Source: Patescibacteria group bacterium
GTDB taxonomy: Bacteria; Patescibacteriota; Minisyncoccia; UBA6257; Brennerbacteraceae
Direction of reading: 5' to 3'
Assembly (NCBI GenBank): GCA_040753135.1
Contig: JBFMGR010000001.1
Location: 59,252 to 123,251 of the forward strand
DNA length: 64,000 bases
Shown: positions 1 through 64,000 of the stretch, piece after piece
Numbering within the stretch: the stretch's first letter is position 1
Layout of the letters: every line of letters begins with the position of its first letter
Notes under the pieces: model-generated
The model's database searches: none
What the model was told of the DNA's origin: nothing
The model's input: only the letters and a program-made list of their open reading frames with translations
Made by a program: the position numbers and the translations under genes

Positions 1-821
1 AGGCAAGCGCTTTGGATAAAAAATTGTTTGACTATGATTCCTTGCAGGCGCGAGATGTAACTATGCGCAAGGTTGATATATTGACGAAAAAAGAGGAAGC
101 AAAAGAAGTGCTGGAATTTCCCTATGCTGACAATCCGCAGATGTATATTGCAAGCATTACTAACGCTGTTTTGAGATTTGCGAGAATCCCCGGGCATTTT
201 GACAAAGTCGCGCCGGAAGTCAAAGAATATATCGCGCAACATCTTTTCGGTAAAAAAGTTGACATTGCCAAACTTGAAACGCTGAAAAAACTTAATCACC
301 CCAAAGTGCGCGGCGCGATTGTTTCTGTTTTTGTTGACGCTATCAATAATTTGACGATTGTATCCGAGGAAGCGAAACTGGAAGAACGCAAAATGCGAGC
401 GTCCGAGATTAAACCGTTTCCGTGGACAAAAACAGCGGTGGCGGCGCAAAAATCCGTTTTGAACTTTACGCCCGTTGATAATGACTTTGAAGCAAAGTTT
501 GTGCGGTTTCTTGATGGCGCAACCGATGTTGACGCTTTTATCAAAAACGAAACAAGAACAATCAATCTAAAAATCTCCTATATCGCCAAGGACGGATTTT
601 TGCGTCGCTATATTCCGGACTTCATCGTCAAGATAAAAAGTGGTATGGTGATTGTAGAAACGAAAGGGCGGGAAGATGTGGACGTGGCGGCAAAGGATTT
701 ACAGGGCAAACGATGGGTTGACGAGGTAAGCAGGCGCACGAGAACAAAATGGACGTTTTTGCGCGTTAACCAAAGGGAATTTGAGAAAGCGAGGTATACT
801 AGGTTGATTGATTTAATATAG
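1..821 (+). CDS. C-terminal fragment of a restriction endonuclease subunit (type III Res-like; PD-(D/E)xK nuclease domain). The 5' end is truncated by the window start. The listed ORF begins at a TTG, but the frame is open back to position 3.
   Basis: Motif YIPDFIVKIK…VIVETKGRE matches a PD-(D/E)xK catalytic core. The reading frame stays open to the window edge. Confidence 0.4.
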   Translation, partial: ASALDKKLFDYDSLQARDVTMRKVDILTKKEEAKEVLEFPYADNPQMYIASITNAVLRFARIPGHFDKVAPEVKEYIAQHLFGKKVDIAKLETLKKLNHPKVRGAIVSVFVDAINNLTIVSEEAKLEERKMRASEIKPFPWTKTAVAAQKSVLNFTPVDNDFEAKFVRFLDGATDVDAFIKNETRTINLKISYIAKDGFLRRYIPDFIVKIKSGMVIVETKGREDVDVAAKDLQGKRWVDEVSRRTRTKWTFLRVNQREFEKARYTRLIDLI

Positions 822-838
822 AACCAATTTATATAATT

Positions 839-1339
839 ATGGATCCGGAAAATATCTTAAAAGGCAGAATGGCCGAGGCGCTGGTGAGCGAGATTTTGCG
901 CGAGGCAGGTAATCAGGTTTATCGTTTTGGCTATGAATCAATTTTACAGAACTTAACTCAAGTTGAAAAAGTTTTTGACAGAGAAACCGAGATTGGGGAG
1001 AAAATTCGTTCAATTCCGGATTTATTGGTGATTAACAAAGAAGGCAGGCCGTTCTTTATTGAGGTTAAATTTCGCTGGCAGCAAAAATGGCACGAAAATG
1101 ATTTCAAAATGTTGAAACGGCTGGAGAATTTTTGGGAGCCAATCATTGTTTTTGTAAATTGTTATGAAAAACCATATTTTCTTATTATCAAGGCGCCTTA
1201 TTATGATAAAAACAAAAAGCTGAAGGGTTTGCCGTTAGAAGAAACTAATTATTTTAATATCTCTAAAAGCGTTATTAAAAATTATAATGTTTTGGTGGAA
1301 AAATATTTGACCCCAACACTGAATAAAAATTCAGCATAA
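839..1339 (+). CDS. Hypothetical PD-(D/E)xK-type nuclease (Hjc/restriction-endonuclease-like fold).
   Basis: IPDLLVINKEGRPFFIEVKFR fits a D…E-x-K nuclease motif. The N-terminal GRMAEALVSEILREAGNQV helix resembles Hjc-like resolvases. Confidence 0.35.
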   Translation: MDPENILKGRMAEALVSEILREAGNQVYRFGYESILQNLTQVEKVFDRETEIGEKIRSIPDLLVINKEGRPFFIEVKFRWQQKWHENDFKMLKRLENFWEPIIVFVNCYEKPYFLIIKAPYYDKNKKLKGLPLEETNYFNISKSVIKNYNVLVEKYLTPTLNKNSA

Positions 1340-1343
1340 ATCT

Positions 1344-1709
1344 ATGGAGAGTTTTGAGGATTTTGAAACTAAGAATTTAAAATTTGACATTAAAAGCCTG
1401 AAAGGAACTAAGGCGAGTTTGCTGACGAGGATTTTGTTACGGTTTTGGCCAGAGAAGGGTATGATCTGGCTTGCCCGTGAACTTGGTTTGGCTACGGACT
1501 TGACTGAAAAAGCCAATGATTTATTTTCTAAAGTTAAAAGAGTTGAGATTGTGCCATCGGAGTCGTCTTTTGGTCGGGGTTTTAAAATTATTTTAGACAG
1601 GAATACCGCTTTGTATTTTGAGCAAGACGGCGATCATTTTGTTTATGATGGTCCAGAAATGGGAGAATACGAAAAAGGAGAGGTAACAATTTTTGATAAT
1701 CTAGAATAA
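1344..1709 (+). CDS. Hypothetical protein.
   Basis: 121-aa ORF with no recognisable motif; followed by a palindromic terminator. Confidence 0.3.
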   Translation: MESFEDFETKNLKFDIKSLKGTKASLLTRILLRFWPEKGMIWLARELGLATDLTEKANDLFSKVKRVEIVPSESSFGRGFKIILDRNTALYFEQDGDHFVYDGPEMGEYEKGEVTIFDNLE

Positions 1710-1727
1710 ATAAAATAAATATTAAAA

Positions 1728-1763
1728 TAACATTCCAACATTCTTAAGAATGTTGGAATGTTA
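1728..1763. terminator. Perfect palindrome taacattccaacattcttaagaatgttggaatgtta. It could act as a bidirectional terminator and/or an operator. This is copy 1 of 3.
   Basis: The perfect inverted repeat is read directly. It lies between the convergent ORF 1344–1709 (+) and the ArsR gene (−). Confidence 0.5.
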
Positions 1764-2028
1764 TTATGAATTTGACAAGCTCGTGGCCGTAAGGGGAAAG
1801 TGAATGTAATACGTTTCGCCCCTGATATTTTTTATTAACCAGCCCTGCTTGAACTAGTCTTCTGGTATGCTCGGAAATAGTTTTGATGTTGCAATTTAAT
1901 CTGTCTGCGATTTCTTCTACAGTTATCCCTTCAGTATTTTTGATCAATAATAGAATTTCAATCCGCCTGTGGTTCGCGATTCCTTTAAAATGCCGTTCTA
2001 ATTGTTTGCTTGTTTTAATTTTCTCCAT
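1744..2028 (-). CDS. ArsR/SmtB-family HTH transcriptional regulator. The listed ORF extends to a TTG at 2064, but the ATG at 2028 (MEKIK…) is the likelier start.
   Basis: HRRIEILLLI…ITVEEIADRLNCNIKTISEHTRRLVQAGLV is a typical ArsR winged-HTH signature. Confidence 0.7.
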   Translation of the reverse strand: MEKIKTSKQLERHFKGIANHRRIEILLLIKNTEGITVEEIADRLNCNIKTISEHTRRLVQAGLVNKKYQGRNVLHSLSPYGHELVKFIITFQHS

Positions 2029-2046
2029 AATTAAGATTATACAATG

Positions 2047-2080
2047 ATATTCCAATATTCTCAAGAATGTTGGAATGTTA
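2047..2080. promoter_or_regulatory. Copy 2 of the attccaa(c/t)attct(c/t)aagaatgttggaat palindrome, sitting in the promoter/5' region of the ArsR gene. It is a candidate autoregulatory operator.
   Basis: Near-perfect inverted repeat (1 mismatch) immediately upstream of the ArsR start codon. Confidence 0.4.
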
Positions 2081-2131
2081 AGGATGAGTCCGGATACTAT
2101 TTCAAGAACAGATCGAAAAAGTTAAAAATTT

Positions 2132-2195
2132 GTCGGGTCGGGGAGAATCGCTCCGTTAGGCAACGGGGCGCCCTGTCGCCTGACAGGGCGAACTC
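2132..2195 (-). other. Orphan 3' piece of tRNA-Pro: GAGTTCG, two hairpins, then ATTCTCCCCGACCCGACA (T-loop 3' half, T-stem and acceptor 3' strand).
   Basis: Identical, apart from one base, to the hairpin-containing segment at 2592–2640. It ends with the tRNA-Pro acceptor 3' strand. Confidence 0.6.
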
Positions 2196-2232
2196 GGATT
2201 GCGCTTTCAAAAAGGATCGGGAGGGTCAATTA

Positions 2233-2307
2233 TGGTCGGGTCGGGGAGAATCGAACTCCCATCGCAGGACCCCCAGCCCTGCATACTAACCATTGTACTA
2301 CGACCCG
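2233..2307 (-). tRNA. tRNA-Pro (anticodon GGG), intact, with CCA encoded.
   Basis: A manual cloverleaf gives acceptor CGGGTCG/CGACCCG, D-stem GTAC/GTAT, anticodon loop CTGGGGG, T-arm GGGAG-TTCGATT-CTCCC, discriminator A and CCA. Confidence 0.8.
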
Positions 2308-2570
2308 ATTGATTTTAATTTTTTAAGCGCTTCTCGATATTGTTTATTAAATAATCGTTTTCCTTCTGTTGTTTTCAAAAACCGTTCCCTTCTTCTGGCG
2401 TCGTTTTCATTTTGATAAGCTTCGTATCCGATAAAAGAAATTGGCCTTCTGTGTTTTGTTGATTTAACTTTGCCGCGTTTGTGTTCTTCAATTCTTTCCC
2501 GCAACCGCTTTGTTAAACCAGTGTAAACCTGATTATTTTTTAAAAGAAGAAAATAAACATAAGTAAACAT
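2298..2570 (-). CDS. GIY-YIG nuclease family protein (UPF0213/YhbQ-like, ~91 aa). Its last codons overlap the 5' end of tRNA-Pro.
   Basis: The N-terminus MFTYVYFLLLKNNQVYTGLTKRLRERIEEH…YEAYQNENDARRRERFLK carries GIY…YIG/R/E hallmarks. The ATG at 2570 follows the hairpin region. Confidence 0.75.
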   Translation of the reverse strand: MFTYVYFLLLKNNQVYTGLTKRLRERIEEHKRGKVKSTKHRRPISFIGYEAYQNENDARRRERFLKTTEGKRLFNKQYREALKKLKSIGS

Positions 2571-2591
2571 AGATGATACTTTATAAGGAAT

Positions 2592-2687
2592 CGCCCCGTT
2601 AGGCAACGGGGCGCCCTGTCGCCTGACAGGGCGAACTCCCATCGCAGGACCCCCAGCCCTGCATACTAACCATTGTACTACGACCCG
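2592..2687 (-). pseudogene. Second tRNA-Pro 5' portion (acceptor through the 5' T-stem plus TTCG), then two tandem hairpins (ccctgtcaggcgacaggg and cgccccgttgcctaacggggcg) in place of the rest of the T-loop. A split or interrupted tRNA-Pro copy.
   Basis: 2636–2687 is identical to the 5' 52 nt of the intact tRNA-Pro; 2592–2631 are two perfect stem-loops. Confidence 0.6.
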
Positions 2688-2777
2688 ATAGATTTTTTTG
2701 AATTATGAATTATAAATAATGAATGATGAGTAATGAATTGAGAATGTTCTTTTTATAATAATAGAATTTTTTAAACT

Positions 2778-2803
2778 AAAAAACCAGCAAGCGCTGGTTT
2801 TTT
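2778..2803. terminator. Hairpin aaaaaccagcaagcgctggttttt, the terminator for mgtC-like (−).
   Basis: GC stem flanked by A/T runs, immediately 3' of the minus-strand ORF 2871–3338. Confidence 0.5.
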
Positions 2804-2870
2804 AGTTTTTGTTATATTGAAAATTTGAATTTAAGATTTTATTTAGAAATTAGAAATTAGGAATTTTCCT

Positions 2871-3338
2871 TTAGTATTCATCTTCAGAGATTTTGAGCTG
2901 TTTTTCCAAACGCCACAAAATAATTAAAACAAATAAAACAATTAAGGTCGCGGTAATTGCCGAAATATAAGCGCCTAAACCAACCGCGGCGCCGATGGCT
3001 GAAGAAACCCAGACCGTGGCCGCGGTGGTCAAGCCGTGAAGTTTTTTCTCGTGGAAGATAATCAAGCCCGCGCCCAAAAAGCCCAAGCCGACAATCAGCT
3101 GGCTTAAGACCCGGGTTGGGTCAATTGAGGCGCCAACAAGATTAAACCAGTATTTAGGAATAATGTCATTGCCTAAAATCACAAACAAGGCGCTGCCCAA
3201 AGAAACTAAAGAAAAGGTCCGCAAGCCCGCTTCTTTGTGGGAAAGCCGCCTTTCCAAACCAATCAGCATTCCCAAAACCGTAGCTAAGATCAGTTTTAAA
3301 ACAATTTCTTTTTCAGTGATGAACAAAAAATTAGGCAT
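2871..3338 (-). CDS. mgtC: MgtC/SapB family membrane protein.
   Basis: GLRT…IDPTRV…LIVGLGFLGAG…GLTTAATVW…AIGAAVGLG are MgtC family signatures; multiple transmembrane segments. Confidence 0.65.
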   Translation of the reverse strand: MPNFLFITEKEIVLKLILATVLGMLIGLERRLSHKEAGLRTFSLVSLGSALFVILGNDIIPKYWFNLVGASIDPTRVLSQLIVGLGFLGAGLIIFHEKKLHGLTTAATVWVSSAIGAAVGLGAYISAITATLIVLFVLIILWRLEKQLKISEDEY

Positions 3339-3525
3339 TGAGTTTTTTCTTGTGAGTTCTAAAGCACTGGGCGCAAGCCTTGACCCGCTTGCCTGACGCC
3401 AAAGTCAGCCATTGAAGATTGGGATATTTTCTGGTTTTTACGGTTGGGTTGTAATTGCCGCGCAAAAGCTTTCTTTTGCCAACCATTTTTGAGCCTTTGC
3501 CGCAGATTTGACAGACGCGAGCCAT
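3331..3525 (-). CDS. rpmB: 50S ribosomal protein L28.
   Basis: MARVCQICGKG…LRGNYNPT…KYPNLQ…GKRVKACAQCFR. Confidence 0.8.
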   Translation of the reverse strand: MARVCQICGKGSKMVGKRKLLRGNYNPTVKTRKYPNLQWLTLASGKRVKACAQCFRTHKKKLNA

Positions 3526-3926
3526 AATGATAAATGATGAATGATGAATTATGAATTAAGAGTGATGAATTAGGGAGTTTTGAGAATTATTAATAATATA
3601 CTTTAAATTAGGGGAATAATCAAGGAGCAATCTCTAATATACCAATCTGGGCAAATATACAAATTTAGCAGCGCGTTGCTTTATTATTTATAAATCCATT
3701 AAGAATTTAAATTCGCAAATTGAAAACTGCAAATTAAATTAATTTTAATTTATGCCCCGTTGTTGGAAACTCATCTGTATGGCGGGATAGGGTTTTATTG
3801 CTTCATTGCTTCATTGCTCTGTCCTACCAATTTACTAATCAATACTAATTATACTAATAAATTCATTGGTAGATATTAGCAACAATTGGTAAATTAGTGG
3901 GGCTCTATTAAAAATAATCTCGCTTC

Positions 3927-3959
3927 GTCTCGTTATGCGAGATTTAGCGTAGCTACGAC
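3927..3959. repeat. 33-nt element gtctcgttatgcgagatttagcgtagctacgac. An inverted, near-identical copy lies at 46304–46336.
   Basis: Direct comparison: the reverse complement of 46304–46336 differs at 2 positions. It contains the nested palindromes tctcg…cgaga and gtagctac. Confidence 0.6.
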
Positions 3960-4038
3960 GAGATCCGATAAAGCCAGAAAAATTGAAAGCTGCTTAGAAA
4001 TTAGGAATTGGAAATTGGGAATTATGCTATAGTATTTT

Positions 4039-4668
4039 ATGCTGACCTTGTTTTACTTTATTGTTTTTATCTTTTCTGCAGTGATTCACGAGATTTCCCA
4101 TGGCTATGCGGCTAAAGCTTTGGGCGATGACACGGCCGAACGTTCCGGACGGCTGACTCTGAATCCGGTTTCCCATTTAGATTTATTCGGCTCGGTGATT
4201 TTGCCGCTGATGTTTTATTTAACCTCAAAATTAGCCGGCGGATTTGGGATTATTCTTGGTTGGGCCAAACCGGTGCCGTATAATCCGTTTAATTTAAAAA
4301 ACCCGAAAAAAGGCGCTTTGCTGATTGCTCTGGCCGGGCCGATGTCTAATTTTTCTTTGGCTTTGCTTTTAAGCAGTTTGTTTCGTTTGGGCTTGATTGG
4401 ATTTAACAGCGCTTTGGGCGAGTTGTTGGCGATTATCATTCTGATTAACTTAATGCTTGGTATTTTTAATCTGGTGCCGATCCCGCCATTGGACGGCTCA
4501 AAAGTTTTATTCGGGCTTTTGCCGGCGTCTTGGTATAAATTGGAAGAGTTTTTAAACCAGTATAGTTTGATTATTTTTTTGATGTTTTTGTTTTGGGGCA
4601 TTGGCATTGTCGGATTTTTGGTTGGCTGGCTGTTTCAGCTTTTGACCGGGATTGGTTTGGGGGTTTAG
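4039..4668 (+). CDS. Site-2 protease family (peptidase M50) membrane metalloprotease.
   Basis: HEISHG zinc motif and NLVPIPPLDG motif; multi-pass membrane protein. Confidence 0.65.
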   Translation: MLTLFYFIVFIFSAVIHEISHGYAAKALGDDTAERSGRLTLNPVSHLDLFGSVILPLMFYLTSKLAGGFGIILGWAKPVPYNPFNLKNPKKGALLIALAGPMSNFSLALLLSSLFRLGLIGFNSALGELLAIIILINLMLGIFNLVPIPPLDGSKVLFGLLPASWYKLEEFLNQYSLIIFLMFLFWGIGIVGFLVGWLFQLLTGIGLGV

Positions 4669-4890
4669 CCCCGCACTGAATTTTTGGCAGTGGCTCAGCG
4701 CTTTTTGTTGATTGCTTATAAGCATTGATGATGCTTGATAAAGGAGTTAAACCAATCCTGGATTATTTTATTAGGTTTCAGCTTCGCTACAAAAAGCTGC
4801 CAAAAATCTAGTCCGGGGTTGATTTCTGCTTTTATTTTTGATAATCTTTAAAAAGCCGTTTGGGTTGATTTTTTTTATCTTTATAAAAAG

Positions 4891-5313
4891 ATGCCAACAG
4901 TCAGACAATTAATTAAAAAAGGCAGAAAGCCGATTGTTAAAAAAACTAAAAGCGTGGCTCTGCGACGCTATTTTAACCCATTGAAAAATCGGTATAAAGC
5001 GGCGCCGTCGCCGTTCAAGCGCGGTGTCTGCACTAAGGTTTTTGCCACGACTCCGAAAAAACCAAACTCGGCTTTGAGAAAAGTGGCTCGGGTCAGGTTA
5101 ACCAATGGCATGGAAGTAACTGCTTATATTCCGGGCGAGGGCCATAATCTCCAAGAGCATTCAGTGGTGGTAATTCGGGGCGGCCGGGTTAAAGACTTGC
5201 CCGGAGTCCGCTACCATGTTGTCCGGGGCGTGCTTGACACCACTGGAGTCGGCAAGAGAAAACAGCAGCGTTCTAAATACGGCGCCAAGAAAGAGAAAGC
5301 CAAAACCGAGTAA
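4891..5313 (+). CDS. rpsL: 30S ribosomal protein S12.
   Basis: [12 protein letters not shown]…KRGVCTKV…[19 protein letters not shown]…. Confidence 0.9.
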
Positions 5314-5443
5314 GGTTACTAATATACTAATTTGTACCAATAACTACTTATTTATAAATTATAAATCTTTGTGGAAGAATTAATTAGTTCAGGCCTATTA
5401 GTATAATTAGTATTGATTAGTAAATTGGTAGGCGATTTATACT

Positions 5444-5911
5444 ATGAGGAGAAAAGTCGATTACAAAAGAAAATATCAGCCGGATCCAAAATACCAAAGC
5501 CAGTTGGTCGGCCGGTTTATTAATCAGATAATGAGAAAGGGCAAGAAAACTGTTGCCCAGAGGGTTGTTTATCAAACTTTTGATTTGGTTGAAAAGCAAG
5601 CCAAGCAAGAGCCGTTGGCTGTGTTTGAGCAGGCGATTAAAAATGTCTCGCCTTTTTTAGAAGTTAAATCAAAGAGAATTGGCGGGGCGAATTATCAGGT
5701 GCCGGTTGAAGTCCAGGGCGAGAGAAAAATTACTTTAGCAATGCGCTGGATTCTTCAGGCGAGCCGGTCAAGAAAAGGCAAGGCGATGGCAGAAAAATTG
5801 GCTGAAGAGCTGATTCAGGCGTCTCATAATGAAGGCGCGGCAATCAAGAAAAGAACTGACGTCCAGAAAATGGCTGAAGCCAACCGGGCCTTTGCGCACT
5901 TCGCTCGATAG
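5444..5911 (+). CDS. rpsG: 30S ribosomal protein S7.
   Basis: YQSQLVGRFINQIMRKGKKTVAQRVVY…EVKSKRIGGANYQVPVEV. Confidence 0.9.
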   Translation: MRRKVDYKRKYQPDPKYQSQLVGRFINQIMRKGKKTVAQRVVYQTFDLVEKQAKQEPLAVFEQAIKNVSPFLEVKSKRIGGANYQVPVEVQGERKITLAMRWILQASRSRKGKAMAEKLAEELIQASHNEGAAIKKRTDVQKMAEANRAFAHFAR

Positions 5912-5957
5912 ATAGCCTACTAATGTACTAATCTTTACCAATGGTACTAATTTTATA

Positions 5958-6356
5958 ATGGCAGACAGCAGTAAAAAGATAATTGATTTAGTTTATCCTG
6001 AATTAAGTTATAAAATAGTCGGAATTTTGTTTACAGTGTTTAATGAATTGGGTTATGGTTATCAAGAAAAATATTATCAGAAGGCAATTGCTAAAGTTTT
6101 GGGAGACAACAAAATTTATTTCAGGGAACAGGTTTATTTGCCCCTTGAGTTTAATGGGGAGGGAATTGGAAATTATTATTTAGATTTTTTAATAGAAAAT
6201 AAACTAATCTTGGAGATTAAGAGGGGTGATCGATTTTTAAAAAGAAATATTGAACAAGTTTATTCTTATCTGAAAAGATCTAATCTGCGGCTGGGCATTA
6301 TTGCCAATTTTACCAAACAAGGCCTAAGATTTAAACGAATCGTAAATATAAAATAG
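5958..6356 (+). CDS. GxxExxY family protein (PD-(D/E)xK-related), inserted between rpsG and fusA.
   Basis: Literal G-YQ-E-KY-Y motif (ELGYGYQEKYYQKAI); ~130 aa as is typical for this family. Confidence 0.7.
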   Translation: MADSSKKIIDLVYPELSYKIVGILFTVFNELGYGYQEKYYQKAIAKVLGDNKIYFREQVYLPLEFNGEGIGNYYLDFLIENKLILEIKRGDRFLKRNIEQVYSYLKRSNLRLGIIANFTKQGLRFKRIVNIK

Positions 6357-6400
6357 TTAATTAGTAAAATTAGTATTTATTAGTATATTAGTAGGGCTTT

Positions 6401-8509
6401 ATGAGGGAATACAGTTTAGAAAAAACCAGAGATATCGGGATTATCGCCCATATTGATGCCGGCAAAACTACGGTTACCGAGCGGGTTTTGTATTACACTG
6501 GGATTACCCATAAAATTGGCGAGGTTCATGAGGGCGAGGCGACTATGGATTGGATGGTTCAGGAACGGGAGCGGGGGATTACGATTACTGCCGCGGCAAC
6601 AACTTGTTTTTGGACCCAGACCTATAAAGAAAAAGGCGACAAACCGGAGTTTAGAATTAATATTATTGACACTCCCGGGCATATTGATTTTACGGTTGAG
6701 GTCCAACGGTCTTTAAGAGTCTTAGACGGCGCAGTGGTGGTTTTTGACGGAGTTCAGGGGGTTGAGCCCCAGTCGGAAACTGTCTGGCGCCAAGCAGATT
6801 TGTTCAAAGTGCCGCGAATCTGTTTTATTAATAAGCTTGACCGTTTGGGCGCTGATTTTGATGCCTCGCTGGCTTCGATTCGCGAACGTTTAACTCCGAA
6901 TGCAGTGCCGATTCAGCTTAATATTGGTTTGGAAAACGATTTTGCCGGCGTGATTGATTTGATCAGAATGAAAGCAGTCAAAACCGAAGGCGAGAGAGGG
7001 GAAAGTTTAGTGATTGAAGAGATACCGGAAAACTTAAAGGAAAAAGCGGTTCAGGCTCGGCAGAAGATGGTTGAAAAAGCCGCAGAACAGGACGATGCTT
7101 TATTGGAGAAATATTTATCCGGCGAAGAGCTGGCCGAAGACGAGATTAGATTGGGTTTGAGAAAGGGTTGTTTAGCTTATAAACTGGTGCCGGTGTTTTG
7201 CGGTTCGGCTTTGAAAAATAAGGGCGTCCAGCTTTTATTGGACGCAGTGGTTGATTTTCTGCCTTCACCAATTGATCTGAAGGAGATTAAGCCGATTAAA
7301 GGGATTGATCCGAAAACAGAACAAGAGATTATTCGCCAGCCCGCAGATGATGAGCCGTTGGCTGCTTTGGCGTTTAAAGTCGCTTCAGACCCGTTTGTCG
7401 GCAGTCTGGTTTATTTTCGGGTTTACTCTGGAGCTCTAAAGCGCGGCAGTTATGTTTATAATGCGACCAAACAAGAACAGGAAAGAATCGGCCGAATTTT
7501 GAGGATGCACGCCAACCATCGGGAAGAAGTTGACGAGGTTTATAGCGGCGACATTGCTGCGTTAGTTGGGATGAAGAACACTACGACCGGAGATACTCTT
7601 TGCGATGTTGACCACCAGATTCTTTTGGAACGGCCGACTTTTCCTGAACCGGTTATCTCAATGAAGATTGAGCCGAAAACCAAAGCGGACCAGGAAAAGA
7701 TGGGCATTGTTTTAAGAAAGCTGCAAGAAGAAGACCCGACTTTCAAAGTCAGGACCGATGAAGAAACTTTGGAAACCATTATTGCCGGTATGGGCGAGCT
7801 TCATTTAGATGTTTGGGTTGACCGGATGAAACGGGAGTTCGGCGTTGAGGTTAATGTTGGCAAACCTCAGGTGGCTTATCGGGAGACAGTCAAAAGTGAA
7901 GCCAAAGAAGAAGGCAAGTATATCCGCCAGTCAGGCGGTCGGGGTCAGTACGGCCATGTTTGGCTTGAAGTTAAGCCAATGGAGCGAGGCGAAGGATTTA
8001 AGTTTAATAATTTAATCAAGGGCGGAGCGATCCCGAATGAGTTTATTCCGGCAGTGGAAAAAGGCGTTAAAGAGGCAATGGACAAAGGCGTTTTAGCCGG
8101 CTATCCAATCACTGATATTGAGGTCAGTTTGTATGATGGCTCTTTTCATGAAGTTGATTCATCTGAAGCCGCGTTTAAGATTGCCGGCTCAATCGCTTTT
8201 CAAGGAGCAGTGAAAAAGGCTAATTTAGTTATGCTTGAGCCGATGATGAAGATTGAAGTCTTGGTGCCGGATAAATTTTTGGGCGATGTGACCGGAGATT
8301 TAAGTTCTAAACGGGCAAGAATAGAAAAAATGGGCGAGCGGGCTAACCTTAAGGTGGTTGACGCAATGGTGCCTTTGTCAGAGATGTTTGGTTATGCAAC
8401 GAAATTAAGATCAATGACTGAAGGCCGGGGAACTTTTACGATGGAGTTTGACCATTACGAAGAAGTGCCTAAAAACATCGAGGAGCAGATTGTTGCCGGC
8501 AGGAAGTGA
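6401..8509 (+). CDS. fusA: Elongation factor G.
   Basis: [22 protein letters not shown] GTPase motifs; 702 aa. Confidence 0.95.
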
Positions 8510-8618
8510 AGCTAAAAATCAGCAGCAATCTTAAGCAGGAATGATTGACTTTTACCTGTTTTTAAGCTAATATACATACAAAATTTATTAATTATTAAAA
8601 GCAAAGAACAAATTAAAT

Positions 8619-9812
8619 ATGGCAGCAGAAAAATTTGAAAGAACAAAACCTCATCTCAATGTTGGCACGATTGGCCACGTTGATCATGGGAAAACTACTT
8701 TAACCGCGGCGATTACCAATGTTTTGGCAATGAAAGGGTTTGCCAAGGCTCACAGTTATGAAGAGATTGACAAGGCGCCGGAAGAAAAAGCCCGCGGCTT
8801 GACTATTAACCTTCACCATAACGAATATGAGTCAGAAAGCCGGCATTATGCCCACATTGATGCGCCCGGACATGCTGATTACATTAAGAATATGATTACC
8901 GGCGCGGCCCAGATGGACGGCGCAATTCTGGTGGTTTCGGCCCCGGACGGGCCAATGCCCCAGACCCGGGAGCATATCTTGCTTGCCCGTCAAGTTGGTG
9001 TGCCGGCGATTATTGTTTTTATGAATAAAGTTGATATGGTTGATGACCCGGAGTTGCTGGATTTGGTTGAAGCTGATATCCGTGAATTGTTGAAAAAATA
9101 TGAGTTTCCCGGCGACGAGATTCCGGTGATTCGCGGCTCTGCTTTAAAAGCCTCTGAAGCAAAAAGCTTGGAGGATCAGGCAGTCCAGCCGATTCTTGAG
9201 TTGGTTAAAGCTTTGGATGAATATGTCCCGGAGCCGGTTCGGGAAGTGGATAAGCCGTTCTTGATGCCGATTGAAGACATCTTCTCAATTGAAGGCCGGG
9301 GTACCGTAGTAACCGGAAGAATAGAACGGGGAATAATTAAAGTCAACGAAGAGGTTGAGATTATTGGGATTAAACCAACCGCTAAAACCGTGGTAACTGG
9401 GATTGAGATGTTTAATAAATCTCTTGATCAGGGCCAGGCGGGTGATAATGCCGGGATTCTGCTCCGAGGGACTAAAAAAGAAGATGTCCAAAGAGGGCAG
9501 GTGATTGCTAAGCCCTGTTCAGTAACGCCCCATTCAGAGTTTGAATGTGAAGTTTATGTTTTGAAGAAAGAAGAAGGCGGCCGACACACTGCTTTTGTTG
9601 GCGGTTATAAGCCCCAGTTTTATATCCGAACCACTGATGTAACCGGAGAGGTGACTTTGCCCGAAGGCAGGGAAATGGTTATGCCTGGAGACACGGCTAA
9701 TTTCAGCGTTAAGCTGATTTACCCGGTGGCTTTGGAAGAAAAACAGAGATTTGCTTTCCGAGAAGGCGGCAAAACTGTTGGCGCCGGCGTGGTAACCAAG
9801 ATTATTAAATAA
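8619..9812 (+). CDS. tuf: Elongation factor Tu.
   Basis: [22 protein letters not shown]; 397 aa. Confidence 0.95.
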
Positions 9813-9824
9813 CTCTGTTAATTA

Positions 9825-10154
9825 ATGCCTCAGGCAGCTGAACCTAAACAAAAGATGAGAATCAAGATTAGATCTTATGACCATAAGGTCATAGATAGTT
9901 CTTGCCGGTTGATTATTGAAACCGCGACCCGCTATGGCGCTGAAGTGGTTGGCCCGGTGCCTTTGCCGACCGAAGTGAAAAAATATACGGTTAATCGCTC
10001 CACTTTCGTTCATAAGGATTCGCGAGAGCAATTTGAAATGAGAATCCACAAACGGCTGATTGATATTTTAAACCCTTCAGCGAAAACCATTGAGGCATTA
10101 ACTAATTTAAGCTTGCCCGCCGGGACAGAGATTGAAGTTAAAATGGCAGTTTAA
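9825..10154 (+). CDS. rpsJ: 30S ribosomal protein S10 (alternative start at 9855, MRIKIRSYD).
   Basis: [15 protein letters not shown]…GPVPLPTE…[16 protein letters not shown]. Confidence 0.9.
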
Positions 10155-10204
10155 CCAGAAAGGGTTTTCAGGAAATCAGGGTTCAGGTTTAAGCAAAAAT
10201 TAAT

Positions 10205-10235
10205 TGAAAAGCGTCCTGATCAGACGCTTTTCAAC
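10205..10235 (+). terminator. Perfect hairpin aaaagcgtc-tgatcag-gacgctttt between rpsJ and rplC; a terminator or attenuator candidate.
   Basis: 9-bp perfect stem flanked by A/T runs, in the 200-nt rpsJ–rplC spacer. Confidence 0.4.
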
Positions 10236-10357
10236 TTGCTATAAGGTTACTAATTCACGAATAATTACAAATTTACAAATGAATGCAAATTAATTTCTTA
10301 CCAATCATAGATTTATAGTATTCGTATATTGGTACAAATTCGTATTTTCGTAAAACT

Positions 10358-10978
10358 ATGAAGTTTATTTTAGGGAAAAAATTAGGCATGATGCAGATTT
10401 TTGAGCCGGAAACAAAAGCGGCTCTGCCGGTGACTTTGGTTGAAGCCGGTCCGGTTTTTATTACTCAGGTCAAAACCAAAGACAAAGACGGCTATTCGGC
10501 GGTCCAGGTTGGTTTTAGCAAGAAAAAAAAGTTGACCAAACCATTAAGAGGCCATTTAAAAAATTTAGGCAATCTGCATTATCTGCGCGAGTTTAGAATT
10601 AACCAAGGCGAAGAGGCTGAATTTGAAAAAGGGAAGGAGATTACGGTTGAGATTTTCGCTAAAGGAGAGAAAGTGGCTGTTTCCAGTTTTTCCAAAGGTC
10701 GGGGCTTTGCCGGTGTCGTTAAGCGGCACGGCTTTCACGGCGGGCCAAAAACCCATGGCCAAAAGCATAGCTTAAGGCGGCCGGGCTCAATCGGCGCGAC
10801 AACTCCCCAGCGAGTAATTAAAGGAACCAGAATGGCCGGCCATATGGGCGCAGAAAGAGTTACAGTTAAAGGATTGAAGGTTGTTGACCTGGATCCGGAA
10901 AAAAACATTCTATTTATTAAAGGCGCGATCCCGGGGCATTTTGGCAGTTTAGTCGAAATAAAGGGTTATAAAACATAG
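10358..10978 (+). CDS. rplC: 50S ribosomal protein L3.
   Basis: LGKKLGMMQIF…VTLVEAGP…FAGVVKRHGF. Confidence 0.9.
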   Translation: MKFILGKKLGMMQIFEPETKAALPVTLVEAGPVFITQVKTKDKDGYSAVQVGFSKKKKLTKPLRGHLKNLGNLHYLREFRINQGEEAEFEKGKEITVEIFAKGEKVAVSSFSKGRGFAGVVKRHGFHGGPKTHGQKHSLRRPGSIGATTPQRVIKGTRMAGHMGAERVTVKGLKVVDLDPEKNILFIKGAIPGHFGSLVEIKGYKT

Positions 10979-10981
10979 AAC

Positions 10982-11644
10982 ATGAAACGTGAAACTGGAA
11001 AAATAAAAGTCTCTGTCTGGAATTCTGAAGGGAAGATAGTTAAGGAAATAGAGTTGCCAGAAAATATTTTTGGCTTGGAACTGAACAATGATTTAATTCA
11101 TCAGGTTGTTTATGTTTTACGTTCAAATCAGCGCCAGCCGACTGCTCATGCCAAAACCAGGGCCGAAGTCAGCGGCGGCGGGAAAAAACCCTGGCGGCAG
11201 AAAGGCTTAGGCCGCGCCAGGCATGGCTCAATCCGGTCGCCGATCTGGGTTGGCGGCGGCGTTGCCCACGGGCCAACTAAAGAAAAATCTTATCAAAAGA
11301 AAATCAATAAAAAGATGAAGCAAAAAGCTTTGTTTCAGATTCTGTCTTCCAAGCTAAAGCAAAACCGATTTCTGATTTTAGAGGGAGAAATAAAACTCAA
11401 AGAGCCAAAAACTAAGCTGGCCGAAGCTTATTTGAAAAATATTTTAAAATCAGGAAGCAGGGCTAAAAAAACTTTGCTGGTTAATGATTTTGAATCTCCG
11501 ACCCAAGCCCGCGCTTTTTACAACCTCAATTATTTGAAAGTCATTCCGGTAAAGAATATTAATATTTTAGATTTGGTTAATTTTCCTTATTTATTAATGC
11601 CGGAGAGCGGTTTAGAAAATTTAATTAAGCATTTAACTAAATAA
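10982..11644 (+). CDS. rplD: 50S ribosomal protein L4.
   Basis: KPWRQKGLGRARHGSIRSPIWVGGGVAHGP. Confidence 0.9.
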   Translation: MKRETGKIKVSVWNSEGKIVKEIELPENIFGLELNNDLIHQVVYVLRSNQRQPTAHAKTRAEVSGGGKKPWRQKGLGRARHGSIRSPIWVGGGVAHGPTKEKSYQKKINKKMKQKALFQILSSKLKQNRFLILEGEIKLKEPKTKLAEAYLKNILKSGSRAKKTLLVNDFESPTQARAFYNLNYLKVIPVKNINILDLVNFPYLLMPESGLENLIKHLTK

Positions 11645-11645
11645 A

Positions 11646-12035
11646 ATGTCAGCTTTAGGAATTTTTAAAAAGACCAAAACAAAGAAAGCCAAAGCGAGCA
11701 AAAAAACAAATCTACCCAAGGCAGAAAAAAAAGCTTTGGCTCCGACTGGCGGCGGCAGCGGAACAAAAATTATTCTTGGGCATCCGCATCTGAGCGAAAA
11801 AGCCAGTTTGCTGAAAGAAAAGGATAATGCTTATGTTTTTGTGGTGAAGAATTCAGCTAATAAAAAATCAGTTGGACAAGAAGTAGAGAGATTTTACAAA
11901 GTTAAAGTCGAGAAAGTCAGAATTATTAATCTGCCGAAAAAACCAAAAAATCTCGGCCGGACCCAGGGTTATCGCCCGGGTTTTAAAAAAGCTTTAGTTT
12001 ATCTGGCTGCGGGGCAGAAGATTGATTTGTTTTAA
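11646..12035 (+). CDS. rplW: 50S ribosomal protein L23, with a Lys-rich N-terminal extension.
   Basis: The C-terminal half (YVFVV…VEKVRIIN…GYRPGFKKALVYL) matches L23; operon position agrees. Confidence 0.8.
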   Translation: MSALGIFKKTKTKKAKASKKTNLPKAEKKALAPTGGGSGTKIILGHPHLSEKASLLKEKDNAYVFVVKNSANKKSVGQEVERFYKVKVEKVRIINLPKKPKNLGRTQGYRPGFKKALVYLAAGQKIDLF

Positions 12036-12043
12036 AGTACACG

Positions 12044-12075
12044 AATAGCCTTAACGAATAGGCGCACACGAATTA
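12044..12075. repeat. 32-nt element cgaatagccttaacgaataggcgcacacgaat. An identical copy lies at 18388–18419.
   Basis: Exact 32-nt identity read directly; both copies sit just upstream of a ribosomal protein gene (rplB, rplR). Confidence 0.6.
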
Positions 12076-12114
12076 AGGCATTTGAGCTGAATATTAAAAT
12101 AAAATTGAATTATT

Positions 12115-12954
12115 ATGGCAATTAAAACCTCAAAACCAAAAACACCCGGAAGGCGGCACTATCAAGTGGTTGATTATTCTGGTTTGTCCAAGGTTAAACC
12201 GAAGAAATCTTTAGTTCAAGGCAAGAAAAAAACTGCCGGAAGAAACACTTTTGGCCGGATTACGGTTAGGCATCGGGGCGGCGGGGCGAAAAGGCGCTAT
12301 CGCTTAGTTGATTTTGGCGAGAAATTTCTCGGCTTGAGCGGAAAGATTGAGACTCTTGAGTATGACCCAAATCGGACTGCTTTTATCAGTTTGGTTTTGC
12401 TTAGCAATGGTAAAAGGGTTTATTTGCTGGCGCCGTCAGGCATTAAAGTTGGTGATACGATTGAGGTTGCTGAAAAAGCCGAGATTAAGATTGGCAACCG
12501 GATCCGTTTAGAAAATATCCCGGTTGGGACCCAGGTTTGCAATATTGAGCTTCATTCCGGCCAAAAAGGAAAATTAGCCCGTTCAGCCGGAGCTTATGCA
12601 ACAGTTATGGCTCATGAGGGGACATACACTCATCTTAAGCTGCCTTCAGGAGAGGTAAGAAAGGTTTCTTCTTCCGGGTTTGCGACGATTGGCCAGGTCT
12701 CTAATTTTGAGCATCGGTTGGTCAGTTTGGGACAGGCCGGCAGATCTAGATTAATGGGGCGGCGGCCAACAGTCAGAGGCAAAGCAATGAACCCAAGGGA
12801 CCATCCTTATGGGGGCGGCGAAGGCCGGACTACTCGGGGGACAAAAAGGCCAAAAGACAAGTGGGGTAATATTACCGGCGGAAGAAAAACCAGAAAAAAA
12901 AGAAAATGGTCAAATAAATTAATTCTTCAGCGCCGGCCGAAAAAGAAAAAATAA
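12115..12954 (+). CDS. rplB: 50S ribosomal protein L2.
   Basis: GRNTFGRITVRHRGGG…MNPRDHPYGGGEGR. Confidence 0.9.
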   Translation: MAIKTSKPKTPGRRHYQVVDYSGLSKVKPKKSLVQGKKKTAGRNTFGRITVRHRGGGAKRRYRLVDFGEKFLGLSGKIETLEYDPNRTAFISLVLLSNGKRVYLLAPSGIKVGDTIEVAEKAEIKIGNRIRLENIPVGTQVCNIELHSGQKGKLARSAGAYATVMAHEGTYTHLKLPSGEVRKVSSSGFATIGQVSNFEHRLVSLGQAGRSRLMGRRPTVRGKAMNPRDHPYGGGEGRTTRGTKRPKDKWGNITGGRKTRKKRKWSNKLILQRRPKKKK

Positions 12955-13043
12955 CCTGTTGGACTGGGGTTAAATAAACTGAAAAAATTTGCTATAATTA
13001 AACCTCAAATTTTGGGTTTTAAAGTTTTACAAAGCAAGAAAAT

Positions 13044-13343
13044 ATGTCAAGAAGTTTAAAAAAAGGACCATACGTTGACCAAAAATTGTTGAAAAAAGCA
13101 GCCAAACTGAAACCCGGAGACAAAACCGTGATTAAGACTTGGTCAAGAGACTGCACCATTGTCCCGGAAATGGTTGGTCTTACTTTTGGGGTTCATAATG
13201 GCAAAGACTTTATTCCCGTGGCAGTAATTGAGGAGATGGTTGGGCATAAATTAGGCGAATTTTCTCCAACCAGAAAGTTTATTAAACATGGCGGCAAAAA
13301 GCAAAAAGCTTTAGAGGCAGCCAAACAAAAACCGACTAAATAA
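13044..13343 (+). CDS. rpsS: 30S ribosomal protein S19.
   Basis: [12 protein letters not shown]…[10 protein letters not shown]. Confidence 0.9.
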
Positions 13344-13375
13344 TTTAATTATCATCAGTAAAAGCATTAGTAAAA

Positions 13376-13503
13376 TTTTATGGATCCCGTTAGAAATTCA
13401 ACCATGATTAAACGAATCAAATTTTTAACCAAAATAAAGTCAACTATTGTCTTTATTTTTTCGAATAATGAATTAACCTTCTTAAATTTCTAACAGGATG
13501 GAC
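13376..13503 (+). mobile_element. MITE-like element (~125 bp) with ~13-bp terminal inverted repeats (cc[c/t]gttagaaatt / aatttctaac[a/g]gg). A second copy lies at 41174–41301. It ends in the ATG of rplV.
   Basis: The two copies are ~75% identical over ~125 nt with conserved inverted termini. The downstream gene's start codon lies inside the 3' terminal repeat (ggATGg). Confidence 0.6.
13380..13493 (+). CDS. Conserved 37-aa small ORF inside the MITE (MDPVRNSTMIKRIKFLTKIKSTIVFIFSNNELTFLNF). Its stop lies 4 nt before the rplV ATG.
   Basis: Frame and length are preserved in the second copy, and many of the nucleotide differences are synonymous. Confidence 0.45.
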   Translation: MDPVRNSTMIKRIKFLTKIKSTIVFIFSNNELTFLNF

Positions 13504-14007
13504 AAAGTTGTTGCTAAATTAAAATATTTAAGAGTTGCCCCGAAAAAGGTCAGGCAAGTAGCCCGCCTGCTCAAGGGGATGAGTTTTGTTGAGGCTGAAT
13601 CCCAGTTAAAGTTTTTGCCCCAGAAAAGCGTTAAACCTTTGTATAAATTATTGATTTCTGCCGGAGCCAACGCAGAAAACAATTACAATCTTTCTCGGGC
13701 CGATCTTTTTGTTGAAAATATTTTGGTTGATCCGGGTCCGACTTTGAAAAGAATGAGAGCCCGGGCAAGAGGGATGGCGGCGCCGATTAGAAAAAGAAGC
13801 TCGCATATTACTTTATTTTTGTCTCCAATCCGGGGCAAACAACTCAAGCGAGTTGCTAAAAAACAAAGTTTAAAGATGAAAAAGCCAAAAAAATCAGCTA
13901 TTCGGTCAGAAAAAGCCGGTTCCCCTCCTAGGCGGCCGATGAAAAAAGAAAGGTTGGCTAAGGCAAGCGGAGTGAAACAGAAAGTTTTTCGGAGAAAGGC
14001 AATTTAA
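13498..14007 (+). CDS. rplV: 50S ribosomal protein L22 with a basic C-terminal extension.
   Basis: AKLKYLRVAPKKVRQVARLLKG…AESQLKFLP…MAAPIRKRSSHITL. Confidence 0.85.
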   Translation: MDKVVAKLKYLRVAPKKVRQVARLLKGMSFVEAESQLKFLPQKSVKPLYKLLISAGANAENNYNLSRADLFVENILVDPGPTLKRMRARARGMAAPIRKRSSHITLFLSPIRGKQLKRVAKKQSLKMKKPKKSAIRSEKAGSPPRRPMKKERLAKASGVKQKVFRRKAI

Positions 14008-14140
14008 AAGGCTGCTAATATACAAATTGATACTAATATACCAATATTAAAACTTGTAAATTGATTCAGTTATATTTATAGATAAATTAATGAGATTAAA
14101 TAATTTGTAGATTTGTAATTATTCGTAAATTTGTAACTTT

Positions 14141-14830
14141 ATGACGCATAAGACTAATCCAATTTCACATCGTTTAGGGATTTTTGAAAACTGGCGTTCC
14201 CGATATTTCAAACGGAAAGATTTGGGTTTTCTTTTAGAAGAAGACCATCTAATTCGAGATTTAATTGATAAAAAGTTCAAACGTTCCGGAATTGAGAGAA
14301 TTGAGATTGAGAGAAGCGGCCAAGAGGTAAAGCTGTTTATTTTTTCCGCCCGGCCCGGGTTTATTATCGGTCGAGGCGGCACCGGAATTAATGATCTTCG
14401 CCAGGAGCTGGAAAAAAATATCAGCAAGCTTCGACAGAAAAATAATTACAGCCAAGACTTTGTTCTTCAGATTAGCGTTGAAGAGGTGAAAAAACCCGAA
14501 ATCTCTGCCCGGATTGTTTCAGAAAACATTGCTTTGGCTTTGGAGAAAAGAGCCCCTTTCCGGCGGGTGATGAAAAGCACTTTGAGCAAAATTATGAGCT
14601 ATAAAGAGGTTAAAGGGGCAAAGATTTTAGTTTCCGGCCGCTTGGGCGGAGTTGAGATCTCCCGAACCGAATGGTTAAGCGACGGTAAAATTCCTTTGAT
14701 TACTTTAAGGTCAAAGATTGATTATACTGAAAATCGGGCTTATTGCAGTTATGGGGTTCTTGGGATTAAAGTCTGGATTTATAAAGGTGAGCAGACGGAT
14801 TTTGATGAAACTAAAAAATTAGAGATTTAG
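14141..14830 (+). CDS. rpsC: 30S ribosomal protein S3.
   Basis: KH domain GIERIEIERSG…RPGFIIGRGG; 229 aa. Confidence 0.9.
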   Translation: MTHKTNPISHRLGIFENWRSRYFKRKDLGFLLEEDHLIRDLIDKKFKRSGIERIEIERSGQEVKLFIFSARPGFIIGRGGTGINDLRQELEKNISKLRQKNNYSQDFVLQISVEEVKKPEISARIVSENIALALEKRAPFRRVMKSTLSKIMSYKEVKGAKILVSGRLGGVEISRTEWLSDGKIPLITLRSKIDYTENRAYCSYGVLGIKVWIYKGEQTDFDETKKLEI

Positions 14831-14834
14831 CAAT

Positions 14835-15248
14835 ATGCTGGCGCCGAAAAAAATAAAACACAGAAAATGGCACAAAGGCCGTTCAAGAAAAAGAGTTAAA
14901 GAAACCCGAGGCACAGAATTGGCTTTCGGCTCTTTTGGAATCCAGTCCTTAGAAGCAAAATGGCTAACCGCGAACCAAATTGAAGCAGCTAGAAAAGTGA
15001 TTTCCAAACGGGTGAAAAAAGGCGGCAAGATGTGGATTCGAGTCTTTCCGGACAAGCCGGTAACCAAAAAACCGCCTGAAGTAACTATGGGCAGCGGCAA
15101 GGGCGCGGTTGATCATTATGTTTTTCCGGTTCGGCCCGGGCGGATTATTTTTGAGGTTGACGGGGTGACAAGAGAAATCGCAGTTGAGTCTTTGAAACAG
15201 GCTGGTTATAAGCTTCCGTTTAAAACCAGAGTGGTTAGCCGAAATTAG
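14835..15248 (+). CDS. rplP: 50S ribosomal protein L16.
   Basis: MLAPKKIKHRKWHKGR…. Confidence 0.9.
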   Translation: MLAPKKIKHRKWHKGRSRKRVKETRGTELAFGSFGIQSLEAKWLTANQIEAARKVISKRVKKGGKMWIRVFPDKPVTKKPPEVTMGSGKGAVDHYVFPVRPGRIIFEVDGVTREIAVESLKQAGYKLPFKTRVVSRN

Positions 15249-15259
15249 CGTTTAAGTCA

Positions 15260-15466
15260 ATGGCAACGATGAAAAATAAAGATTTAGAGAATAAAACCGA
15301 GTTAGAATTAGTTAATTTAATTCAAGAACTGATAGTTAAGCAGCGGAACTTGAAATTTGACTTGAAAATGGGTAAATTACAAAACATCTCTTTGCTGTCG
15401 AAAACAAGGAAACAGCTTGCCCAAGCAAAGACAATTTTAAAGATGAAATATGGAAGAAAAATCTAA
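15260..15466 (+). CDS. rpmC: 50S ribosomal protein L29.
   Basis: 68 aa, helical, in the operon position between rplP and rpsQ. Confidence 0.8.
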   Translation: MATMKNKDLENKTELELVNLIQELIVKQRNLKFDLKMGKLQNISLLSKTRKQLAQAKTILKMKYGRKI

Positions 15467-15710
15467 ACCAGTAAAAAAAAGAAGATTAAAAGGAGAAGTG
15501 GTTTCAGCCAAAATGGAGCAGACCGCGGTGGTTTTGGTTAAGCGAGTAAAGCATCATAAGCTTTACAAAAAAAGAATTAAATTTTCCCAACGGTTTAAAG
15601 CTCATAATCTCGGAAACCGGTATCGCGAAGGGGATTTTGTTGAAATTCAGGAAACCCGGCCGCTTTCTAAAGAAAAACGCTGGGAGATTATCGGTAAAAC
15701 CAAGAAATAA
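15450..15710 (+). CDS. rpsQ: 30S ribosomal protein S17.
   Basis: GEVVSAKMEQTAVVLVKRVKHHKLYKKRIK…. Confidence 0.85.
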   Translation: MEEKSKPVKKRRLKGEVVSAKMEQTAVVLVKRVKHHKLYKKRIKFSQRFKAHNLGNRYREGDFVEIQETRPLSKEKRWEIIGKTKK

Positions 15711-15800
15711 TTATTAAAATTACGAAGATATAAATCAAGACAAAATATACAAATATCAAATTCGCAGATTCGTAATAATTTGTAAATTAGTAACCTTATT

Positions 15801-16169
15801 ATGATTCAGTTAAGAACAATGTTAAGAGTGGCGGATAATAGCGGAGCAAAATTAGTCCAATGCTTTCGGGTTTATGGCGGTTCAGCTAAGAAATACGGAG
15901 AGATCGGTGATATTGTGATGGTGGCGGTTAAAGAAGCAGAACCAAGAAAACCGGTGAAAAAACATGATAAAGTCAAGGCAGTGATTGTCCGCCAGCGAAA
16001 GTCCAAAAGAAGAAAGGACGGCTCTTATATCCGTTTTGATGACAATGCCGTGGTGATTTTGGATAAAGGCAAACTGCCTAAAGGCGGAAGGATTTTCGGC
16101 CCGATTGCCAGAGAGATAAAGGAAAAGGGTTTTGACAAAATTGTTTCTTTAGCCGGAGAAATTCTTTAA
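15801..16169 (+). CDS. rplN: 50S ribosomal protein L14.
   Basis: [17 protein letters not shown]…. Confidence 0.9.
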
Positions 16170-16207
16170 AGCCGTAAAAGTATAAAAATTTGTAGATTTG
16201 TAATTTT

Positions 16208-16528
16208 ATGACACAGCCAAAATTAAAAATTAAAAAAGGCGACCTGGTCCGGGCGATTTCCGGAAAAGACAAAGGCAAGCAAGGAAAAGTAATTCGAGTT
16301 ATCCCAAGCAAGCGCAAAGCAATAGTTGAAGGGCTGTTTTTAGTTAAGAAAATTAGGCGGCCAAAAAAAGCCGGAGAAAAAGGCGAAATTATTGATTTGC
16401 CCCAGCCGGTTGATTTAGCTAAATTGATGCTGGTTTGCTCTTCTTGTTCAAAGCCGGTTCGGATCGGCTATGTTGTTGAAGGTAAGAATAAATCCCGAAT
16501 TTGTAAAAAATGCCAAGCAAAAATATGA
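16208..16528 (+). CDS. rplX: 50S ribosomal protein L24 (KOW domain) with a C-terminal CxxC…CxxC zinc ribbon.
   Basis: KIKKGDLVRAISGKDKGKQGKV; C-terminus CSSCSKP…CKKC. Confidence 0.85.
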   Translation: MTQPKLKIKKGDLVRAISGKDKGKQGKVIRVIPSKRKAIVEGLFLVKKIRRPKKAGEKGEIIDLPQPVDLAKLMLVCSSCSKPVRIGYVVEGKNKSRICKKCQAKI

Positions 16529-17082
16529 GTTTGAAACAAAAATTTGAAAATGAGATTGCCGCCGAGTTGAAAAAAAAGCTTGGCTTAGGTAATATATACC
16601 AGATTCCCAAGATAGAAAAAGTCGTGGTTAACTGCGGGATCGGGCGGTTAGTTTCTGGCGAAGATAAAAAGAGCCAGAAGAATCAGGTGCTTGATGAAGT
16701 TTCCGAACTCCTAAGTTTGATTACCGGCCAAAAACCGCGCTTAAATCAAGCAAAGAAATCAATTGCCGGGTTTAAATTAAGGCAGGGAGAGACAATCGGC
16801 CTGTCAGTTACTTTAAGGGGCCAGAGAATGTATGATTTTTTAGAGCGGTTTTTGAATTTAGTTTTGCCTCAAGTTAGGGATTTTCGAGGGATTCCTCAAA
16901 AATCAGTTTCTCAAAACGGGATTTTAAATTTTGGGATTAAAGAGCATATTGTTTTTCCGGAAACAATGGAAAAAGATTTTAGCCGTCTTTACGGTTTGCA
17001 GATTACTGTTGTTCCCCAAGTAAGAGATCGGGACCAGGCCCTAGAGCTTTATCAATTAATGAGTTTTCCCTTTCAAAGGTAG
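16510..17082 (+). CDS. rplE: 50S ribosomal protein L5.
   Basis: 190 aa in operon position; contains motifs such as NIYQIPKIEKVVVN. Confidence 0.9.
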   Translation: MPSKNMSLKQKFENEIAAELKKKLGLGNIYQIPKIEKVVVNCGIGRLVSGEDKKSQKNQVLDEVSELLSLITGQKPRLNQAKKSIAGFKLRQGETIGLSVTLRGQRMYDFLERFLNLVLPQVRDFRGIPQKSVSQNGILNFGIKEHIVFPETMEKDFSRLYGLQITVVPQVRDRDQALELYQLMSFPFQR

Positions 17083-17102
17083 CTTTTATTTAACGATATT
17101 GT

Positions 17103-17288
17103 ATGGCGAAAAAATCAGTTATTGCCCGGGCAAAGAAAAAGCCCAAATACTCAACCAGAATAGTCAGGCGCTGTTTTCGTTGTGGCCGGAAAAGGGGTTA
17201 TTTAAGGGATTTTAATCTTTGCCGGATCTGCTTTCGGGAAATGGCTAGCCAAGGATTGATTCCGGGCGTAAAAAAATCCAGCTGGTAA
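17103..17288 (+). CDS. rpsZ: 30S ribosomal protein S14 type Z (zinc-binding).
   Basis: 61 aa with CFRCGR…CRIC. Confidence 0.9.
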
Positions 17289-17442
17289 GAAGGTAATCGC
17301 GAATATACGAATCAACACAAATATACAAATATCTATCATTTATTTATATCATTTATATGAGTCTCACAAAGTGTATAACATTGAGAGTTGTCTATAATGG
17401 TATTGGTATTATTAGTATTTATTAGTACATTAGTAGGATTAT

Positions 17443-17823
17443 ATGGATACGATTGCTAACATGCTCACCTCAATCAGAAATGCCCAGGCAGTTAAAAAAG
17501 AAACTGTTAAAGTTCCTTATTCTAAATTTAAGTCTGAATTAGCCGAAGTTCTTAATGGCTTGGGTTTTATTAGCGCTGTCGGCCGAGGCGGGAAAAAAGA
17601 AAAAAAATATTTAGAGATAACTTTAAAATATAATGATGGTCAAGGAGCAATCAGCCAACTGAAAAGGATTTCTAAACCGGGCCAAAGGCTGTATTCTGGG
17701 TTTGCCGATTTTCGCTGGCCCAGGGGAGCGATTTTAATCGTTTCAACTCCCAAGGGCTTAATGACAGGCGAGCAGGCAAAGAAAAACAAGCTTGGCGGAG
17801 AATTAATTTGCTTAATCAGTTAA
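17443..17823 (+). CDS. rpsH: 30S ribosomal protein S8.
   Basis: DTIANMLTSIRNAQ…. Confidence 0.9.
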   Translation: MDTIANMLTSIRNAQAVKKETVKVPYSKFKSELAEVLNGLGFISAVGRGGKKEKKYLEITLKYNDGQGAISQLKRISKPGQRLYSGFADFRWPRGAILIVSTPKGLMTGEQAKKNKLGGELICLIS

Positions 17824-17826
17824 TTT

Positions 17827-18375
17827 ATGTCCAAAATCGGGAAAAAAATTATTATTCTGCCTGAAGGGGTTGAGCTTAACTGGGAAGACAATTCTGTTAC
17901 TGCTAAGGGGCCAAAAGGAAGTCTGACTAAAAAACTGGCTTTGTCCGGATTCAAATTATCATTGGCAAATAACCAGTTAGAGATTATTCCTCCGGAGAAT
18001 CTGAATAAAAAATATCGCTCTCTCTGGGGCACGATAAGGGCAGTGATTAATAATATGGTGGTTGGCGTCTCCCAGCCGTTTGGGAAGGTTCTGCTTTTTG
18101 AAGGAGTTGGTTATCGGGCGGAAGTCAATGGTAAAGAACTGGTTTTAAACTTGGGCTATTCTCACCCGGTTAAACTGCAAATTCCTGAAGGTATTGAGAT
18201 TGAGGCGGGCAAAGGAGAGATTAAAGTTTCCGGAATAGATAAAGAATTGGTCGGACTTTTCGCCGCCAAGATTAGAAAAACAAGAAAAGTTGAGCCCTAC
18301 AAAGGCACCGGGATACGTTATCAAGACGAGATAATTAAAAGAAAAGCGGGCAAGAAGATGGCCGGCGCCGCTTAG
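17827..18375 (+). CDS. rplF: 50S ribosomal protein L6.
   Basis: SKIGKKIIILPEGVE…; 182 aa. Confidence 0.9.
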   Translation: MSKIGKKIIILPEGVELNWEDNSVTAKGPKGSLTKKLALSGFKLSLANNQLEIIPPENLNKKYRSLWGTIRAVINNMVVGVSQPFGKVLLFEGVGYRAEVNGKELVLNLGYSHPVKLQIPEGIEIEAGKGEIKVSGIDKELVGLFAAKIRKTRKVEPYKGTGIRYQDEIIKRKAGKKMAGAA

Positions 18376-18387
18376 TCAATATCTATG

Positions 18388-18419
18388 CGAATAGCCTTAA
18401 CGAATAGGCGCACACGAAT
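18388..18419. repeat. Second copy of the 32-nt element cgaatagccttaacgaataggcgcacacgaat.
   Basis: Exact match to 12044–12075. Confidence 0.6.
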
Positions 18420-18425
18420 AAAACT

Positions 18426-18794
18426 ATGTTAGAATCTAAAGCAAAGATAAGAAAGCAAAAAAAAGAAAGACGGCATGAGCGAATTCGGGCAAGAGTTTTT
18501 GGCACTGCCAAGCGGCCCCGCTTGTCTGTTTTCCGTTCTAACAAGCATATTTTTGCCCAATTAATTGATGACGAGAAGCAGATTACTTTGGCGTCAGTTT
18601 CTGACCAGCATTTGACTAAAGCAAAGAAAAATGAATCCGGATTGGACCGGGCTTTCAGTGCCGGTAAACTTTTAGCGGAAAAAGCAAAAAGCCAGGGAAT
18701 TAAAACAGTTGTTTTTGACCGAGGCGGGTATCTTTACCATGGCCAGATCAAAAAATTGGCTGAAGGCGCTAGAGAAGGCGGATTGGCCTTTTAA
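18426..18794 (+). CDS. rplR: 50S ribosomal protein L18.
   Basis: RPRLSVFRSNKHIFAQLIDDEKQITLASVS. Confidence 0.9.
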   Translation: MLESKAKIRKQKKERRHERIRARVFGTAKRPRLSVFRSNKHIFAQLIDDEKQITLASVSDQHLTKAKKNESGLDRAFSAGKLLAEKAKSQGIKTVVFDRGGYLYHGQIKKLAEGAREGGLAF

Positions 18795-18829
18795 TTTAGG
18801 ATATAAACAATTAGCAAATTCACAGGTTT

Positions 18830-19291
18830 ATGGCGAGAGTGACAGTTTCAAAAAGAAAAGAAGACCAATGGCAGCAAAAACTGCTTGAGATTAATCGGGT
18901 GACCCGAGTTGTTGGCGGAGGCAAACGCTTGAGTTTTCGTGTGGTGATGGTGATTGGCGATTTTCAGAGCAAGGTTGGAGTTGGAGTGGCCAAGGCCGGC
19001 GATGTTTCTAAAGCAATAGAGAAATCTATCTTTCAAGCCCAGAAAAATATTATTGAGGTTCCTATTGTTGACGGGGCAATAAGCCGCGAAGTTGAAGCCA
19101 AACACTCAAGCGCCAGGATTTTAATTAAGCCGGGTAAAAAGGGACGAGGGTTAATTGCCGGCGGCCCGGCCCGGATTATACTTTCTTTTGCCGGAGTAAA
19201 AGACGCGGTGGCAAAAAATCTTGGCCGGACAACCAATAAGCTGACTAATGCGACCGCGGCAATTAAAGCTCTGAAGAAATTAAGCCAATAA
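18830..19291 (+). CDS. rpsE: 30S ribosomal protein S5.
   Basis: INRVTRVVGGGKRLSFRVVMVIGD…. Confidence 0.9.
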   Translation: MARVTVSKRKEDQWQQKLLEINRVTRVVGGGKRLSFRVVMVIGDFQSKVGVGVAKAGDVSKAIEKSIFQAQKNIIEVPIVDGAISREVEAKHSSARILIKPGKKGRGLIAGGPARIILSFAGVKDAVAKNLGRTTNKLTNATAAIKALKKLSQ

Positions 19292-19386
19292 AGAATAATT
19301 TTGAATATATAAATATACAGATTATTTATTGTTTACAAATTTCACCGGACGCATATTAAATATTTATTAACAGATTAGTAAAATTT

Positions 19387-19821
19387 ATGGTTTTAATTAA
19401 TGAAATCCAGCCGAAAAATAAGCTGAAAAAGAAAAAAAGAATCGGCCGCGGCGGCAAGCGAGGAACTTATTCAGGCAAAGGGATGAAAGGACAGAAAGCT
19501 CGGGCTGGGGCAAAGATAAAATCTGAAAAAAAAGAAGCGATTTTAAGGATTCCGAAAAAACGGGGAATTAGGTTTGTCAATCGTCCGTCTAAAACCAGAG
19601 CCGCGGAATTCGGAGTTAATCTTAGCGAGATAAACAAAACGTTTAATCAAGGCGAGATTGTTAATTTAAAGACCCTGGTTCAGCGCGGCTTGGTGAAAAA
19701 ACAAACTCGGGTTAAGATTTTAGCCAAGGGCGGATTAAATAAAAAATTAAGTTTCTCGGGCTTGTTTTATTCAAAAACTGCCAAGCAATTAATTGAAAAA
19801 GCAGGCGGAACTGCTGATTAG
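19387..19821 (+). CDS. rplO: 50S ribosomal protein L15. No L30 gene lies between rpsE and rplO.
   Basis: KKRIGRGGKRGTYSGKGMKGQKAR…. Confidence 0.9.
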   Translation: MVLINEIQPKNKLKKKKRIGRGGKRGTYSGKGMKGQKARAGAKIKSEKKEAILRIPKKRGIRFVNRPSKTRAAEFGVNLSEINKTFNQGEIVNLKTLVQRGLVKKQTRVKILAKGGLNKKLSFSGLFYSKTAKQLIEKAGGTAD

Positions 19822-19823
19822 AT

Positions 19824-21095
19824 ATGTTTAAAGCTATTCTCTCGCTTTTTAAAGCCAAAGATTTAAGGAAGAAAATTCTGATTGTTACCGGACTTTTATT
19901 GGTAACCCGATTTTTTGCTGCGGTGCCGGTTCCGGGCGCAGACACGGAAAGGTTAAAAGCTTTTTTCTTGCAGAACCAATATCTTGGTTTGGTGAATATT
20001 TTTTCCGGCGGCGCTTTGGCTAATTTTTCCGTGGCAATGCTCGGAATCGGCCCGTATATTACTGCCTCAATTATTTTTCAGCTTCTGACGATGATCTTCC
20101 CGTCTTTGAAAGAAATGTATTATGAGCAAGGCGAAGCCGGCCGGGCAAAGTTTGTCCGCTATACCAGATTCTTGACCGTAGTTTTGGCTTTTATCCAGGG
20201 GTTTGCTTTTTTGAGCTATTTAAAAAACCAGGGAGTGATTTTAGAGCTTTCCGGATTTGAGCTTTTCCGCAACCTAAGCTTGATTACTGCCGGTTCGGTT
20301 ATTTTTATGTGGTTAGGCGAGCTGATTTCAGAACAGAAAATCGGCAATGGCAGTTCTTTGATTATTTTTGCCGGTATTGTCACCGATCTGCCGAATGCGA
20401 TTAGAACAAATATTATCACTTTTGATTATTCCCAGATTCCATCTTATCTGATTTTCCTTGTTCTTGGTTTGGTGACGATTGGCAGTGTGGTTTTAATTAA
20501 TGAGGCGGAAAGGAGGGTGCCGATTAGTTATGCCAAAAGGGTTCGGGGAATGAAGGTTTACGGCGGAGCTAACACTTATCTGCCGCTGAAGATTAACCAG
20601 GCCGGCGTGATTCCGATTATCTTTGCCATCTCAATTTTGCTTTTTCCGGGTTTATTAGCTCAGATTTTGAGCTTGAGCAAAAACGAAACTTTATTGAAAT
20701 TAGCTTTGAATCTGCAGTCATTTTTCAATAACCAGTTGATTTATGGATTTTCTTATTTTATTCTGGTTTTTGCTTTTACTTATTTTTATACTTTAATTAC
20801 TTTTGATCCGAACGAGATTTCAAAAAATCTTCAGCACCAAGGCGGATTTATCCCCGGAATCAGGCCGGGCCAAAACACGGCCGAGTTTTTAGGCAGAATT
20901 TTATACCGGATTACCTTTTTAGGAGCAATCTTTCTGGGGATTATTGCGATTCTGCCTTTGGCGGTTCAATCAATGACCGGCATCAGCACTTTAACCTTAG
21001 GAGGGACCTCGCTTTTAATTGTTGTTTCAGTGGCCTTAGAAACTGTTCGCCAGTTGCGGGCTCAGCTGTTAATGCGCGAATACGAAGCGTTTTAA
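19824..21095 (+). CDS. secY: Preprotein translocase subunit SecY.
   Basis: 423 aa, 10 transmembrane segments, operon position after rplO. Confidence 0.9.
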   Translation: MFKAILSLFKAKDLRKKILIVTGLLLVTRFFAAVPVPGADTERLKAFFLQNQYLGLVNIFSGGALANFSVAMLGIGPYITASIIFQLLTMIFPSLKEMYYEQGEAGRAKFVRYTRFLTVVLAFIQGFAFLSYLKNQGVILELSGFELFRNLSLITAGSVIFMWLGELISEQKIGNGSSLIIFAGIVTDLPNAIRTNIITFDYSQIPSYLIFLVLGLVTIGSVVLINEAERRVPISYAKRVRGMKVYGGANTYLPLKINQAGVIPIIFAISILLFPGLLAQILSLSKNETLLKLALNLQSFFNNQLIYGFSYFILVFAFTYFYTLITFDPNEISKNLQHQGGFIPGIRPGQNTAEFLGRILYRITFLGAIFLGIIAILPLAVQSMTGISTLTLGGTSLLIVVSVALETVRQLRAQLLMREYEAF

Positions 21096-21194
21096 ATTGC
21101 TGTTTTTAAAGATTTAAAATTTAAATAATCTCGCACTTAACCGTGCGGGTTTGTTTTTAATACATAAAACTTGTTATAATTTCAATTATTAACA

Positions 21195-21869
21195 TTGTTA
21201 TGTATGGCTAAATTTAGAATTTTTTGCGTTATCGGCAAGTCTGGGTCTGGCAAAGGCACCCAAATAGAGCTTTTAAAAAACAAGCTTAAGCCGGTTAAGC
21301 ATATTTATTCTGGTGATATGCTGCGGGCTTTTATTAAGCAAGATTCGGCTTTGGCAAAAAAAGTTAGTGCTAAGATAAATAAAGGTTATTTGGCGCCGGA
21401 TTGGCTGACTGATTATCTCTGGCAAACCGAGCTGTTAAATCTTCCGGCTTCAACTCCAAATATTATTTTTGAAGGCACGCCAAGAACTATTGCCCAAGCT
21501 TTGGTGATGGATGAGGTTTGCCAATGGATGTTTGGGATAAAGCCAATCGCAATTCATCTGGATATTTCTGACCAAGAAGCAAAAAAAAGATTGTTAAAAA
21601 GATTGGTCTGCAAAAAATGCGGCCAGCCAGTGCCGTATAAACTGTTGGATCAAAATCCTAAAATCTGTCCGGTTTGCGGCGGCCCAATTATAAAACGAAA
21701 AGATGACAATAATAAAGCAATTTTAAACCGGCTGAAGTTTTTTAAAAAAGAGGTTTTGCCGACAATTGATTATTATAAAACTAAAAAACGGTTGATCTAT
21801 GTTAACGGTAAGCAAGACGTGCCTGAGGTTTTTAAAGAACTGTGGAGTAAACTAAAGAAAATAATATAA
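21195..21869 (+). CDS. adk: Adenylate kinase (zinc-lid type).
   Basis: P-loop GKSGSGKGTQ; lid CKKCG…CPVCGG. Confidence 0.85.
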   Translation: MLCMAKFRIFCVIGKSGSGKGTQIELLKNKLKPVKHIYSGDMLRAFIKQDSALAKKVSAKINKGYLAPDWLTDYLWQTELLNLPASTPNIIFEGTPRTIAQALVMDEVCQWMFGIKPIAIHLDISDQEAKKRLLKRLVCKKCGQPVPYKLLDQNPKICPVCGGPIIKRKDDNNKAILNRLKFFKKEVLPTIDYYKTKKRLIYVNGKQDVPEVFKELWSKLKKII

Positions 21870-22054
21870 AATGATGCTAATCTGCAAATCTTATGCTAAT
21901 CTACGAATTGCGAATAACAATTTATTATACTAATCTACAAATTTTATCCGAATCTACAAATTTGCGAATAACAGAGATTATAAAATTAAATCTATAAACA
22001 ATTTATTCGCATATTAGCTGATTAGCATTAGATTCGTATATTATTGGTATCATA

Positions 22055-22831
22055 ATGATTACGATTAAATCTGATAAGGAAATTAAGCTGCTGCAAGCAG
22101 CTGGCAGGCGCTTGGCTTTAGTTTTGAGTGAATTGAAAAAGCTTTGCTATCCAGGCATCTCTGCGGCCGAATTAGACCGCCGGGCTGGTTATTTGATGAA
22201 AAAATATCATAGCCGGCCTTCGTTTTTTAAATACCGGCCGGCGCCGCATTTAAAACCCTATCCGGCTAATATCTGTGTTTCGGTTAATGAAACAATTGTC
22301 CACGGGATTCCTAAAGAAAAGATAGTTTTTAAAGAAGGAGATTTGGTTACAGTTGACGCTGGTTTGATTTATGCTGAGATGTATGTTGATTCAGCTTTTA
22401 CGGTTGGGATCGGTAAGATTCCTGCTAAAACAAAGAAACTAATCAAAGCAACAGAAAAAGCTTTGGAAGCAGGAATCAAACAATGCTTGGTTGGTAAAAC
22501 CATTGGCGATATTGGTTTTGCTATTGAAACAACCATAAAAAAGTCCGGTTTTTCGGTGGTTAAAGATCTGGTTGGCCATGGAGTTGGCTATGCGGTCCAT
22601 GAAGAGCCGGCAGTGCCCAATTTTGGCAAAAAAAACCAAGGAGTAAAGCTTGAACCCGGCATGATTTTAGCTTTGGAGCCAATGGCCTGCTTCGGTTCTG
22701 GCGAGATTTTAGAGTTAGAAGACGGCAGTTTTATTACTTTGGATAACTCTTTGTCCGCTCAGTCTGAACATACAGTAGTAATCACTCAAGATAAACCATT
22801 AGTGGTAACAGAATTGAAAAGTATCAAGTAG
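22055..22831 (+). CDS. map: Methionine aminopeptidase, type I.
   Basis: VHGIP…DLVTVD…GHGVG…EP…E metal-ligand pattern. Confidence 0.85.
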   Translation: MITIKSDKEIKLLQAAGRRLALVLSELKKLCYPGISAAELDRRAGYLMKKYHSRPSFFKYRPAPHLKPYPANICVSVNETIVHGIPKEKIVFKEGDLVTVDAGLIYAEMYVDSAFTVGIGKIPAKTKKLIKATEKALEAGIKQCLVGKTIGDIGFAIETTIKKSGFSVVKDLVGHGVGYAVHEEPAVPNFGKKNQGVKLEPGMILALEPMACFGSGEILELEDGSFITLDNSLSAQSEHTVVITQDKPLVVTELKSIK

Positions 22832-22853
22832 AAAGTATTAAGTATTAAACGGA

Positions 22854-23252
22854 ATGATTATTTTAGCAATTGATTTTGGAGAAAAGCGCTTTGGTTTAGC
22901 ATCAGCGGACTCAAAAACAGAGGTAGCGTTGCTGCTTGGAGAGATTAGCTTTTCTTCTTTAACTGAAGCAAAAAAAGAGTTGAGCAAGATTATTAAAGAA
23001 AAAGGCGCCTCAACTTTGGTTTTTGGTTTGCCCTTGAGTTTTAAATTTGAAGAAACTCCAATCTGCGGCAAAATTAGGCGCTTTGCTCTGGAAGCAGAAA
23101 AAGAATTCGGAGTTAAAATTGCTTTTGTCAACGAGGTTTTAACTACCGAGATGGCGAAAAAACTTAATCAATCAACTAAAAACAAAGATTCAACTAGTGC
23201 GATGATTATTTTACAGGATTATTTAACTCGTTTAAAAGAACATGGGAGATAA
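22854..23252 (+). CDS. ruvX: Putative pre-16S rRNA nuclease / Holliday junction resolvase-like YqgF (RuvX).
   Basis: MIILAIDFGEKRFGLA is an N-terminal RNase-H-like motif. Confidence 0.7.
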   Translation: MIILAIDFGEKRFGLASADSKTEVALLLGEISFSSLTEAKKELSKIIKEKGASTLVFGLPLSFKFEETPICGKIRRFALEAEKEFGVKIAFVNEVLTTEMAKKLNQSTKNKDSTSAMIILQDYLTRLKEHGR

Positions 23253-23958
23253 AGTCTTTGTTTCAGTAGTAATCCCAGCTTATAATGAACAGTTCAATAT
23301 TATTGAAACTTTAAACTCGGTTTTTTCTTATCTTAAGAAACAAAGTTATGATTTTGAGGTAATTGTAGTTAATGACGGTTCAACCGACAAAACCAAAGAT
23401 TTGATTCTGGAATACCAAAAGTCTTTTTCTAATCTAATTTTTATTGATAATGAAATTAACCGAGGCAAGGGCTTTGTCGTTAAACAAGGGATGTTGCGGG
23501 CTAAAGGAGAGCTGGGTTTATTTATGGACGCAGATAACTCAACCAAGATTCAAGAAATTGAAAAAGCCCTGCCTTTATTTAAACAGAGCGCTGATTTAGT
23601 GATTGGCTCGCGGCGGCTAAAAGAGTCCAGGATTGTTGAGTCCCAACCGGCTCATCGCCAGTTTTTAGGCGAGGTATTTAGATTAACTACCAAGTTTTTA
23701 TTTGGTTTGCCTTATGATGATACTCAAGCCGGCTTCAAGGTTTTTAATCGCAAAGCCAGGCAGGTCTTTGCCCGGCAAAGAATTTCTGGCTGGAGCTTTG
23801 ATGTTGAGCTTTTGGTGCGGGCAAAAAAACTTGGCTTAAACATTGTTGAGATTCCGATTGAATGGGAAAACCGCAAGCAGTCAAAAGTCAGGTTAAAAGG
23901 AATGATAAAAGCGTTGTTTGAGTTTGTTAGAATTTATTTTGGTAAATTTGGGGATTAG
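23242..23958 (+). CDS. Family 2 glycosyltransferase (dolichyl-phosphate mannosyltransferase-like).
   Basis: VVIPAYNE…VIVVNDGSTD…DAD motifs. Confidence 0.7.
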   Translation: MGDKVFVSVVIPAYNEQFNIIETLNSVFSYLKKQSYDFEVIVVNDGSTDKTKDLILEYQKSFSNLIFIDNEINRGKGFVVKQGMLRAKGELGLFMDADNSTKIQEIEKALPLFKQSADLVIGSRRLKESRIVESQPAHRQFLGEVFRLTTKFLFGLPYDDTQAGFKVFNRKARQVFARQRISGWSFDVELLVRAKKLGLNIVEIPIEWENRKQSKVRLKGMIKALFEFVRIYFGKFGD

Positions 23959-24013
23959 GACAACTCTTAAAAATCAATCAGATAAATTTGCTATACTAAA
24001 AATATTAAAGAAC

Positions 24014-24781
24014 ATGCTTTTGGTTTTTAATTGGAAACTTAATCCCCAGAACTTTAACCAGGCGGTAAAACTGTTTGAGGCAATGAAAACGGGCTCAAAA
24101 AAAGCCAAAAACTCTGTTATTGTTATTTGCCCGCCATTTGAGCATTTGTTTAGAATCTTAAATCTTGGGGCTAAAGTCAGCAATCTTTATTTCGGCGCCC
24201 AAGATTGTTTTTGGGAGAATTCCGGCTCTTATACTGGCGAGATTTCGCCTCTGGGCTTAAAAACCGCTGGGGTTGATTATGTTATTTTGGGGCACTCGGA
24301 AAGAAGGCAATACTTGGATGAAACTAATGAGATGATTAATAAAAAACTCATCTCGGCCTTAAGTTTTGGTTTAAAACCAATGCTCTGCCTTGGTGAAGAT
24401 GAAAAGACCCATTTTCAAGGAGAAAAAGCAGTTAATTCTTTTTTGAAGAGTCAGTTAGTTCAAAGTCTGCTGGGCGCGGAAAGGCTGTCTTTGTCCCAGA
24501 AAAGCAATTTGATTCTTGTTTATGAGCCAATCTGGGCAATCAGCGATAATTCCGGCAATCTGGCTGACAATCCGGCTGATGCTGCCGCGGCGATTAAATA
24601 TTTGAAAGAAATATTGGTTGCTGATTATCAATTGCCGATTCCGAAGGTGCTTTACGGCGGTTCGGTCAATAGTAAAAATATCGCTGATTTTTTGAAGTAC
24701 CCGGAGGTTGACGGTTTTTTGATTGGCCGAGCCTCTTTGAACCAGCAGCAAGCAAAGGAAATTATGGCAATTGCCGGTTGA
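24014..24781 (+). CDS. tpiA: Triosephosphate isomerase (start taken at MLLVFNWKLN).
   Basis: NWKLN, GHSERR, YGGSVN motifs. Confidence 0.85.
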   Translation: MLLVFNWKLNPQNFNQAVKLFEAMKTGSKKAKNSVIVICPPFEHLFRILNLGAKVSNLYFGAQDCFWENSGSYTGEISPLGLKTAGVDYVILGHSERRQYLDETNEMINKKLISALSFGLKPMLCLGEDEKTHFQGEKAVNSFLKSQLVQSLLGAERLSLSQKSNLILVYEPIWAISDNSGNLADNPADAAAAIKYLKEILVADYQLPIPKVLYGGSVNSKNIADFLKYPEVDGFLIGRASLNQQQAKEIMAIAG

Positions 24782-24822
24782 ACGTGCTATCTTTTATAGA
24801 GAATTAATTTAAAAAAGTTTCT

Positions 24823-25593
24823 ATGATAGAAAGCCGTTTTAAAAACATTTTGTTCATTGCTTTGTCGTTGTTTTTATTTACCCTGATGGCTTTGGGAACC
24901 GCTTTCTTTTTCCATTTAATTAATTATTCTTTTTCCGGCGCGCCGGCAGTAATCAATGTTTCTGGGCAAGGCAAAGTGATTTATCAGCCGGATTTGGCGG
25001 AAATAAATATCTCGGTGATTACTAAAGGCGGGGCGCCGGATCAAGTTCAGCGGGAAAATGACGGAAAAGTCCGGGCGATAGTTGATTATCTAAAAGAAAA
25101 AGGCGTTAAGGAAGAAGATATTAAAACCAGGTATTATAATCTTTATCCTGAATATGAGCAGCTGACTCCGGACAGCCCCTATGGCGGGGTTAACCCCTTG
25201 GAGATTATTGGCTATTCTTTAAATCAAGGGCTGGGCTTTAAAGTTAGAGAGATTGGTTTGGCAGGCGAGATCTTGGCCGGCCTGACTGACAAAGGGGCTA
25301 ATAACATTGAGAATATCTCTTTTGGTTTGAGCGATGAAAAGACTGAAGAATTAAGATCACAAGCTAAACAGCAAGCAATTGAAAAAGCCCAAGCAGAGTT
25401 TCAAAAAATGAAATCTCAATTTGGCTTTAAAAAGTTTCGCTTAACCGGCATTAATGATTTATCTTCTTATCCCGGGGCTTATTTAGAGAAATCCGCTTTG
25501 GGTCTGGGCGGGGATTCCCTGCCGGCTTCACCGATTCAACCCGGTACCGGCGAGGTCATTGTTAATGTAAACCTGACCTATAAAGTTAAGTGA
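24823..25593 (+). CDS. SIMPL-domain (DUF541) secreted or membrane-anchored protein.
   Basis: N-terminal transmembrane segment; INVSGQGKV…PDLAEINISV pattern. Confidence 0.5.
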   Translation: MIESRFKNILFIALSLFLFTLMALGTAFFFHLINYSFSGAPAVINVSGQGKVIYQPDLAEINISVITKGGAPDQVQRENDGKVRAIVDYLKEKGVKEEDIKTRYYNLYPEYEQLTPDSPYGGVNPLEIIGYSLNQGLGFKVREIGLAGEILAGLTDKGANNIENISFGLSDEKTEELRSQAKQQAIEKAQAEFQKMKSQFGFKKFRLTGINDLSSYPGAYLEKSALGLGGDSLPASPIQPGTGEVIVNVNLTYKVK

Positions 25594-26771
25594 GGAGATT
25601 GCCTAAAAAAACTTATTTTAAAAATAAGCGAGTTTTAATTCGGGCTGATTTTAACGTCGAGATTGAAAGCAATCGGGTGGTTGATGATTTCAAGATTGTC
25701 CGGGCTTTGAAAACAATCAAATATGTTAATTCTCAATCTCGGTATGTTTTGTTGGTCAGTCACTTGGGCAATCCTAAAGAAGGCGGCCGACTCGACTCTT
25801 TAGCGCCGGTAGCAAAGTATTTGTCAAAACTTTTGAATAAAAAAGTTTATTTTGTTTTTGACCGGCTTGAGCAGTTGGAACAAAGTTTGTCCGGCTTGCC
25901 CAAGGGGTCAGTGGTTTTATTGGAAAATATCCGATTTTATTCTGGCGAATATTCAGAATCCGGTTATGTTAATTCAGTTTCTTTTTCTAAAAAATTAGCT
26001 AGTTTGGCTGATTGTTATATTAACGAGGCATTTGGCGAGTCGCACCGAAAAGTTTCTTCTCTTGTTGGGATTACCAAATATCTGCCCAGTTTTGCCGGAT
26101 TTAATTTAGTTGAAGAGATAAAAAATCTGGACCGGATAAAAAAAGGCTTTAAAAAACCTTTGGTAATTATTTTAGGCGGCTCAAAGCTGAAAACAAAACT
26201 GCCATTGATAAAAAGTTTTATTAAGCAAGCTGACCAGATTCTTCTTGGCGGCGCCTTGGCAAATACCTTTCTAAGATCTTTGGGATTAGAAATTGGCCGG
26301 TCTGTTTTTGAAAAAGATTTTTTAAAACAGGCAAGCCGGTTAGCTGAATTAAAGCAGGTTTATCTGCCGATTGATTTTGCCATTGCTAAATCTAAGAACA
26401 GCAAAAAATTTCGCCTTACTGATAATCAATTACCGGCCACTGATTATCTTTTAGATCTCGGACCAGAAACAATCCGGCAATATCAAAAAATAATTAAAAG
26501 CGCCGGCATGATTCTTTGGAACGGACCAATGGGCTATTATGAGAACCCGGTTTTTTCTTTGGGGACAAAAGAGATAGCCAAAGCGATTTTTGCTAACAAA
26601 AAAGCTTTTAAGGTGATTGGCGGTGGTGATACTGCCGCTTTCTTAAGAAAAGCGGAATTTCCAATTTCTAATTCTCAATTCCTAAATACTTTTATTAGTA
26701 CTGGCGGGGGAGCGATGCTGGAGTATTTAGCCGGAAAGAAATTGCCTGGAATTGAAACGTTGAATTATTAA
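25590..26771 (+). CDS. pgk: Phosphoglycerate kinase.
   Basis: RADFNV…; GGGAML… C-terminal motif; 393 aa. Confidence 0.85.
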   Translation: MRRLPKKTYFKNKRVLIRADFNVEIESNRVVDDFKIVRALKTIKYVNSQSRYVLLVSHLGNPKEGGRLDSLAPVAKYLSKLLNKKVYFVFDRLEQLEQSLSGLPKGSVVLLENIRFYSGEYSESGYVNSVSFSKKLASLADCYINEAFGESHRKVSSLVGITKYLPSFAGFNLVEEIKNLDRIKKGFKKPLVIILGGSKLKTKLPLIKSFIKQADQILLGGALANTFLRSLGLEIGRSVFEKDFLKQASRLAELKQVYLPIDFAIAKSKNSKKFRLTDNQLPATDYLLDLGPETIRQYQKIIKSAGMILWNGPMGYYENPVFSLGTKEIAKAIFANKKAFKVIGGGDTAAFLRKAEFPISNSQFLNTFISTGGGAMLEYLAGKKLPGIETLNY

Positions 26772-26826
26772 TTTTTTATTTGGTTTTTTACCGCAAATAA
26801 AATTCATAATTCTTTATTTATAATTC

Positions 26827-27291
26827 ATGGGTCAAATAATTATTTATACAGACGGCGGGTCGCGGAATAACCCGGGGCCGGCAGGAATTGGCGTGGTAGC
26901 GGATTTGAGCGGGTTAACCGCGAACCTGCGCGGCAATAAAAACAAAGAATACCAGTGGAGCCAATATATTGGTAAAGCGACAAATAATCAGGCTGAATAC
27001 CAAGCGATTATCTTTGCTTTGAAGAAAACTAAGGCTTTGCTCGGCAAAACCAAAGCAAAAAAAGTCAAAATTTTACTGAAAACAGACAGCCAATTAATTG
27101 CCAGCCAGCTGGAAGGAAAATACAAATTAAAAGAAAAAGAGTTTTTCCCGTATTTTATTGAGATCTGGAACCTGAAACAAGATTTTGGCGAAGTGAAATT
27201 CGAAGCTGTGCCGCGGGAGAAAAACAAATTAGCCGATAAATTGGTTAATTTAGCTTTGGATAAAGAACTGAATCAGGAAAAATTGTTTTGA
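26827..27291 (+). CDS. rnhA: Ribonuclease HI.
   Basis: IYTDGGSRNNPGPAGIGVV…TNNQAEYQAI. Confidence 0.8.
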   Translation: MGQIIIYTDGGSRNNPGPAGIGVVADLSGLTANLRGNKNKEYQWSQYIGKATNNQAEYQAIIFALKKTKALLGKTKAKKVKILLKTDSQLIASQLEGKYKLKEKEFFPYFIEIWNLKQDFGEVKFEAVPREKNKLADKLVNLALDKELNQEKLF

Positions 27292-27455
27292 TCATTTTAT
27301 GCAAGATGGCCTTGCCGCGTCATCAGACACGGTTTTGCTATTGTTACCCGGCTCGCTTCGTCAGAGCATGCGATACGACTTTGACTTTTTGGAATTTTTG
27401 GCTTATACTTAGTCCTAATCCCGCTTAGCGGGATTTATAACTGATTTTTAAATTA

Positions 27456-28220
27456 ATGGAAAGAAACGATTTAATCAAAGAATTTGTTGCCAGGGGCCTG
27501 CATCTGGGCGGCCGGCGGTCTTTTATTCATCCAAAGATGAAAAAGTTCGTTTTTACTTTTAAAAATGATTTAGCTTTAATAGATTTAGAAAAAGCAGCTG
27601 AACTTTGGGAAAAGACTTTTGAAGAGTTAAAAAATCTAATTTTGCAAGGCAAAACGATTCTTTTTGTCGGCACTCAGCCGGCGGCTGGGCCGGTTTTGAA
27701 AAAATACGGAGAAGAGCTGAATCTGCCTTATATTACCGGCCGCTGGCTGGGCGGAACAATTACTAATTTTCAAACTCTTAAAAAAAGACTGGATTATTTG
27801 GCAGAGCTTGAAGCAAAATTAAACTCCCAGGAGGTTGATACTTATACAAAAAAAGAGCGGGGTTTAATGAAAAAAGAAAGTGAAGAGATAAGGGGAAAGT
27901 TTGAGGGATTGGTTAAGCTCAAGTTTCTTCCTGACGCCCTATTTGTTTTTTGCGGCAAAAAGCATCGGACTGCCTTAAAAGAAGCCCAAAGAAAAGGGGT
28001 GAAAATTTTTGGGCTTTTGGGTTTAGAAGATGACCCGGATCAGGCGAATCAATTTATCCCTTTAAATGATAACACTAGGATCGGGATTGAGTTTGTGATG
28101 GAGCAGATAAAGCAAATTTACCAGGAACAGCAAAAGGCAGCTAAAAAATCTTCTGAAGAGCCAAAGGAGAAAACAATTGAAACTGACGCGGGGGAAAAAC
28201 CAACAAAAACCGCAGAATGA
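27456..28220 (+). CDS. rpsB: 30S ribosomal protein S2.
   Basis: 254 aa, followed by tsf; GRWLGGTITNF motif. Confidence 0.85.
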   Translation: MERNDLIKEFVARGLHLGGRRSFIHPKMKKFVFTFKNDLALIDLEKAAELWEKTFEELKNLILQGKTILFVGTQPAAGPVLKKYGEELNLPYITGRWLGGTITNFQTLKKRLDYLAELEAKLNSQEVDTYTKKERGLMKKESEEIRGKFEGLVKLKFLPDALFVFCGKKHRTALKEAQRKGVKIFGLLGLEDDPDQANQFIPLNDNTRIGIEFVMEQIKQIYQEQQKAAKKSSEEPKEKTIETDAGEKPTKTAE

Positions 28221-28287
28221 ATTTGTCAAGAGTTCGCAATTTAACAATTAGGAATTAGAAATTGGAAATTAGGAATTATTTATTGGC

Positions 28288-28878
28288 ATGTATTCGCCTT
28301 CAATTGAACAGATAAAAGAATTAAGACAGGCGACTTTGGCGCCGATGATGAAGTGCAAAGAAGCTTTGGTTGCTTCAGCCGGAGATTTTGAAAAAGCAGT
28401 TGCTTGGCTGAATGAAAAGGGAGCGATTAAGGCCGCAGCTAAATCAGAGCGTTCTGTTGGCGCCGGATTGATCAATGCTTATATCCACAATGGCGGCCAA
28501 GTTGGCGTTCTTTTAGACTTGCGCTGTGAAACTGATTTTGTTGCCAGAAACCAGGAGTTTAAAGACCTGGCCCATGAAATTTGCCTTCAGATTGCCGCGG
28601 CTTCGCCCAGATGGGTTTCATCGGAAACCGTTCCCGAAGACGAGATTAAAGAGAAAAAGCAAGCTTGGCTAAAAGAGGCTGAAGCTTTGGGCAAGCCCAA
28701 AGAAGTAGCGGAGAAAATTGTCCAAGGAAAACTGGATAGTTTTTACAAAGAAACCTGCCTTTTAAACCAGCCCCATTTTAAAAACGAGGAAGAAACAATT
28801 AATGACTTGATTGTCAAAACAGTGGCCAAATTGGGCGAGAACATAAAGGTAGGGAAATTTGTCCGTTTTGAAATATGA
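28288..28878 (+). CDS. tsf: Elongation factor Ts.
   Basis: IKELRQATLAPMMKCKEAL…LRCETDFVARN. Confidence 0.85.
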   Translation: MYSPSIEQIKELRQATLAPMMKCKEALVASAGDFEKAVAWLNEKGAIKAAAKSERSVGAGLINAYIHNGGQVGVLLDLRCETDFVARNQEFKDLAHEICLQIAAASPRWVSSETVPEDEIKEKKQAWLKEAEALGKPKEVAEKIVQGKLDSFYKETCLLNQPHFKNEEETINDLIVKTVAKLGENIKVGKFVRFEI

Positions 28879-29573
28879 TCTGGGAACTAATCCCGTTGGG
28901 TTTAATCTTAATCGGCTTTGGCGGAGCGTTTGTTTTTTTAATTAAAAGAACCGAATCTGTTTCAGATCAAGAGATTGAAGCTTTGATTAAACAAAATTCA
29001 GCCGTAGAGAAAATCAGCAATTTTTACCAAAGCAAAATCAAACCCAGGCTTGAATCCCGAGAGTTAGAAAATAGATTTCTGATTTTGCTGGAAAAGTTTT
29101 TGCGCTGGTTAAGAATTTTGACTCTAAAAACAGAGAATTGGTTGACCGGGAAAATTGACCAAGTAAAAGAATTAAGAAACCGGCCGAAGTTTGACCCATA
29201 TTATTGGCTTTCGGTCAGGAGAAGCGCTTTGGAAAAAAAGATTGAGCAGACATTTTCGAAAAAATCGCTCTCCCGATCATTTGACCCGCTTAAAGAAGAG
29301 CTTAAATTAATCAAAAAAAGAGTCAACCAGCTTGATGAATGGGTTCATTTAGTCAGGTTTTATTTAGAAAAAGGCGAGCTGGAAGAGGCGAGGCGGCTTT
29401 TGGCTAAGATTTGGTTAAAAGGCGAAAAAAACTCGAGCTTGTCTTTACTGATTGAAGAATTCAGTTTAAAAGTCCAGGAAACAGAGATTAAACAAAAACA
29501 AGAACAAGAGATTGAAAAACAAGAGGAAGCGGATAATAATATAGGGAGTAAAGAGGGAGCAGATAGGCTTTAA
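28875..29573 (+). CDS. Hypothetical membrane-anchored coiled-coil protein.
   Basis: N-terminal transmembrane segment, K/E-rich helical remainder. Confidence 0.35.
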   Translation: MIWELIPLGLILIGFGGAFVFLIKRTESVSDQEIEALIKQNSAVEKISNFYQSKIKPRLESRELENRFLILLEKFLRWLRILTLKTENWLTGKIDQVKELRNRPKFDPYYWLSVRRSALEKKIEQTFSKKSLSRSFDPLKEELKLIKKRVNQLDEWVHLVRFYLEKGELEEARRLLAKIWLKGEKNSSLSLLIEEFSLKVQETEIKQKQEQEIEKQEEADNNIGSKEGADRL

Positions 29574-29720
29574 AGAGACAGTCGGAATAATTCAGGCGGG
29601 ATAGATGAAAAGACAATCCCCAATAGTCAATCGTAATTGTTCTATATAGCATTAAGGTATATTGATAAAAAATTATTATTAAGCATAAAAGATTCTATAT
29701 TTTTATAAAAGAAAATTTTT

Positions 29721-29808
29721 GCGCAGGTAGTCCCGTAGGGGCCGGGAGCGGTCTGTAAAACCGTTGGCCACGTTGCCCGCGTGAGTTCGACTCTCACTCT
29801 GCGCACCA
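29721..29808 (+). tRNA. tRNA-Tyr (anticodon GTA) with a long variable arm and encoded CCA.
   Basis: Acceptor GCGCAGG/TCTGCGC, anticodon loop CTGTAAA, T-arm GTGAG-TTCGACT-CTCAC. Confidence 0.8.
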
Positions 29809-29837
29809 TTCTGTTAAAATCTTGTAACAATATAGAT

Positions 29838-29912
29838 GGCCCTATCGTCTAGCCCGGCCTAGGACATCGCCCTCTCACGGCGAAAACACGGGTTCAAATC
29901 CCGTTGGGGCTG
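29838..29912 (+). tRNA. tRNA-Glu (anticodon CTC).
   Basis: Acceptor GGCCCTA/TGGGGCT (two G·U pairs), anticodon loop CTCTCAC, T-arm ACGGG-TTCAAAT-CCCGT. Confidence 0.7.
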
Positions 29913-29968
29913 CTAAACTATATGAAAACGAAGTTGTTAAAAACATGCGTTTCTTTCAATAAAAACAA

Positions 29969-29995
29969 CAAAATCCCGCTTTTAAAGCGGGATTT
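29969..29995 (+). terminator. Rho-independent terminator aaaatcccgc-tttta-agcgggatttt after the tRNA pair.
   Basis: Perfect 10-bp stem followed by a T-run. Confidence 0.6.
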
Positions 29996-30138
29996 TGTTA
30001 TGCCCAGCACCACTAAAAATTAAAGAGTTTTAGTAACACTGGGCACGGCAGTAAGGAGGAAACTGCCGCGCTTTTTAAAGAGCTAAATTATATTATAACA
30101 GATTTTTCAAAAAAATCAAAGTGTGTTAAGGTAATTTT

Positions 30139-30474
30139 ATGACCGATAAACAAAAAATCTTAATCTTATTTAGCTTGGGTTTAGCTTTGAATTTATTGGC
30201 CTGGGCTCTAATTTATTTTCAGGTGCCAGAGGAAAATTTCCCCTTTATTGTCAAATACAATATCTTTTTAGGTAAAGATCTGTTTGGGGATAAAACCGCC
30301 CTATTTTCTCTGCCAAGTTTAGGATTGATAATTTTAGCGATTAATGCTATATTGGCTTTAGCTTTATTAAGCAAAGAAAAAACCTTTGCTTTTTTAATTG
30401 GCTTAATAAATCTTTTCTGGCAGGTTTTTGTTCTCTTTTATGCTTTTGCTGCAATCTTCATCAATACTTATTAA
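30139..30474 (+). CDS. Hypothetical small membrane protein (3–4 transmembrane segments).
   Basis: Hydrophobic 111-aa ORF. Confidence 0.35.
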   Translation: MTDKQKILILFSLGLALNLLAWALIYFQVPEENFPFIVKYNIFLGKDLFGDKTALFSLPSLGLIILAINAILALALLSKEKTFAFLIGLINLFWQVFVLFYAFAAIFINTY

Positions 30475-30522
30475 TTTAGTTCCATAATTCATAATTCTTT
30501 ATTCATAATTCATTTAATAGAT

Positions 30523-30831
30523 ATGAAAGCAGTAGTGAAAATTAAAGGCCACCAGTATCTAGTTGCTAAAGGTGATAAGCTTAAGGTTCAGAAAATCAAA
30601 GCCGAGTCTAATGAGAAAATTTCTTTTGAAGATGTTTATTTAGTTTTTAATGATAAGGAATTTCATTTAGGCAAACCAAGAGTAGAAAAAGCAAAAGTTG
30701 AGGCTAAAATTCTCCGCCATTTAAAAGGCAGAAAAGTGATCGCTTTTAAATACGGGCCAAAAACCAGGCGCCGAGTTAAGCGGGGCTTTAGGCCGGAATA
30801 TACTGAAATAGAAATCACTAGCATTAGCTAG
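30523..30831 (+). CDS. rplU: 50S ribosomal protein L21.
   Basis: MKAVVKIKGHQYLVAKGDKL…FKYGPKTRRR…GFRPEYTEIEI. Confidence 0.8.
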   Translation: MKAVVKIKGHQYLVAKGDKLKVQKIKAESNEKISFEDVYLVFNDKEFHLGKPRVEKAKVEAKILRHLKGRKVIAFKYGPKTRRRVKRGFRPEYTEIEITSIS

Positions 30832-30840
30832 TGATTTCTA
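30810..30840 (+). terminator. Hairpin agaaatcactagc-atta-gctagtgatttct at the end of rplU.
   Basis: Perfect 13-bp stem followed by an A/T-rich tract. Confidence 0.55.
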
Positions 30841-31332
30841 TTTTAAATCCAAAATTCCAATAACCAAAATTTTTAGCTACGGGTTGATTCGCTTTTAGCA
30901 GACAATTTTCAGATAATTCTAAAAGCCCAAAATTTAAAAAATGTTTAAATGAAAACAGGGGCGCCATTGGCACCCCTGATGTTTTTTCGCCCGGGAGTGT
31001 AATTTCTGCCCCCGGGCATTAGACGCGTGGGCAACCCGAGACTATGTCTCGGGTTGCCCGATCAGTATATTTATTATAGCAAGAAAAAATACCGCTGTCA
31101 AACGCAGGAATAGTTCAATTTAGGATTTCTTAATTTATTGAAGTCTCACTTCAATAAATTGTTTTCCGCGTCTAAAGAAGTCGGGCTTCTAAAACTAGGT
31201 CTTTATGGAAACCAATATGTTTCTGAACTTATGCAGATTTTAAGATATCAATATCGCTGGTCTTTAAGAATATTTTAAGATTTGTGGATTTATTTAGAAA
31301 TTAGATATTAGGAATTAGATATTGCCAACGCT

Positions 31333-31944
31333 TTATCTTCTTGAAGTTAAGGCGTTGGTTAGGGTGTCTTCATCAGCAAACTCTATCTCCGCGCCCCTGG
31401 GCAGACCCAAACCCAAACGGGTGATTTTTAGATTAAATGGCGAGAGAAGTTTTTCCAGTTCCATCGCAGTCAGATCTCCTTCAGCAGTATGGCTTAATCC
31501 CAAAACCAGCTCTTTGATAGAAGAATCGTTTTTCAGCCGCTCCAACAGCTCTTTGATTCTTATCTCTTGGCCATTGCTCTTTTTTAAGGGTGAGAACAAG
31601 CCGCCTAAAATAAAATAAAGCCCTTGATATTTTTTAGTTTTTTCCAAACTAATTAAGTCAGTCTCTTTTTCAACCAGAGTTAAGATGGTTTTGTCCCGGC
31701 TTGGATTACGGCAAATCTGGCAGAAGTTAAGCCGGTTGGGGCCAGAGTTTGGTTCGAAAACAAAAAAACATTTAGGACAGATAGCGGTTTTATCGGCTAA
31801 ATCCTTTAAGGCAAAAGCATAAGAATAAATAAGGTTTTTGTTTTTCTTCAAAAACCAGAAAGCAATCCTCTGGGCCTGTCTTGGTCCAATACCCGGGATT
31901 TTGGAAAACGACTCAATGAATTTTTTTAATGAATCCGGGAGCAT
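31333..31944 (-). CDS. recR: Recombination protein RecR.
   Basis: FSKIPGIGPRQAQRIAFWFL; C4 zinc finger; Toprim. Confidence 0.85.
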   Translation of the reverse strand: MLPDSLKKFIESFSKIPGIGPRQAQRIAFWFLKKNKNLIYSYAFALKDLADKTAICPKCFFVFEPNSGPNRLNFCQICRNPSRDKTILTLVEKETDLISLEKTKKYQGLYFILGGLFSPLKKSNGQEIRIKELLERLKNDSSIKELVLGLSHTAEGDLTAMELEKLLSPFNLKITRLGLGLPRGAEIEFADEDTLTNALTSRR

Positions 31945-32089
31945 AAAAAATGAATTATGAATAATGAATAATGAATTATGGAATTAAGATAGATTTTAGA
32001 GCCAAAATCTAAAATCTACGTTTTATTGTTATGTCCTCCCGCCAATTTACTAATAATTGGTAAATCAACAGGGTTTTATTGGAAATTGT

Positions 32090-33490
32090 TTAAAATTCTT
32101 CTTCGCCAAGGCTGCGCTCTGAGATTTCTTCTTTGGTCAGTTCTCTAAAACTGGCAAAGTCCTGGTTAAAATACAATGTTGCTTTGCCAAGAGGCCCATT
32201 CCGGTGTTTGGCAATGATAATATCAGCCAAGTTTTGCCTTTCTGTTTCTTGTTTTACCCGGTCTTCCCGGTAGATAAACATCACCACATCAGCGTCTTGC
32301 TCAATTGAGCCGGATTCTCTTAAATCAGCCAATTTGGGCATTTGCTGGGGCCGATGCTCAACTGCCCGGCTAAGCTGGGAGATTGCCAAAATCGGAATGC
32401 TCAATTCTCTGGCCAAAGCTTTTAAGCCCCGGGAGATTTCGGTCATTTGCTGGACCAAGTTGTCAGAATTTGAGGGCGAGTGGATCAGCTGGAGATAATC
32501 AACAATTAACAGGCTTAAGCCGGTTTCTGCTTGTAAGCGTCGAGCCATGGCTCTCATCTGGATAATGGTCGGCATAGGCGCGTCATCAACATAAATCGGC
32601 GCTTCGTCTAATTTAGCCATTGCTTCTTGGATTAACTCAAAATCATTGGGTTCGCCTTTTTCGGAAAGATTGCCGGTTCTGATTTTCCAGAGGTCAACAT
32701 TGGCTTCAGCGGCAATTAATCGGTCAATAATCTGGTCCCGGGACATCTCCAAACTGAAAACTCCGACCGGAACGTTTTCTTTCAAAGCCGAATTCCGGGC
32801 AATATCAAGAGCTAAAGCGGTTTTCCCCAAAGAAGGCCGGGCGGCTAAAATCACTAAATCAGACCGCTGTAACCCGGAAAGCAGGTTGTCAAGCGGGGCA
32901 AATCCGGTTGGCACGCCTCTTAGTTTTCCCCGCTGGTGATGCAGTTCATCAATTCTTTCAAAAGCTTTTTTTAAATCATCGCCAATATGGACAAAGGCCG
33001 GGCCAGCGCTTTTTTGGGAGATTCGGAAAATTTCTTGTTCAGCCAGATCAAGGACTTCATTGACATCTTTTTTTTCTTCCCGAGCCAGTTCGCTGATATT
33101 ATAAGAGGCGCTGATTAAATCTCTTAAAACCCGTTTTTTATTGACGATCTTTGAGTAGTGTTCAATATGGCTTGAAGTTGGCACGGCGTTGACCAGTTCA
33201 GAAAGGTAGCCAATTCCGCCGATTTCTTCTAAGAGCTTTTTTTCTTTCAACCGGCTGGAAACAGTTAGAACATCAATTGGTTGGCTTTTAGAAAAAAGCT
33301 CCAGCATTACCTCAAAGATTTTTGCATGATTGGGCTGGTAGAAATCTTCCGGAACCAAAAGGTCAGCGACTTTAGTAATCGCATTTTTATCAATCATAAT
33401 TGCGCCCAAGACAGATTGTTCCGCTTCTAAATCTTGAGGCGGCAACTGTCCGGCCAGATTTTCTAAGTTTTGAACTTTCTTTTTAGGCAT
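32090..33490 (-). CDS. dnaB: Replicative DNA helicase DnaB.
   Basis: PPQDLEAEQSVLGAIM…; ARPSLGKTALALDIARN Walker A; 466 aa. Confidence 0.9.
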   Translation of the reverse strand: MPKKKVQNLENLAGQLPPQDLEAEQSVLGAIMIDKNAITKVADLLVPEDFYQPNHAKIFEVMLELFSKSQPIDVLTVSSRLKEKKLLEEIGGIGYLSELVNAVPTSSHIEHYSKIVNKKRVLRDLISASYNISELAREEKKDVNEVLDLAEQEIFRISQKSAGPAFVHIGDDLKKAFERIDELHHQRGKLRGVPTGFAPLDNLLSGLQRSDLVILAARPSLGKTALALDIARNSALKENVPVGVFSLEMSRDQIIDRLIAAEANVDLWKIRTGNLSEKGEPNDFELIQEAMAKLDEAPIYVDDAPMPTIIQMRAMARRLQAETGLSLLIVDYLQLIHSPSNSDNLVQQMTEISRGLKALARELSIPILAISQLSRAVEHRPQQMPKLADLRESGSIEQDADVVMFIYREDRVKQETERQNLADIIIAKHRNGPLGKATLYFNQDFASFRELTKEEISERSLGEEEF

Positions 33491-34898
33491 TTTTTATTTT
33501 TTTGGCAATTGGTTTTTTGGGAGAATCAATCACTTGCCAGCCGAGCCTTTCAATTTCCCGCCTGATTTTGTCTGCTTGCTCCCATTTTTTATTTTCCCTT
33601 AGTTTTTTTCGCTGGGCAAGCAAAACTGTGATTTTCCTGGGTATAACTTCAGATTTTTTTCTGATAAAAATCTTAAAGATTGAGTTGATTTTTTCAAGCA
33701 ACCGGATTATTTCTTCTTGGGTTTGACGGCTGATTTGAGTTAAAAACGGGTCATCTTGGTATATTTTTCTGATTAATTCAAATAATAAGCCAAGAGCTTT
33801 AGCGGTATTAAAATCATCAGCTAAGTTGGCAAGAAATTCTTTTTCTGTTTTTGAGATTAGTTTTTCAAGTTTAGGATTGGGTTTAACGGTTTTCCCTGGT
33901 TTTAATCCGATAATCTGGGAATAAAACTGATTTAATTTCTCCCAAGCTTGTTTAGACTGGTTAAAAGCTTTGAAGCTGAAGTTAATCGGAGTTCGGTAAT
34001 GGAAATTGGCGATAAAAAACCTGACGGTTTCTGGCCTTTCTTTTTCAAGTAATTGAGAGACGGTAATGAAGTTGCCCAAAGATTTGCTCATCTTCTTGCT
34101 GTTTACTAAAAGAAAACCAGTATGCATCCAGATCTGAACCAAGGGCTTTTTCCCGGAGATTGATTCCATTTGAGCAATCTCGGATTCATGATGGGGGAAA
34201 ATTAAATCAATGGCGCCGCCATGGATATTATACCGGGGCCCGAAAAAATGCTCGGAAATAGCCGTGTCTTCAATATGCCAACCAGGCCGGCCTTTGCCCC
34301 AAGGGCTGGGCCAGTTTGGTTCATTGGGCTTGGAAAATTTCCAAAGGCAAAAATCAGCTTTGTTTTTTTTATCAATTGAGTCATCAATCCGGGAAACCGA
34401 ATCTTGGGCTTGCAAGCCGGTTCTTTTGGCTAATTTGCCGTAATCTTTGAATTTATTGACGTTGAAGTAAATTCCGTCGCCGGTTTGGTAAGCAATCTTT
34501 TTATCAAACATTCTTTTGACCTGGCTGATAATTTGGGGAATAAATTCAGTTGCCCGAGCATGCCGAGTGACTGAATTAATTTTCAGTTTTTTCATCTGTT
34601 GATGATAGATTTTTTCATATTCCCGGGCGATTTTTTTAGACGTAGTTTGTTTTTCCCTGGCTTTGTTGATGATTTTGTCATCTATATCAGTGATGTTCTG
34701 GAGGTAAAAAACATCAAAACCGGCAAATTTTAAAAAATTAACAAAAAAATCATAAACTAAATAAGTCCGAGCATGGCCGAGATGGGGCTGGTCTTGAACT
34801 GTCGGGCCGCAGACAAAAAGATTAATCTTGTTTTTACTTAAAGGTTTTAAAGCCTGCTTTTTCCCGGTTAAAGTATTGTAAATTTTGATTGTCAACAT
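33483..34898 (-). CDS. cysS: Cysteine--tRNA ligase.
   Basis: CGPTVQDQPHLGHARTY (HIGH) and KMSKSLGN motifs. Confidence 0.9.
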   Translation of the reverse strand: MLTIKIYNTLTGKKQALKPLSKNKINLFVCGPTVQDQPHLGHARTYLVYDFFVNFLKFAGFDVFYLQNITDIDDKIINKAREKQTTSKKIAREYEKIYHQQMKKLKINSVTRHARATEFIPQIISQVKRMFDKKIAYQTGDGIYFNVNKFKDYGKLAKRTGLQAQDSVSRIDDSIDKKNKADFCLWKFSKPNEPNWPSPWGKGRPGWHIEDTAISEHFFGPRYNIHGGAIDLIFPHHESEIAQMESISGKKPLVQIWMHTGFLLVNSKKMSKSLGNFITVSQLLEKERPETVRFFIANFHYRTPINFSFKAFNQSKQAWEKLNQFYSQIIGLKPGKTVKPNPKLEKLISKTEKEFLANLADDFNTAKALGLLFELIRKIYQDDPFLTQISRQTQEEIIRLLEKINSIFKIFIRKKSEVIPRKITVLLAQRKKLRENKKWEQADKIRREIERLGWQVIDSPKKPIAKKIKNA

Positions 34899-34993
34899 AG
34901 TTTATTGTTAAATTGTGTCCCACTTCCTTAAATTATAATTTTAAACAGGGGTATAGCAGTGAAACAATGGAGCAATGAAGCAGTTTAATTTTC

Positions 34994-35902
34994 TTACAGC
35001 CAATTTTTCTTTTTCATAATAAGGTATAAGCCAAAGCTGCAGACAAGAGTGATGCCGGTAATGATATACCAATCAGCCGGTTTGCCAATAATTGGCGTAA
35101 ACTGGGTGTTAATCTGGAATAGCGTGCCGATAATTGTAAACGGCGCCAAAAGAAAAGCCAACCAGGAAAGAATTTTAGTCACCTCATCAAGTTTTGAAGA
35201 TAAAAGCGAAGAGTTGGTTGCCTCTAAGCTGTCAATGGTGTCTTTTTGGTTTTCGGCCAAGTCAATTGTGTCCAGATAAAGTCCGTAAATTTGATCAAAC
35301 AAAGAGGATTTATTTTCTTGGTAAAGCTCTTGGTTTAAGCCGGCTAAAGATTTTAACAATCCCTGGATTGGTTTCATAATTCTCCGGAAATCTAAAATGT
35401 CCCTTTTGGCAACCGAAAGCTGTTTAATCATTTCTTTTTCTTTGCCCTTAAAGATTTTGTCGGTGATTAAGTTGACCTCTTTGTCAATATGGGCCAGTTC
35501 CCGGTTGGCATAACTGAATAGATGGCCGAACAAACCATTTAAAAATTCAGCTGTGGTTTGGTCAAAATATTTTTTCTTAAAACCCTCTAATTCTTCCGCA
35601 TTTTTGAAGAATTCGTCAATTGGCTGGCAGTTTTCATATCTTATTGTGGCAACCTCTTTTTCTTTGATTAAAAAATTAATTTCCACCGGAGTGCAGGTCT
35701 TTTTGCTTTCATTGTAAATTGGAAAACGGATGACTAAAAAAATAAAGTCTTGGTGTTTTTCTATTTTTTGTCTCGGCGATTGGTTTTTAAGCTCTTCAAT
35801 TAAGCTGGAGTTGAGTTCAAAAGATTTCCCCAGAAAATCGATTTCCTCGTCTGTTGAGGGATAGAGGTCATACCAGACAATGTTTTCTTTGATTAAGCGC
35901 AT
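34994..35902 (-). CDS. CorA-family divalent cation transporter-like protein; the GMN-type motif is divergent.
   Basis: ~300 aa with two C-terminal transmembrane helices flanking GTLFQIN…, which is CorA-like topology. Confidence 0.45.
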   Translation of the reverse strand: MRLIKENIVWYDLYPSTDEEIDFLGKSFELNSSLIEELKNQSPRQKIEKHQDFIFLVIRFPIYNESKKTCTPVEINFLIKEKEVATIRYENCQPIDEFFKNAEELEGFKKKYFDQTTAEFLNGLFGHLFSYANRELAHIDKEVNLITDKIFKGKEKEMIKQLSVAKRDILDFRRIMKPIQGLLKSLAGLNQELYQENKSSLFDQIYGLYLDTIDLAENQKDTIDSLEATNSSLLSSKLDEVTKILSWLAFLLAPFTIIGTLFQINTQFTPIIGKPADWYIITGITLVCSFGLYLIMKKKNWL

Positions 35903-35933
35903 ATTTTTATTTTAGCATAAACACAAACTATTT

Positions 35934-35960
35934 TTAGCAGTCTTGACTTTAGATTGCTAA
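35934..35960 (+). promoter_or_regulatory. CIRCE-like operator TTAGCAGTC-N9-GATTGCTAA overlapping a ttgact…tataat promoter upstream of hrcA.
   Basis: Inverted repeat with a 9-nt spacer matches the CIRCE architecture; −35 ttgact at 35944 and −10 tataat at 35965. Confidence 0.6.
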
Positions 35961-35985
35961 AGAGTATAATACAGATAATTCTAAA

Positions 35986-36672
35986 ATGAATCCTCGGCAA
36001 AAGCAAATCCTTTCCGCTTTAATTGACGATTATGTCAAAGAAGTTAAGCCAATTAGCTCTAATTTTTTAGTTGAACAGCATCATCTGGATTTTAGTCCGG
36101 CAACAGTCAGGAACGAGCTGGCTCAGCTTTTGGCTGAAGGCTATTTGAGGAAAATCTATTTTTCCTCCGGCAATTTGCCAACCAACAAAGCTTATCGGTT
36201 TTTAGTTGAGCAGATTTTAGGAGAGGAGGTCTTGGCAGCAGAATTAGAATTTGGTTTGGAGCCGGAAATAGAGTCTTTGTCTGAATTAGTCAAACTTCTA
36301 AGCCGCCAGCTCGGTTTATTAACTGCTGGGATTGACCAGGATTTGAATTTGTTTGTTGATGGTTTGGAGGAGTTGTTTAATCAGCCGGATTTTGAGACCC
36401 GGGTCCAGTATCTGGCTTTGGGCCGGGTGGTAGATTTTTTGCGGGAAGCAAGGGAAGAGATTTTTAAAAAAGCGGAGAATCTCCCGGCGGCAATGTTTGT
36501 TGGCAGGAAAAATCCTTTTTATCAGGGCAGCGATGAGTTAAGCTGGCTGGTTAGCGGCCCCGGGGAAAATTGCTCCCCTGGAGTTTTAATCAGCATCGGA
36601 CCAACCAGAATGTTTTACAAAAAAAACTGGCAGACATTTTGTCGCCTGAAGGATTGTTTTTTTAAAGATTAA
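35986..36672 (+). CDS. hrcA: Heat-inducible transcription repressor HrcA (short form, 228 aa).
   Basis: The N-terminal winged HTH (RQKQILSALIDDYV…SPATVRNELAQLLAEGYL…GNLPTNKAYRF) matches HrcA; it is followed by grpE–dnaK. Confidence 0.6.
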   Translation: MNPRQKQILSALIDDYVKEVKPISSNFLVEQHHLDFSPATVRNELAQLLAEGYLRKIYFSSGNLPTNKAYRFLVEQILGEEVLAAELEFGLEPEIESLSELVKLLSRQLGLLTAGIDQDLNLFVDGLEELFNQPDFETRVQYLALGRVVDFLREAREEIFKKAENLPAAMFVGRKNPFYQGSDELSWLVSGPGENCSPGVLISIGPTRMFYKKNWQTFCRLKDCFFKD

Positions 36673-36694
36673 GAATTAATTATTTTAAATCACA

Positions 36695-37177
36695 ATGGCA
36701 GAAAGCAAAAAAACTAAAGATAAAGACCAGCGAGCTGGAGAAAAATTATCGGAGTGCGAAAAGCTTCGGAACGAGTATCTGGCTGGCTGGCAAAGAGCAA
36801 AAGCAGATTTTTTGAATTACAAAAGGCAAGAAGAGGAACGGTTAAGCGGTCTAATCAAGTTGGCAAACGAAGGATTAATTTCAGAACTGCTTTTTGTTTT
36901 AGACAGCTTTGCTTTGTTAAAAAACAATTTAAAGGATCAAGACAAAGAAAATTCAAAACCGCTTTTCTTGATTTACTCCCAGCTTGAGGGCATTTTAAAA
37001 AGGCATGGTTTGGAGAAGATTGGAGCAAGAAAGGGAGATAAGTTTGACCCGGAGAAACACGAAGCCGTTGAAGCGGAAGAAAACGGAGAATCAGGAATAA
37101 TTTTAGAAATTATTGCTGATGGTTACATTCTGAACGGGAAATTGATTCGGGCAACGAGAGTTAAAGTGGCGAAATAG
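36695..37177 (+). CDS. grpE: Nucleotide exchange factor GrpE.
   Basis: Coiled-coil N-terminus; KLRNEYLAGWQRAKADFLNYKRQ; C-terminal β domain. Confidence 0.8.
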   Translation: MAESKKTKDKDQRAGEKLSECEKLRNEYLAGWQRAKADFLNYKRQEEERLSGLIKLANEGLISELLFVLDSFALLKNNLKDQDKENSKPLFLIYSQLEGILKRHGLEKIGARKGDKFDPEKHEAVEAEENGESGIILEIIADGYILNGKLIRATRVKVAK

Positions 37178-37248
37178 CCGCGGCAGATCATGGATTATAT
37201 GAATTAAAGATTATAGATAATTAATTTTTTTAAAAAAATTAAAAACAT

Positions 37249-39126
37249 ATGGCAAAAATACTTGGAATTGATTTAGGAACAACTAATTCGGTGGTGGCAA
37301 TCACAGAAGGCGGCCAGCCCCGAGTTTTGGAGAATAAAGAAGGTTCAAGATTAACTCCTTCAGTGGTGGCGATTTCCAAAGCCGGCGAGCGTTTGATTGG
37401 AATCACGGCTAAAAGGCAAGCCGCGGTTAATCCCCAGAACACGATTTTTTCAGTGAAAAGATTAATCGGCCGGCATTTTTCTGATTCGGTGATTCAGAGT
37501 GATAAGAAAATGCTGCCTTATGAGATTACTGAAGCCAATAATGGCGGAGTTGAGGTTAAGATGGGAGAGAAAAACTATAAACCAGAAGAGATCTCAGCCA
37601 TGGTTTTAAGCAAACTTAAACAGGATGCTGAAGATAAGTTGGGAGAAAAAATTGAAGAAGCGATCATTACTTGCCCGGCTTATTTTGATGATTCCCAAAG
37701 GGCCGCGACCAAAGCCGCCGGAGAGATTGCCGGTTTCAAAGTCAAACGGGTTCTGCCCGAACCAACTGCTGCGGCTTTGGCTTATGGGTTTAACAAAAGA
37801 AAAAACGAGCAAATTTTGGTTTATGATTTTGGCGGCGGCACTTTTGACATTTCAGTATTGGAGATTGGCGACGACGTGATTGAGGTTAAGGGAATTGGCG
37901 GGGATTCTCACTTGGGCGGCGACGATTTTGACCAGAGAATTATTGATTTCATTGTCGCTGAATATAAAAAGCAAGAAGGAATTGATCTGTCAAAAGATAG
38001 CTTGGCTTTGCAGCGCTTGAAAGAAGTGGCAGAAAAAGCTAAACACGAGCTTTCAACCATGTTTGAGACCGAGATTAACCTGCCTTTTGTCACCTCTGAT
38101 GCTTCCGGCCCGAAACACCTTCTAATGAAGTTTTCCCGGTCCCAGTTAGAAGATCTGGTCAGGGATTATATAGAAAAGTCAATTCAGCTGGTTGACCAAA
38201 CTTTAAAAGAGATAAAATTAAAACCCGAAGAGATTGAAGAAGTCGTTTTGGTTGGCGGTCAGACCCGAATGCCGGCAATGCAAGAAGCAGTGAAGAAATA
38301 TTTTGGCAAAGAACCGCACAAAGATATCAATCCGGATGAAGTGGTAGCAATTGGTGCCGCAGTCCAAGCCGGGATTCTTCAGGGCGAAGTTAGAGATGTT
38401 TTGCTTCTGGATGCCGCGCCGCTGAGTTTGGGTATAGAAACATTGGGCGGAGTTTCCACCATAATGGTTCCCAAGAATACCACCGTGCCAACTGCCAGAA
38501 CCGAAGTTTTTTCCACTGCCGCAGATAACCAAACCTCGGTTGAGGTTCATGTTCTGCAGGGAGAAAGGCCAATGGCTCAAGACAATAAATCTTTGGGACG
38601 GTTTATTCTTGACGGGATTCCGCCGGCGCCCCGGGGCGTGCCCCAAGTAGAAGTCACTTTTGATATTGATGCTAACGGGATTCTTTCTGTGACCGCGGCA
38701 GATAAAGCCACCGGCAAAAAGCAGTCAATTAGAATTGAGGGGTCAACCAATCTGTCCCAAGAAGACATTGAAAAGATGAGAAAAGAAGCCGAGCTCCATC
38801 AGGAAGAAGACAAGAAAAAGAAAGAGTTAATTGAGGCAAGAAACTTGGCCGATAATTTGATTTATCAAACAGAAAAGTCTTTGCGCGACTGGGGGGACAA
38901 GATAGCCGAGGAGCTAAAAAAACAGTTAGAAGCAAAAACCGAAGAGCTGAAAAAAATAAAAGAAACCGATGATTTGCTTGCCATTAAAACCAAGACCGAA
39001 GAGCTGACTAAATTGCTTCAGGAAATTGGAGCAAAAATGTATCAGCAGACTCAAACAAGCCAAGAAAAACCAGAATCAGACCAAAGTTCAGAATCAGATA
39101 AAGACCAGAAAAAGAGCGAGGATTAA
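37249..39126 (+). CDS. dnaK: Chaperone DnaK (Hsp70).
   Basis: ILGIDLGTTNS, DFGGGTFD, VGGQTRMP motifs; 625 aa. Confidence 0.95.
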   Translation: MAKILGIDLGTTNSVVAITEGGQPRVLENKEGSRLTPSVVAISKAGERLIGITAKRQAAVNPQNTIFSVKRLIGRHFSDSVIQSDKKMLPYEITEANNGGVEVKMGEKNYKPEEISAMVLSKLKQDAEDKLGEKIEEAIITCPAYFDDSQRAATKAAGEIAGFKVKRVLPEPTAAALAYGFNKRKNEQILVYDFGGGTFDISVLEIGDDVIEVKGIGGDSHLGGDDFDQRIIDFIVAEYKKQEGIDLSKDSLALQRLKEVAEKAKHELSTMFETEINLPFVTSDASGPKHLLMKFSRSQLEDLVRDYIEKSIQLVDQTLKEIKLKPEEIEEVVLVGGQTRMPAMQEAVKKYFGKEPHKDINPDEVVAIGAAVQAGILQGEVRDVLLLDAAPLSLGIETLGGVSTIMVPKNTTVPTARTEVFSTAADNQTSVEVHVLQGERPMAQDNKSLGRFILDGIPPAPRGVPQVEVTFDIDANGILSVTAADKATGKKQSIRIEGSTNLSQEDIEKMRKEAELHQEEDKKKKELIEARNLADNLIYQTEKSLRDWGDKIAEELKKQLEAKTEELKKIKETDDLLAIKTKTEELTKLLQEIGAKMYQQTQTSQEKPESDQSSESDKDQKKSED

Positions 39127-39216
39127 TTTGTTTAGTAGCTTAATCTGATGTTTTTTGTTCGGCGTGGCACAATCGCGTTGAACATGATATAATCAGGACA
39201 AAAGATAGATACTGCT

Positions 39217-40218
39217 GTGTTTGAAAACAAATTAAAAACCAAATTAGTTTCAGTTTCTGACCCTCAAGCAAAAAGCTTATTTTTTAAAAAGGCGTTTTTA
39301 ATCGCTTTAAACTTGGGCTTGAGCGTTGCGGTGGCCGGGCTGATTCTGCGTTTAACCAATCCGGCTAACAGCTATACTCGGCTGGACCAGATTTTAATGT
39401 TAGCAACAGCTTCTGTCTGGCTTTGCGTTTATTTAATCTCTGGATTAGTTTTTTCTTTTGGCGCGGTTTTTGGCTTGAGTTTAGTTGGTTTTGGTTTGGT
39501 TTTTGCCCCGTTTTTTCGGTTTGTTGATTTAACGGTTTTCGGAATTTTGCTTGGTTTGAGCTTGGTTTTTGCCTGGTTATCCAGGCAAGCAGGAAAAAAG
39601 GTGATTAATAATTCATTAAAGTTAAGTCCGATTCAGATAATTGCGGTCAGCCGGGGCGGGTTAATCTTTGTTTTAAGCTTGCTGATTTCTTTGAGTTTAT
39701 GGTCAGTCAGGTTTGGCAGCTTATCAGCTCCGGACAAAATTGATTTTATTGGTCTGTTCGGCGGTTTTTATCCGAGTTTTGGCGAAGAGAAAACCGTTGA
39801 TGAGTTAACCGAGGGTTTGACGGAAAAACAATTAAGCAAGATTTTGGAGACAATGCTGCCTTCTGGCTTGCCTGGTCCCCAAGCCGAGATTATTAAACAG
39901 GGGGTTAAGCAAGAAACTAAAACCGGCATTTTAAAGGAAATCAGCAGTTTGGTTGGTCGGGAGATTTCGCCTCAAGAAACAATCTCTCAAGCGATTGAGT
40001 CTTCATTTAATTTTTATTACCAAAATTTGCCTGAATCAACCCGGAGAATAATTGATTTTGTGATTCTGGCCGCGCTTTTTGCTTTTTGGTTTGGCATTTT
40101 TCAGTTATTCAGCTTTGTTCTTTACGCGGTTTTTTGGCTAATTTTAGAAGTTTTACTGTTGTTAAAAGTGATTAAAGTGAGTATTATTACCGTAGAAAAA
40201 GAAGTTCTGACTATATGA
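39217..40218 (+). CDS. Hypothetical polytopic membrane protein.
   Basis: Multiple hydrophobic segments; no recognisable motif. Confidence 0.35.
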   Translation: MFENKLKTKLVSVSDPQAKSLFFKKAFLIALNLGLSVAVAGLILRLTNPANSYTRLDQILMLATASVWLCVYLISGLVFSFGAVFGLSLVGFGLVFAPFFRFVDLTVFGILLGLSLVFAWLSRQAGKKVINNSLKLSPIQIIAVSRGGLIFVLSLLISLSLWSVRFGSLSAPDKIDFIGLFGGFYPSFGEEKTVDELTEGLTEKQLSKILETMLPSGLPGPQAEIIKQGVKQETKTGILKEISSLVGREISPQETISQAIESSFNFYYQNLPESTRRIIDFVILAALFAFWFGIFQLFSFVLYAVFWLILEVLLLLKVIKVSIITVEKEVLTI

Positions 40219-40267
40219 TTTCCAGATGGTGCCAATTTACTATTTGATGCAGATAAACAAAAATTCT

Positions 40268-40407
40268 AAATCCTAAATCCTAAATAAATTAAAATGACCA
40301 AAATTGAAAATGTAAAACAGTTTAGAATTTGGATATTGGGATTTTGGAATTGTTTAGGGCTTAGATATTAGAATTTAGAATTTATAGACAAGATTTGTAA
40401 ATTAGCA
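40268..40407 (+). repeat. ~135-nt intergenic repeat, copy A; ~88% identical to 48614–48746.
   Basis: Direct alignment of the two regions; both lie immediately upstream of a + strand gene. Confidence 0.6.
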
Positions 40408-40449
40408 TTATATTATTATCTGTAATCTGTAGATTAGCATCGTATTTTT

Positions 40450-40962
40450 ATGAAGGATTATTACAAAATTTTAGGCGTTTCTGAAACTGCCTCAATCGAA
40501 GAAATTAAAAAAGCTTACCGTAAATTAGCCCATCAATATCATCCGGACCGGGCAGACGGGAATGAAACTAAGTTTAAGGAGATTAATGAAGCCTATCAAA
40601 CGCTTTCTAACCAAGAGAAAAGGCGGCAGTATGATGCCAGGCGGAATTTCGGCGCTGGCGGATTTGATTTTGGCTTTGGCCCGTTTGGGTTTTCCGGCCA
40701 AAGCAGTTATGGTTGGCAAAGCTTAGACGATCTGCTTTCCGAGTTTTTCGGCGGCATGGCCGGAGCCGGGTTTTCTGGCCAGTATCAAGGCGGATTTGGT
40801 TCAAGAACTAAAACCGCTCCCAAACAGATTGTTCGGTTAAGCTACCAGGGGCCTAAAGGAGTGGTTTTGACTGTCGAGTTGGCCGGAGTTTCCGGTTTGG
40901 AGCCAAAACTTAAACAGGTAATTGACGAGTTTTCCCAAAAAATATTCAAGGAGGTAGGATAA
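40450..40962 (+). CDS. J-domain protein (DnaJ-like with J domain and G/F region, no zinc-finger/CTD).
   Basis: DYYKILGV…[13 protein letters not shown] with the HPD motif; Gly/Phe-rich linker. Confidence 0.65.
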
Positions 40963-40997
40963 GATGAATAAATCCTAATTTTCAATTTACAATTTCT

Positions 40998-41036
40998 CTG
41001 CCAGAGGCAGATCCGCCTTTGGCGGACAATTTCCAG
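40998..41036. repeat. ggcggatccgcc-family double-hairpin element (variant gcagatccgcctttggcggacaatttccag), copy 1 of 5.
   Basis: Shares a core with 45584, 46859, 48588 and 49468. Confidence 0.5.
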
Positions 41037-41173
41037 TGAATTTCAATAATTTAATCTCAAATCACAAACACTAAAATTCAGATAAATTTTAATGATTATA
41101 ATTCAAATTTCTTGAAGTCTGAAAATTTAAAAACTGGAGCTTGATTGAGAATTGATAATTGAAAATTAAAGTT

Positions 41174-41301
41174 TGCCATGGATCCCGTTAGAAATTCAAC
41201 GATAATTAAACGAATTAAGTTTTTGATTAAGGCAAAACCGACAACTATCTTCGTATTATTGAATAAAGAATTAACTTGCTTAAATTTCTAACGGGATGGA
41301 T
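41174..41301 (+). mobile_element. Second copy of the MITE-like element; it ends in the ATG of rmuC.
   Basis: Aligns to 13376–13503 with conserved terminal inverted repeats. Confidence 0.6.
41178..41291 (+). CDS. Small ORF, copy 2 (MDPVRNSTIIKRIKFLIKAKPTTIFVLLNKELTCLNF).
   Basis: Same 37-codon length and frame as 13380–13493; its stop lies 4 nt before the rmuC ATG. Confidence 0.45.
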   Translation: MDPVRNSTIIKRIKFLIKAKPTTIFVLLNKELTCLNF

Positions 41302-42336
41302 ATTATTTTAGTGATTGTAATTTTGGGGTTTGTGGTTTTGGCGTTTATTTTTGGCTTTGTCATTTATCTGCTTTTAAAAAAACAGCAAGACGACCAGATT
41401 CAAAATCAGTCAATCAATTCTTTAGGCGAGTCAATCTCCAAGATGCAGGTTCAGCTGATGGAGCATTTGGCCAATCAATTAAGCGCGGTTAGGGGCAGTT
41501 TGGATAATACTGTGGGCAAAAACATTCAGCGGTTTTCCGAAGAGTTTGTTGGCGTTAAAGAAGATTTAAAAAGAGTCGGCGAGATTTACCAAAGCGTTGA
41601 CAATCTTCAAAAAATCTTTAAATCGCCAAAGCTACGGGGCAACTGGGGCGAGGCATCTCTTGAGCATCTGCTTTCCCAGCACTATCCCAAAGAGCTTTAC
41701 GACCTTCAGCATATGTTTTCTTCAGGCGAACGGGCCGATGCGGCGTTTAAACTGCCCGATGGCAAGATAATTGCGATTGATGCCAAATTCCCTTTGGAAA
41801 ACTTTTCCAAACTTCAAGTGGTGGAAACTGATCTGGAGAAAGAAGCAATAGAAAAAACCTTTATCCAGGATGTTAAAGCCCGGATTGACGAGATTGGCCA
41901 AAAATACATTTTGCCCTCAGAGGGGACTTTGGATTACGCGATTATGTATGTGCCGGCTGAAGCGGTTTATTATGAGATCGTTAATCCGGCGACCAAAGCA
42001 AGCAAGGACGACTTGATTTCTTATGCTTGGTCTAAGAAAGTGATTATTGCTTCGCCAAATCTGTTTTACCTGACTTTAAAAACAGTTGAGCATTGGTTTC
42101 GTGATGTTCAGATTTCTAAACAAACCCAAGGTATTTTAAAGAGATTTGAGAGAATCAGAAAAGACGGCGAAAAATTAGCTGAAGATTTCCGGCTTTTGGG
42201 CAAGCACCTGGGCAATGCCCAGTCAGCTTTTAACAACACTGAAAAACGGCTTGATTTAATGGTTGGCAAAGTTGACCAATTAACCTCAATTAAAGTTAAA
42301 GGCGAGCTAGAAGAACCGGAAGGGGAAAGTGAATGA
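41296..42336 (+). CDS. rmuC: DNA recombination protein RmuC.
   Basis: N-terminal transmembrane segment, long coiled coil, C-terminal nuclease-like region (…AIDAKFPLENF…). Confidence 0.6.
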   Translation: MDIILVIVILGFVVLAFIFGFVIYLLLKKQQDDQIQNQSINSLGESISKMQVQLMEHLANQLSAVRGSLDNTVGKNIQRFSEEFVGVKEDLKRVGEIYQSVDNLQKIFKSPKLRGNWGEASLEHLLSQHYPKELYDLQHMFSSGERADAAFKLPDGKIIAIDAKFPLENFSKLQVVETDLEKEAIEKTFIQDVKARIDEIGQKYILPSEGTLDYAIMYVPAEAVYYEIVNPATKASKDDLISYAWSKKVIIASPNLFYLTLKTVEHWFRDVQISKQTQGILKRFERIRKDGEKLAEDFRLLGKHLGNAQSAFNNTEKRLDLMVGKVDQLTSIKVKGELEEPEGESE

Positions 42337-42545
42337 TGAATCAGGAATGATGAATTAATCTCCTTAATATTTTATCAGCGAATAGCGGATTTATACGAAT
42401 AAATGAATGAAATAAATCAAAAGTCAAAATGACAGATTAAAATGTAAAAAAATCTCAAAATTTGAAAAAATTTAAACCTCTGAAAATTGAAATATTGAAA
42501 ATTCATTGAAAATTGAAAATTAGAAATTAGAAATTCTTTAGGTTT

Positions 42546-43283
42546 ATGCTAGACACCACCCATGTTTTAACTGGTTTGGTTATTGGCAAGTATCTGAAAA
42601 ATCCTATCTTGGCTTTTGGCGCTGGAGTTTTGTCCCATTTTGTTTTAGACGCCATTCCTCATTGGGATGGAACAAAGACGCTTAATGCGTCTTTGTTCCG
42701 AAGCGAAGCGAAGGTGGGAGAAAAGACTTTTTCAAAGTCTTTTCTCCGCAGTGAGGCGAGCGAAGAAACAAAGAGAGCTGGCGTAGCTTTGTTGCGAGCC
42801 GAACAAGGTGGAACAAAGACGCTTAATGCGTCTTTGTTCCGAAGCGAAGCGGAGGTGGAAGGAAAGACGCTTAATGCGTCTTTGTTCCGAGCGGAGCGAG
42901 ATGGAGAAGGGGGGCTAAATGATGCTGAATGCCGAATAAGATTCACCCGAGAGGGCAAGATTATTTTAGGCCTAGATATCTTAATCAGTTTGATTATTTT
43001 TTTATTTCTATCAATCAAAGGCCCGCTCTGGCCCGATTTTCCTAACCCTAATTCGTTATTCATCATTCTTCATTCTAATTTGTCCTGGGTTGCCGGAGTT
43101 TTTGGCGCTTTATTGCCGGACATTTTATTATTGGCTTATATTTTTTATCCTTCAGCCAAATTAAAAAAGCTTTCTGTTTTTGAATTCCATAAAAATATCC
43201 AAAGAAAAATTCCAATGATTCCGGGGTTGGTCTTTCAGTTAATCTGGATTAGTTTTTGCTTGTATTTTTTTGTTTTATCTTGA
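42546..43283 (+). CDS. YdjM/DUF457-like membrane-bound metal-dependent hydrolase, carrying an in-frame ~75-aa hairpin-repeat insertion.
   Basis: N-terminal HVLTGLVIGKYL…SHFVLDAIPHWD and C-terminal GALLPDILLLAY motifs; the middle is encoded by the tandem hairpin array. Confidence 0.5.
   Translation: MLDTTHVLTGLVIGKYLKNPILAFGAGVLSHFVLDAIPHWDGTKTLNASLFRSEAKVGEKTFSKSFLRSEASEETKRAGVALLRAEQGGTKTLNASLFRSEAEVEGKTLNASLFRAERDGEGGLNDAECRIRFTREGKIILGLDILISLIIFLFLSIKGPLWPDFPNPNSLFIILHSNLSWVAGVFGALLPDILLLAYIFYPSAKLKKLSVFEFHKNIQRKIPMIPGLVFQLIWISFCLYFFVLS
42669..42890. repeat. Array of five ~45-bp units, each holding a perfect hairpin (for example ggaacaaagacgc-ttaat-gcgtctttgttcc), embedded in-frame in the ydjM-like gene.
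   Basis: Units 1, 4 and 5 are near-identical. Units 2 and 3 differ in sequence but stay palindromic, i.e. the changes are compensatory. Confidence 0.7.
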
Positions 43284-43313
43284 CAAAAGGGGAAGATAGA
43301 TTATAATGACTTA

Positions 43314-43340
43314 TTAGCAATCTATATTGTAGATTGCTAA
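43314..43340 (+). promoter_or_regulatory. CIRCE operator TTAGCAATC-N9-GATTGCTAA upstream of groES.
   Basis: Perfect 9-bp inverted repeat with a 9-nt spacer, ~30 nt upstream of the groES start. Confidence 0.7.
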
Positions 43341-43367
43341 TTAAATAATTAACTGATTAAAAGAGTT

Positions 43368-43673
43368 ATGAAAATAAAACCATTATCAGATTATATTCTG
43401 ATTGAACCATTAAAAGAAGAAAAAACCACTTCTTCCGGGATTATCATTCCGGAGACCGCTTCAGAAGAGCGACCCCAAAAAGGTAAAGTTATTGCCGTTG
43501 GTCCGGGCAAATTAAATGATAAAGGCGAGCGGGTAGCGATGGAGATTAAGGTTAACCAAGAAGTGCTTTTCAAAAAGTACGGGCCAGACGAAATTAAGGT
43601 CAGAGACGAGTCCGGCAAAGAGGTTGAGTATTTAATTGCCAGAGAAGAAGACATTCTCGCCATTATAGAATAA
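43368..43673 (+). CDS. groES: Co-chaperonin GroES.
   Basis: MKIKPLSDYILIEP…; 101 aa. Confidence 0.9.
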   Translation: MKIKPLSDYILIEPLKEEKTTSSGIIIPETASEERPQKGKVIAVGPGKLNDKGERVAMEIKVNQEVLFKKYGPDEIKVRDESGKEVEYLIAREEDILAIIE

Positions 43674-43785
43674 TGGCAAAATTCCCAACTCCCAAATTTC
43701 AATTTCCAATTCTCATTGATTTATCAACCTTATATGTTTGGGAATTGTAAAATTGTAAATTTATTGAAAATTAAAAATTGTAAAA

Positions 43786-45441
43786 TTGAAAATTATGAGT
43801 AAGCAAATTTTATACAAAGATAAAGCTAGGGAGGCGTTAAAAAAAGGTGTTGATAAAGTCGCCAATGTGGTTAAAGTGACTTTAGGCCCAAAAGGCAGAA
43901 ATGTAATTTTAGACAAAAGCTATGGTTCGCCAATAATTACCAAAGACGGCGTTACCGTGGCAAAAGAGATTTCTTTGGAAAATAAACTGGAAAATATTGC
44001 GGCTGAATTGGTTAAGGAAGCAGCCCAGAAAACCGCTGATATTGCTGGAGATGGCACCACGACTGCGGCGCTTTTGGTTCAGGCAATTGTCAATGAAGGA
44101 TTTTCTCAAGTTGCTTCCGGATCTAACCCGGTGCTTTTGAAGAAAGGAATCGACAAAGCTTTGGCAAAAGTTTTAGAGATGTTGTCAGAGCAAAGCGTAA
44201 AAATAGAGGATAAGAAAAAAGTTGAAGAAGTTGCCTCAATCTCGGCGAATAACGATCCGGAAATCGGCAAGCTGATTGCCGAGGTGTTTAATGAGATTGG
44301 CAAAGAAGGCGTGGTTACGGTTGAGGAATCCCAAACCTTAGGTTTGTCTCGGGAAACCGTTGAGGGTCTTCAGTTTGACCGGGGCTATGTTTCTCCTTAT
44401 ATGATTACTGACGCAGAAAGAATGGAAGCGGTTTTGGAAGATCCCTATATTCTGATTACTGACCAGAAAATCTCGGCTATGAACGAGCTTTTGCCGGTTC
44501 TGGAAAAGATTATCCAATCGGGCAAAAAGAACATTGTTTTGATTGCTGAGGACATAGAGGGTGAAGCTTTGGCGACTCTGGTGGTCAATAAGCTTCGCGG
44601 CACTTTTAATGCTTTGGCAATTAAAGCGCCCGGGTTTGGCGACAGAAGAAAAGAGTTGCTGGAAGATATTGCCGCGATTACTGGGGGCAAGCTGATTTCT
44701 CCAGATCTTGGCTTAAAACTGGAAGGCGCAGATTTAAATATGCTTGGCCAGGCCCATCGAGTGGTGGCTAATAAAGACAACGCCACGATAGTTGGCGGCA
44801 AAGGCGAAAAAAACAAAATTGAAGAAAGAATCAAACAGATTCGTTCGCTTTTAGAAAAGTCAGAATCAGAGTTTGACAAAGAAAAATACGAAGAAAGGCT
44901 GGCCAAGCTCTCCGGCGGCGTGGCAGTGATTAAAGTCGGCGCCGTGACCGAAACCGAAATGAAAGAGAAAAAATTCAGGATTGAAGACGCGATTCATGCG
45001 ACTCGGGCAGCCCTGGAAAGTGGGATTGTTTCTGGCGGCGGCGTGGCTTTGTTTGATATCAGCCGCGAGTTGAGAAAGAACAAAGATAAGCTTTTTCCGG
45101 TTTTTGGCGACGAGAATCGGGGCGTGGAGATTGTTCTTCGAGCTTTGGAATATCCGATTAGAACGATTGCCGAGAATTCGGGCAAATCAGCAGAAGATGT
45201 GTTCAATACTTTGGTTAAAGAAGATAGAACCGGTTATGGCTTTAATGCTTTGACTGGCGAGTTTGTTGATATGATTGAAGCCGGGATTCTTGACCCAACC
45301 AAAGTGGTTAAATCAGCTATTTCCAATGCTGCTTCTGTGGCTGGGTTAATCTTAATCTCTGACGCGATCGTGGCAGACAAACCAGAAGAAAAAGACAAGC
45401 CAGAGATGCCCGGTGGCTATCCCGGCGGAGAAGATTATTAA
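43786..45441 (+). CDS. groEL: Chaperonin GroEL.
   Basis: AGDGTTTA motif; C-terminal GGM-like tail; 551 aa. Confidence 0.95.
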   Translation: MKIMSKQILYKDKAREALKKGVDKVANVVKVTLGPKGRNVILDKSYGSPIITKDGVTVAKEISLENKLENIAAELVKEAAQKTADIAGDGTTTAALLVQAIVNEGFSQVASGSNPVLLKKGIDKALAKVLEMLSEQSVKIEDKKKVEEVASISANNDPEIGKLIAEVFNEIGKEGVVTVEESQTLGLSRETVEGLQFDRGYVSPYMITDAERMEAVLEDPYILITDQKISAMNELLPVLEKIIQSGKKNIVLIAEDIEGEALATLVVNKLRGTFNALAIKAPGFGDRRKELLEDIAAITGGKLISPDLGLKLEGADLNMLGQAHRVVANKDNATIVGGKGEKNKIEERIKQIRSLLEKSESEFDKEKYEERLAKLSGGVAVIKVGAVTETEMKEKKFRIEDAIHATRAALESGIVSGGGVALFDISRELRKNKDKLFPVFGDENRGVEIVLRALEYPIRTIAENSGKSAEDVFNTLVKEDRTGYGFNALTGEFVDMIEAGILDPTKVVKSAISNAASVAGLILISDAIVADKPEEKDKPEMPGGYPGGEDY

Positions 45442-45480
45442 AAAGAGGGCAAAGCTTATAGATTTAAGATTTAAGAAAAC

Positions 45481-45520
45481 AATATTCCAACATTCTTGAG
45501 AATGTTGGAATATTGTTTTT
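45481..45520 (+). terminator. Copy 3 of the palindrome aatattccaacattcttgagaatgttggaatatt followed by ttttt; the groEL terminator.
   Basis: Perfect 15-bp stem plus T-run, 40 nt after the groEL stop. Confidence 0.6.
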
Positions 45521-45583
45521 AAGAGATGATCTTGTAAATTTGCTTCTTAAGTAATAAAATGGGCTTTATGCCAGAGTAGTTTC

Positions 45584-45617
45584 TGCCAGGGGCGGATCCG
45601 CCCTTGGCGGGCAGTGT
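45584..45617. repeat. ggcggatccgcc double-hairpin element, copy 2.
   Basis: ctgccaggggcggatccgcccttggcgggcagtg. Confidence 0.5.
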
Positions 45618-45644
45618 ATTTCTTGAAACAAAACATTATCTTTT

Positions 45645-45717
45645 GCCGAGATAGCTCAGTTGGCAGAGCACGCCCTTGGTAAGGGCGAGGTCCCGGGTTC
45701 AAGTCCCGGTCTCGGCT
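45645..45717 (+). tRNA. tRNA-Thr (anticodon GGT).
   Basis: Acceptor GCCGAGA/TCTCGGC, anticodon loop TTGGTAA, T-arm CCGGG-TTCAAGT-CCCGG. Confidence 0.8.
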
Positions 45718-45870
45718 CAAAATTTGCTAATCGCTAATAGCAAATGGCGAATAGCAAATAATTTTCCTGCCGAAGGTCTCTCCGAGAGAAATAAAATAAC
45801 TGTTGAAATATTGCTAATATTTAATAAATAGTTTAGAATCTGGAATTAATATTTAGAGTTTATAGAATTT

Positions 45871-46047
45871 ATGGAACCCCGCTCTTATTTTGCGGGAAGC
45901 AGAGTGTCGGTTCGCTGGGTTAAAAAGGTTTGTGGCTATCCGCCAGCCGCGAGCCGAGAAAATTAAACAAAATTGGTCATAAGTAATTAATTTTTATTGA
46001 GCGTTAACGGACGGCAAAATAAGAGCGGGGTGCTCATTTTTGTAGCC
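45871..46047 (+). ncRNA. Candidate structured RNA (~180 nt) closed by a 17-bp long-range helix (ccccgctcttattttgc … gcaaaataagagcgggg), upstream of rpmG. Identity unknown.
   Basis: Long-range perfect complementarity is read directly. The region is non-coding and sits between tRNA-Thr and rpmG. Confidence 0.3.
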
Positions 46048-46070
46048 AATCGCCGCGCTCTTGGACAAAA

Positions 46071-46259
46071 ATGGCAAAAAAAGGCGCAAAAAAATCAAAA
46101 TATTCAGAAAACTTGATTAAGTTCCAGTGCCAGGAATGTAAGATGTTTAATTATTATTCCCGGAAAAACAAAAAACTGGTAGAAAGGAAGCTGGAATACA
46201 AAAAGTTTTGTAAGCACTGCCGCAAGCACACTTTGCACAAAGAAACCAAGAAAAAGTAG
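46071..46259 (+). CDS. rpmG: 50S ribosomal protein L33.
   Basis: 62 aa; C…CxxC…CxxC; KFCKHCRKHTLHKE. Confidence 0.75.
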   Translation: MAKKGAKKSKYSENLIKFQCQECKMFNYYSRKNKKLVERKLEYKKFCKHCRKHTLHKETKKK

Positions 46260-46303
46260 GCCACTTGGCGGAATTTTCAATTGTTCTGACTTCACCAGAT
46301 TTT

Positions 46304-46336
46304 GTCGTAGCTACGCTAGATCTCGCATAGCGAGAC
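46304..46336. repeat. Inverted copy of the 33-nt element at 3927–3959.
   Basis: Reverse complement matches with 2 mismatches. Confidence 0.6.
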
Positions 46337-46452
46337 ATAGCGAGACAATTTTCAATTTTCAATGGAATTGGCTTGTTTTAAGTTTTGTTTTATAATACTG
46401 TTTAGAATTAAAAGTTAGTAATTACTAATTAGAAATTAGGAATTATTCCCTT

Positions 46453-46523
46453 GGGGGCTTGGTGTAGTGGTAACACAACGGTCTCCAAAACCGTTGACGA
46501 GGGTTCGATTCCTTCAGCCCCTG
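46453..46523 (+). tRNA. tRNA-Trp (anticodon CCA).
   Basis: Acceptor GGGGGCT/AGCCCCT, anticodon loop CTCCAAA, T-arm GAGGG-TTCGATT-CCTTC. Confidence 0.75.
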
Positions 46524-46528
46524 CTTTA

Positions 46529-47269
46529 ATGTTTAATAACTTCTCTACCAACCAAGAATTAGTTGGTCATTTGAAATCTATCGGGGTTTTGAAAACTCCT
46601 CTGATTATCTCTGCGTTTGAAAAGATTGACCGGAAAGATTTTGTCCCCAAACAGTTTGAAAATGAAGCTTATGGAGATTATCCTTTGTCAATTGGTCAAG
46701 GTCAGACGATTTCCCAACCCTACACCGTGGCATTTATGCTGGAGTTATTACAACCTCAGCCAGGAGAAAAAATCTTAGATATTGGTGCTGGGTCAGGATG
46801 GACTACCGCTCTTTTGGCTTATATAATAAGCCAACAAGGCAGCACCAATTACCAATTACTCCGCCGGGGGCGGATCCGCGCTTGGCGGACAATTTCCAAA
46901 GAAATCCCAATATCCAATAATCAAAATGAATTAGGCAAGGTTTATGCGATAGAAGTTATTCCAGAATTATGTGAATTTGGAGCGCAAAATTGCAACAAGT
47001 ATAAATTTGTCTCTGATGGGGTAGCTAAGTTTTTTTGCCAGGACGGGAATCTGGGTTTAAAAGATTACGCTCCTTTTGACAAAATTTTAGCCAGCGCCGC
47101 TTTAAGCAAAAAAGAGCTGCCCCAGGCTTGGAAAGACCAGCTGAAGGTTAGGGGCAGGATTGTCTGCCCAATAATGAATAGCATTTTTGTTTTTGATAAA
47201 ATAAAACAAGATAAATGGCAAGAAGAAGAGCATTACGGCTTTAATTTTGTACCGCTGGTGAAGAGGTAA
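46529..47269 (+). CDS. pcm: Protein-L-isoaspartate O-methyltransferase, with an in-frame insertion derived from the ggcggatccgcc repeat.
   Basis: GQTISQPYTVAFMLELL…ILDIGAGSGW methyltransferase motif I. The insertion LRRGRIRAWRTISKE is encoded by 46859–46900. Confidence 0.7.
   Translation: MFNNFSTNQELVGHLKSIGVLKTPLIISAFEKIDRKDFVPKQFENEAYGDYPLSIGQGQTISQPYTVAFMLELLQPQPGEKILDIGAGSGWTTALLAYIISQQGSTNYQLLRRGRIRAWRTISKEIPISNNQNELGKVYAIEVIPELCEFGAQNCNKYKFVSDGVAKFFCQDGNLGLKDYAPFDKILASAALSKKELPQAWKDQLKVRGRIVCPIMNSIFVFDKIKQDKWQEEEHYGFNFVPLVKR
46859..46900. repeat. ggcggatccgcc double-hairpin element, copy 3, lying inside pcm.
   Basis: ctccgccgggggcggatccgcgcttggcggacaatttccaaag. Confidence 0.55.
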
Positions 47270-47371
47270 GAAGTTAAATGGTTTCGCGACCAGTATCGGT
47301 TTAGTCAGACGTTAACATAAAACCATACTGGCAGGGGAAACCAAAACGATTAAGATTAACATTTTAGTCAG

Positions 47372-48475
47372 ATGGAATTATCGTTAACCAAAGAAAGATT
47401 GCAGAGTTTAAGACAGCGTTTAAATAAATGGCAGGAGTGGTTGGATATTGAGAATAAAAAAGCGAGAATTATTGAAATTGAAACCCAATTTTTAGACCCG
47501 AATTTTTGGCAAGACAGAGAAAAAGCCGAAATTTTTTCAAAAGAGTTAGGCAAGCTTAAAACTTTGCTTAAAGAGCTTGAGGATAAACAGAAAGAACTGG
47601 ATGAGCTGGAGATGTTTTTATTTATTGCTGATAAGGAAAATAAAGAAGCCGAGGCTTTGGCAGAGATTCAGCCTCCTTTGGAAAAATTAGAAAAAGAAAT
47701 GGATAAAGAGGAGCTGAAAATGTTTTTGTCCGGCAGATACGATGCCGGTAAAGCCAGCTTAGCAGTTTATGCCGGCGCTGGCGGAGAAGACGCTCAGGAT
47801 TGGGCAAGAATGCTTTGGGAGATGTACCAAAACTACGCTCGGGCGCGAGGTTGGGAATTTATTATTTTAGATGAACACAAAAACGAGCAAGGCGGGATAA
47901 AAAGCGCGGTGGCCGAGATAGTTGGCGATTATGCTTATGGTTATTTAAAAGGTGAAAATGGAGTCCACCGTTTAGTTAGAATTTCGCCGTTTGACGCTGA
48001 TAATCAGAGGCATACTTCTTTTGCTTTAGTTGAGGTCTTGCCGGAGATAGAAGAAAAAGAATATCAGTTGAAAGAAGACGATTTAGAAATAGATTTATTC
48101 CGCTCTTCCGGGCCAGGCGGCCAGAATGTCAATAAAGTAGAAACTGCAGTTAGGATTAAGCATAAACCAACCGGCATTATTGTTTCTTGCCAAAGCGAGC
48201 GAAGCCAGGACAGGAATAAGCAAAAAGCCTTGGGCCTTTTGCGGGCCAAGCTTTATCAATTAGCTGAAACTGAAGCCCGCACAGAAAAAGCCGAGATTAA
48301 AGGCGAGAAAAAGCAGATTGCTTGGGCGAATCAGATCCGGTCTTATGTGCTTCATCCTTATCAGTTGGTTAAAGACCATCGGACCGAAGCAGAAACAACT
48401 CAAGTGGAAAAAGTTTTAGCCGGCGACCTGGATAGATTCATTGAAGCCGAACTAAAAATGAAGTATAATAAATAA
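47372..48475 (+). CDS. prfB: Peptide chain release factor 2; a single uninterrupted ORF with no programmed frameshift.
   Basis: SPF and GGQ motifs; 367 aa. Confidence 0.9.
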
Positions 48476-48587
48476 ATGATGCTAATCGGCGAATTTAATG
48501 CTAATCAACGAATATATTAATAAAAGAATTAAGTACTATGATGCTAATATGTGAATGAACACAAATTCTGAATCCTAAGCGCTTAAG

Positions 48588-48620
48588 CCGGGGGCTGTTC
48601 GCCTCTGGCGGAAAATCCTA
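48588..48620. repeat. Degenerate copy 4 of the ggcgg…ggcgg element (gccgggggctgttcgcctctggcggaaaatcc).
   Basis: Partial match to the family consensus. Confidence 0.35.
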
Positions 48621-48746
48621 AATAAATTCAAATGACCAAAATTAAAAATCCAGAACTGTTTAGAATTTAGGCATTGGGATTTTGGAATTATTTAGGGCTT
48701 AGATATTAGAATTTAGAATTTATAGATAAGATTCGTAGATTAGTGT
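48614..48746 (+). repeat. ~135-nt intergenic repeat, copy B, upstream of ftsE.
   Basis: ~88% identity to 40268–40407. Confidence 0.6.
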
Positions 48747-48753
48747 CGCGTTT

Positions 48754-49443
48754 ATGTCGATTATTTCTTTTCAAAACGTTTCCAAAATTTACAACTCCCA
48801 TTCAATTGCGCTGGATAATGTCAGCTTTAGCATTGAAAAAGGCGAGTTTGTTTCTTTGGCGGGCAAATCAGGCGCAGGCAAATCCACTGCGCTTAAGCTT
48901 TTAATTGCCGAAGAAAGCCCGTCCAAAGGAAAGGTTTCATTCAACGAGCAAGATGTTCAAAAACTTTCTTCTAAAGAGCTACCGTTGTTAAGAAGGAGGA
49001 TCGGAATGATTTTTCAGGACTATCGGCTTTTGGCACACAAGACAGCTTATGAGAACATTGCTTATGCGATGGAGGTTGCCGGGATGAGCGATGAAGATAT
49101 CAACCGGGATGTTGAACAAGTGCTGGAGCTGGTGGCTTTGCCCGACCGGGCAAATAACTTTCCTAAAGCTTTGTCCGGCGGCGAAAAACAGCGAATTGCA
49201 ATTGCTCGGGCTTTGGTCCAGCGGCCAGAGTTGATTATTGCTGACGAACCAACCGGGAATTTAGATCCGATCAACACCTGGGAAATTATCAAGCTTTTGG
49301 TTAAAATTAACGAACTGGGAACAACCGTGATTTTAGCCACTCACGATAAAGAAATCGTTGACTCCTTGGAAAAAAGGGTGATTATTTTAGACCGCGGCAA
49401 AATTATTAAAGACGAGCAAAAAGGAAAGTATATTATTACCTAA
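48754..49443 (+). CDS. ftsE: Cell-division ABC transporter ATP-binding protein FtsE.
   Basis: Walker A GKSGAGKST, signature LSGGEKQR, Walker B LIIADEPT. Confidence 0.85.
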   Translation: MSIISFQNVSKIYNSHSIALDNVSFSIEKGEFVSLAGKSGAGKSTALKLLIAEESPSKGKVSFNEQDVQKLSSKELPLLRRRIGMIFQDYRLLAHKTAYENIAYAMEVAGMSDEDINRDVEQVLELVALPDRANNFPKALSGGEKQRIAIARALVQRPELIIADEPTGNLDPINTWEIIKLLVKINELGTTVILATHDKEIVDSLEKRVIILDRGKIIKDEQKGKYIIT

Positions 49444-49467
49444 TTTTCAATTTTCATTGAATTTTCC

Positions 49468-49505
49468 CGTCAGGGGCGGATCCGCCTCTGGCGGGCAATG
49501 ATTCA
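49468..49505. repeat. ggcggatccgcc double-hairpin element, copy 5.
   Basis: ccgtcaggggcggatccgcctctggcgggcaatgattc. Confidence 0.5.
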
Positions 49506-49572
49506 ATCTTTGAAAATTAGGGGATTGATAGCTGATTGGGAATTGTGAATTGGTAATTAGCAATTTTAAACC

Positions 49573-50490
49573 ATGATTTTAGTTTCATTAAAAAGAATAT
49601 TTAAAGCTGGTTGGCAGAGTTTTTCCCGGAATCTTTGGTTGTCAGCCGCGACCATCGGCATTATGGCAGTGACTTTGTTTGTTTTTTCCAATCTGATTTT
49701 ATTTGATTTTTTTACTGACGAGGTGGTCAGAATGATTAGAGATAAAATTGACTTGTCAATCTATTTCAGCGCTAATGTTGACGAAAGCGAGATTTTTAAA
49801 GTTCGGGATATTTTAAAACAGCTGCCCGAAGTGGAGCGGGTTGAGTATATCTCCCGGGAAAAAGCTTTGGAGATATTTTCAGAAAAACACCAAAGTAACG
49901 AAGTGGTCAGGCGGGCATTAGAAGAATTAGGCACCAATCCCTTGCAAGCATCGTTAAATATCAAAGCCAAACAGGGTCAGTCTTATGAACCGATAGTGGC
50001 TTTTGTTGAGGGCGCGCCCTTTAAAGATTCAATCAGTAAGATTAACTTTACTGAAAACAAATTGATTATTGAGCGGCTGAATAAAATCGCCAGCGGTATC
50101 CAAAAGTTTGGCCTGGGAGCGATTATTGTTTTTTCCGGTTTGGCGGTTTTGATTGCTTTTAACTCAATTAGAATGGCGATTTATTCTTTCCGTGAAGAGA
50201 TTAATGTGATGCGTTTGGTTGGCGCTTCGCATTGGTTTATTCGGGGCCCGTTTTTGATTATGGGCTTGGTGATTAGCTTGATTGCTTCTTTGGCGACATT
50301 TTTTGTTATCTGGCTGGCGGTTTTGCTGTTAGCGCCCAAAGTCAATGCTTTTATTCCGGACATCAATTTTCAGGTGTTTTTCAACCAAAATTTTCTAAAG
50401 CTGTTTTTCTGGCAGACTTTTGCCGGCATTGCGATTATGTTTTTGTCAATCTATCTGGCGTTTAACAAATATTTAAAAGAAGAAAAATAA
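49573..50490 (+). CDS. ftsX: Cell-division permease FtsX.
   Basis: N-terminal transmembrane segment, periplasmic domain, three C-terminal transmembrane segments; follows ftsE. Confidence 0.7.
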   Translation: MILVSLKRIFKAGWQSFSRNLWLSAATIGIMAVTLFVFSNLILFDFFTDEVVRMIRDKIDLSIYFSANVDESEIFKVRDILKQLPEVERVEYISREKALEIFSEKHQSNEVVRRALEELGTNPLQASLNIKAKQGQSYEPIVAFVEGAPFKDSISKINFTENKLIIERLNKIASGIQKFGLGAIIVFSGLAVLIAFNSIRMAIYSFREEINVMRLVGASHWFIRGPFLIMGLVISLIASLATFFVIWLAVLLLAPKVNAFIPDINFQVFFNQNFLKLFFWQTFAGIAIMFLSIYLAFNKYLKEEK

Positions 50491-50510
50491 ATTAAAAATA
50501 TTAAAATAAT

Positions 50511-50909
50511 ATGGCATTTTATTCAGCAGAAAAAGATAACGAACTTTTCATAATAGGAGAAGTTAATTGGGGGAATTTTCAACGAATGAGGGCTGAAGCC
50601 GGCTATCTATTAGATGAGCTCCAAAACTTGATAGAAACTTTAAATTTAGAGCCAGAAAGAAAATCGGCTTTGACTTTTCAAGCCGGACAGATCTCTGGCA
50701 TTCTTTTAGTTTTGGGCGCTGAAGATTTGGATATAAAAGAAAATGAGCTTAAAAAATCGATGTTAAAGTCTGCCCGGTTGCTTAAAGATCAGTTTAGAAT
50801 AGCAAAAACAAATCTGCCGGAATCAGAAGCTGTTTTGTCCTGGCTAGACAAAGTGGTTAATTTTGTCAGTCGGCTTGATGACTTTATTGCGGAAAATTCC
50901 GGCGGTTAA
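50511..50909 (+). CDS. Hypothetical protein.
   Basis: 132-aa ORF, no motif. Confidence 0.3.
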   Translation: MAFYSAEKDNELFIIGEVNWGNFQRMRAEAGYLLDELQNLIETLNLEPERKSALTFQAGQISGILLVLGAEDLDIKENELKKSMLKSARLLKDQFRIAKTNLPESEAVLSWLDKVVNFVSRLDDFIAENSGG

Positions 50910-50938
50910 GAAAAATAAATTTTCTTTTTAAAATACTT

Positions 50939-51304
50939 TTAGTCTTGTTTAAGGGCTTCAGCTTTTGTGTCGTGGATTGTCCCCCGAGGATGTTCTGGCG
51001 GGGCATAGATTGAGATAATTTTCATTTCTTCTGAACCGGTGTTGATAATATTGTGTTCGGTGCTATGGGGGATGTATAAAACATCATCTTCTTTGATTTC
51101 AAATTCGCTTTGATTCAAAATTGCTTTACCTCTGCCGTCAGCAAAGATTAAGATCTGGTCAACATCGGCGTGGATTTCTTCGCCGATGTCTTCATTGGGC
51201 AAAAGCGACATCAGAACTATTTGGGCCTTGTTGCTGGTATAAACCTCTTTGCGAAAATAATTATTGTTTTTCGCCTCGTTTAAATTGATTTTAAAGTAAG
51301 CCAT
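50939..51304 (-). CDS. Cupin-domain protein.
   Basis: G(X)5HXH…E…H-type cupin pattern (EIHADVDQILIF…IPHSTEHNIIN). Confidence 0.5.
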   Translation of the reverse strand: MAYFKINLNEAKNNNYFRKEVYTSNKAQIVLMSLLPNEDIGEEIHADVDQILIFADGRGKAILNQSEFEIKEDDVLYIPHSTEHNIINTGSEEMKIISIYAPPEHPRGTIHDTKAEALKQD

Positions 51305-51433
51305 ATTTTTTTAATAATTAATTTTTTGTTATTATAACAGACTTTGATTTTCTATTTTTATCAGTTAAAATAAACTTTGCCTTGTTATTCTTTGGTTGTT
51401 CGTTGTCAGTTGATGGTTGTTAGTTAATTTCAT

Positions 51434-51504
51434 TGCGGGGTCGTCTAAAGGTAGGACGTTTGGTTCTGGCCCAAAAAATTGGGGTTCGAATCCCTGCCCC
51501 GCAG
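51434..51504 (+). tRNA. tRNA-Gln (anticodon CTG), with the U1:A72 pair typical of tRNA-Gln.
   Basis: Acceptor TGCGGGG/CCCCGCA, anticodon loop TTCTGGC, T-loop TTCGAAT. Confidence 0.65.
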
Positions 51505-51595
51505 CACTTCGGCAAGCTTAGCGTAGGTCTCTTCGATTCGCCCAGCGCAAGTGTCATAACTCGCCAGGAGATAATCTTGAATCAAGGATTAAATT

Positions 51596-51630
51596 GACTA
51601 AATTTTTTGAATGTGCTATTCTAATAAATA
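51596..51630 (+). promoter_or_regulatory. Sigma-70-like promoter ttgact-N17-tattct upstream of the HTH gene.
   Basis: −35 and −10 hexamers with a 17-nt spacing, read directly. Confidence 0.4.
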
Positions 51631-51652
51631 GAATTTTAGTTACTTATTATTT

Positions 51653-52738
51653 ATGATTGACCGATTAGTTGAGCAAATTCTTCAGCCGCTGCCGAAAAGA
51701 ACTCAAGAGATTATTTCTAGACGTTTGGGTTTGGAGACTGGCTTTGCTGAAACCCTAGAGGCGATTGGTCAAGATCTAACCATTACTCGGGAAAGAGTCA
51801 GGCAGTTAGAATCAGTCGGGTTTAAGCAAATAAATAATACTTTGGCTCAATCGTCAATTCTTGATGATTTTTTTCAGGCAGTTGAAAATCACTTATCCCA
51901 TTTTCAGGGCCTTCGGGAAGAAAAACGGCTGTTAAAAGAGCTGTCTTATATTTTCAATGACGAAGAGGCCCAGCCATTAAAAATCCGCTTTCTTCTTTTT
52001 TTAGACAAGCGGCTGTTTCATTTTGCCGAAGCGGAAGACCATTCTGCTTTTTGGGTAACAGACAAAAAATTAGCCCAAAAAGTAATCTCTCTTGTTAAAA
52101 AACTCAATCGGGCAATCAGGAGCAAAAGCGCCCCCTTGCCAGCAGAAACCTTTGAGGGTTTTGTCAAGGGAATGGCTAAGGGTTTGGGCTTAGACAAGGT
52201 TCCGGTTGGCATTTTAATGTCTTATGTCAGCTTAAGCCCAAAGATTGCTTTCAGTCCGTTTGGTTATATTGGCACAGAACAGCATCTGGAGATTGCTCCG
52301 CAAAATGTCGGCGAAAAAGCTTATTTGATTTTGAAGTCTGCCGGCCGGCCGATGCATTTCCGCGACTTAACTGAAGCAATGAATCAGCATGCCCAGAATG
52401 CCAGCGGTTTTCACCCGGTTTGGCAAAAGCAGGTTGAAGCCCAGACGGTCCATAATCAGCTGATTAAAGCGGGGAACTTTGTTTTGATTGGTCGGGGGAC
52501 TTATGCATTGAGCGAATGGGGATACAAACCCGGAACAGTCAAACAAGTTTTAGTTGGGATTTTAAGAAAAGCCAAACAGCCGATTTCTTTTGATTTAATT
52601 GTCAAAGAAGTAAAAAAAATCCGTTTGGTTAAAGAATCAACCGTTTTCATTAATCTTCAGGATAAAAAATTATTTAAAAAATTCCCGGGCAAGAAATATG
52701 CCCTTAAGCAGGCAAAACTTAAAGCGGAAGAGGCCTGA
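51653..52738 (+). CDS. DNA-binding protein with an N-terminal sigma-70 region-4-like HTH and a C-terminal HARE-HTH-like domain.
   Basis: N-terminus LPKRTQEIISRRLGLETGFAETLEAIGQDLTITRERVRQLE is sigma region 4. C-terminus NFVLIGRGTYALSEWGY matches the HARE-HTH motif. Confidence 0.5.
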   Translation: MIDRLVEQILQPLPKRTQEIISRRLGLETGFAETLEAIGQDLTITRERVRQLESVGFKQINNTLAQSSILDDFFQAVENHLSHFQGLREEKRLLKELSYIFNDEEAQPLKIRFLLFLDKRLFHFAEAEDHSAFWVTDKKLAQKVISLVKKLNRAIRSKSAPLPAETFEGFVKGMAKGLGLDKVPVGILMSYVSLSPKIAFSPFGYIGTEQHLEIAPQNVGEKAYLILKSAGRPMHFRDLTEAMNQHAQNASGFHPVWQKQVEAQTVHNQLIKAGNFVLIGRGTYALSEWGYKPGTVKQVLVGILRKAKQPISFDLIVKEVKKIRLVKESTVFINLQDKKLFKKFPGKKYALKQAKLKAEEA

Positions 52739-52815
52739 GTCGACAAAGCTTTGTTCAGCCAGACAAAAAACAGGGATTTGCTTAGAAACTTTTTTCGTTT
52801 TAAAATAAAGCAAGT

Positions 52816-54186
52816 ATGGATTCTTTGCTGAATTTTTTGTTTCCCAATGAGTTCTTGCGCGGCTTGGCCGAAGATTTAATTTTGGTTTTATGGGGCGCTT
52901 GGGTTGATTGGTGGTGGCTGGTCTTGCCTCCGGTTTTGTTTTTTGTTGCCCTGGATTACTGGAAGAATTATAAGAAGGAGCAGTTTGTCAGCAAAATTGA
53001 ATGGGTGGTTTTGGAGCTTCGGGTCCCCCAAGATATTGAGGCAACGCCGAAAACAATGGAGCAGGTTTTTAGTTCTTTGGCCGCCACTGCCAGCTCGCCC
53101 GGCTGGAAAGATGAAGCCAAAGAAGGCAAAGTGCCTTTGTGGCTTTCTTTTGAGATGCTCGGGCAGCATAAGCAGGGCGTGTCTTTTTTTGTCAGAATAC
53201 CAAAAGAGTTCCAGCGCTTGGTTGAAACCCAGATTTATTCCCAGTATCCCCAGGCAGAGATTAGCCTGGCAGAAGATTATATTAAGAGATTCAGTTCTTT
53301 GCCGGATAATTATTATGATATCTGGGGGGCCGAGCTGGCTTTAGCCGAAGAAGCAGTTTATCCGATTAAAACTTACCCCTTTTTTGAGGAAGTAAAAGAA
53401 GAGAAACGGTTAGACCCATTAGCGCCATTTCTGGAGATCTTGAGCCATTTAAAAGAGGGAGAAGAGATCTGGCTTCAGATTGTTTTGCGCGGCTTGACCA
53501 AAGACCAGTCAAAGGCTTTAAAAGAAGAGTCTAAAAAATCAATCAATAAACTGATTGGTAAAAAAGAAGAAGAAAAAAAGCCGGGGACTTTTGGTTTTGC
53601 TAAAGGATTGGTTGATGAAACCAAGAATGTGGCGAAAAAATTTGTTGCTGATATTGGCCCAGCTTTGGGCGCTCCGGCTGGCGGCGAAGAAAAAAAAGAG
53701 GAGAAAAAAGAAGACCGGCCGTCCTTAATTCAGTTTTTGACTCCGGGTGAAAAGGAAAAAGTGGAAAAAGCAGAAGAAAAGCTTTCTAAAACAGTTTTTG
53801 AAACAGAGATCAGGGTTGTTTATGTGGCGCCAAAATCTATTTTTGATAAAAAATCCCATAGCAGCGCGGTTAAATCTTATTTCCGAACCTTTAACTTAGC
53901 TCATTTGAACGGCTTTAAAGAAAAAGACGGACCAAAGCATCCATTTTATTTAAAATGGTTTTTTGGCAAAAATCTTGAGTTTCAAGATATTAATAAATTT
54001 TTTAAAGCTTGCGCCGGAAGGGAGATTGGCGGTCCGGAAACAAAAGATATTTTGAAAAAATTAATTCTCAATTCAGAAGAATTAGCTACTCTTTATCATT
54101 TTCCTTTAACTAAAGTTGAGGCGCCGCGGCTCTACCGATTGCAGACGAAAAAATACGAACCGCCGCCAAATCTGCCGGTGATTTAA
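52816..54186 (+). CDS. Hypothetical membrane-anchored protein (456 aa) with a K/E-rich central linker.
   Basis: Trp-rich N-terminal transmembrane region; low-complexity KEEKK tract; no known motif. Confidence 0.35.
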   Translation: MDSLLNFLFPNEFLRGLAEDLILVLWGAWVDWWWLVLPPVLFFVALDYWKNYKKEQFVSKIEWVVLELRVPQDIEATPKTMEQVFSSLAATASSPGWKDEAKEGKVPLWLSFEMLGQHKQGVSFFVRIPKEFQRLVETQIYSQYPQAEISLAEDYIKRFSSLPDNYYDIWGAELALAEEAVYPIKTYPFFEEVKEEKRLDPLAPFLEILSHLKEGEEIWLQIVLRGLTKDQSKALKEESKKSINKLIGKKEEEKKPGTFGFAKGLVDETKNVAKKFVADIGPALGAPAGGEEKKEEKKEDRPSLIQFLTPGEKEKVEKAEEKLSKTVFETEIRVVYVAPKSIFDKKSHSSAVKSYFRTFNLAHLNGFKEKDGPKHPFYLKWFFGKNLEFQDINKFFKACAGREIGGPETKDILKKLILNSEELATLYHFPLTKVEAPRLYRLQTKKYEPPPNLPVI

Positions 54187-54228
54187 GTGAATTATGAATT
54201 ATGAATAGTGAATCTAAAATAATGAATT

Positions 54229-55857
54229 ATGGATAATGGGACAGACAGAATTTTAATTGGCGAGGCCGAGTTCCGGAATAAGCGGACGCCGTTTGGAATT
54301 AAGATTGACGACTTAAGGCGGCATATTTATGCGGTTGGCCTGACCGGCGTGGGCAAGACGACTTTTTTGGAAACAATGGCGCTTTACCATATTCAGCACA
54401 ATAAGGGCGTGGGGATTATTGACCCACACGGAGAGTTTTCTGATCGGCTGATGGATTATATTCCCAAAGAAAGAATTGATGATGTGGTTTATATCAATCC
54501 ATCAGACACCAATTATCCACTGGCTTTTAATGTAATGGAGAGCGTTGATTTTGAGCAGAGGCACTTAGTTGCTTCGAGTTTGTTGTCAGTGTTTAAAAAA
54601 ATCTGGCCTGATGTTTGGTCAGCCCGGATGGAGTATATCTTAAACAATACTTTTTTAGCGCTTTTAGAGTATCCGGACTCAACCCTTTTGGGCATCAGCC
54701 GGATGCTGGCAGATAAGGATTATCGGAAGATGATTGTTTCCAGGCTGATGGATCCGGTGGTCAAAGCCTTCTGGACCCAGGAATTTGCCCGCTACCATGA
54801 CCGGTTTCAAGTTGAAGCAATTGCGCCTTTACAGAATAAAGTTGGCCAATTCACTGCTAATCCTTTAGTGAGAAATATTATCGGCCAGAAAAAGACTAAG
54901 CTTAATTTAAGAGAGATAATTGATACCAGAAAAATTTTGATTGTCCGTCTGCCGGTAGGTTTGGTCGGCGAATCCAATGCCTCGCTTTTAGGCGGTTTGT
55001 TGGTGACCAAACTTCAGCAAGCCGCGATGTCCAGGATTGATATTCCGGAGAACCAGCGGGAAGATTTTTGTTTAGTAATTGACGAGTTTCAGAACTTTGC
55101 CACCGAATCATTTATTAAGATTTTGTCAGAGGCAAGAAAATACCATCTGAATTTGGTGATTGGCCATCAGTATTTAGACCAGATTCCTGAAGAAATCTTG
55201 GCCGCAATTTTGGGCAATGTCGGCACTTATGTTGCTTTTCGGATCGGCCCGGTTGACGCGGAAAAATTAGAACCGCAGTTTTTGCCCCAGATCAACGTTC
55301 ACGAGTTAGTTAATCTGCCGAACCATTATTTTTACATCAAGATGATGATTGACGGCGTGACTTCGCCGCCGTTTTTAGGCACAACTTTACTGCCGCCGCC
55401 TTTGCCGGTTCAAAGTTATAAAGAAGAGATTATCAAGCTCTCTCAATTAAAATACTCTACCCAGAAAGGCTTTATTGAGCAGGAGATTCAAAAATGGCTT
55501 GAGCCGGTTGAGCCGGGAAAAGAAGAAAAATTAGAGCAAGAGCCGGAAGTTTGGGAGCCGGTAATGCTCCATGAAGCAGTTTGTTCCTCCTGCGGCAAAG
55601 ATATTCGCTTGCCTTTTGAGCCGGATCCGAATCGGCCGGTTTATTGCAAAAAATGCCTGAAAAAAGTTAAAAAGCCAGAAGCAGAAAAAAAGCCAGCTAA
55701 AGCCAAAGCGAAAAAGCCGGTTTCGGCAAAGCCAAAAACAGAACCAAAAGCAGAAGAAAAAAAGTCCGGTTTAGGCGAGATGCTGAAAAAAATTATCAGT
55801 TCGCAGAAACCAGAAAAAGAAACAGATTCTCTTGAATCCCAAGAACAAGAATCTTAA
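54229..55857 (+). CDS. VirD4/TraD/TrwB-like P-loop ATPase (type IV secretion system DNA-binding-domain-like) with a C-terminal CxxC…CxxC zinc ribbon and a Lys-rich tail. It has no N-terminal transmembrane segment.
   Basis: Walker A GLTGVGKTT, Walker B LVIDEFQNF, HQYLDQI; C-terminus CSSCGK…RPVYCKKC followed by a KPAKAKAKKP tail. Confidence 0.55.
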   Translation: MDNGTDRILIGEAEFRNKRTPFGIKIDDLRRHIYAVGLTGVGKTTFLETMALYHIQHNKGVGIIDPHGEFSDRLMDYIPKERIDDVVYINPSDTNYPLAFNVMESVDFEQRHLVASSLLSVFKKIWPDVWSARMEYILNNTFLALLEYPDSTLLGISRMLADKDYRKMIVSRLMDPVVKAFWTQEFARYHDRFQVEAIAPLQNKVGQFTANPLVRNIIGQKKTKLNLREIIDTRKILIVRLPVGLVGESNASLLGGLLVTKLQQAAMSRIDIPENQREDFCLVIDEFQNFATESFIKILSEARKYHLNLVIGHQYLDQIPEEILAAILGNVGTYVAFRIGPVDAEKLEPQFLPQINVHELVNLPNHYFYIKMMIDGVTSPPFLGTTLLPPPLPVQSYKEEIIKLSQLKYSTQKGFIEQEIQKWLEPVEPGKEEKLEQEPEVWEPVMLHEAVCSSCGKDIRLPFEPDPNRPVYCKKCLKKVKKPEAEKKPAKAKAKKPVSAKPKTEPKAEEKKSGLGEMLKKIISSQKPEKETDSLESQEQES

Positions 55858-55910
55858 AGTTTGATTATATCTGTTGTTAGCAAAATAAAATTAGTTGTTT
55901 TGCTTTTGCT

Positions 55911-57059
55911 GTGAAAAATAAAAATCAAAATAAAATCGTATTCGTCGCGATGAGCGGCGGGGTTGATAGTTCTGTTGCCGCCTTGCTTTTGAAGCGCCAA
56001 GGGCTCAATGTTGTTGGCGTGTTTATGAGGAACTGGACGGTTAAGGTCCCGGGTTTGATTCATTGCCCCTGGGAAGAAGACCAACGTTTTGCCCGCCAAG
56101 CGGCAGCCCAGATCGGAATTCCTTTATATACCTGGGATTTTGAAAAAGAATATCAGGAGGAGGTGTTTAAATATTTTTTGGAGAGCTATAAAAAGGGCGA
56201 GACTCCGAATCCGGATGTGGTTTGCAATAAAAAGATTAAGTTTGGCTTGTTTTTGAAAAAAGCTAAAAAGCTGGGCGCGGATTTTATTGCCACTGGCCAC
56301 TATGCCCGTTTGAAACGGGCAAGAATTAAGAATAAAGAATTAAGAATAAAGAAAAATAAACCATCATTCATAATTCGTAATTCATTATTCATGGCTCATG
56401 ATGTCAACAAAGACCAATCTTATTTTCTCTGGACTTTGACTCAAAAGCAATTAAAACACTGCCTTTTTCCTTTGGGCGATTTGACTAAGCCAGAGGTAAG
56501 AAAAATCGCTAAAAGAGCCGGTTTAGTCACAGCGGCTAGAAAAGATTCCCAAGGGCTTTGCTTTGTCGGGCCAATCAGTTTAAAAGAGTTTTTAAGGCCA
56601 TATCTTGAGGAAAAATCAGGCAGGATTGTTTTAGTTGAGTTTAATAAAAATGGCATTAAAAAAGAAAGATTAATTGGCGGGCATCGGGGCGTCCATCTGT
56701 TTACTTTGGGCCAGCGGCAGGGGATTAGGGTTGGCGGCGGCACGCCTTATTACGTTGCCAAAAAAGAGATTAAAAAAAACATCTTGTATGTTTGCGCCAA
56801 AAAAGATCTGCCTAAGTTTTTTCCAACCAAGATAAAGATCAAGCAAGCTAACTGGATTAATTCAGGATCGGTTAGGTTTCCTTTAAAATGCCGGGCGCGG
56901 TATCGCTATCGCCAGCCGCTTCAATCAGTTAAGGTGATTAAAAACAAAACCAATAAGTTTGAGGTTGTGTTTACTAAGCCGGCAGTGGCGATCACTCCGG
57001 GCCAGTCAATCGTGTTTTATAAGAATAAAACCTTGTTAGGCGGAGGAGTGATTGAATAA
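55911..57059 (+). CDS. mnmA: tRNA-specific 2-thiouridylase MnmA, with an in-frame low-complexity insertion (…RIKNKELRIKKNKPSFIIRNSLF…).
   Basis: PP-loop VAMSGGVDSSVAA, catalytic Cys motifs, DQSYFL. Confidence 0.85.
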   Translation: MKNKNQNKIVFVAMSGGVDSSVAALLLKRQGLNVVGVFMRNWTVKVPGLIHCPWEEDQRFARQAAAQIGIPLYTWDFEKEYQEEVFKYFLESYKKGETPNPDVVCNKKIKFGLFLKKAKKLGADFIATGHYARLKRARIKNKELRIKKNKPSFIIRNSLFMAHDVNKDQSYFLWTLTQKQLKHCLFPLGDLTKPEVRKIAKRAGLVTAARKDSQGLCFVGPISLKEFLRPYLEEKSGRIVLVEFNKNGIKKERLIGGHRGVHLFTLGQRQGIRVGGGTPYYVAKKEIKKNILYVCAKKDLPKFFPTKIKIKQANWINSGSVRFPLKCRARYRYRQPLQSVKVIKNKTNKFEVVFTKPAVAITPGQSIVFYKNKTLLGGGVIE

Positions 57060-57116
57060 TGAAATAAAAAAAGAAGTAAAGATTTAAAATTTTGAAAAAT
57101 AAACCCCACACATAGA

Positions 57117-57425
57117 TTATGCGTGGGGTTGGGGAAGGGGCTTGTTGTTATGAAAAGCCGTTTGAGCGGCTTCTTCAAAAAGTTCACCAATCCCTTTTAT
57201 ACCATTAAGCGACGTTGTCTGGCCGATTATTATCACTGCGTTTCCAGCGATAATAATTGAGCCAGTTACGTTTTTGTATTGAAAATCCGCAGTGTCGGTT
57301 TTCCATTGAATCTTTAAATTTTTGACACCGAGTTTTATGTATAAAAGGTTAGTGAAGAGGCCGCGGCGGAACAGAGCCTCTTCCCATGGCAGGTTGTGTT
57401 TGATTAAGATATTAAACCTTGCCAT
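57117..57425 (-). CDS. Hypothetical protein.
   Basis: 102-aa ORF between convergent/divergent neighbours; no motif. Confidence 0.25.
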   Translation of the reverse strand: MARFNILIKHNLPWEEALFRRGLFTNLLYIKLGVKNLKIQWKTDTADFQYKNVTGSIIIAGNAVIIIGQTTSLNGIKGIGELFEEAAQTAFHNNKPLPQPHA

Positions 57426-57538
57426 GGCAACCTCCTTTCTTAATTTAATCTTAACTGATAATTAACAACTTACAACTGGGTTTTTAACAGCCGTTGAAGT
57501 GATTTTCTAAGAGAAAATTGCTATACTTATTTTTTAAG

Positions 57539-59437
57539 ATGATTATTGCTCAAGAGTTAAGGCAAAAATATTTAGAATTTTTTAAGCAAAAAGGGCATCA
57601 GATTATTCCGAGCGCTTCTTTGATTCCGGAAAATGACCCGACCGTGCTTTTCACTACCGCGGGGATGCATCCTTTAGTGCCTTATTTATTAGGTGAAAAA
57701 CATCCGGCCGGTAAACGTTTGGTTGATGTTCAGAAATGTCTCCGGACCGTTGATATTGAAGAAGTTGGCGACCAAGTCCATCAGACTTTTTTTGAGATGC
57801 TGGGCAACTGGTCTTTGGGGGATTATTTTAAAAAAGAGGCAATTGAGTGGAGTTATGAGTTTTTGATTTCTAAAGATTGGCTGGGACTTGATAAAAATAG
57901 ATTAGCGGTTTCAGTATTTGAAGGCGACCAGGACGCGCCGTTTGACCAAGAAGCTTATAGTGTTTGGCTGAATTTGGGCATTCCTGAAAAAAGAATCGCC
58001 AAACTGCCGAAAAAAAACAACTGGTGGGGACCGGCCGGTCAAACCGGACCTTGCGGCCCAGATACCGAGATGTTTTATTGGGTTAGCAATGAACCAGCGC
58101 CGGAAAAGTTTGACCCCGATGATTCTCGCTGGGTTGAGGTCTGGAACGATGTGTTTATGGAGTATAATAAAAAAGTCAAAAGTCAAAAGTCAAAAGTCAA
58201 AAATGAAATTCGAGATTCAAAAATAGAAAAATCTAAAAATTTAAATAAGGAAGCATACGAATACGAATCTTTAAAACAAAAAAATATTGATACTGGCATG
58301 GGTTTAGAAAGGGTTTTGGCGGTTTTGAACGGACTTGATGATAATTACAGAACCGAGCTGTTTTGGCCAATTATTGAAAAAGTTGAGGAGCTGTCGGGCA
58401 AAAAATACGGCGACTCTGAAGAGATAACCAAAGCAATGCGGATTATTGCTGACCATCTTAAGGCGGCAATTTTTATCTTAGCTGAACGAATTGAACCGTC
58501 AAATGTTGAGCGAGGTTATGTTTTAAGGAGACTAATCAGGCGGGCGATTCGTTACGCCAAGCAATTAGAGATTAATCAAGCTTTTTGTTTTAAGTTGGTT
58601 GAGCCGGCAATTAAAATTTATCAAGATGTTTACCCGGAGCTTTTCCAAAATAAAGATTTTATTGAAGAGCAGTTAGTCAGAGAAGAAGAGAGGTTTAGCA
58701 CAACTTTAACTAAGGGTTTAAATGTTTTAAAGAAAGAGGTCCAAAAAATGAAGCAGACAGGTAAGAAAAGCTTGTCCGGAGATATTGGCAAGATAGCTTT
58801 TAATTTCTTCCAGAATTATGGTTTTCCGCCCGAATTATTCTTAGAAGAGATCGCCAAAGAAATTCCCCATAGCAAAGAGGGTGTTTTGGCGTCTTTTAAT
58901 CAGGCTTTTAAAAAACACCAAGAATTATCCCGCCAGAAAGCGGAGCAAAAATTCAAGGGCGGTTTGGCTGACCACTCTGAAATCAGCAAAAAATACCATA
59001 CTGCCACCCATTTATTGCAAGCGGCCTTGCGCCAAATTTTAAGCGACCAGATTTATCAAAAAGGCTCAAACATCACTGCCGAGCGTTTGCGATTTGATTT
59101 TAATTATTCTGAACCGATCAGTTCGGAACAATTAAAAGAGATAGAAGGCTTGGTTAATCAGAAAATTCAAGAACATCTGCCGGTTCATTTTGAAGAAATG
59201 GCAGTTGATAAAGCGAAGAAAATCGGCGCTTTGGGCGTGTTTGGGAGCAAGTATAGCGAGAAAGTTAAAGTTTATTTTATTGGTCCTTCGATGAACTCAG
59301 GGCAAATTCCTTTTTCTATAGAGATCTGCGGCGGCCCGCATGTAGAAAATACAAAAGAGATTGGTAAAATTAAAATTGCCAAACTGGAATCAATCGGCCA
59401 AGGAATAAAAAGAATTCGAGCAGTGGTTGAAGTTTAA
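57539..59437 (+). CDS. alaS: Alanine--tRNA ligase, short form (~632 aa; catalytic, tRNA-binding and editing-core domains). It carries an in-frame low-complexity insertion at 58170–58290.
   Basis: IPSASLIP…DPTVLFTTAGM…; editing-domain HTATHLL…CGGPHV. Confidence 0.8.
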   Translation: MIIAQELRQKYLEFFKQKGHQIIPSASLIPENDPTVLFTTAGMHPLVPYLLGEKHPAGKRLVDVQKCLRTVDIEEVGDQVHQTFFEMLGNWSLGDYFKKEAIEWSYEFLISKDWLGLDKNRLAVSVFEGDQDAPFDQEAYSVWLNLGIPEKRIAKLPKKNNWWGPAGQTGPCGPDTEMFYWVSNEPAPEKFDPDDSRWVEVWNDVFMEYNKKVKSQKSKVKNEIRDSKIEKSKNLNKEAYEYESLKQKNIDTGMGLERVLAVLNGLDDNYRTELFWPIIEKVEELSGKKYGDSEEITKAMRIIADHLKAAIFILAERIEPSNVERGYVLRRLIRRAIRYAKQLEINQAFCFKLVEPAIKIYQDVYPELFQNKDFIEEQLVREEERFSTTLTKGLNVLKKEVQKMKQTGKKSLSGDIGKIAFNFFQNYGFPPELFLEEIAKEIPHSKEGVLASFNQAFKKHQELSRQKAEQKFKGGLADHSEISKKYHTATHLLQAALRQILSDQIYQKGSNITAERLRFDFNYSEPISSEQLKEIEGLVNQKIQEHLPVHFEEMAVDKAKKIGALGVFGSKYSEKVKVYFIGPSMNSGQIPFSIEICGGPHVENTKEIGKIKIAKLESIGQGIKRIRAVVEV

Positions 59438-59489
59438 ATAACCCAAGCGTGATATAATTAATTGAATTAAAATAAAAATTTGACCAAAA

Positions 59490-60863
59490 ATGGCGAAAAA
59501 GTTTTTTGATATTAAAAAAAGCAAAAAATCAAAGGATTTAAGAGTAAAAGAAGTAAAGCCAAAGCGCGGCAAGGAAGTTGAGATAGAGCCTTCAGGAGAT
59601 AAAACCGGGCCGGAGATGAAATTAGAAGAAAGATATAATGAGTTTTTAAAAAGCTTATCTTCTAAAACCGAACCGGAAACAGAGATCCAGCCGGAGAAGA
59701 AGAAAAAAAGAGCAAAACCAAAAGATCGGAGCCGGGTTTTAAAATCAGTTTCTTGGCTGATCGGCTTAATCGGCTTGGGACTTTTGATTTATTTTGGCAG
59801 CGGTTTTATCAGCCAGGTTGAGATTGTTTTGGAGATCCAAAAGGAAACTCAAGAAAAAACCTTTTCCGCTTTGTTTGAAAAAGAGCCTGAGCAAACCGGA
59901 TTTTTAAATGGCCAGTTTGTTTTACCGCTCCATACTTTTGAAAAGTCTTTTTCTTACTCTAAAGATTATCCGGCCACGGGCGAAGGGGAAGTTAGCGGCT
60001 ATAGCCGGGGCAAAATTATAATTTATAATGAAGCTACCCAATCAGCCCAGATTTTAGTTGCTCGAACTAGGTTTGAATCTCCTGACGGCAAGATTTTCCG
60101 GATTCAGGAAAGAGTTTCTGTTCCCGGATATGACCGGGTTGGGCCGGGCATACTAGAGGTTGAGGTGGTCGCAGACCAGCCGGGGCCGGAATATAATCTT
60201 GAGTCAACTCGGTTTACCATTCCCGGGTTTGCCGGCAGTTCCAAGTTTGAAAAAATTTATGCGATTTCAAAAGAAAAGTTTTATGGCGGCGCTTCCGGGT
60301 TAGCCAAGGTGGTTACTGAAGAAGATGTCAAAACTGCAAAAGAAAAAATTACCCAGTTTGCTTATGATACCGCCAGAGAAGAGGTAATTAAAGAAATCCC
60401 GGAAAACTTAAAGCTTTTGGACAAAGCAGTCCAGTTTAAATTGGGTGAAATCGCTGTTTCTTCTGCTGGTGAAGCAGAAATAACCCGAGCAACAATTGAA
60501 GGCAGGCTGTCAATCTTGGTTTTTGATGAAACCGAACTTAAGGAGTTAATTGCTGAAAAAATGGTTGAGGACCAACAGATAAAATCTGATCTGACTTTGG
60601 CCAATTATCAGATTTTTTATGAAAATCCTGAAATAGATTTAGAAACCCAAACAATGAAGCTGGCAGTCAGGGTCAGGCGGGATATCCAGGCATTAGTCGA
60701 TGCTTTAGAGTTTAAGCAAAAAATAGCCGGCAAGAGCATTGAGGAGCTGAAAAAGGAGCTCTTAAAGCTTGAGGGAGTTCAGAAAATTCAGGTTTCGGTC
60801 TGGCCGTTCTGGATGAAAAAAGCGCCGGAGAATATTGACGCAATTAAAATCCGTGTAGAATAA
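59490..60863 (+). CDS. Hypothetical membrane-anchored protein (457 aa).
   Basis: Basic N-terminus, one transmembrane segment, large extracytoplasmic domain; no motif. Confidence 0.35.
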   Translation: MAKKFFDIKKSKKSKDLRVKEVKPKRGKEVEIEPSGDKTGPEMKLEERYNEFLKSLSSKTEPETEIQPEKKKKRAKPKDRSRVLKSVSWLIGLIGLGLLIYFGSGFISQVEIVLEIQKETQEKTFSALFEKEPEQTGFLNGQFVLPLHTFEKSFSYSKDYPATGEGEVSGYSRGKIIIYNEATQSAQILVARTRFESPDGKIFRIQERVSVPGYDRVGPGILEVEVVADQPGPEYNLESTRFTIPGFAGSSKFEKIYAISKEKFYGGASGLAKVVTEEDVKTAKEKITQFAYDTAREEVIKEIPENLKLLDKAVQFKLGEIAVSSAGEAEITRATIEGRLSILVFDETELKELIAEKMVEDQQIKSDLTLANYQIFYENPEIDLETQTMKLAVRVRRDIQALVDALEFKQKIAGKSIEELKKELLKLEGVQKIQVSVWPFWMKKAPENIDAIKIRVE

Positions 60864-60871
60864 TTTTAGGA

Positions 60872-60905
60872 AGTCTCACTTCAATATATTGAAGTGAGAC
60901 TTCAA
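60872..60905. terminator. Perfect 34-nt palindrome gaagtctcacttcaatatattgaagtgagacttc. A related half-site occurs at 31127–31143.
   Basis: 14-bp perfect stem immediately after the stop of 59490–60863. Confidence 0.55.
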
Positions 60906-60977
60906 TAATATAGCTGTCGACTCCAACGGGGTTGATTTTCAGTTGGTTTTTTATTATAATGATAAAGCCTTTTATTT

Positions 60978-61193
60978 ATGGCGAACAAGAAAAATAACCG
61001 AGTTGAAGGTTTAGTTACCGAGGCTTTGCCTAATGGGTTTTTCAGGGTAAGATTGGCTGATGATAGAGAGATTTTGGCCCATTTGGCTGGTAAAATGAGG
61101 ATTAACTTTATTAAGGTAATGGTTAATGACTTGGTTACAGTTGAGCTTTCCCAGTATGATGAAACCAAGGGCAGAATCGTTTATCGTAAATAA
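60978..61193 (+). CDS. infA: Translation initiation factor IF-1.
   Basis: [33 protein letters not shown]…. Confidence 0.9.
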
Positions 61194-61306
61194 TTTTAAT
61201 TTCTTGACCAAGCTGCCAGAATTAACTCTGGCAAGAGTTTTTTAGCTTAATTCGGGTTGGCTGGGTAATTAAGTTAAACCGGACCAAATTGATAAAAATT
61301 AGAAAA

Positions 61307-61420
61307 ATGAAAGTTAAAGCTTCAGTAAAAAAACGATGCGCTAAGTGCAAAGTGGTTCGGCGTAAAGGTCGAGTTTTTATTATTTGTGAGAACAAAAGAC
61401 ACAAACAGAGACAGGGATGA
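61307..61420 (+). CDS. rpmJ: 50S ribosomal protein L36. It is absent from the ORF track because it is shorter than 60 aa.
   Basis: Translating 61307–61420 gives [37 protein letters not shown]. Confidence 0.85.
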
Positions 61421-61584
61421 AACAGCGCCTGCGCGCTGTTTCATCCGGTTCTGCGGAGCAGAAATTGCGGTTATTTCGCAAAGCTGAATCCGCAATGGCT
61501 GGATGAAACAAATTAAAAACCATTTGAGTTTAGAGATTAGAATTTTGAATTTATTTGGGAATTAGAAATTAGGAATTTTGTGGT

Positions 61585-61971
61585 ATGCGTTTAGCCGGAG
61601 TCAATATTCCAGACGAGAAAAAAATTTCAGTGGCCCTGACTTATATTTTTGGTATTGGCCCATCTTCAGCAGAAAAGATTTTAAATCAAGCTAAAGTTGG
61701 TTTGGGCAAAAAGACTAAAGACTTGACCACTGAAGAATTTAACCGAATGAGAGAAGTAATTGAAAGCGAATATCGGATTGAGGGCGATCTGCGCCGTGAA
61801 GTTTTCGCCAATATTAAAAGATTAAAAGATATAAAAACTTATCGCGGCATCAGGCATATCAAGCGCTTGCCGGTTCGGGGCCAGAAAACCAAGCATAATT
61901 CAAGAACCGTCAGGGGCAATGTCAGAAAGACAATTACTTCAGGGAAAAAGGCGCCAGCCCAGAAAACATAA
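61585..61971 (+). CDS. rpsM: 30S ribosomal protein S13.
   Basis: MRLAGVNIPDEKKISVALTYIFGIG…. Confidence 0.9.
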   Translation: MRLAGVNIPDEKKISVALTYIFGIGPSSAEKILNQAKVGLGKKTKDLTTEEFNRMREVIESEYRIEGDLRREVFANIKRLKDIKTYRGIRHIKRLPVRGQKTKHNSRTVRGNVRKTITSGKKAPAQKT

Positions 61972-62058
61972 ATTAGAATTATGAATTATGAATAAGGAAT
62001 TAAGGGGTTTGGCTTAAAACGTTTAATTAATCTATTTATTCTAGACTCCGAATATACT

Positions 62059-62511
62059 ATGGGGAAGAAAACAATCAAAACTGAAGACACCGCCGAAGCT
62101 TTAAAGGCCCAGGAAAAGGTTGAAGCCAAGATTAAAAAAGCCGGGCCGGTTTCCGCATCAAAGAAACTTGAATCCAGCCGGATTTATATCAGCTCTTCTT
62201 ATAACAACACTTTGATTACCATTACTGATTCTAAAGGCGGGGTGATTGCCTGGTCTTCGGCCGGCAGTCTTGGATTTAAGGGCCCGAGAAAAGCTACTGC
62301 TTATGCGGCGACCAGCACAGTTAATACCTTGTTGCAAAAAGTTAAAAAATTTGATTTGGGTAAAGTATCAATTTATGTTAGGGGAATTGGCGGCGGCAGA
62401 GAAGCGGCGATCAGAGCTTTAATCAACAATAACCAGGATATTCAGCTGATTAAAGACGTTACTCCGGTTCCTCATAACGGACCTCGGCCGAAAAAAACGC
62501 GGCGAGTGTAA
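62059..62511 (+). CDS. rpsK: 30S ribosomal protein S11.
   Basis: IYISSSYNNTLITITD…. Confidence 0.9.
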   Translation: MGKKTIKTEDTAEALKAQEKVEAKIKKAGPVSASKKLESSRIYISSSYNNTLITITDSKGGVIAWSSAGSLGFKGPRKATAYAATSTVNTLLQKVKKFDLGKVSIYVRGIGGGREAAIRALINNNQDIQLIKDVTPVPHNGPRPKKTRRV

Positions 62512-62572
62512 ATGAGGGGTGAATAATGAATAATGAATTAAAACGGATTTGTGAATTGAAAATTGTTTTGAT

Positions 62573-63202
62573 ATGGCATTTATTTTAGGACCAAAAGAAA
62601 AAAAGAGTCGGGCGCTGGGAGAAAACCTTTTTCTTAAGCCGGAACGCTCAATTTCCCAAAAATCAGCAATGGTTAGGCGGCCTTATCGTCCGGGAATGCA
62701 TGGTAAAAGAAGAAGAAATTTATCCGAGTACGCTTTGCAGCTGATAGAAAAGCAAAAAGTCAAGTTTAGTTACGGCCTGTCTGAAAAGCAGCTGAAAAAA
62801 TACGCTCAGAAAGCAATTGGCTCTCAAAAAGTTTCTGCGCCGGAATCCCTTTTCAGATTCTTAGAAACAAGAATTGATAATGTGGTTTTTCGGGCCGGGA
62901 TTGCCCCATCACGGAGCGTTGCCAGATTAATGGTAACCCATGGCCATATTAATTTAAACGGCAAGAGGCACGATGTCCCCTCGGCAGAGCTTAAATCCGG
63001 CGACGAGATTTCAGTTCGGGAAAATTCATTAAAAACTAAATTGTTTGAGGACACCCAAAAAAGGCTAAAAGAAACAGATCTGCCCGCCTGGCTTGAGCTT
63101 GACCCGGAAAAATTAACTGTTAAAATTATTGGCTACCCTTCTTTAGAGCAAACTAAGCTTTCTTTTAACTTAGCTTTGGTGCTTGAATTCTACTCTCGCT
63201 AA
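62573..63202 (+). CDS. rpsD: 30S ribosomal protein S4.
   Basis: 209 aa; S4 domain VVFRAGIAPSRSVARLMVTHGHINLNGKR. Confidence 0.9.
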   Translation: MAFILGPKEKKSRALGENLFLKPERSISQKSAMVRRPYRPGMHGKRRRNLSEYALQLIEKQKVKFSYGLSEKQLKKYAQKAIGSQKVSAPESLFRFLETRIDNVVFRAGIAPSRSVARLMVTHGHINLNGKRHDVPSAELKSGDEISVRENSLKTKLFEDTQKRLKETDLPAWLELDPEKLTVKIIGYPSLEQTKLSFNLALVLEFYSR

Positions 63203-63236
63203 TTTTTATTAAGTTAAATAATTATAAATAATCAAT

Positions 63237-64000
63237 ATGATTTCTTTACCAAAACAGCCAAAAATAATTAAATCAGACAGTCGAGAAGCGGTGATTGAGA
63301 TAGAAGAGCTTTATCCCGGTTATGGTTTGACTCTGGGCAACGCTCTGCGTCGGGTTTTGCTTTCTTCGTGCGAAGGAGCGGCAATTACTTCTTTTAAAAT
63401 TGACGGCGCGCCCCATGAATTTTCCACTTTGCCCGGAGTGGCTGAAGATTTGATCGAGATCTCCCTTAACTTAAAAAAAATCAGGCTTAAGATTTTTAGC
63501 GAAGAACCCCAAGTATTAAGTTTATCCGCTAAAGGCGAGGGAGCGATTGCCGCCAAAGATTTTGGCAAAAATCCCTTGGTTGAGATAGTTAATCCTGAAA
63601 CCGGAATTGCTACCTTGACTGATAAAAAATCTAATTTTAATCTTGAGGTCAGAATCGAAAGGGGGATCGGTTATTCTGCGGCTGAAGACAGGCGAAGAAA
63701 GGAAAAATTGCCGGTTGGCACGGTTGAGCTTGACGCCAATTTTTCACCGGTAATTTTAGTTAATGCCATTGTTGAAAATATGCGGGTTGGCGAAAAAACT
63801 AATTATAACCGATTAAGGTTGGAGATTAAGACCGATGGTTCAATTGATCCGATTTTCGCGTTTAATTATGCTCTGGGCATTTTAATTGATCACTTTAGCG
63901 CTTTGAGAACAGAGGAGCTTGCTCCTGAAGGCGAGGTGGCTTCTTTTGCCAGCTTGCGCAATTCAGAAGCAATTGAAAAGATTGTTTTGGAAAACACGGG
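63237..64000 (+). CDS. rpoA: DNA-directed RNA polymerase subunit alpha (N-terminal part; runs off the window).
   Basis: Translation from the ATG at 63237 gives …GYGLTLGNALRRVLLSS…; follows rpsD as in the alpha operon. Confidence 0.85.
   Translation, partial: MISLPKQPKIIKSDSREAVIEIEELYPGYGLTLGNALRRVLLSSCEGAAITSFKIDGAPHEFSTLPGVAEDLIEISLNLKKIRLKIFSEEPQVLSLSAKGEGAIAAKDFGKNPLVEIVNPETGIATLTDKKSNFNLEVRIERGIGYSAAEDRRRKEKLPVGTVELDANFSPVILVNAIVENMRVGEKTNYNRLRLEIKTDGSIDPIFAFNYALGILIDHFSALRTEELAPEGEVASFASLRNSEAIEKIVLENT

Follow-up and report, generated by a model that had tools for sequence, protein, structure and literature searches.

A 30-bp two-hairpin palindromic repeat, probably a selfish mobile element, in Patescibacteria and other phyla

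Comparison with described palindromic repeats

REPs and REPINs are considered non-autonomous repeats that are mobilized in trans (PMC3733652, PMC3479197), and the tagged REP super-families are marked at one end by an unpaired GTAG or CGTC tetranucleotide (PMC3733652). The element described here was found in a 64-kb window (the whole stretch of DNA analysed) and resembles these repeats in being a short (20–40 bp) GC-rich hairpin repeat and a head-to-head doublet that can form a single longer hairpin, scattered between co-directional genes with occasional copies inside genes; its 30 nt fit the GC-rich stem-loop (20–40 bp imperfect palindrome) by which REPs are recognized. Unlike REPs it is an exact 30-nt unit without a GTAG or CGTC tag, shows a coding-frame bias and has the same sequence in many phyla, REP families being usually lineage-specific. 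REPs are predominantly extragenic whereas 73 of the 122 listed elements lie inside genes, yet five of the six window copies are intergenic. REP/REPIN genomes also contain a RAYT Y1 transposase gene, typically REP-flanked, but no RAYT was found in the window or beside copies at the 120 loci listed.

PATEs, derived from IS200/IS605, are non-autonomous and undergo 'peel and paste' single-strand transposition (PMC7290912, PMC10055086, PMC3597680). Like these, the element has hairpins at both ends and is inserted precisely and without duplication next to a short specific sequence. However, PATEs are hundreds of bases long with guide and cleavage sequences outside the hairpins, whereas the element consists solely of two abutting hairpins, and no TnpA was found in the window or the 120 loci listed. 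Mitochondrial GC-rich hairpin repeats include yeast GC clusters, chytrid double-hairpin elements and sponge hairpin-forming elements (PMC2800124, PMC4478555). These too are small single or double hairpins of AT-rich compact genomes, mobile, mostly intergenic and occasionally located in rRNA or protein genes, but they are organellar, of unrelated sequence, and frame-biased insertion into many enzymes comparable to that of the element is undocumented for them. PARCELs (tandemly arrayed 75-nt units found in functionally uncharacterized surface proteins) and nematomorph coding palindromes (long, gene-specific inverted repeats) have also been described (PMC2996958, PMC6649704). With both the element shares dyad-symmetric DNA coding for similar peptides and a horizontally patchy distribution, but it differs in being a dispersed 30-nt insertion.

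Ogata and colleagues reportedly described the Rickettsia palindromic elements (RPE), in 2000, as 'selfish DNA in protein-coding genes'. Like RPE, which are mentioned in PMC1950309, the element is a palindromic repeat inserted in-frame into unrelated housekeeping genes of a reduced genome, adds a translated surface segment to the protein and is found between genes as well. RPE are approximately 100–150 bp, restricted to Rickettsia and unrelated in sequence, whereas the element is 30 bp, has a range of many phyla and gives a similar type of peptide whichever strand is read. The resemblance is functional only and the element is not an RPE, as sequence, size and host range differ.

MITEs end in inverted repeats bordered by a target-site duplication, measure roughly 50–500 bp and derive from a parent IS. 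Examination of the sequence alone had suggested a REP- or MITE-like mobile repeat; its mobility is supported by presence and absence at orthologous and paralogous sites and by precise insertion, but the tag of REPs is lacking and a MITE was ruled out because there is no target-site duplication (a direct repeat at the flanks is absent in 90 of 100 elements, and removal restores the empty site exactly) and 30 bp is too short.

Anatomy of the element and its copies in the window

The unit is exactly 30 nt in four blocks, (T)CCGCC-NNN-GGCGG(A)-(T)CCGCC-NNN-GGCGG(A), with the family consensus TCCGCC-nGA-GGCGGA-TCCGCC-TTn-GGCGGA. It comprises two adjoining 15-nt hairpin units, each with a 6-bp stem and 3-nt loop; each 15-bp unit is its own dyad (TCCGCC N3 GGCGGA), the whole 30-mer is a near-perfect palindrome, and no bases lie outside the hairpins, so that the element ends are the hairpin feet. 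The sequence-only reading had recognized a real repeat but described it as approximately 35 nt in three blocks, overlooking the first. Its proposal of two mutually exclusive hairpins was incomplete: the four blocks form either two 6-bp hairpins or one 12–13-bp hairpin, with covariation in both pairings, a test partly biased because ten divergent rows had been chosen by hairpin pairing. Stems co-vary to give the sub-families TCCCCC/GGGGGA, TCCGGC/GCCGGA and TCGGCC/GGCCGA, and a structure-only scan detected 118 double hairpins in approximately 1 Mb compared with none in shuffled sequence. RNA folding of the window copies (plus strand), a check that had been proposed, gave stable folds of -21 to -26 kcal/mol (z -3.4 to -5.4). 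With Rfam covariance models the window gave only tRNAs at the gathering threshold and only hairpin noise up to E 5. The element includes a BamHI site and resembles a synthetic GGS linker.

Searching the window with the core GGCGGATCCGCC at up to two mismatches gave five matches compared with 1.54 expected, a number reached in 0 of 100 shuffles. A census identified four intact copies (40997, 45582, 46860 and 49466) and two decayed ones (48584 and 30873), all on the plus strand. A covariance model matched 40997–41026, 45582–45611, 46860–46889 and 49466–49495 at E 1e-7 to 1e-10 and the degenerate copy at 48584–48612 at E 2e-3 (2.4e-3). All five copies originally noted were confirmed at their positions, and a sixth, decayed copy at 30873–30902 was added.

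Copy 1 (40997–41026; TCTGCC AGA GGCAGA TCCGCC TTT GGCGGA; E 2.5e-10) is located between a DnaJ-domain ORF (40450–40962) and rmuC (41296–42336), carries a compensatory C-G to T-A change in hairpin 1 and folds at -21 kcal/mol (z -5.4). Copy 2 (45582–45611; TCTGCC AGG GGCGGA TCCGCC CTT GGCGGG; E 6.7e-8; -24.8 kcal/mol) lies between the groEL terminator hairpin (45478–45516) and tRNA-Thr (45645–45718). Copy 4 forms part of a 36-nt inserted segment (48577–48612; AAGCGCT plus TAAGCC GGG GGCTGT TCGCC TCT GGCGGA) between the release-factor gene and ftsE. The element itself (48584–48612) is here a decayed 29-nt form with a 1-nt deletion and a compensatory C-G to A-T change in hairpin 1, in agreement with its earlier description as degenerate. 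Copy 5 (49466–49495; CCCGTC AGG GGCGGA TCCGCC TCT GGCGGG; E 1.2e-7; -25.8 kcal/mol) is located in the ftsE–ftsX spacer, where it caps an extended hairpin of approximately 85 nt (49439–49521, fold z -6.2). The sixth copy (30873–30902; TTAGCT ACG GGTTGA TTCGCT TTT AGCAGA), a decayed repeat-family member located in the 3' part of rplU and followed by a terminator-like hairpin (30955–30990), preserves plus-strand pairing via G-T pairs and A-T replacements; its E value of 1.2e-3 is that of a sequence among those used to train the model. Each window copy differs from all others in sequence and there is therefore no sign of recent activity here.

Copy 3 (46860–46889; TCCGCC GGG GGCGGA TCCGCG CTT GGCGGA), also matched by the covariance model, lies inside pcm (46529–47269, plus strand), encoding protein-L-isoaspartate O-methyltransferase (Pfam PF01135, E 5e-48, two stretches); a Patescibacteria group bacterium MAG protein at NCBI has exactly the same sequence as the product. 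In-frame read-through had been noted and is confirmed, the copy being translated as RRGRIRAWR, the rarer, basic frame. Alignment with the solved PCMT 4o29 breaks at query residues 104/135, so that the insertion (46841–46930, plus strand) amounts to approximately 30 codons (residues 105–134) rather than the 14–20 first estimated; ten derive from the element and the remainder from translated heptamer repeats of the CAATTAC/CAATTTC type. It is placed between the LAYIIS segment, which follows the conserved GAGSG motif (the SAM-binding motif of this methyltransferase fold), and the conserved GKVYAIE segment. Among 34 aligned pcm orthologues the insert was variable and absent from basal forms of 205–210 aa, and pcm of unrelated lineages lacked the segment, the outcome anticipated for an insertion. 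In orthologues from loci L123, L125 and L126 the element occupies other heptamer boundaries, L124 pcm is without it, and L123 pcm contains two 30-nt elements whose removal gives the L124 sequence exactly. The element in pcm is nested within an older heptamer-repeat insert of approximately 30 codons.

Insertion sites, host range and reading frame

Comparison of filled and empty sites revealed exact 30-nt insertion between TTN and NAA with no target duplication. The position profile of 69 oriented elements with flanks reads T-T-T, then TCCGCC ... GGCGGA, then A-A-A, without a GTAG/CGTC tag; flank consensus frequencies are T 0.67, T 0.93 and T 0.72 on the 5' side and A 0.62, A 0.78 and A 0.55 on the 3' side, T-T-N 5' of the element being conserved at 67–93%. 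Both flanks are conserved about symmetrically, which a dimeric double-strand enzyme would fit as well as a single-strand one. In the window, the 36-nt copy 4 segment is missing from a 90%-identical paralogous spacer, the junction 40274/40275 in an (AAATCCT)n heptamer array (40261–40285, plus strand; period-7 tandem repeat, pairwise alignment) marking the insertion point. At the syntenic locus L126 the orthologous groEL–tRNA-Thr spacer lacks copy 2 and the ftsE–ftsX spacer lacks copy 5. Mfd-like helicases of Giovannonibacteria (72–80% identical) contain three independent insertions, two of exactly 10 residues and one aligning as an 8–9-residue gap. These data demonstrate that the element is dispersed and insertion-polymorphic, and therefore mobile.

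In a one-genome-per-species scan this 30-mer occurred at no fewer than 120 loci with unrelated flanks, confirming that it is abundant outside the window. Among the matches listed the majority were from Patescibacteria, with others from Omnitrophota, Planctomycetota, Ignavibacteriota, Verrucomicrobiota and further phyla; overall the range is Patescibacteria plus at least ten other, mostly uncultivated, phyla. Conservation extends beyond structure to the stem sequence, which is almost invariant across phyla, implying that a trans-acting enzyme recognizes the sequence specifically and that the element has spread horizontally. This near-identity counts against the REP analogy, REP families being normally lineage-specific. 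Plasmid and phage records gave no match, viral contigs scanned gave two, and a literature search found no published description of the element. The 12-mer core was found only in papers unrelated to it, most likely within cloning oligonucleotides.

The 73 intragenic elements among the 122 matches listed (approximately 60%) occupy open frames of 200 codons or more, which encode unrelated housekeeping proteins, including aminoacyl-tRNA synthetases, Mur ligases, RpoB/C, PGK and CTP synthase. The unit equals 10 codons, its commonest loops produce stop codons in no frame, and on each of the two strands one frame specifies the flexible loop S-A-x-G-G-S-A-x-G-G; the TGA-loop variant has a stop in one frame and such copies are read on the other strand. 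This frame 0 is used by 58 of the 73 coding copies (79%) compared with approximately 35% expected from target phase (p ~3e-14), a bias explained by selection on the translated peptide. Against solved structures the insert aligns as an exact 10-residue gap in AspRS and an 11-residue gap in GH57. Cross-phylum sequence conservation and this strong coding-frame bias are the most notable facts about the element.

Mobility and alternative explanations

The element is very likely a selfish mobile palindromic element and, as the best explanation overall, is probably a 30-bp two-hairpin REP/REPIN-like repeat tolerated in coding sequence. Apart from incidentally forming stable mRNA hairpins, the window copies probably lack a dedicated function. 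An improbable alternative is a functional RNA element, its hairpin shielding upstream mRNA from 3' exonucleases, acting as a processing site or weak terminator, or switching between two folds to regulate neighbours. mRNA stabilization is known for REPs (PMC3733652), every window copy follows the sense strand of co-oriented genes and occupies a 3' or intercistronic position, pairing is maintained in decayed copies, and G-U pairs make the plus-strand folds 4–8 kcal/mol more stable than those of the minus strand. However, elsewhere polarity does not follow transcription, the G-T strand being the antisense one for 27 of the 37 frame-0 coding copies and for 8 of the 12 copies in spacers that separate co-directional genes, and the majority of copies are inside coding sequences of unrelated genes. 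Rfam families do not match, and cross-phylum primary-sequence conservation is not required by a purely structural RNA. The hairpins lack a following U-tract (tails CAATTTCC, CAGTGTAT and CAATGATT), a lax terminator scan accepts copy 2 alone and terminator-like sites of the region are not above chance. Intrinsic (Rho-independent) terminator identity was ruled out, a GC-rich hairpin without an immediate U-tract being present; real terminator-like hairpins sit elsewhere, at 45478–45516 and 30955–30990. Nor is the suggestion of a regulatory, uptake or recombination signal supported, the element lying inside unrelated coding genes across phyla with polarity independent of transcription. It is distinctly improbable that the repeat is a double-stranded DNA site retained for binding a dimeric or tetrameric protein at tandem 15-bp palindromic half-sites (a Xer/dif-like or integron-like recombinase, partition, nucleoid or restriction-related protein). 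Each 15-bp unit is indeed a dyad within a near-perfect 30-mer palindrome whose stem sequence itself is conserved, and five same-orientation copies between successive genes in 9 kb resemble cassette boundaries. Yet the flanking genes are a conserved syntenic housekeeping block present in L126 without the elements, copies lie at arbitrary positions in housekeeping genes with the same positions empty in close relatives, no recombinase is nearby (window; 120 loci listed), and compensatory changes in the sub-family stems point to hairpin rather than duplex recognition.

Selection as protein, with a Gly/Ser/Ala linker SAxGGSAxGG exchanged between genes and the DNA palindrome as by-product, would account for the strong S-A-x-G-G frame bias, for the variable third base of the Ser codon (TCN) seen in the K...S orientation and for alignment of inserts to gaps in solved homologues. 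It is very improbable, as all other synonymous positions are invariant, no copies with the same peptide but scrambled codons were seen, many copies (including all in the window) are intergenic or in another frame, and it is hairpin complementarity that stays conserved under sequence change; there is also no functional logic in the acquisition of one and the same loop by unrelated enzymes at unrelated positions. An origin by chance, or as an artefact of assembly or library preparation (a palindromic linker or adapter, for example), is effectively refuted. The BamHI site, the GGS linker-like sequence and the probable cloning oligonucleotides in the literature favour it, but double hairpins are absent from shuffles, assemblies from many laboratories and technologies contain the element, including long single contigs of 0.8–1.6 Mb, and decayed copies, compensatory changes, sub-families and frame selection are evident.

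For the selfish mobile element, mobilization by a HUH/Y1-type enzyme (IS200/IS605 TnpA- or RAYT-like) is possible although doubtful. Such an enzyme would recognize single-strand hairpins and move the element in a 'peel and paste' manner, a mode that would be consistent with the paired hairpins, the exactness of excision and insertion, the absence of duplication and the short specific target. Guide and cleavage sequences of IS200/IS605-type elements are normally outside the hairpins, against such a reading; here the hairpin feet are the ends. No transposase or RAYT-like gene is present in the 64-kb window, no TnpA (HUH Y1) or RAYT in the window or beside elements in the 120 loci listed, and no recurring neighbour gene family among those loci; no longer relative of the element with an ORF was seen. 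Tentatively, and at somewhat under an even chance, it may represent an undescribed class of ultra-small (30 bp) transposable element, spread horizontally across phyla in groundwater and sediment, with a dedicated putative enzyme that recognizes two 6-bp hairpins and cuts at their feet, and a sequence shaped for harmless insertion into essential genes (10 codons, largely stop-free, and an identical Ser/Ala/Gly linker from both strands).

Confirmation would make this the smallest sequence-conserved mobile element known with a cross-phylum range. It shows how selfish DNA can last in very compact Patescibacteria genomes by being coding-neutral rather than gene-avoiding. It explains 10-residue SAxGGSAxGG insertions that recur in proteins of uncultivated bacteria and would otherwise mislead alignment, phylogeny and structure prediction, and offers a simple sequence marker of gene flow between Patescibacteria and co-resident phyla. 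The putative hairpin-specific DNA enzyme, cutting and joining precisely without duplications, would bear on transposition mechanics and possibly serve as a tool, and the permissive sites mapped by nature constitute a free loop-insertion scan of many essential enzymes. In the window genome the element often sits at boundaries of intergenic heptamer repeats, and CAATTTC heptamers flank copy 1; speculatively, the period-7 tandem repeats of intergenic regions, which also invade pcm, may be preferred landing pads or linked to element activity.

Anatomy, polarity and fold of the element

The dispersed repeat reported by the sequence-only reading was borne out: its 12-mer core occurs five times in the window with at most two mismatches, against 1.5 expected, and no shuffled sequence reached five. 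The block pattern CCGCC-YYT-GGCGG was also enriched in the window (17 versus 3). Sequence inspection and alignment of the copies upheld three blocks of the proposed architecture and added the first of the four, which had been missed. The element consists of two abutting 15-nt hairpin units (each TCCGCC-NNN-GGCGGA), giving an almost perfect palindrome of 30 nt in total. A covariance-model search of the window recovered four intact copies, starting at 40997, 45582, 46860 (within pcm) and 49466, with E values of 1e-7 to 1e-10, together with decayed copies at 48584 and, in the 3' region of rplU, at 30873, the latter being a training sequence of the model. Genes around the copies, all on the plus strand, are a DnaJ-domain ORF, rmuC, groES, groEL, tRNA-Thr, rpmG, tRNA-Trp, pcm, a release factor gene, ftsE and ftsX. 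A structure-only scan of approximately 1 Mb returned 118 double hairpins and shuffled sequence returned none. Mobility of the 15-nt unit on its own was considered and rejected: solo units mostly proved to be halves of decayed doublets. The copy at 49466 tops an extended imperfect hairpin of approximately 85 nt (49439–49521, z −6.2) with flanking heptamer-like sequences as its arms, and the whole spacer is therefore palindromic beyond the GC core.

For 90 of 100 elements the flanks contained no direct repeat; their consensus was T-T-T before and A-A-A after the element (T at −2 in 93%, A at +2 in 78%). Most elements share one polarity, with loops nGA and TTn, such that G-T pairs are possible on one strand where the other has A-C. 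An apparent covariation of the loops (NAA with TCT, NGA with TTT) was rejected as a pairing signal, as it represents one polarity class on two strands and is also produced by the orientation imposed through the search pattern. For 27 of the 37 frame-0 coding elements the G-T strand was antisense, resulting in K/E...S rather than R/G...F peptides, plausibly through protein-level selection. Of 12 intergenic elements between co-directional genes, 8 likewise had it antisense; polarity therefore does not generally follow the transcribed strand. In the four intact copies of the window the G-T strand is the sense strand, and the plus-strand RNA folds better by 4–8 kcal/mol. Covariation backs two folds, with 96.5% pairing as two hairpins and 89.1% as a single long hairpin, a comparison partly biased by ten divergent rows pre-picked by hairpin pairing. 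Among unbiased examples, the copy at 40997 and that at locus L116 of another genome favour two hairpins, while the copy at 49466 and that at locus L073 favour end-to-end pairing.

Filled and empty sites in pcm and other genes

The ORF spanning the copy at 46860 begins within tRNA-Trp, and the true pcm start is at 46529. Its product has exactly the sequence of an NCBI MAG protein of a Patescibacteria group bacterium, encoded on a 131-kb contig. Relative to solved PCMT structures it contains approximately 30 additional residues (105–134), located between the LAYIIS segment that follows the GAGSG motif and the conserved GKVYAIE segment. In an alignment of 34 orthologues the insert was absent from basal forms of 205–210 residues, a variable low-complexity insert (ISNFQFPISKQIPN...) was present in many Patescibacteria, and the GC-rich segment was found in only some. 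Comparison at the DNA level identified the low-complexity part as a translated CAATTTC heptamer array. Among pcm loci of other genomes, L124 has the array alone with no element, and L123 has the same array plus two 30-nt elements lying exactly on heptamer boundaries, with the stem variant TCCCCC/GGGGGA; removal of both elements yields the L124 sequence base for base. Decayed 30-nt elements with compensatory stem changes (TCCGGC/GCCGGA) are present in L125 and L126, at different heptamer boundaries. These states indicate that the heptamer repeat invaded first and the element later, independently in several lineages. Judged from these comparisons, insertion of the element into pcm is precise, adding 30 nt with no target duplication. 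A 7-bp duplication, suggested by the heptamer flanks, was rejected since empty sites already hold an equal number of heptamers.

Filled and empty states were also found in spacers. The spacer upstream of ftsE (48560–48760) is 90% identical to that upstream of the DnaJ-domain ORF (40250–40420), apart from 36 additional bases that contain the decayed copy at 48584; the empty paralogous site is an (AAATCCT)n array. The Parcubacteria locus L126 is syntenic with the window (groES-groEL-tRNA-pcm-RF-ftsE-ftsX), and lacks the copy at 45582 in its groEL-tRNA-Thr spacer and that at 49466 in its ftsE-ftsX spacer.

Among the matches listed from other genomes, 73 of 122 elements fall within open frames of 200 codons or more, and 58 of these 73 are read in the frame S-A-x-G-G-S-A-x-G-G. 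The phase of available TTN|NAA sites predicts 35% for that frame (p ~3e-14), and this bias shows that the inserted segment is translated and subject to selection. Host proteins are housekeeping ones unrelated to one another. In alignments with solved homologues, the segment SAKGGSASGG of an AspRS falls in a gap of exactly 10 residues, and a GH57 enzyme has a gap of 11 residues. Mfd-like helicases of Giovannonibacteria, 72–80% identical, have three distinct insertion sites (KEKF|SAIGGSASSG|KK, PKN|SAKGGSASGG|KN and VNF|SAKGGPASG|WKN), each in only one or two lineages, demonstrating repeated independent insertion.

Distribution and nature of the element

A scan of one genome per species (GTDB representatives) with the query GGCGGATCCGCNYYTGGCGG matched at least 120 loci. 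Among the matches listed, approximately 110 loci contain the full four-block element, with block 1 (TCCGCC) present though absent from the query, and the flanks of full elements are entirely unrelated between loci. A few GC-rich matches (Solimonas, Archangium, Pseudonocardia and others) lack block 1 and look like chance. Hosts among the matches listed are mainly Patescibacteria of many classes, together with Omnitrophota, Planctomycetota, Ignavibacteriota, Verrucomicrobiota/Kiritimatiellia/Lentisphaeria, Elusimicrobiota, Bacteroidota, Margulisiibacteriota, Cloacimonadota, Auribacterota, Firestonebacteria and Desulfotomaculaceae; some copies reside on single contigs of 0.8–1.6 Mb. That the stem sequence is conserved from phylum to phylum implies horizontal spread and a putative sequence-specific trans-acting factor. 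Only two matches were found in 2.9 million viral contigs, making a phage vector unlikely, and BLAST with a 36-mer found nothing in plasmid or phage collections.

These properties fit a REP/REPIN-like mobile repeat, selfish and non-autonomous, that has become tolerable in coding sequence. An artefact is excluded by the decay, sub-families, frame selection and variety of assemblies. That the element is a peptide module is contradicted by the invariance of synonymous sites and by the intergenic copies. A role in RNA, as stabilizer, terminator or switch, is weakened by copies within coding sequence, by the lack of a strand rule or of U-tracts, and by Rfam searches at gathering and permissive thresholds, which returned only tRNAs and hairpin noise; a terminator was rejected as the hairpin has no T-run. 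Arbitrary, polymorphic positions and compensatory stem changes likewise weaken the proposal of a site for recombination or for protein binding to the duplex.

As a mobile repeat, the element resembles Rickettsia palindromic elements and mitochondrial hairpin elements in being tolerated in coding sequence. It falls outside the formal definition of tagged REPs, having no GTAG/CGTC tag and being mostly intragenic (PMC3733652), and outside that of MITEs, as it lacks a duplication and is too short. With IS200/IS605-type single-strand transposition it shares the absence of duplication, hairpin ends and target specificity (PMC10055086, PMC3597680, PMC7290912), but it has nothing outside its hairpins. 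Pfam annotation of 20 window ORFs, including the minus-strand block at 31.3–35.9 kb, gave RecR, DnaB, CysS, CorA and similar proteins and no transposase. All-against-all clustering of ORFs from 126 loci and the window for a linked transposase gave no family in more than seven loci, the most widespread (seven loci) being an ABC ATPase. With no transposase in the window or beside the copies and no sequence outside the hairpins, we infer only tentatively that an IS200/IS605-type mechanism might move the element, a doubtful proposal at present. Palindromic mobile repeats entering genes in frame are a known type; unusual here are the 30-nt size, the identity across phyla, the peptide symmetric between strands and the association with heptamer arrays. 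In published full text, searches for the element sequence, its peptide or a comparable Patescibacteria element found no description, only unrelated papers or papers on other elements.

Related and neighbouring repeats

Period-7 short tandem repeats fill intergenic regions window-wide (approximately 40 of 111 tandem-repeat rows), for example at 28246–28278, 31950–31986, 42481–42535, 46402–46445, 54188–54238 and 58171–58202. The heptamer is particular to each spacer; arrays of the pyrimidine-rich CAATTTC type tend to come after stop codons and those of the purine-rich GAAATTA type before start codons. Such arrays are translated inside pcm in many Patescibacteria and are landing sites for the 30-nt element.

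An element variant at loci L020, L044, L067, L076, L100 and L111 has a hairpin-1 loop of 10–23 nt (TCCGCCAC...GGCGGA) and a normal hairpin 2; it represents a sub-family related to the element or else arose by secondary insertion into loop 1. At loci L117 (6185–6214 and 7178–7207), L110 and L069 the 30-mer lies within a longer repeat with outer complementary arms (e.g. CCCCCTTT ... AAGGGGG), which suggests larger composite elements around a 30-mer core.

A second family of in-frame palindromic inserts, approximately five 48-nt units, occupies 42671–42910 within ORF 42546..43283, whose product is hydrophobic, possibly a membrane protein, and matches no Pfam family. Each unit comprises a hairpin (e.g. 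GGAACAAAGACGCTTAATGCGTCTTTGTTCC) and CGAAGCGAAGCGAAGG, read through as TKTLNASLFRSEAKV-like peptide repeats. An AT-rich perfect hairpin family (ATATTCCAACATTCTTGAGAATGTTGGAATATT), distinct from the GC-rich element, occurs at 45478–45516, 1706–1770 and 2023–2087; the first, downstream of groEL, is followed by a T-run and is therefore likely a real intrinsic terminator. On the minus strand at 2233–2696, a 65-nt part of tRNA-Pro(GGG) occurs twice at 98% identity (2252–2316 and 2632–2696), bracketing the ORF of a 114-aa GIY-YIG nuclease (2298..2642); the arrangement resembles an insertion of the homing-endonuclease type in which part of the tRNA gene became duplicated. Upstream of rpmG (L33, 46071..46259), a possible structured RNA with no Rfam match (45860–46035) has a long-range helix, CCCCGCTCTTATTTTGC ... 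GCAAAATAAGAGCGGGG, around approximately 130 nt. Two stretches of 123 nt (13380–13502 and 41178–41300) form a direct repeat with 80% identity. One immediately precedes an ORF that starts at 13498 and the other rmuC, which starts at 41296; they may represent a leader or promoter module common to both genes.

What the first reader, a model, noticed from the sequence alone, without database searches (positions are those of the whole stretch)
42669..42890. In-frame array of five hairpin units inside a ydjM-like membrane hydrolase gene, with compensatory changes preserving the stems
Five consecutive units sit in-frame in the gene. Units 1, 4 and 5 are almost identical (ggaacaaagacgc-ttaat-gcgtctttgttcc + gaagcgaagcg). 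Units 2 (gagaaaagact…agtcttttctc) and 3 have diverged in sequence but remain palindromic. That points to selection on nucleic-acid structure rather than only on the encoded repeat (K-T-x-x-x-S-L-F-R-S-E).
The array interrupts a DUF457/YdjM-like protein between its N-terminal His motifs and C-terminal transmembrane helices, adding ~75 aa.
The array resembles neither a CRISPR array (no unique spacers, no cas genes) nor a classic REP cluster (it is intragenic and in-frame).
Basis: seen in the sequence. Interest (0 to 1): 0.6.

Follow-up and report, generated by a model that had tools for sequence, protein, structure and literature searches.

The report
In-frame hairpin repeats from self-copied codons
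A membrane-protein gene of an uncultured Patescibacteria (CPR) bacterium carries five in-frame 45-48-base repeats that each fold into a hairpin. The hairpin most likely arose when the replication machinery copied the gene's own codons backwards, so it is probably a mutational curiosity and need not be a regulatory element or a mobile element.

Summary
Five in-frame units (48, 48, 45, 48 and 45 nt; 42669-42902) sit after the conserved H-W-D motif of a distant YdjM-like membrane protein. Units 1, 2 and 4 are perfect 13-14 bp hairpins. Units 3 and 5 are decaying.

Syntenic orthologues (RmuC-X-GroES-GroEL) decide the reading.
- The two closest carry one hairpin at the same codon. One differs from unit 1 by three fully compensated base pairs.
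- More distant orthologues have no hairpin but keep the D-G-x-K-T codons that form the 5' arm. The 5' arm is therefore native and the 3' arm is its reverse-complement copy.
- In one orthologue the complementarity extends about 30 nt further, into the native F-L-L-D-A-L-P-H-W codons.

No other copy exists in the 64-kb window or in 54 kb of orthologous loci. No other protein among 1.84 billion representatives carries the peptide.

Best explanation: a replication template switch created the palindrome, later switches kept its arms matched, and this lineage then amplified the unit in tandem. The peptide is a by-product.

Selection on structure is not needed to explain the compensatory changes, but it is not excluded. 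The array is not CRISPR, REP, CIRCE, a terminator or a dispersed RPE-like element.

The parts
42546..43283 (+). ORF of 245 aa: a distant YdjM (PF04307)-like membrane protein. It is NCBI locus AB1721_00660 of a Patescibacteria-group MAG.
   Evidence: ORF list. 100% match to P0001. Weak PF04307 hits in the family. AlphaFold core pLDDT 81-98.
42546..42668 (+). Native N-terminal core, codons 1-41, ending in the invariant S30-H31-F32..D35..P38-H39-W40 motif followed by conserved D41.
   Evidence: Invariant columns in alignments A1, A3 and A5. Nucleotide identity to L001 and L002 is 78%.
42669..42716 (+). Unit 1 (48 nt). The hairpin is GGAACAAAGACGC-TTAAT-GCGTCTTTGTTCC (42669-42699) and is followed by the linker GAAGCGAAGCGAAGGTG. 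The 5' arm is made of the native G-T-K-T codons.
   Evidence: Orthologue alignment A6.
42717..42764 (+). Unit 2 (48 nt). The hairpin is GGAGAAAAGACTTT-TTC-AAAGTCTTTTCTCC (42717-42747): 14 bp, with both arms changed relative to unit 1.
   Evidence: A decayed counterpart of this unit is visible in L002, and possibly in L001, by eye.
42765..42809 (+). Unit 3 (45 nt). A decayed hairpin, GAAACAAAGAGAG-CTGGC-GTAGCTTTGTTGC, with 9 of 13 pairs.
   Evidence: Model R2 scores it 33.6 bits.
42810..42857 (+). Unit 4 (48 nt). It is identical to unit 1 over its first 42 nt.
42858..42902 (+). Unit 5 (45 nt). The 3' arm is identical to that of units 1 and 4. The 5' arm has three uncompensated changes (GAAGGAAAGACGC).
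42903..43283 (+). Native remainder of the gene: a short G/E-rich linker followed by the C-terminal helices with the conserved P191-D192 and F214-H215.
   Evidence: Alignments A1 and A5. AlphaFold pLDDT 81-96 from about residue 131.

Best explanation
The hairpin began as a short inverted duplication of the gene's own codons. During replication the nascent strand switched template and copied the codons for G-x-K-T backwards, just downstream of the catalytic H-W-D motif.

This placed a reverse-complement 3' arm after a 5-nt loop, inside a surface loop of the membrane protein that tolerates extra residues. The palindrome was then inherited vertically in a small Patescibacteria clade.

Further template switches between the arms kept them complementary. 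A change in one arm is copied to the other, which looks like compensatory evolution. In one orthologue the palindrome grew outward into neighbouring native codons.

In the lineage of this window, the unit of hairpin plus the following R-S/A-E-A linker codons was amplified in tandem to five copies, by slippage or unequal recombination. Only lengths that are multiples of 3 and free of stop codons survived, because the C-terminal half of the protein is still needed.

The 16-residue peptide repeat is a by-product. The hairpins need no dedicated function, although as stable mRNA stems they probably slow translation of this gene somewhat.

Shown here: the anatomy, the native 5' arm, the paired changes, the extended complementarity in L001, the absence of other copies, and the poorly ordered insert. 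Inferred: the template-switch mechanism itself, the order of events, and neutrality.
For: 1. **Same site in syntenic orthologues.** All lie in RmuC-X-GroES-GroEL.
   - L001 has one perfect 13-bp hairpin with a TTAAT loop, GGAGCGAAGACAC/GTGTCTTCGCTCC. Three pairs differ from unit 1, all on both sides.
   - L002 has an 11-pair stem with one G-T pair.
   - RNA fold z-scores are -8.25 for L001 and -3.2 for L002. L004, L005, L220 and L221 give z between -0.3 and +0.9.
2. **The 5' arm is native.** Hairpin-free orthologues keep H-W-D-G-x-K-(T/R/S); L220 reads GAT AAG ACT. In alignment A3, G42 and K44 are invariant.
3. **Extended palindrome in L001.** The complementarity continues beyond the hairpin: TTTCTTCTCGACGCCCTCCCCCATTGGG (native F-L-L-D-A-L-P-H-W codons) pairs with CCCAATGGGGTTGAGGTAGGACAAGAAA. 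That is 28 nt at 71%, with a perfect 10-nt core. The local alignment scores 23 against 12.9 +/- 2.1 in shuffles, reached by 4 of 2000. It replaces the linker seen in the other two orthologues as a clustered multi-base change.
4. **The divergence is old.** Third-codon identity between the window and L001 is 0.40-0.61. An unmaintained perfect palindrome would have decayed. The amino-acid changes in the arms are non-conservative, so the peptide is not what is being kept.
5. **The unit is not dispersed.** Covariance model R2 finds only the five units in the 64-kb window; the next hit scores 18 bits. It finds only the orthologous site in 54 kb of related loci. The 82-aa peptide matches only itself among 1.84 billion representatives. 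blastn finds nothing in phages or plasmids.
6. **The insert is poorly ordered.** AlphaFold gives pLDDT 45-74 for residues 41-130, against 81-98 for the flanking core.
7. **The mechanism is documented.** Template switching creates perfect stems and multi-base compensatory changes in one event (PMC8794818). It homogenises inverted-repeat arms inside coding DNA (PMC8604942). Quasipalindromes are template-switch hotspots in E. coli (PMC7202029).
Against: - Only three hairpin-bearing orthologues are available. No ancestral reconstruction was possible, and no single mutational event was observed.
- Significant complementarity beyond the hairpin is found only in L001. It is not found in the window or in L002.
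- Neutral maintenance and selection on structure predict the same paired changes. The persistence of perfect stems across old divergence is equally what a selected hairpin would show.
- Of the non-Watson-Crick cells, 3 are G-U and 1 is A-C. This is a faint lean towards sense-strand RNA pairing, but the numbers are far too small to weigh.
- The array is richer in GC (0.50; linkers 0.62) than the rest of the gene (0.37). A/E/R/G codons can explain this, but a foreign origin would fit it too.
- The copy number rests on one short-read MAG.
Confidence: 0.5

Rival explanations
1. The hairpins are functional nucleic-acid structures kept by selection. One possibility is mRNA stems that pause ribosomes after the first two helices of the membrane protein have been made, or that control mRNA decay or processing within the heat-shock gene cluster. 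Another is DNA cruciforms recognised by a protein. Whatever its origin, the stem would then be maintained because it works.
For: - Perfect stems persist in three species despite near-saturated synonymous divergence, with changes on both sides.
- In the window, units 1, 2 and 4 remain perfect although units 3 and 5 decay.
- G-U exceeds A-C among the imperfect cells, 3 against 1.
- The gene sits in the hrcA-grpE-dnaK-dnaJ-rmuC-X-groES-groEL cluster.
Against: - No Rfam family matches. There is no terminator tail, and by eye I saw no slippery site or operator-like conservation.
- The stem sequence varies while the pairing is kept, which argues against a sequence-specific protein site.
- More distant orthologues of the same syntenic gene (L004, L005, L220, L221) do without any structure.
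- groES has its own 12/12 consensus promoter and a CIRCE-like repeat downstream of the gene, so the array is not needed for groESL control.
- Template switching explains the paired changes without selection (PMC8794818).
- Two of the five units are decaying.
Confidence: 0.2
2. A small mobile palindromic element landed in frame in this gene and then multiplied in tandem. It would be of the RPE, MITE or REP kind, and might be related to the REP-like hairpin element found here in uncultured Gammaproteobacteria ('class B').
For: - The core AAGACAC-TTAAT-GTGTCTT of L001 is identical to the inner hairpin of a dispersed structured element. That element lies after gene ends and next to tRNA genes in Gammaproteobacterial MAGs and JGI contigs.
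- The model built on that element scores the window units at 15-36.6 bits and L001 at 41.4 bits.
- The motifs GGCGAGCG and GCGAGCCG in the window linkers resemble the head and tail of that element.
- The array is richer in GC than the rest of the gene.
- In-frame palindromic elements are known in Rickettsia (PMC10969869).
Against: - The core match is there by construction, because the search pattern came from the window. Only about 12 independent bases are shared, and roughly 1 Tb of hairpin-rich sequence was scanned. 142 of 178 distinct contexts are hairpins, and 101 of those 142 are flanked by A/T runs like terminators, in many taxa.
- The flanks do not fit the class B model. The outer helix is absent, and the full-length alignment scores lower than the core alone.
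- The 5' arm is native codons shared with hairpin-free orthologues.
- The linker motifs look explicable, by eye, as native A-E-E-R-type codons (compare L005).
- There are no other copies in the 64-kb window or in 54 kb of related loci. The peptide occurs in no other protein.
- Only the ORFs of the heat-shock cluster and the GIY-YIG ORF were scanned against Pfam, so a transposase elsewhere in the window cannot be excluded.
Confidence: 0.12
3. The repeat is selected at the protein level, for example as amphipathic helical repeats that lengthen a loop. The palindromy would then be incidental.
For: - All unit lengths are multiples of three and the frame stays open.
- AlphaFold draws helices for residues 48-68 and 73-87.
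- K-T-x-N and S-x-x-R recur in the orthologues.
Against: - The helices are of low confidence (pLDDT 45-74).
- The arm substitutions are non-conservative in the protein but always restore pairing.
- The second half of each peptide is simply the translation of the reverse complement of the first half.
- No orthologue has the peptide without the palindrome.
- No similar peptide occurs in any other protein.
Confidence: 0.05
4. Assembly artefact: the tandem copies, or their number, result from mis-assembly of short reads in a repeat.
For: - There is a single MAG contig and no second record of this exact protein.
- Units 1 and 4 share an identical stretch of 42 nt.
Against: - Units 2, 3 and 5 are distinct in sequence, all are in frame, and the downstream reading frame is conserved.
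- Orthologues from independent samples carry the hairpin at the same site, and L002 also has a decayed second unit.
- Mis-assembly usually collapses repeats. It does not create diverged in-frame copies.
Confidence: 0.03

Closest known systems
Template-switch (quasipalindrome) mutations that create and maintain hairpins (Mönttinen & Löytynoja 2022, PMC8794818; Abraham & Hazkani-Covo 2021, PMC8604942; E. coli quasipalindrome hotspots, PMC7202029)
   Same: One arm is pre-existing sequence and the other is its reverse complement. Multi-base changes keep the arms paired. The complementarity can grow into flanking sequence. It occurs inside coding DNA and gives runs of amino-acid replacements without adaptive cause.
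   Different: In this gene the product is a long stem of 13-14 bp, or about 94 nt of palindrome in L001. It has been kept across species in a bacterial protein-coding gene and then amplified to five in-frame tandem units. The published cases are rRNA stems and single short events in yeast and ape genomes. The mutational events themselves were not reconstructed here.
Rickettsia palindromic elements and other intragenic MITEs (review PMC10969869)
   Same: Palindromic DNA sits in frame inside a functional gene. It adds a peptide in a region of the protein that appears to tolerate it.
   Different: RPEs are about 150 bp, dispersed in dozens of copies in unrelated genes, and wholly foreign to the host gene. 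This unit is 45-48 bp, is confined to one gene, is arranged in tandem, and its 5' arm is the gene's own codons.
REP/BIME-type extragenic palindromes, including the REP-like 'class B' element seen here in uncultured Gammaproteobacteria
   Same: A stable hairpin with a covarying stem. One class B subfamily has the identical 19-nt core AAGACAC-TTAAT-GTGTCTT.
   Different: Those elements are extragenic, dispersed, and have conserved head and tail motifs and an outer helix. The window units are intragenic, in frame, lack the outer helix, and are not dispersed.
CRISPR arrays
   Same: Regularly spaced palindromic repeats.
   Different: The 14-17-nt linkers are mutually similar and are not unique spacers. 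The period is 45-48 nt. The array lies inside a conserved ORF. No cas genes were noted in the parts of the window examined (not systematically scanned).

Membership tests
Template-switch-derived inverted repeat | One arm is pre-existing (ancestral) sequence and the other is its reverse complement | tested here: met
   The G-x-K-T codons (GGN NNN AAG ACN) are present in hairpin-free orthologues L005, L220, L221 and L004. The 3' arm is present only in the window, L001 and L002.
Template-switch-derived inverted repeat | Clustered multi-base changes that restore or extend pairing | tested here: met
   Three pairs differ on both sides between the window and L001, and none is unpaired. L001 has a 28-nt extension, 71% complementary with a 10-nt perfect core, that reaches into native codons (4 of 2000 shuffles).
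Template-switch-derived inverted repeat | A single-event origin shown by ancestral reconstruction or by direct observation | not testable with these tools
   Only three hairpin-bearing orthologues exist in the searchable collections.
RPE / intragenic MITE | Many dispersed copies in unrelated genes or intergenic sites of the same genome | tested here: not met
   Model R2 finds only the five units in 64 kb and only the orthologous site in 54 kb of related loci. The rest of the genome could not be searched.
RPE / intragenic MITE | The same element-encoded peptide inserted into unrelated proteins | tested here: not met
   The 82-aa array peptide matches only P0001 among 1.84 billion representatives. 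A single 16-aa unit would be too short to detect.
RPE / intragenic MITE | The whole inserted palindrome is foreign to the host gene | tested here: not met
   The 5' arm coincides with conserved native codons.
REP/BIME (RAYT-associated) | Extragenic location, a conserved head motif, and dispersed copies | tested here: not met
   The units are intragenic and in frame and are not dispersed. They lack the outer helix and the head and tail of the class B model. The presence of a RAYT gene was not tested.
CRISPR array | Identical repeats separated by unique spacers of similar length, plus cas genes | tested here: not met
   The linkers are variants of one another and the array lies inside a conserved ORF. 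The cas part of the definition was not systematically tested.
CIRCE (HrcA operator) | A 9-bp inverted repeat TTAGCACTC-N9-GAGTGCTAA upstream of chaperone genes | tested here: not met
   The units bear no resemblance to it. A CIRCE-like TTAGCAATC-N9-GATTGCTAA lies separately at 43314-43340, upstream of groES.
Intrinsic terminator | A GC-rich stem followed by a run of U | tested here: not met
   The scan finds no terminator-like site in 42669-42902 on either strand.
YdjM / PF04307 (host protein) | A Pfam score at or above the gathering cutoff | tested here: inconclusive
   The window protein scores 12.9 bits against a cutoff of 29. Eight of nine relatives hit weakly (best E 4.7e-5), and many distant homologues carry precomputed PF04307. 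Foldseek against the PDB gives no match with E <= 0.001.
Any Rfam RNA family | A match at the gathering score | tested here: not met
   Only six tRNA genes are found in the window.

The most novel reading that the evidence does not exclude
The hairpins are a selected structural element inside a coding region of a CPR bacterium. Whatever its origin, the stem would be kept because it does something. It might pace translation of a membrane protein embedded in the heat-shock and DNA-repair gene cluster. Or it might be recognised as a cruciform or hairpin by DNA-structure enzymes such as the adjacent RmuC. The tandem expansion would then tune the strength of that effect.

A second non-excluded reading is that the unit is a diverged, domesticated relative of the REP-like hairpin element of Gammaproteobacteria that entered a coding frame.
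Probability: 0.15. Interest if true: 0.6.

Novelty: new variant of a known kind. Interest (0 to 1): 0.35.

Why it matters
Compensatory base changes are usually taken as the strongest sign of a functional RNA or DNA structure. This locus is a clear bacterial, protein-coding counter-example.

Here one can see that one arm is the gene's own ancient codons, and in one relative the palindrome has grown into a catalytic-motif region. A purely mutational process is therefore enough to explain stems that are perfect and appear to covary.

It also shows that a template-switch product can become raw material for a new peptide repeat in a protein loop.

For genome scans, the practical lesson is to check whether one arm of an intragenic hairpin is ancestral before inferring selection on structure.

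Tried and rejected
- **Rfam on the window.** At gathering scores only tRNAs are found.
- **Public collection scans.** I searched genome contigs and metagenome contigs with AAGACNCTTAATGNGTCTT.
  - Of the 178 distinct contexts, 142 are hairpins, and 101 of those 142 are flanked by A/T runs like terminators, in unrelated taxa.
  - The exception is a REP-like family in Gammaproteobacteria ('class B'). I modelled it (R1).
  - I rejected it as the source of the array. Only the core matches, which is so by construction. The flanks and the outer helix do not fit. The window's 5' arm is native.
- **Literature search** for the core sequence: no paper.
- **Peptide-only search** in the 5.8-billion-protein index: nothing returned, not even the query protein itself, so it is uninformative. 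The exhaustive representative search returned only the query protein.
- **The look-up of encoding contigs** for the window protein: not on record.
- **Foldseek.** The afdb50 library was unavailable. The PDB search gave no hit with E <= 0.001.
- **blastn of the array** against phages and plasmids: no match.
- **Extended reverse-complement search** between the native upstream codons and the sequence after the hairpins. Significant only in L001, not in the window or L002.
- **Other readings considered and dropped.**
  - CRISPR: the linkers are not unique spacers.
  - CIRCE or another operator: the sequence varies and the real CIRCE-like site is elsewhere.
  - Cheo-type LexA box (GAAC-N4-GTTC): the spacing is wrong and the GAAC is not conserved in L001.
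  - Terminator or attenuator: no U-run.
  - -1 frameshift stimulator: I saw no slippery heptamer upstream, by eye.
  - The 135-aa minus-strand ORF 42659-43066: a mirror effect of stop-free palindromes.
Full report
**1. The observation**

The region holds a tandem array of period 48 (Tandem Repeats Finder: 42671-42899, 4.9 copies). It lies inside the + strand ORF 42546-43283 (245 aa). Counted from the start codon, the array begins at codon 42. It consists of five in-frame units of 48, 48, 45, 48 and 45 nt (42669-42902).

- Units 1 and 4 contain the perfect hairpin GGAACAAAGACGC-TTAAT-GCGTCTTTGTTCC.
- Unit 2 contains GGAGAAAAGACTTT-TTC-AAAGTCTTTTCTCC.
- Unit 5 keeps the 3' arm but has three uncompensated changes in the 5' arm.
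- Unit 3 keeps 9 of 13 pairs.

The 31-mer is not expected by chance: 0 matches in 100 shuffles. The region folds far better than shuffles, at -106.5 kcal/mol and z = -7.3. Most of the other long perfect hairpins in the 64-kb window sit at gene ends and look like terminators. I did not check every one against the ORF list. The only correction is that unit 3 is only partly palindromic.

**2. Host gene and neighbourhood**

The protein is identical to a hypothetical protein of a 'Patescibacteria group bacterium' MAG (AB1721_00660, contig 130,869 bp). It has no Pfam hit at default thresholds.

It does belong to a family whose members hit YdjM (PF04307) weakly. Eight of nine relatives hit, with best E 4.7e-5, and many distant homologues carry precomputed PF04307. 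'YdjM-like' is therefore acceptable, but the relationship is distant.

The invariant residues are H6, S30-H31-F32, D35, P38-H39-W40, P191-D192 and H215.

The gene lies in hrcA-grpE-dnaK-(333 aa)-dnaJ-rmuC-X-groES-groEL. groES has its own 12/12 consensus promoter, which overlaps the stop codon of X (43280-43307). A CIRCE-like repeat, TTAGCAATC-N9-GATTGCTAA, follows at 43314-43340.

An AlphaFold model built with a 26-sequence alignment is confident for residues 1-40 and about 131-245 (pLDDT 81-98). It is poor for the insert, residues 41-130 (pLDDT 45-74).

**3. Orthologues**

Seven syntenic orthologous loci were recovered.

- **L001** (177 aa, 63% identical) carries one perfect hairpin at exactly the same codon: GGAGCGAAGACAC-TTAAT-GTGTCTTCGCTCC. 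Compared with unit 1, three pairs differ, and each differs on both sides.
- **L002/L003** (196 aa) carry GGAGAGAAGAC-TATAAATGG-GTTTTCTCTCC, which is 11 pairs with one G-T pair. By eye they also carry a decayed relative of unit 2.
- **L004** has only short palindromes.
- **L005, L220 and L221** (169-171 aa) have none.

RNA folding agrees. The z-score is -8.25 for L001 and -3.2 for L002, and about zero for the other four.

Over the six distinct units, 91% of cells pair and 5 of 13 pairs show changes on both sides. No shuffle out of 500 reaches the observed covariation score.

Third-codon identity between the window and L001 is only 0.40-0.61. The species are therefore old relatives, and an unmaintained palindrome would have decayed. 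The arm changes translate into T->A, A->V, L->S and F->L. It is the pairing that is kept, not the peptide.

**4. Where the palindrome came from**

The hairpin-free orthologues still read H-W-D-G-D-K-(R/T/S) at this position. L220 has GAT AAG ACT, for example. G42 and K44 are invariant among the close orthologues. The 5' arm, GGA-nnn-AAG-AC, is therefore the gene's own sequence. Only the loop and the 3' arm are additional.

In L001 the complementarity does not stop at the hairpin. The native codons for F-L-L-D-A-L-P-H-W (TTTCTTCTCGACGCCCTCCCCCATTGGG) are matched downstream by CCCAATGGGGTTGAGGTAGGACAAGAAA. That is 28 nt at 71%, with a perfect 10-nt core. The alignment score is 23 against 12.9 +/- 2.1 in shuffles, reached by 4 of 2000. 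The result is a palindrome of about 94 nt centred on TTAAT, with a fold energy of -49.9 kcal/mol.

A run of ten bases complementary to a catalytic-motif region cannot have come with a foreign element. It is also very unlikely to have been built by point mutations. It is what a replication template switch produces.

Such switches are known to create perfect stems, to fix mismatches in existing stems as multi-base 'compensatory' changes, and to act inside coding DNA (PMC8794818, PMC8604942, PMC7202029).

The same test is not significant for the window or for L002. The extension is therefore specific to L001.

The linkers of the window (R-S-E-A-K-V, R-S-E-A-S-E, R-A-E-Q-G, R-S-E-A-E-V, R-A-E-R-D-G-E-G-G) resemble the native D-A-E-E-R-G-G that follows the motif in L005. 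I infer that the amplified unit was 'new 3' arm plus native linker'.

**5. Is it a dispersed element?**

A covariance model of the six units (R2), run without filters, finds only the five units in the window. The next hit scores 18 bits and is an AT-rich generic hairpin. In 54 kb of related loci it finds only the orthologous sites.

The 82-residue array peptide matches only its own protein among 1.84 billion representatives. blastn finds nothing in phage or plasmid collections.

**6. The collection scans and 'class B'**

The degenerate core AAGACNCTTAATGNGTCTT was scanned in both large collections. It gave 178 distinct contexts. In 142 of them the two N positions are complementary, and 101 of those are flanked by A or T runs. 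These are terminator hairpins in many unrelated taxa. Hairpins with this 12-nt arm-plus-loop are therefore simply common.

One group stood out. It occurs in uncultured Gammaproteobacteria (L009, L062, L088) and in about ten JGI contigs. It has this layout:

- a head, GGGYGAG;
- a covarying outer helix;
- an A-rich bulge;
- an inner hairpin, often xxxAAGACAC-TTAAT-GTGTCTTxxx;
- a tail, YGA(G/A)CG;
- one to five hairpins with CAWGGAWG loops.

On the alignment of 13 copies, 96.6% of cells are paired and 8 pairs change on both sides. Two kinds of site recur. The first is directly after stop codons: in L009 one copy lies between thiS and thiG, and another supplies the last nine codons and the stop of a PrpD-like ORF. 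The second is after a 5' fragment of a tRNA gene, followed by a duplicate of the upstream region and an intact tRNA. It has no Rfam family.

A model of this element (R1) scores the window units at 15-36.6 bits and L001 at 41.4 bits. But the core match is there by construction. The outer helix is flagged as unpaired in the window. The full-length alignment scores less than the core alone.

Other class B copies have unrelated inner hairpins. Together with the native 5' arm, I treat the resemblance as probably coincidental and keep a mobile origin as a minor rival.

**7. Mechanism and rivals**

Best explanation (0.5): a template switch created the palindrome, arm-to-arm switching maintained it, and the unit was amplified in tandem in frame in a permissive loop. 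The peptide is a by-product and no dedicated function is required.

Selection on an RNA or DNA structure (0.2) predicts the same paired changes and cannot be excluded. But it has no positive support. There is no known motif, terminator, slippery site or operator. More distant syntenic orthologues lack any structure, and two of the five units are decaying.

The remaining rivals are a mobile palindromic element (0.12), a protein-level repeat (0.05) and an assembly artefact (0.03).

The first two readings are not exclusive. A stem born by template switching could later have been recruited.

**8. Comparison with known systems**

In mechanism it resembles published template-switch hairpins. It differs in being long, kept across species in a bacterial ORF, and amplified in tandem.

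In outcome it resembles Rickettsia palindromic elements (PMC10969869). It fails their defining features of dispersal, foreign origin and the same peptide in unrelated proteins.

It is not a CRISPR array, a REP/BIME element, a CIRCE site or an intrinsic terminator (see the membership table).

**9. Verdict**

This is a real and unusual piece of sequence, with an explanation that is mostly mutational. It is a new variant of a known kind.

Its main value is as a cautionary and rather clean example that 'compensatory' stems inside genes need not be selected. Interest 0.35.

The most novel reading still open is a selected structural element in a CPR coding region, or a domesticated relative of class B. 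I give it a probability of about 0.15.

Noticed in passing
L009 1932-1990 and 5269-5327; L062 755-813 and 1050-1106; L088 1329-1387; L101 557-615; L106 1214-1272; L109 1930-1988; L136 2037-2095 and 2426-2477; L144 4298-4356; L146 68-126; L169 5279-5337 and 5495-5559; L170 589-647; L182 1994-2052 and 2606-2661; L211 1711-1769: A dispersed structured element in uncultured Gammaproteobacteria and JGI contigs, with no Rfam family. Its parts are a head GGGYGAG, a covarying outer helix, an inner hairpin (often AAGACAC-TTAAT-GTGTCTT), a tail YGA(G/A)CG, and one to five hairpins with CsrB-like CAWGGAWG loops. It lies right after stop codons (between thiS and thiG; at the PrpD-like 3' end). It also lies after a 5' fragment of a tRNA gene broken in the D-loop, followed by a duplicate of the upstream region and an intact tRNA (Arg, Val, Asn, Phe, Ser, Gly). 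Its nature is unresolved: it could be REP/BIME-like, a CsrA-binding RNA, or an element that targets tRNA genes.
   Followed up: partly
window 2146-2690 (- strand): An intact tRNA-Pro(ggg) lies at 2233-2307. A second copy of its first 57 nt (2634-2690) runs into a 44-nt GC-rich double hairpin (2589-2633) placed inside the T-loop. The same double hairpin recurs at 2146-2196, joined to the tRNA 3' end. Between them lies a 90-aa GIY-YIG ORF (2301-2570, PF01541, E 2.7e-12). It looks like a homing-endonuclease cassette that disrupted a tRNA gene and restored it.
   Followed up: partly
window 43280-43341: A perfect sigma-70 consensus promoter, TTGACA-16-TATAAT (12/12), overlaps the stop codon of the YdjM-like gene. 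It is followed by a CIRCE-like inverted repeat, TTAGCAATC-N9-GATTGCTAA, upstream of groES. An HrcA gene lies at 35986-36672.
   Followed up: partly
window 41296-42336: The gene immediately upstream of the hairpin array is RmuC (PF02646, E 2.8e-56). [quoted passage not shown] The adjacency is conserved in L001, L002 and L004 (L004 has no hairpin). In the hairpin-free L005 clade other genes, including uvrA, lie between RmuC and X. It is therefore probably a coincidence, but a curious one.
   Followed up: no
window 1726-1765 and 45476-45519; 31132-31160 and 60870-60903: Pairs of long terminator-like hairpins at gene ends share arm sequence: ATTCCAACATTC/GAATGTTGGAAT in one pair and GAAGTCTCACTTC in the other. 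These may be small families of recurring terminator hairpins.
   Followed up: no
window 2843-2865, 3994-4024, 28246-28278, 31294-31323, 40368-40384, 42517-42535, 46402-46445, 48706-48722: Short tandem 7-mers (TTAGAAA / AATTAGA, with AATTGAAAATT nearby) recur in the window; several, such as 42517-42535, 3994-4024 and 28246-28278, lie just upstream of an ORF start. They are candidates for a shared promoter-proximal or leader motif of this genome.
   Followed up: no
window 42659-43066 (- strand): A 135-aa antisense ORF spans the array. It stays open because stop-free palindromes are also stop-free on the other strand. It is very probably not a gene.
   Followed up: no
loci L008-L219 (pattern hits): The hairpin AAAAAGAC-N-C TTAAT G-N'-GTCTTTTT recurs as a terminator-like stem in many unrelated taxa, including Acinetobacter, Vibrio, SAR86, Bacillus and Melainabacteria. 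Of the 178 distinct contexts, 142 have complementary N positions, against 25% expected by chance.
   Followed up: partly
L004 1318-1345: At the orthologous site L004 reads GGAAGCAAGATCTTGACC, with a loop-less 10-nt palindrome CAAGATCTTG. This could be what remains after the centre of the ancestral hairpin was deleted (12 nt, or 4 codons, shorter than AAG ACG CTT AAT GCG TCT TTG).
   Followed up: no

What the first reader, a model, noticed from the sequence alone, without database searches (positions are those of the whole stretch)
51596..55857. Three-gene module: sigma region-4/HARE-HTH DNA-binding protein, membrane protein, and VirD4/TraD-like ATPase with a zinc ribbon
Immediately downstream of tRNA-Gln, behind a clear ttgact-N17-tattct promoter, lie three co-oriented genes.
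First, a 361-aa protein whose N-terminus is a sigma-70 region-4 HTH and whose C-terminus carries a HARE-HTH-like motif (GRGTYALSEWGY). That domain is typical of the RNA polymerase delta subunit and of restriction or DNA-uptake-associated proteins.
Second, a 456-aa N-terminally membrane-anchored protein with a K/E-rich linker and no known domain.
Third, a 542-aa P-loop ATPase with VirD4/TraD/TrwB-like Walker A and B and an HQYLDQ motif. It lacks the usual N-terminal transmembrane anchor of coupling proteins and ends in a CSSCGK…RPVYCKKC zinc ribbon plus a poly-Lys/Ala/Pro tail.
Together these resemble a minimal DNA-translocation or secretion-like module of unknown function, possibly involved in DNA uptake or symbiont–host interaction, rather than a canonical conjugation system; no relaxase, VirB4 or pilin gene is present.
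Basis: partly seen in the sequence, partly recalled or inferred. Interest (0 to 1): 0.65.

Follow-up and report, generated by a model that had tools for sequence, protein, structure and literature searches.

The report
Split type-IV coupling ATPase operon
Three co-oriented genes in this ultra-small (Patescibacteria) bacterium encode a DNA-binding protein plus a conjugation-type "coupling" motor ATPase that has been split into a membrane-anchor gene and a motor gene; the trio is conserved across the phylum, sits among housekeeping genes without any conjugation machinery, and its job is still unknown.

Summary

- **Genes 2 and 3 are one protein elsewhere.** In Bacillaceae and Embleya conjugative plasmids, DUF8128 is fused to the same ATPase (hhalign 99%, E 9e-18). 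So genes 2+3 are one coupling protein split in two.
- **The order is conserved.** A-B-C holds in 74 of 80 Patescibacteria species loci while the flanking genes vary. No relaxase, VirB4 or pilin lies alongside.
- **Published Tn-seq separates the parts.** In the Saccharibacterium Southlakia, the gene-1 orthologue is essential. The adjacent 921-aa ATPase, probably a B-C fusion, is dispensable.

Best reading: a domesticated, relaxase-less coupling ATPase with its own DNA-binding partner. The substrate and the conduit (the Patescibacteria T4SS or ComEC) are unproven. This is a new variant of a known kind.

The parts
51434..51505 (+). tRNA-Gln(ctg). This is the upstream boundary of the module in this genome. 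It is context only and is not conserved next to the module in other genomes.
   Evidence: ARAGORN; Rfam tRNA, 56.9 bits. In other genomes secD-secF lies upstream instead.
51594..51622 (+). Sigma-70-like promoter candidate: TTGACT-17-TATTCT with a TG extension, 31 bp upstream of the A start codon.
   Evidence: Sequence and pattern scan. The site count in the region equals the shuffle expectation, so function is inferred only from position.
51653..52738 (+). Gene A, 361 aa. It has a sigma-70 region-4 domain followed by winged-helix domains, one of them HARE-HTH. It is a Patescibacteria-wide family.
   Evidence: Pfam and NCBIfam; 3,731 homologues, nearly all with PF04545+PF05066; alignment A3. 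The Southlakia orthologue SEML1_0294 is essential.
51665..51880 (+). A, aa 5-76: a complete sigma region 4 (4.1 + 4.2 helix-turn-helix) of the primary-sigma type. The TRERVRQ recognition-helix residues are invariant in the family.
   Evidence: PDB profile search matches SigA/RpoD region 4 at E 3e-18. R46 E47 R48 R50 Q51 are invariant and T45 is in at least 90% of sequences. The alignment is gapless across the region 4.1-4.2 HTH; a single gap falls after it.
52313..52519 (+). A, aa 221-289: HARE-HTH winged helix, with motif GRGTYALSEWGY at aa 280-291.
   Evidence: Pfam PF05066, E 6e-9. H267 N268 G280 R281 G282 Y284 W289 G290 are invariant. The match to the RNAP delta model TIGR04567 is 32.3 bits, below its cut-off of 42.
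52816..54186 (+). Gene B, 456 aa: a DUF8128 (PF26449) protein that corresponds to the N-terminal half of a split coupling protein.
   Evidence: Precomputed PF26449 on the identical NCBI protein and on homologues. AlphaFold2 model with pLDDT 88 and pTM 0.82. Fused to the ATPase in Niallia, Bacillus and Embleya plasmids.
52873..52962 (+). B, about aa 20-49: the single N-terminal hydrophobic (membrane-anchor) helix. The bulk of the protein is predicted to be cytoplasmic.
   Evidence: Long helix at aa 12-60 in the model. Family hydropathy median is 1.94; the C-side flank is more positive (+1.2 against -0.4).
52993..54105 (+). B, aa 60-430: an alpha/beta domain with a VirB4 N-terminal-domain-like fold and no P-loop. 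It contains a variable K/E-rich insert at about aa 250-300.
54076..54177 (+). B, aa 421-454: the most conserved motif of the family (EELATxYHxP...PPxxLP), partly in a low-confidence tail. In the fused plasmid proteins it sits at the junction with the ATPase.
   Evidence: E422 L423 A424 T425 H428 P430 P450 L453 P454 are invariant. It aligns to Niallia aa ~285-313, immediately before the ATPase part, which starts at ~324.
54229..55857 (+). Gene C, 542 aa: a soluble TrwB/VirD4-type P-loop motor with a C-terminal zinc ribbon and a charged tail.
54301..55263 (+). C, aa 25-345: the nucleotide-binding domain with an inserted all-alpha region. Walker A is G37-T44 (nt 54337-54360), Walker B is 281-286 (nt 55069-55086), and HQYLDQ is 313-318.
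   Evidence: hhalign aligns C 25-321 to TrwB 118-393 (94.8%, E 5e-8). Helices 108-232 lie between the Walker motifs. Invariant residues are listed.
55570..55668 (+). C, aa 448-480: the CxxC-x17-CxxC treble-clef zinc ribbon (C452, C455, C473, C476).
   Evidence: PF23477, E 6e-13, and TIGR04272, E 1e-13. It is present in 49 of 49 homologues. It is absent from the Niallia fusion protein, the only plasmid relative translated here.
55669..55854 (+). C, aa 481-542: a disordered K/A/P/E-rich tail. The tail is variable across the family, apart from a short conserved amphipathic motif near the end (GLGEMLKKII here; VNLEELKKxLEESL in relatives).
   Evidence: pLDDT below 50. Tail composition and motif across 49 homologues.

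Best explanation
The three genes form a Patescibacteria-wide, chromosomally fixed operon.

**B and C together are one type IV coupling protein split into two polypeptides.** B is the membrane-anchored N-terminal half. It is a DUF8128 domain whose fold resembles the VirB4 N-terminal domain, the part that seats VirB4 on the membrane platform of a type IV secretion system. C is the TrwB/VirD4-type, presumably hexameric, motor half. In this phylum C has gained a zinc ribbon and a charged tail.

**A sits where conjugative transfer operons keep their DNA-binding accessory protein**, as in trwA-trwB of plasmid R388. A has a sigma-70 region 4 with intact -35-type recognition residues, followed by HARE and other winged helices.

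**Proposed mechanism (inferred).** B tethers the C ring to the cytoplasmic face of the membrane. A binds DNA and presents it to the motor. ATP hydrolysis then moves the nucleic acid to or from an envelope conduit encoded elsewhere. The most likely conduit is the monoderm-type T4SS that most Patescibacteria carry; the alternative is the ComEC uptake channel.

**No relaxase is present**, so this is not conjugation of a mobile element. It is a domesticated, conjugation-derived motor.

**A has a further role.** It is essential in Southlakia while the motor is not, so it probably also acts as an RNA-polymerase- or promoter-associated factor.

**Shown:** homology, fold, the split/fusion relationship, synteny and distribution. 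**Inferred:** the B-C contact, A feeding C, the substrate, the direction of transport and the conduit.
For: **B+C equals one protein**
- The Niallia plasmid protein WP_338473401 (867 aa) matches the DUF8128 profile over aa 38-313 (hhalign 99.0%, E 9e-18, 272 columns). It matches C from aa ~324 (tblastn 29% identity, E 3e-31). The split point is therefore exactly the B-stop/C-start junction.
- Embleya WP_331738717 (812 aa) matches C at 100% probability, E 7e-49, over aa 397-784. It matches DUF8128 over aa 92-221, weakly but colinearly (E 2e-4).
- Eighteen Bacillaceae plasmids carry the fused form.
- These fusions lie in Tcp/VirB4-type transfer clusters next to 'replication-relaxation' genes.
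- Southlakia SEML1_0293 is 921 aa with the TrwB domain at 402-719, and it lies next to the A orthologue.

**Fold**
- hhalign of C to TrwB gives 94.8%.

**Operon**
- A-B-C order holds in 74 of 80 species loci and in L001, L003 and L086, with variable flanks.
- A-B stay adjacent even where C is elsewhere (L006, L011, L078, L087).

**Not a mobile element**
- The context is housekeeping genes.
- B has no match in 72,556 plasmids.
- Published counts put VirD4-like homologues in 2,918 of 3,035 Patescibacteria genomes, with only 148 of the 5,713 homologues near virB4 (PMC12102498).

**A binds DNA like sigma region 4**
- The profile matches SigA/RpoD region 4 at E 3e-18.
- The RER-RQ residues are invariant.

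**Operon analogy**
- R388 has a small gene directly upstream of trwB and then the relaxase. That this gene is trwA is from my own knowledge.

**Precedent for a VirD4-like motor acting in DNA import**
- CedD in Sulfolobus (PMC11823120).
Against: - No direct evidence exists for a B-C or A-C contact. Complex prediction was not possible with these tools.
- In Southlakia the T4SS genes are essential but SEML1_0293 is not (NE at all three time points). Its reads fall only about 4-fold, from 5817 to 1372. It therefore cannot be required for the essential T4SS function.
- A second T4CP-like protein in Southlakia, SEML1_0142, is essential and could be the real T4SS partner.
- VirD4-like genes occur in more Patescibacteria genomes (2,918) than VirB4 does (2,417).
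- The essentiality of A, set against dispensable B-C, shows that A is not merely an adaptor for the motor.
- The extreme conservation of C (at least 53% identity among the 120 best hits) is atypical of coupling proteins and hints at a more housekeeping-like role.
- The DUF8128-VirB4 link is structural only. There is no sequence signal against TrwK or TrsD.
- That SEML1_0293 is a B-C fusion is inferred from its length and domain coordinates, not from its sequence.
Confidence: 0.45

Rival explanations
1. There are two functionally separate units that are merely co-transcribed. A is an essential Patescibacteria-specific RNA-polymerase accessory or transcription factor (a sigma-region-4 mimic plus delta-like HARE-HTH), or it is the repressor of the downstream genes. 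B-C is an unrelated, dispensable membrane ATPase.
For: - The A orthologue is essential while the adjacent ATPase is non-essential in Southlakia.
- Both of A's recognisable domains are RNAP-associated modules. Region 4 matches at E 3e-18. The HARE-HTH hits the RNAP delta model at 32 bits.
- In L087, A-B lies among rpoC, nusA and infB.
- An essential repressor of a toxic but non-essential operon would give the same Tn-seq pattern.
Against: - A-B adjacency survives wholesale changes of the flanking genes in 77 of the 80 species loci (A-B-C in 74) and across several candidate phyla, including Southlakia. It persists even when C has moved away. That is hard to explain without a functional link.
- A lacks sigma region 2 and the acidic tail of the delta subunit.
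- The match to the delta model is below its cut-off.
Confidence: 0.25
2. B-C is a competence motor. It is the cytoplasmic ATPase that pulls DNA through ComEC, a functional substitute for the missing ComFA and analogous to archaeal CedD. A would act as a DNA-handling partner.
For: - ComEC, as two ORFs, lies two to five genes downstream of C in about 16 of 80 loci.
- In Southlakia, dprA is four genes from the module, no ComFA is annotated, and comEC, dprA and SEML1_0293 are all non-essential.
- The best NCBIfam equivalog-type hit for C is the DNA-import ATPase CedD (E 2e-12, far below its cut-off).
- CedD is required for DNA import (PMC11823120).
- ComFA also carries a zinc finger (my own knowledge).
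Against: - The proximity to ComEC is loose and is seen in a minority of loci. It may just reflect conserved Paceibacteria gene order.
- The closest relatives of B-C are export-type coupling proteins of conjugative plasmids.
- The CedD score is 46 bits against a cut-off of 600.
- A's essentiality is not explained.
Confidence: 0.15
3. It is an anti-phage defence ATPase of the HerA, DptH or MADS type, together with its partners.
For: - PADLOC finds mad8 at E 4e-16 and several HerA models at about 1e-8.
- The NCBIfam and PADLOC MzaA hits are to A's sigma region 4 only.
Against: - The module is near-universal, single-copy and strongly conserved across a phylum with ~1-Mb genomes. That is the opposite of the patchy, fast-evolving pattern of defence islands.
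- The neighbours are housekeeping genes.
- No nuclease, Sir2, methylase or Dnd partners are present.
- The MzaA hit covers only the generic sigma region 4.
Confidence: 0.04
4. It is a chromosome-segregation or cell-division DNA pump that replaces FtsK.
For: - In this window the module lies just downstream of ftsE-ftsX.
- C is very highly conserved.
Against: - Southlakia has a genuine and essential FtsK (SEML1_0096), while the module's ATPase is dispensable.
- The ftsEX adjacency is not conserved; secDF is the common upstream neighbour.
- By sequence C is TrwB-like, not FtsK-like.
Confidence: 0.03

Closest known systems
Long coupling proteins of monoderm Tcp/VirB4-type conjugative plasmids (Niallia WP_338473401, 867 aa; B. 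subtilis WP_144625398, 913 aa; Embleya WP_331738717, 812 aa). All are annotated only as 'DUF87 domain-containing' or 'type IV secretory system conjugative DNA transfer family' proteins.
   Same: They have the same two modules in the same order: a DUF8128-like N-domain followed by the same ATPase. The junction coincides with the B/C gene boundary.
   Different: - The plasmid proteins are single polypeptides, whereas here the protein is split into two genes.
- The plasmid proteins sit next to a replication-relaxation gene and TcpC/D/E and VirB4-like transfer genes on plasmids. Here the genes are chromosomal, with no transfer genes.
- The window's version adds a zinc ribbon and is preceded by the sigma4/HARE protein.
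- The Niallia protein shows no obvious N-terminal hydrophobic helix or zinc ribbon.
TrwB (R388), VirD4 and DotL type IV coupling proteins
   Same: They share the nucleotide-binding domain with its inserted all-alpha region, the Walker A and B motifs, and the TraG-D_C region. They also share the arrangement of a DNA-binding accessory gene directly upstream, as in trwA-trwB.
   Different: - TrwB carries its own two-helix membrane domain and no DUF8128/VirB4-like N-domain.
- TrwB works with a relaxase and an adjacent or co-resident T4SS.
- TrwB has no zinc ribbon.
- Identity is only about 16-23%.
VirB4 (TrwK of R388; the T. pseudethanolicus VirB4 C-terminal domain) and the split TrsD + VirB4 pair of pGO1 and of the Patescibacteria T4SS
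   Different: At sequence level C aligns with TrwB across 261 columns but with TrwK only at the P-loop. DUF8128 shows no sequence signal against TrwK or TrsD. The module is not in a T4SS cluster.
SEML1_0294 / SEML1_0293 of 'Ca. Southlakia epibionticum' ML1 (Wang et al. 2023, PMC10633639)
   Same: SEML1_0294 has Sigma70_r4 + HARE-HTH in the same positions as A. It lies directly upstream, on the same strand, of a TrwB_AAD_bind ATPase. Both proteins are flagged as core and Patescibacteria-enriched families.
   Different: The ATPase is 921 aa, with the TrwB_AAD_bind match starting at aa ~400 (P-loop domain from aa 361). This is a probable B-C fusion, not verified by sequence here. Tn-seq phenotypes are known for Southlakia (A essential, ATPase non-essential) but not for this organism. 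The paper does not discuss the pair.
CedD, the VirD4-like ATPase of the crenarchaeal Ced DNA-import system (PMC11823120)
   Same: It is a VirD4-like FtsK-HerA ATPase that is chromosomal and not tied to a relaxase. Some orthologues lack a membrane domain. It is C's best NCBIfam equivalog-type hit.
   Different: The score is 46.5 bits against a family cut-off of 600, and only the N-terminal P-loop region matches. CedD is archaeal and works with CedA, CedA1/A2 and CedB, none of which is present here.

Membership tests
Type IV coupling protein (VirD4/TrwB family) | P-loop nucleotide-binding domain of the VirD4/TrwB clade, with conserved Walker A and B motifs | tested here: met
Type IV coupling protein (VirD4/TrwB family) | All-alpha domain inserted between Walker A and Walker B | tested here: met
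   The model has a helical block at aa 108-232 between the Walker motifs. The hhalign alignment runs through the corresponding part of TrwB, residues 118-393. No explicit superposition was made.
Type IV coupling protein (VirD4/TrwB family) | N-terminal transmembrane anchor on the same polypeptide | tested here: not met
   C has no hydrophobic segment; the family's maximum hydropathy is 1.56. The anchor is on the separate protein B.
Type IV coupling protein (VirD4/TrwB family) | Genetic association with a relaxase and a mating-pair-formation T4SS | tested here: not met
   No relaxase-like or VirB4-like gene family recurs among the neighbours in the 80 species loci, and the identified neighbours in the window are housekeeping genes. 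Published work puts only 148 of 5,713 Patescibacteria homologues near virB4.
Type IV coupling protein (VirD4/TrwB family) | Recruits substrate DNA or protein to a T4SS channel | not testable with these tools
   This needs genetics or biochemistry.
DUF8128 (PF26449) | Match to the Pfam model | tested here: met
   Precomputed PF26449.1 sits on P0001, which is 100% identical to B, and on most homologues. The local Pfam copy lacks this model, so hmmscan returned nothing.
VirB4 ATPase | VirB4-type N-terminal domain | tested here: met
VirB4 ATPase | C-terminal ATPase domain belonging to the VirB4 sequence family, on the same polypeptide as the N-domain | tested here: not met
HerA helicase (HerA-NurA or HerA defence systems) | HerA-type ATPase with a NurA, Sir2 or DUF4297 partner | tested here: not met
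   DUF87 matches (38.8 bits), but the HerA NCBIfam models score 12-17 bits against a cut-off of 800. No nuclease or Sir2 neighbour was seen.
Sigma-70 family sigma factor | Region 2 (core binding and -10 recognition) in addition to region 4 | tested here: not met
   Only region 4 is found. The sigma models match only their last ~70 positions. A is therefore not a sigma factor.
RNA polymerase delta subunit (RpoE) | N-terminal HARE-HTH domain followed by a long acidic C-terminal tail | tested here: not met
   TIGR04567 scores 32.3 bits, below its cut-off of 42. The HARE domain is internal (aa 221-289) and is followed by another winged-helix-like segment, not an acidic tail.
Ced DNA-import system (CedD) | Full-length match to the CedD equivalog, with Ced partners present | tested here: not met
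   NF053655 scores 46.5 bits against a cut-off of 600, and the match covers aa 8-92 only. No Ced genes are present.

The most novel reading that the evidence does not exclude
Patescibacteria have converted an ancestral monoderm conjugation coupling protein into a phylum-wide housekeeping nucleic-acid motor. The motor keeps a VirB4-like N-domain, which makes it a possible 'missing link' between VirB4 and VirD4. It is loaded by an essential sigma-region-4/HARE-HTH protein that recognises -35-like DNA. Together they would physically couple DNA (or transcribing RNA polymerase) to the membrane, for scavenging or exchanging nucleic acids with the host cell. Such a route would bear on the open question of how these nucleotide-auxotrophic bacteria obtain nucleotides, given that ComEC is dispensable.
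Probability: 0.15. Interest if true: 0.85.

Novelty: new variant of a known kind. Interest (0 to 1): 0.6.

Why it matters
**What is already in the literature.** Patescibacteria make up a large share of bacterial diversity and have ~1-Mb genomes, so anything universally retained is likely to be important. The literature records thousands of 'orphan' VirD4-like genes in the phylum, away from virB4, and says only that exaptation 'cannot be ruled out' (PMC12102498). The one Tn-seq study lists the two Southlakia genes without comment (PMC10633639).

**What this analysis adds.**
1. The orphan ATPase is half of a split coupling protein. Its other half is the uncharacterised DUF8128 family.
2. DUF8128 has a VirB4-N-domain-like fold and is fused to the same ATPase in Bacillaceae and actinobacterial conjugative plasmids. 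This bears on how VirB4 and VirD4 diverged.
3. The pair is locked to a sigma-region-4/HARE-HTH protein that is essential in a cultivable member of the phylum.

**Why it is actionable.** These points give concrete experiments in Southlakia on an unexplained, conserved piece of Patescibacteria biology. They also assign a first structural and functional context to DUF8128.

Tried and rejected
- **Promoter significance.** The site exists, but the number of promoter-like sites equals the shuffle expectation. It is not used as evidence.
- **Window's own contig.** Looking up the window's contig through its own ATPase returned nothing on record.
- **afdb50 fold library.** It was unavailable.
- **PDB sequence searches.** B and C as single sequences or profiles gave nothing for B, and only TrwB, DotL and HerA for C.
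- **Sequence link from DUF8128 to VirB4 or TrsD.** hhalign gave no signal. The VirB4-N-domain link rests on structure alone.
- **DUF8128 in other long plasmid proteins.** hhalign against the N-terminal parts of the Herpetosiphon and Rhodococcus proteins gave no signal. Only the Niallia/Bacillus proteins (strong) and the Embleya protein (weak) match.
- **A as a relative of the plasmid 'replication-relaxation' proteins.** No similarity was found.
- **B on plasmids.** tblastn found no match.
- **FtsK replacement.** Rejected, because Southlakia has an essential bona fide FtsK.
- **Defence system.** Rejected on distribution and context.
- **Accession BR000038 for R388.** It is not in the collection; NC_028464 was used instead.
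- **One literature search was wasted.** With min_terms=2 it returned generic sigma-factor papers.
- **Other literature searches.** 'DUF8128' returns zero papers. In a four-term search (any two terms required) for HARE-HTH and three Patescibacteria terms, none of the 10 papers listed contained HARE-HTH.

Full report
**1. Checking the observation**

The window is a Patescibacteria (CPR) metagenome-assembled genome. The products of all three genes are 100% identical to NCBI 'Patescibacteria group bacterium' proteins from a 130,869-bp contig.

- Gene layout: A 51653-52738 (361 aa), B 52816-54186 (456 aa), C 54229-55857 (542 aa). All are on the + strand, separated by 77 and 42 bp.
- tRNA-Gln lies at 51434-51505.
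- The TTGACT-17-TATTCT site is at 51594-51622. Promoter-like sites in the region are no more frequent than in shuffles (13 found, 13.4 expected), so the site carries no statistical weight.
- A: Pfam confirms Sigma70_r4 (aa 10-60) and HARE-HTH (aa 221-289).
- C: Pfam confirms TrwB_AAD_bind, DUF87, a weak TraG-D_C hit and the zf_Tbcl_2 / CxxC-x17-CxxC zinc ribbon (aa 448-480).
- One correction: B is not domainless. B itself (P0001, 100% identical) and its homologues carry PF26449/DUF8128, a model missing from the local Pfam copy.

**2. Context**

The window is core chromosome. Pfam or direct reading identifies DnaB, CysS, CorA, DnaK, RmuC, GroEL, PrfB, FtsE and FtsX upstream, and MnmA and AlaS downstream. 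GC content is uniform. The window holds no paralogue of A, B or C, and every neighbour that was identified is a housekeeping gene.

**3. Family sizes and conservation**

- **B:** 4,038 cluster representatives at 50% identity match the profile at E of 1e-3 or better. The top 150 are all stand-alone proteins of 320-564 aa.
- **C:** more than 8,000 homologues. The best 120 are still at least 53% identical to the window protein, and more than 100 alignment columns are invariant in a sample of 49.
- **A:** 3,731 homologues, nearly all with the same two Pfam domains.
- **Taxonomy:** every organism name attached to these proteins is Patescibacteria, Parcubacteria or one of their candidate phyla.

**4. 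Synteny**

A scan of one genome per GTDB species with the DUF8128 alignment found at least 583 species with the gene.

- In the 80 loci kept, tblastn finds the order A-B-C in 74.
- The exceptions are A-B without C (L006, L011, L078), B-C without A (L080) and B alone (L020, L076).
- Contig look-ups give the same picture. L001, L003 and L086 carry A-B-C. L087 has A-B followed by nusA. L002 and L088 are cut by contig ends.
- Clustering the neighbours shows that the flanks vary. SecD-SecF lies directly upstream in about 54 of 80 loci. Downstream come EF-P, TrmD, MnmA, AlaS or PGK.
- This window has ftsEX and tRNA-Gln upstream instead.
- The trio is therefore kept together while its surroundings change.

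**5. What B is**

- An AlphaFold2 model built from 64 homologues is confident (pLDDT 88, pTM 0.82). It shows a long N-terminal helix (aa 12-60) and then an alpha/beta domain (aa 60-430) with a poorly ordered K/E-rich insert.
- Hydropathy and flanking charges indicate one membrane helix with the bulk of the protein in the cytoplasm. 63 of 64 family members have no Walker A motif.
- Foldseek also ranks TrwK first (E 3e-4, probability 1.0).
- No other P-loop ATPase is hit. In particular, the VirB4 C-terminal-domain-only structure, TrwB, HerA and FtsK are all absent. The match must therefore be to the VirB4 N-terminal domain.
- The resemblance is structural only. hhalign of the B profile against TrwK or against pGO1 TrsD finds nothing.

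**6. What C is**

- The model (pLDDT 84) shows a RecA-like core with a helical insert between the Walker motifs, two or three C-terminal helices, the zinc ribbon and a disordered tail.
- By sequence C is on the coupling-protein side. hhalign against TrwB gives 94.8%, E 5e-8, over 261 columns. Against TrwK it matches only the P-loop. The PDB profile search ranks TrwB and DotL above HerA.
- The zinc ribbon is present in 49 of 49 homologues. The tail is variable and K/E-rich, with a short conserved amphipathic motif near its end.

**7. B and C are one protein elsewhere**

tblastn of C against 72,556 plasmids finds 464 records. Several hits lie inside much longer proteins.

- **Niallia WP_338473401 (867 aa):**
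  - Residues 38-313 match the DUF8128 profile, including its conserved C-terminal motif (hhalign 99.0%, E 9e-18, 272 columns).
  - Residues ~324-704 match C. The junction therefore coincides with the B-stop/C-start boundary.
- **Embleya WP_331738717 (812 aa):** it matches C at 100% probability, E 7e-49 (aa 397-784). It matches DUF8128 weakly but colinearly (aa 92-221, E 2e-4).
- **Spread:** the Niallia-type N-domain occurs in 18 Bacillaceae plasmids, always under a 'DUF87' gene.
- **Context:** these genes sit in transfer clusters next to a 'replication-relaxation family' gene, TcpC/D/E-like genes, a PrgI-family gene, a cell-wall hydrolase and a VirB4-like ATPase. A Herpetosiphon plasmid has a comparable cluster.
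- **B alone:** it has no plasmid match.

The window's B+C is therefore the split form of a monoderm coupling-protein class whose N-terminal domain is DUF8128.

**8. What A is**

- The first 76 residues are a complete primary-sigma-type region 4. The PDB profile search gives E 3e-18 to SigA/RpoD region 4.
- The family's invariant residues R46 E47 R48 R50 Q51 correspond to the sigma70 'RERIRQ' recognition helix. That these residues contact the -35 element is established knowledge, not tested here.
- Region 2 is absent, so A is not a sigma factor.
- The HARE-HTH (aa 221-289) is the most conserved part of the protein and is followed by another conserved winged-helix-like segment.
- For the Southlakia orthologue, Wang et al. 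assign one tri-helical and three winged-helix ECOD domains.
- A is unrelated to the plasmid replication-relaxation proteins.

**9. Literature**

- 'DUF8128' occurs in no paper in the library. In a four-term search (any two terms required) for HARE-HTH and three Patescibacteria terms, none of the 10 papers listed contained HARE-HTH.
- Quinonero-Coronel et al. 2025 (PMC12102498):
  - They report 5,713 VirD4-like homologues in 2,918 of 3,035 Patescibacteria genomes, with only 148 near virB4. VirB4 is present in 2,417 genomes.
  - They remark that exaptation 'cannot be ruled out'.
  - They also note that the Patescibacteria T4SS has a separate TrsD protein, remotely similar to the VirB4 N-terminus, next to VirB4. 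This is a parallel to B-C.
- Wang et al. 2023 (PMC10633639), Tables S1 and S2:
  - SEML1_0294 has Sigma70_r4 at 27-72 and HARE-HTH at 225-283. It is essential at all three time points, with 1-2 insertions recovered.
  - The adjacent same-strand gene SEML1_0293 is 921 aa, with TrwB_AAD_bind at 402-719. It is non-essential, although its normalised reads fall from 5817 to 2940 to 1372.
  - Both genes are flagged 'core family' and 'Patescibacteria enriched'.
  - Southlakia also has a genuine, essential FtsK and a second, essential T4CP-like protein, SEML1_0142.
  - No ComFA is annotated. comEC and dprA are non-essential, and dprA lies four genes from the module.
- CedD of Sulfolobus shows that a VirD4-like ATPase can serve DNA import (PMC11823120).

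**10. Interpretation**

- *Shown.* A phylum-wide operon encodes (i) a sigma4/HARE multi-winged-helix protein and (ii) a coupling protein split into a membrane-anchored DUF8128 half with a VirB4-N-domain-like fold and a TrwB-type motor half with a lineage-specific zinc ribbon. The operon sits outside any transfer cluster and has no relaxase.
- *Inferred.* B tethers a C hexamer to the membrane. A is the DNA-binding partner, in the position that TrwA-type accessory proteins occupy upstream of coupling-protein genes (for the R388 gene order; the identity of trwA is from my own knowledge). The motor hands nucleic acid to or from a conduit encoded elsewhere.
- *Conduit.* The Patescibacteria T4SS is the most parsimonious candidate, because B-C's nearest relatives serve monoderm T4SSs. 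Three facts argue against a strict T4SS dependence: the motor is dispensable while the T4SS is essential, a second essential T4CP-like protein exists, and VirD4-like genes are more widespread than VirB4. ComEC-linked uptake is the main alternative, supported only by loose neighbourhood evidence.
- *A.* Its essentiality means it has an additional or different role: an RNAP/promoter-associated factor, or a repressor of the operon.
- *Confidence.* About 0.9 for the architecture and split-protein claim. About 0.45 for the overall mechanistic statement.

**11. Novelty and score**

The ATPase family, the Pfam DUF and the Tn-seq phenotypes are each on record separately. Three things appear to be undescribed: the recognition that DUF8128 plus the orphan ATPase form a split coupling protein, the VirB4-like fold of DUF8128, and the conserved coupling to the sigma4/HARE protein. 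This is a new variant of a known kind. Interest is 0.6: it is a conserved, partly essential and experimentally tractable unknown in a major bacterial lineage, but it is built from recognisable parts.

Noticed in passing
Loci L003-L083 (for example L004, L019, L069); not in the window: secD-secF lie directly upstream of gene A, co-oriented, in about 54 of 80 species loci, often with secA further upstream. This may be inherited gene order, or a hint of a link between the module and the membrane protein-export machinery.
   Followed up: partly
Loci such as L037 10211-12509, L040, L051, L064, L068, L072, L079: A ComEC/Rec2 competence channel, encoded as two adjacent ORFs (a membrane 'Competence' part and a separate metallo-beta-lactamase part), lies two to five genes downstream of gene C in about 16 of 80 loci. 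In Southlakia, dprA is four genes from the module.
   Followed up: partly
window 55774-55803 (C aa 516-525) and the tails of 49 homologues: The tail after the zinc ribbon is otherwise variable. It contains a short conserved amphipathic motif (VNLEELKKxLEESL; GLGEMLKKII in the window) that looks like a docking peptide for an unknown partner.
   Followed up: no
window 54076-54177 (B aa 421-454): The most invariant stretch of DUF8128 (EELATxYHxP...PPxxLP) lies partly in a low-confidence tail. It is also conserved at the domain junction of the fused Niallia protein. It is a candidate interface with the ATPase.
   Followed up: partly
Southlakia epibionticum SEML1_0142 (literature; PMC10633639 Tables S1 and S2): This is a second T4CP-like protein: 1,019 aa, with a 'TraM recognition domain' and a P-loop at aa 381-800. 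It also has a ~380-aa unassigned N-terminus. It is essential and Patescibacteria-enriched. It may be a paralogue with the same N-domain + motor architecture and could be the real T4SS partner.
   Followed up: no
L086 8170-8397: In one lineage a 75-aa ORF with no Pfam family is inserted between genes A and B.
   Followed up: no
L087 7001-9352: Here A and B are adjacent but C is absent from the locus. The pair sits between a XerC-like integrase and nusA-tig-clpP-infB, with rpoC nearby.
   Followed up: no
window 39217-40218 (+) and L076 3231-4256: A ~335-aa multi-pass membrane protein with no Pfam family follows dnaK directly in the window. A similarly placed 341-aa membrane protein follows dnaK in L076, but the two are only marginally similar (BLASTP E 0.03).
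   Followed up: partly
window 50511-50909 (+) and 59490-60863 (+): A 132-aa ORF between ftsX and the module has no Pfam family. The 457-aa ORF after alaS has only a sub-threshold YqfD hit.
   Followed up: no
L089 6983-8170 (Sulfitobacter plasmid NZ_CP081110.1): This is the closest non-Patescibacteria relative of C by identity (37.5% over aa 6-376, E 6e-79). It is a stand-alone 395-aa ATPase-only protein in an alphaproteobacterial plasmid, flanked by transposases and with no DUF8128 partner annotated.
   Followed up: partly
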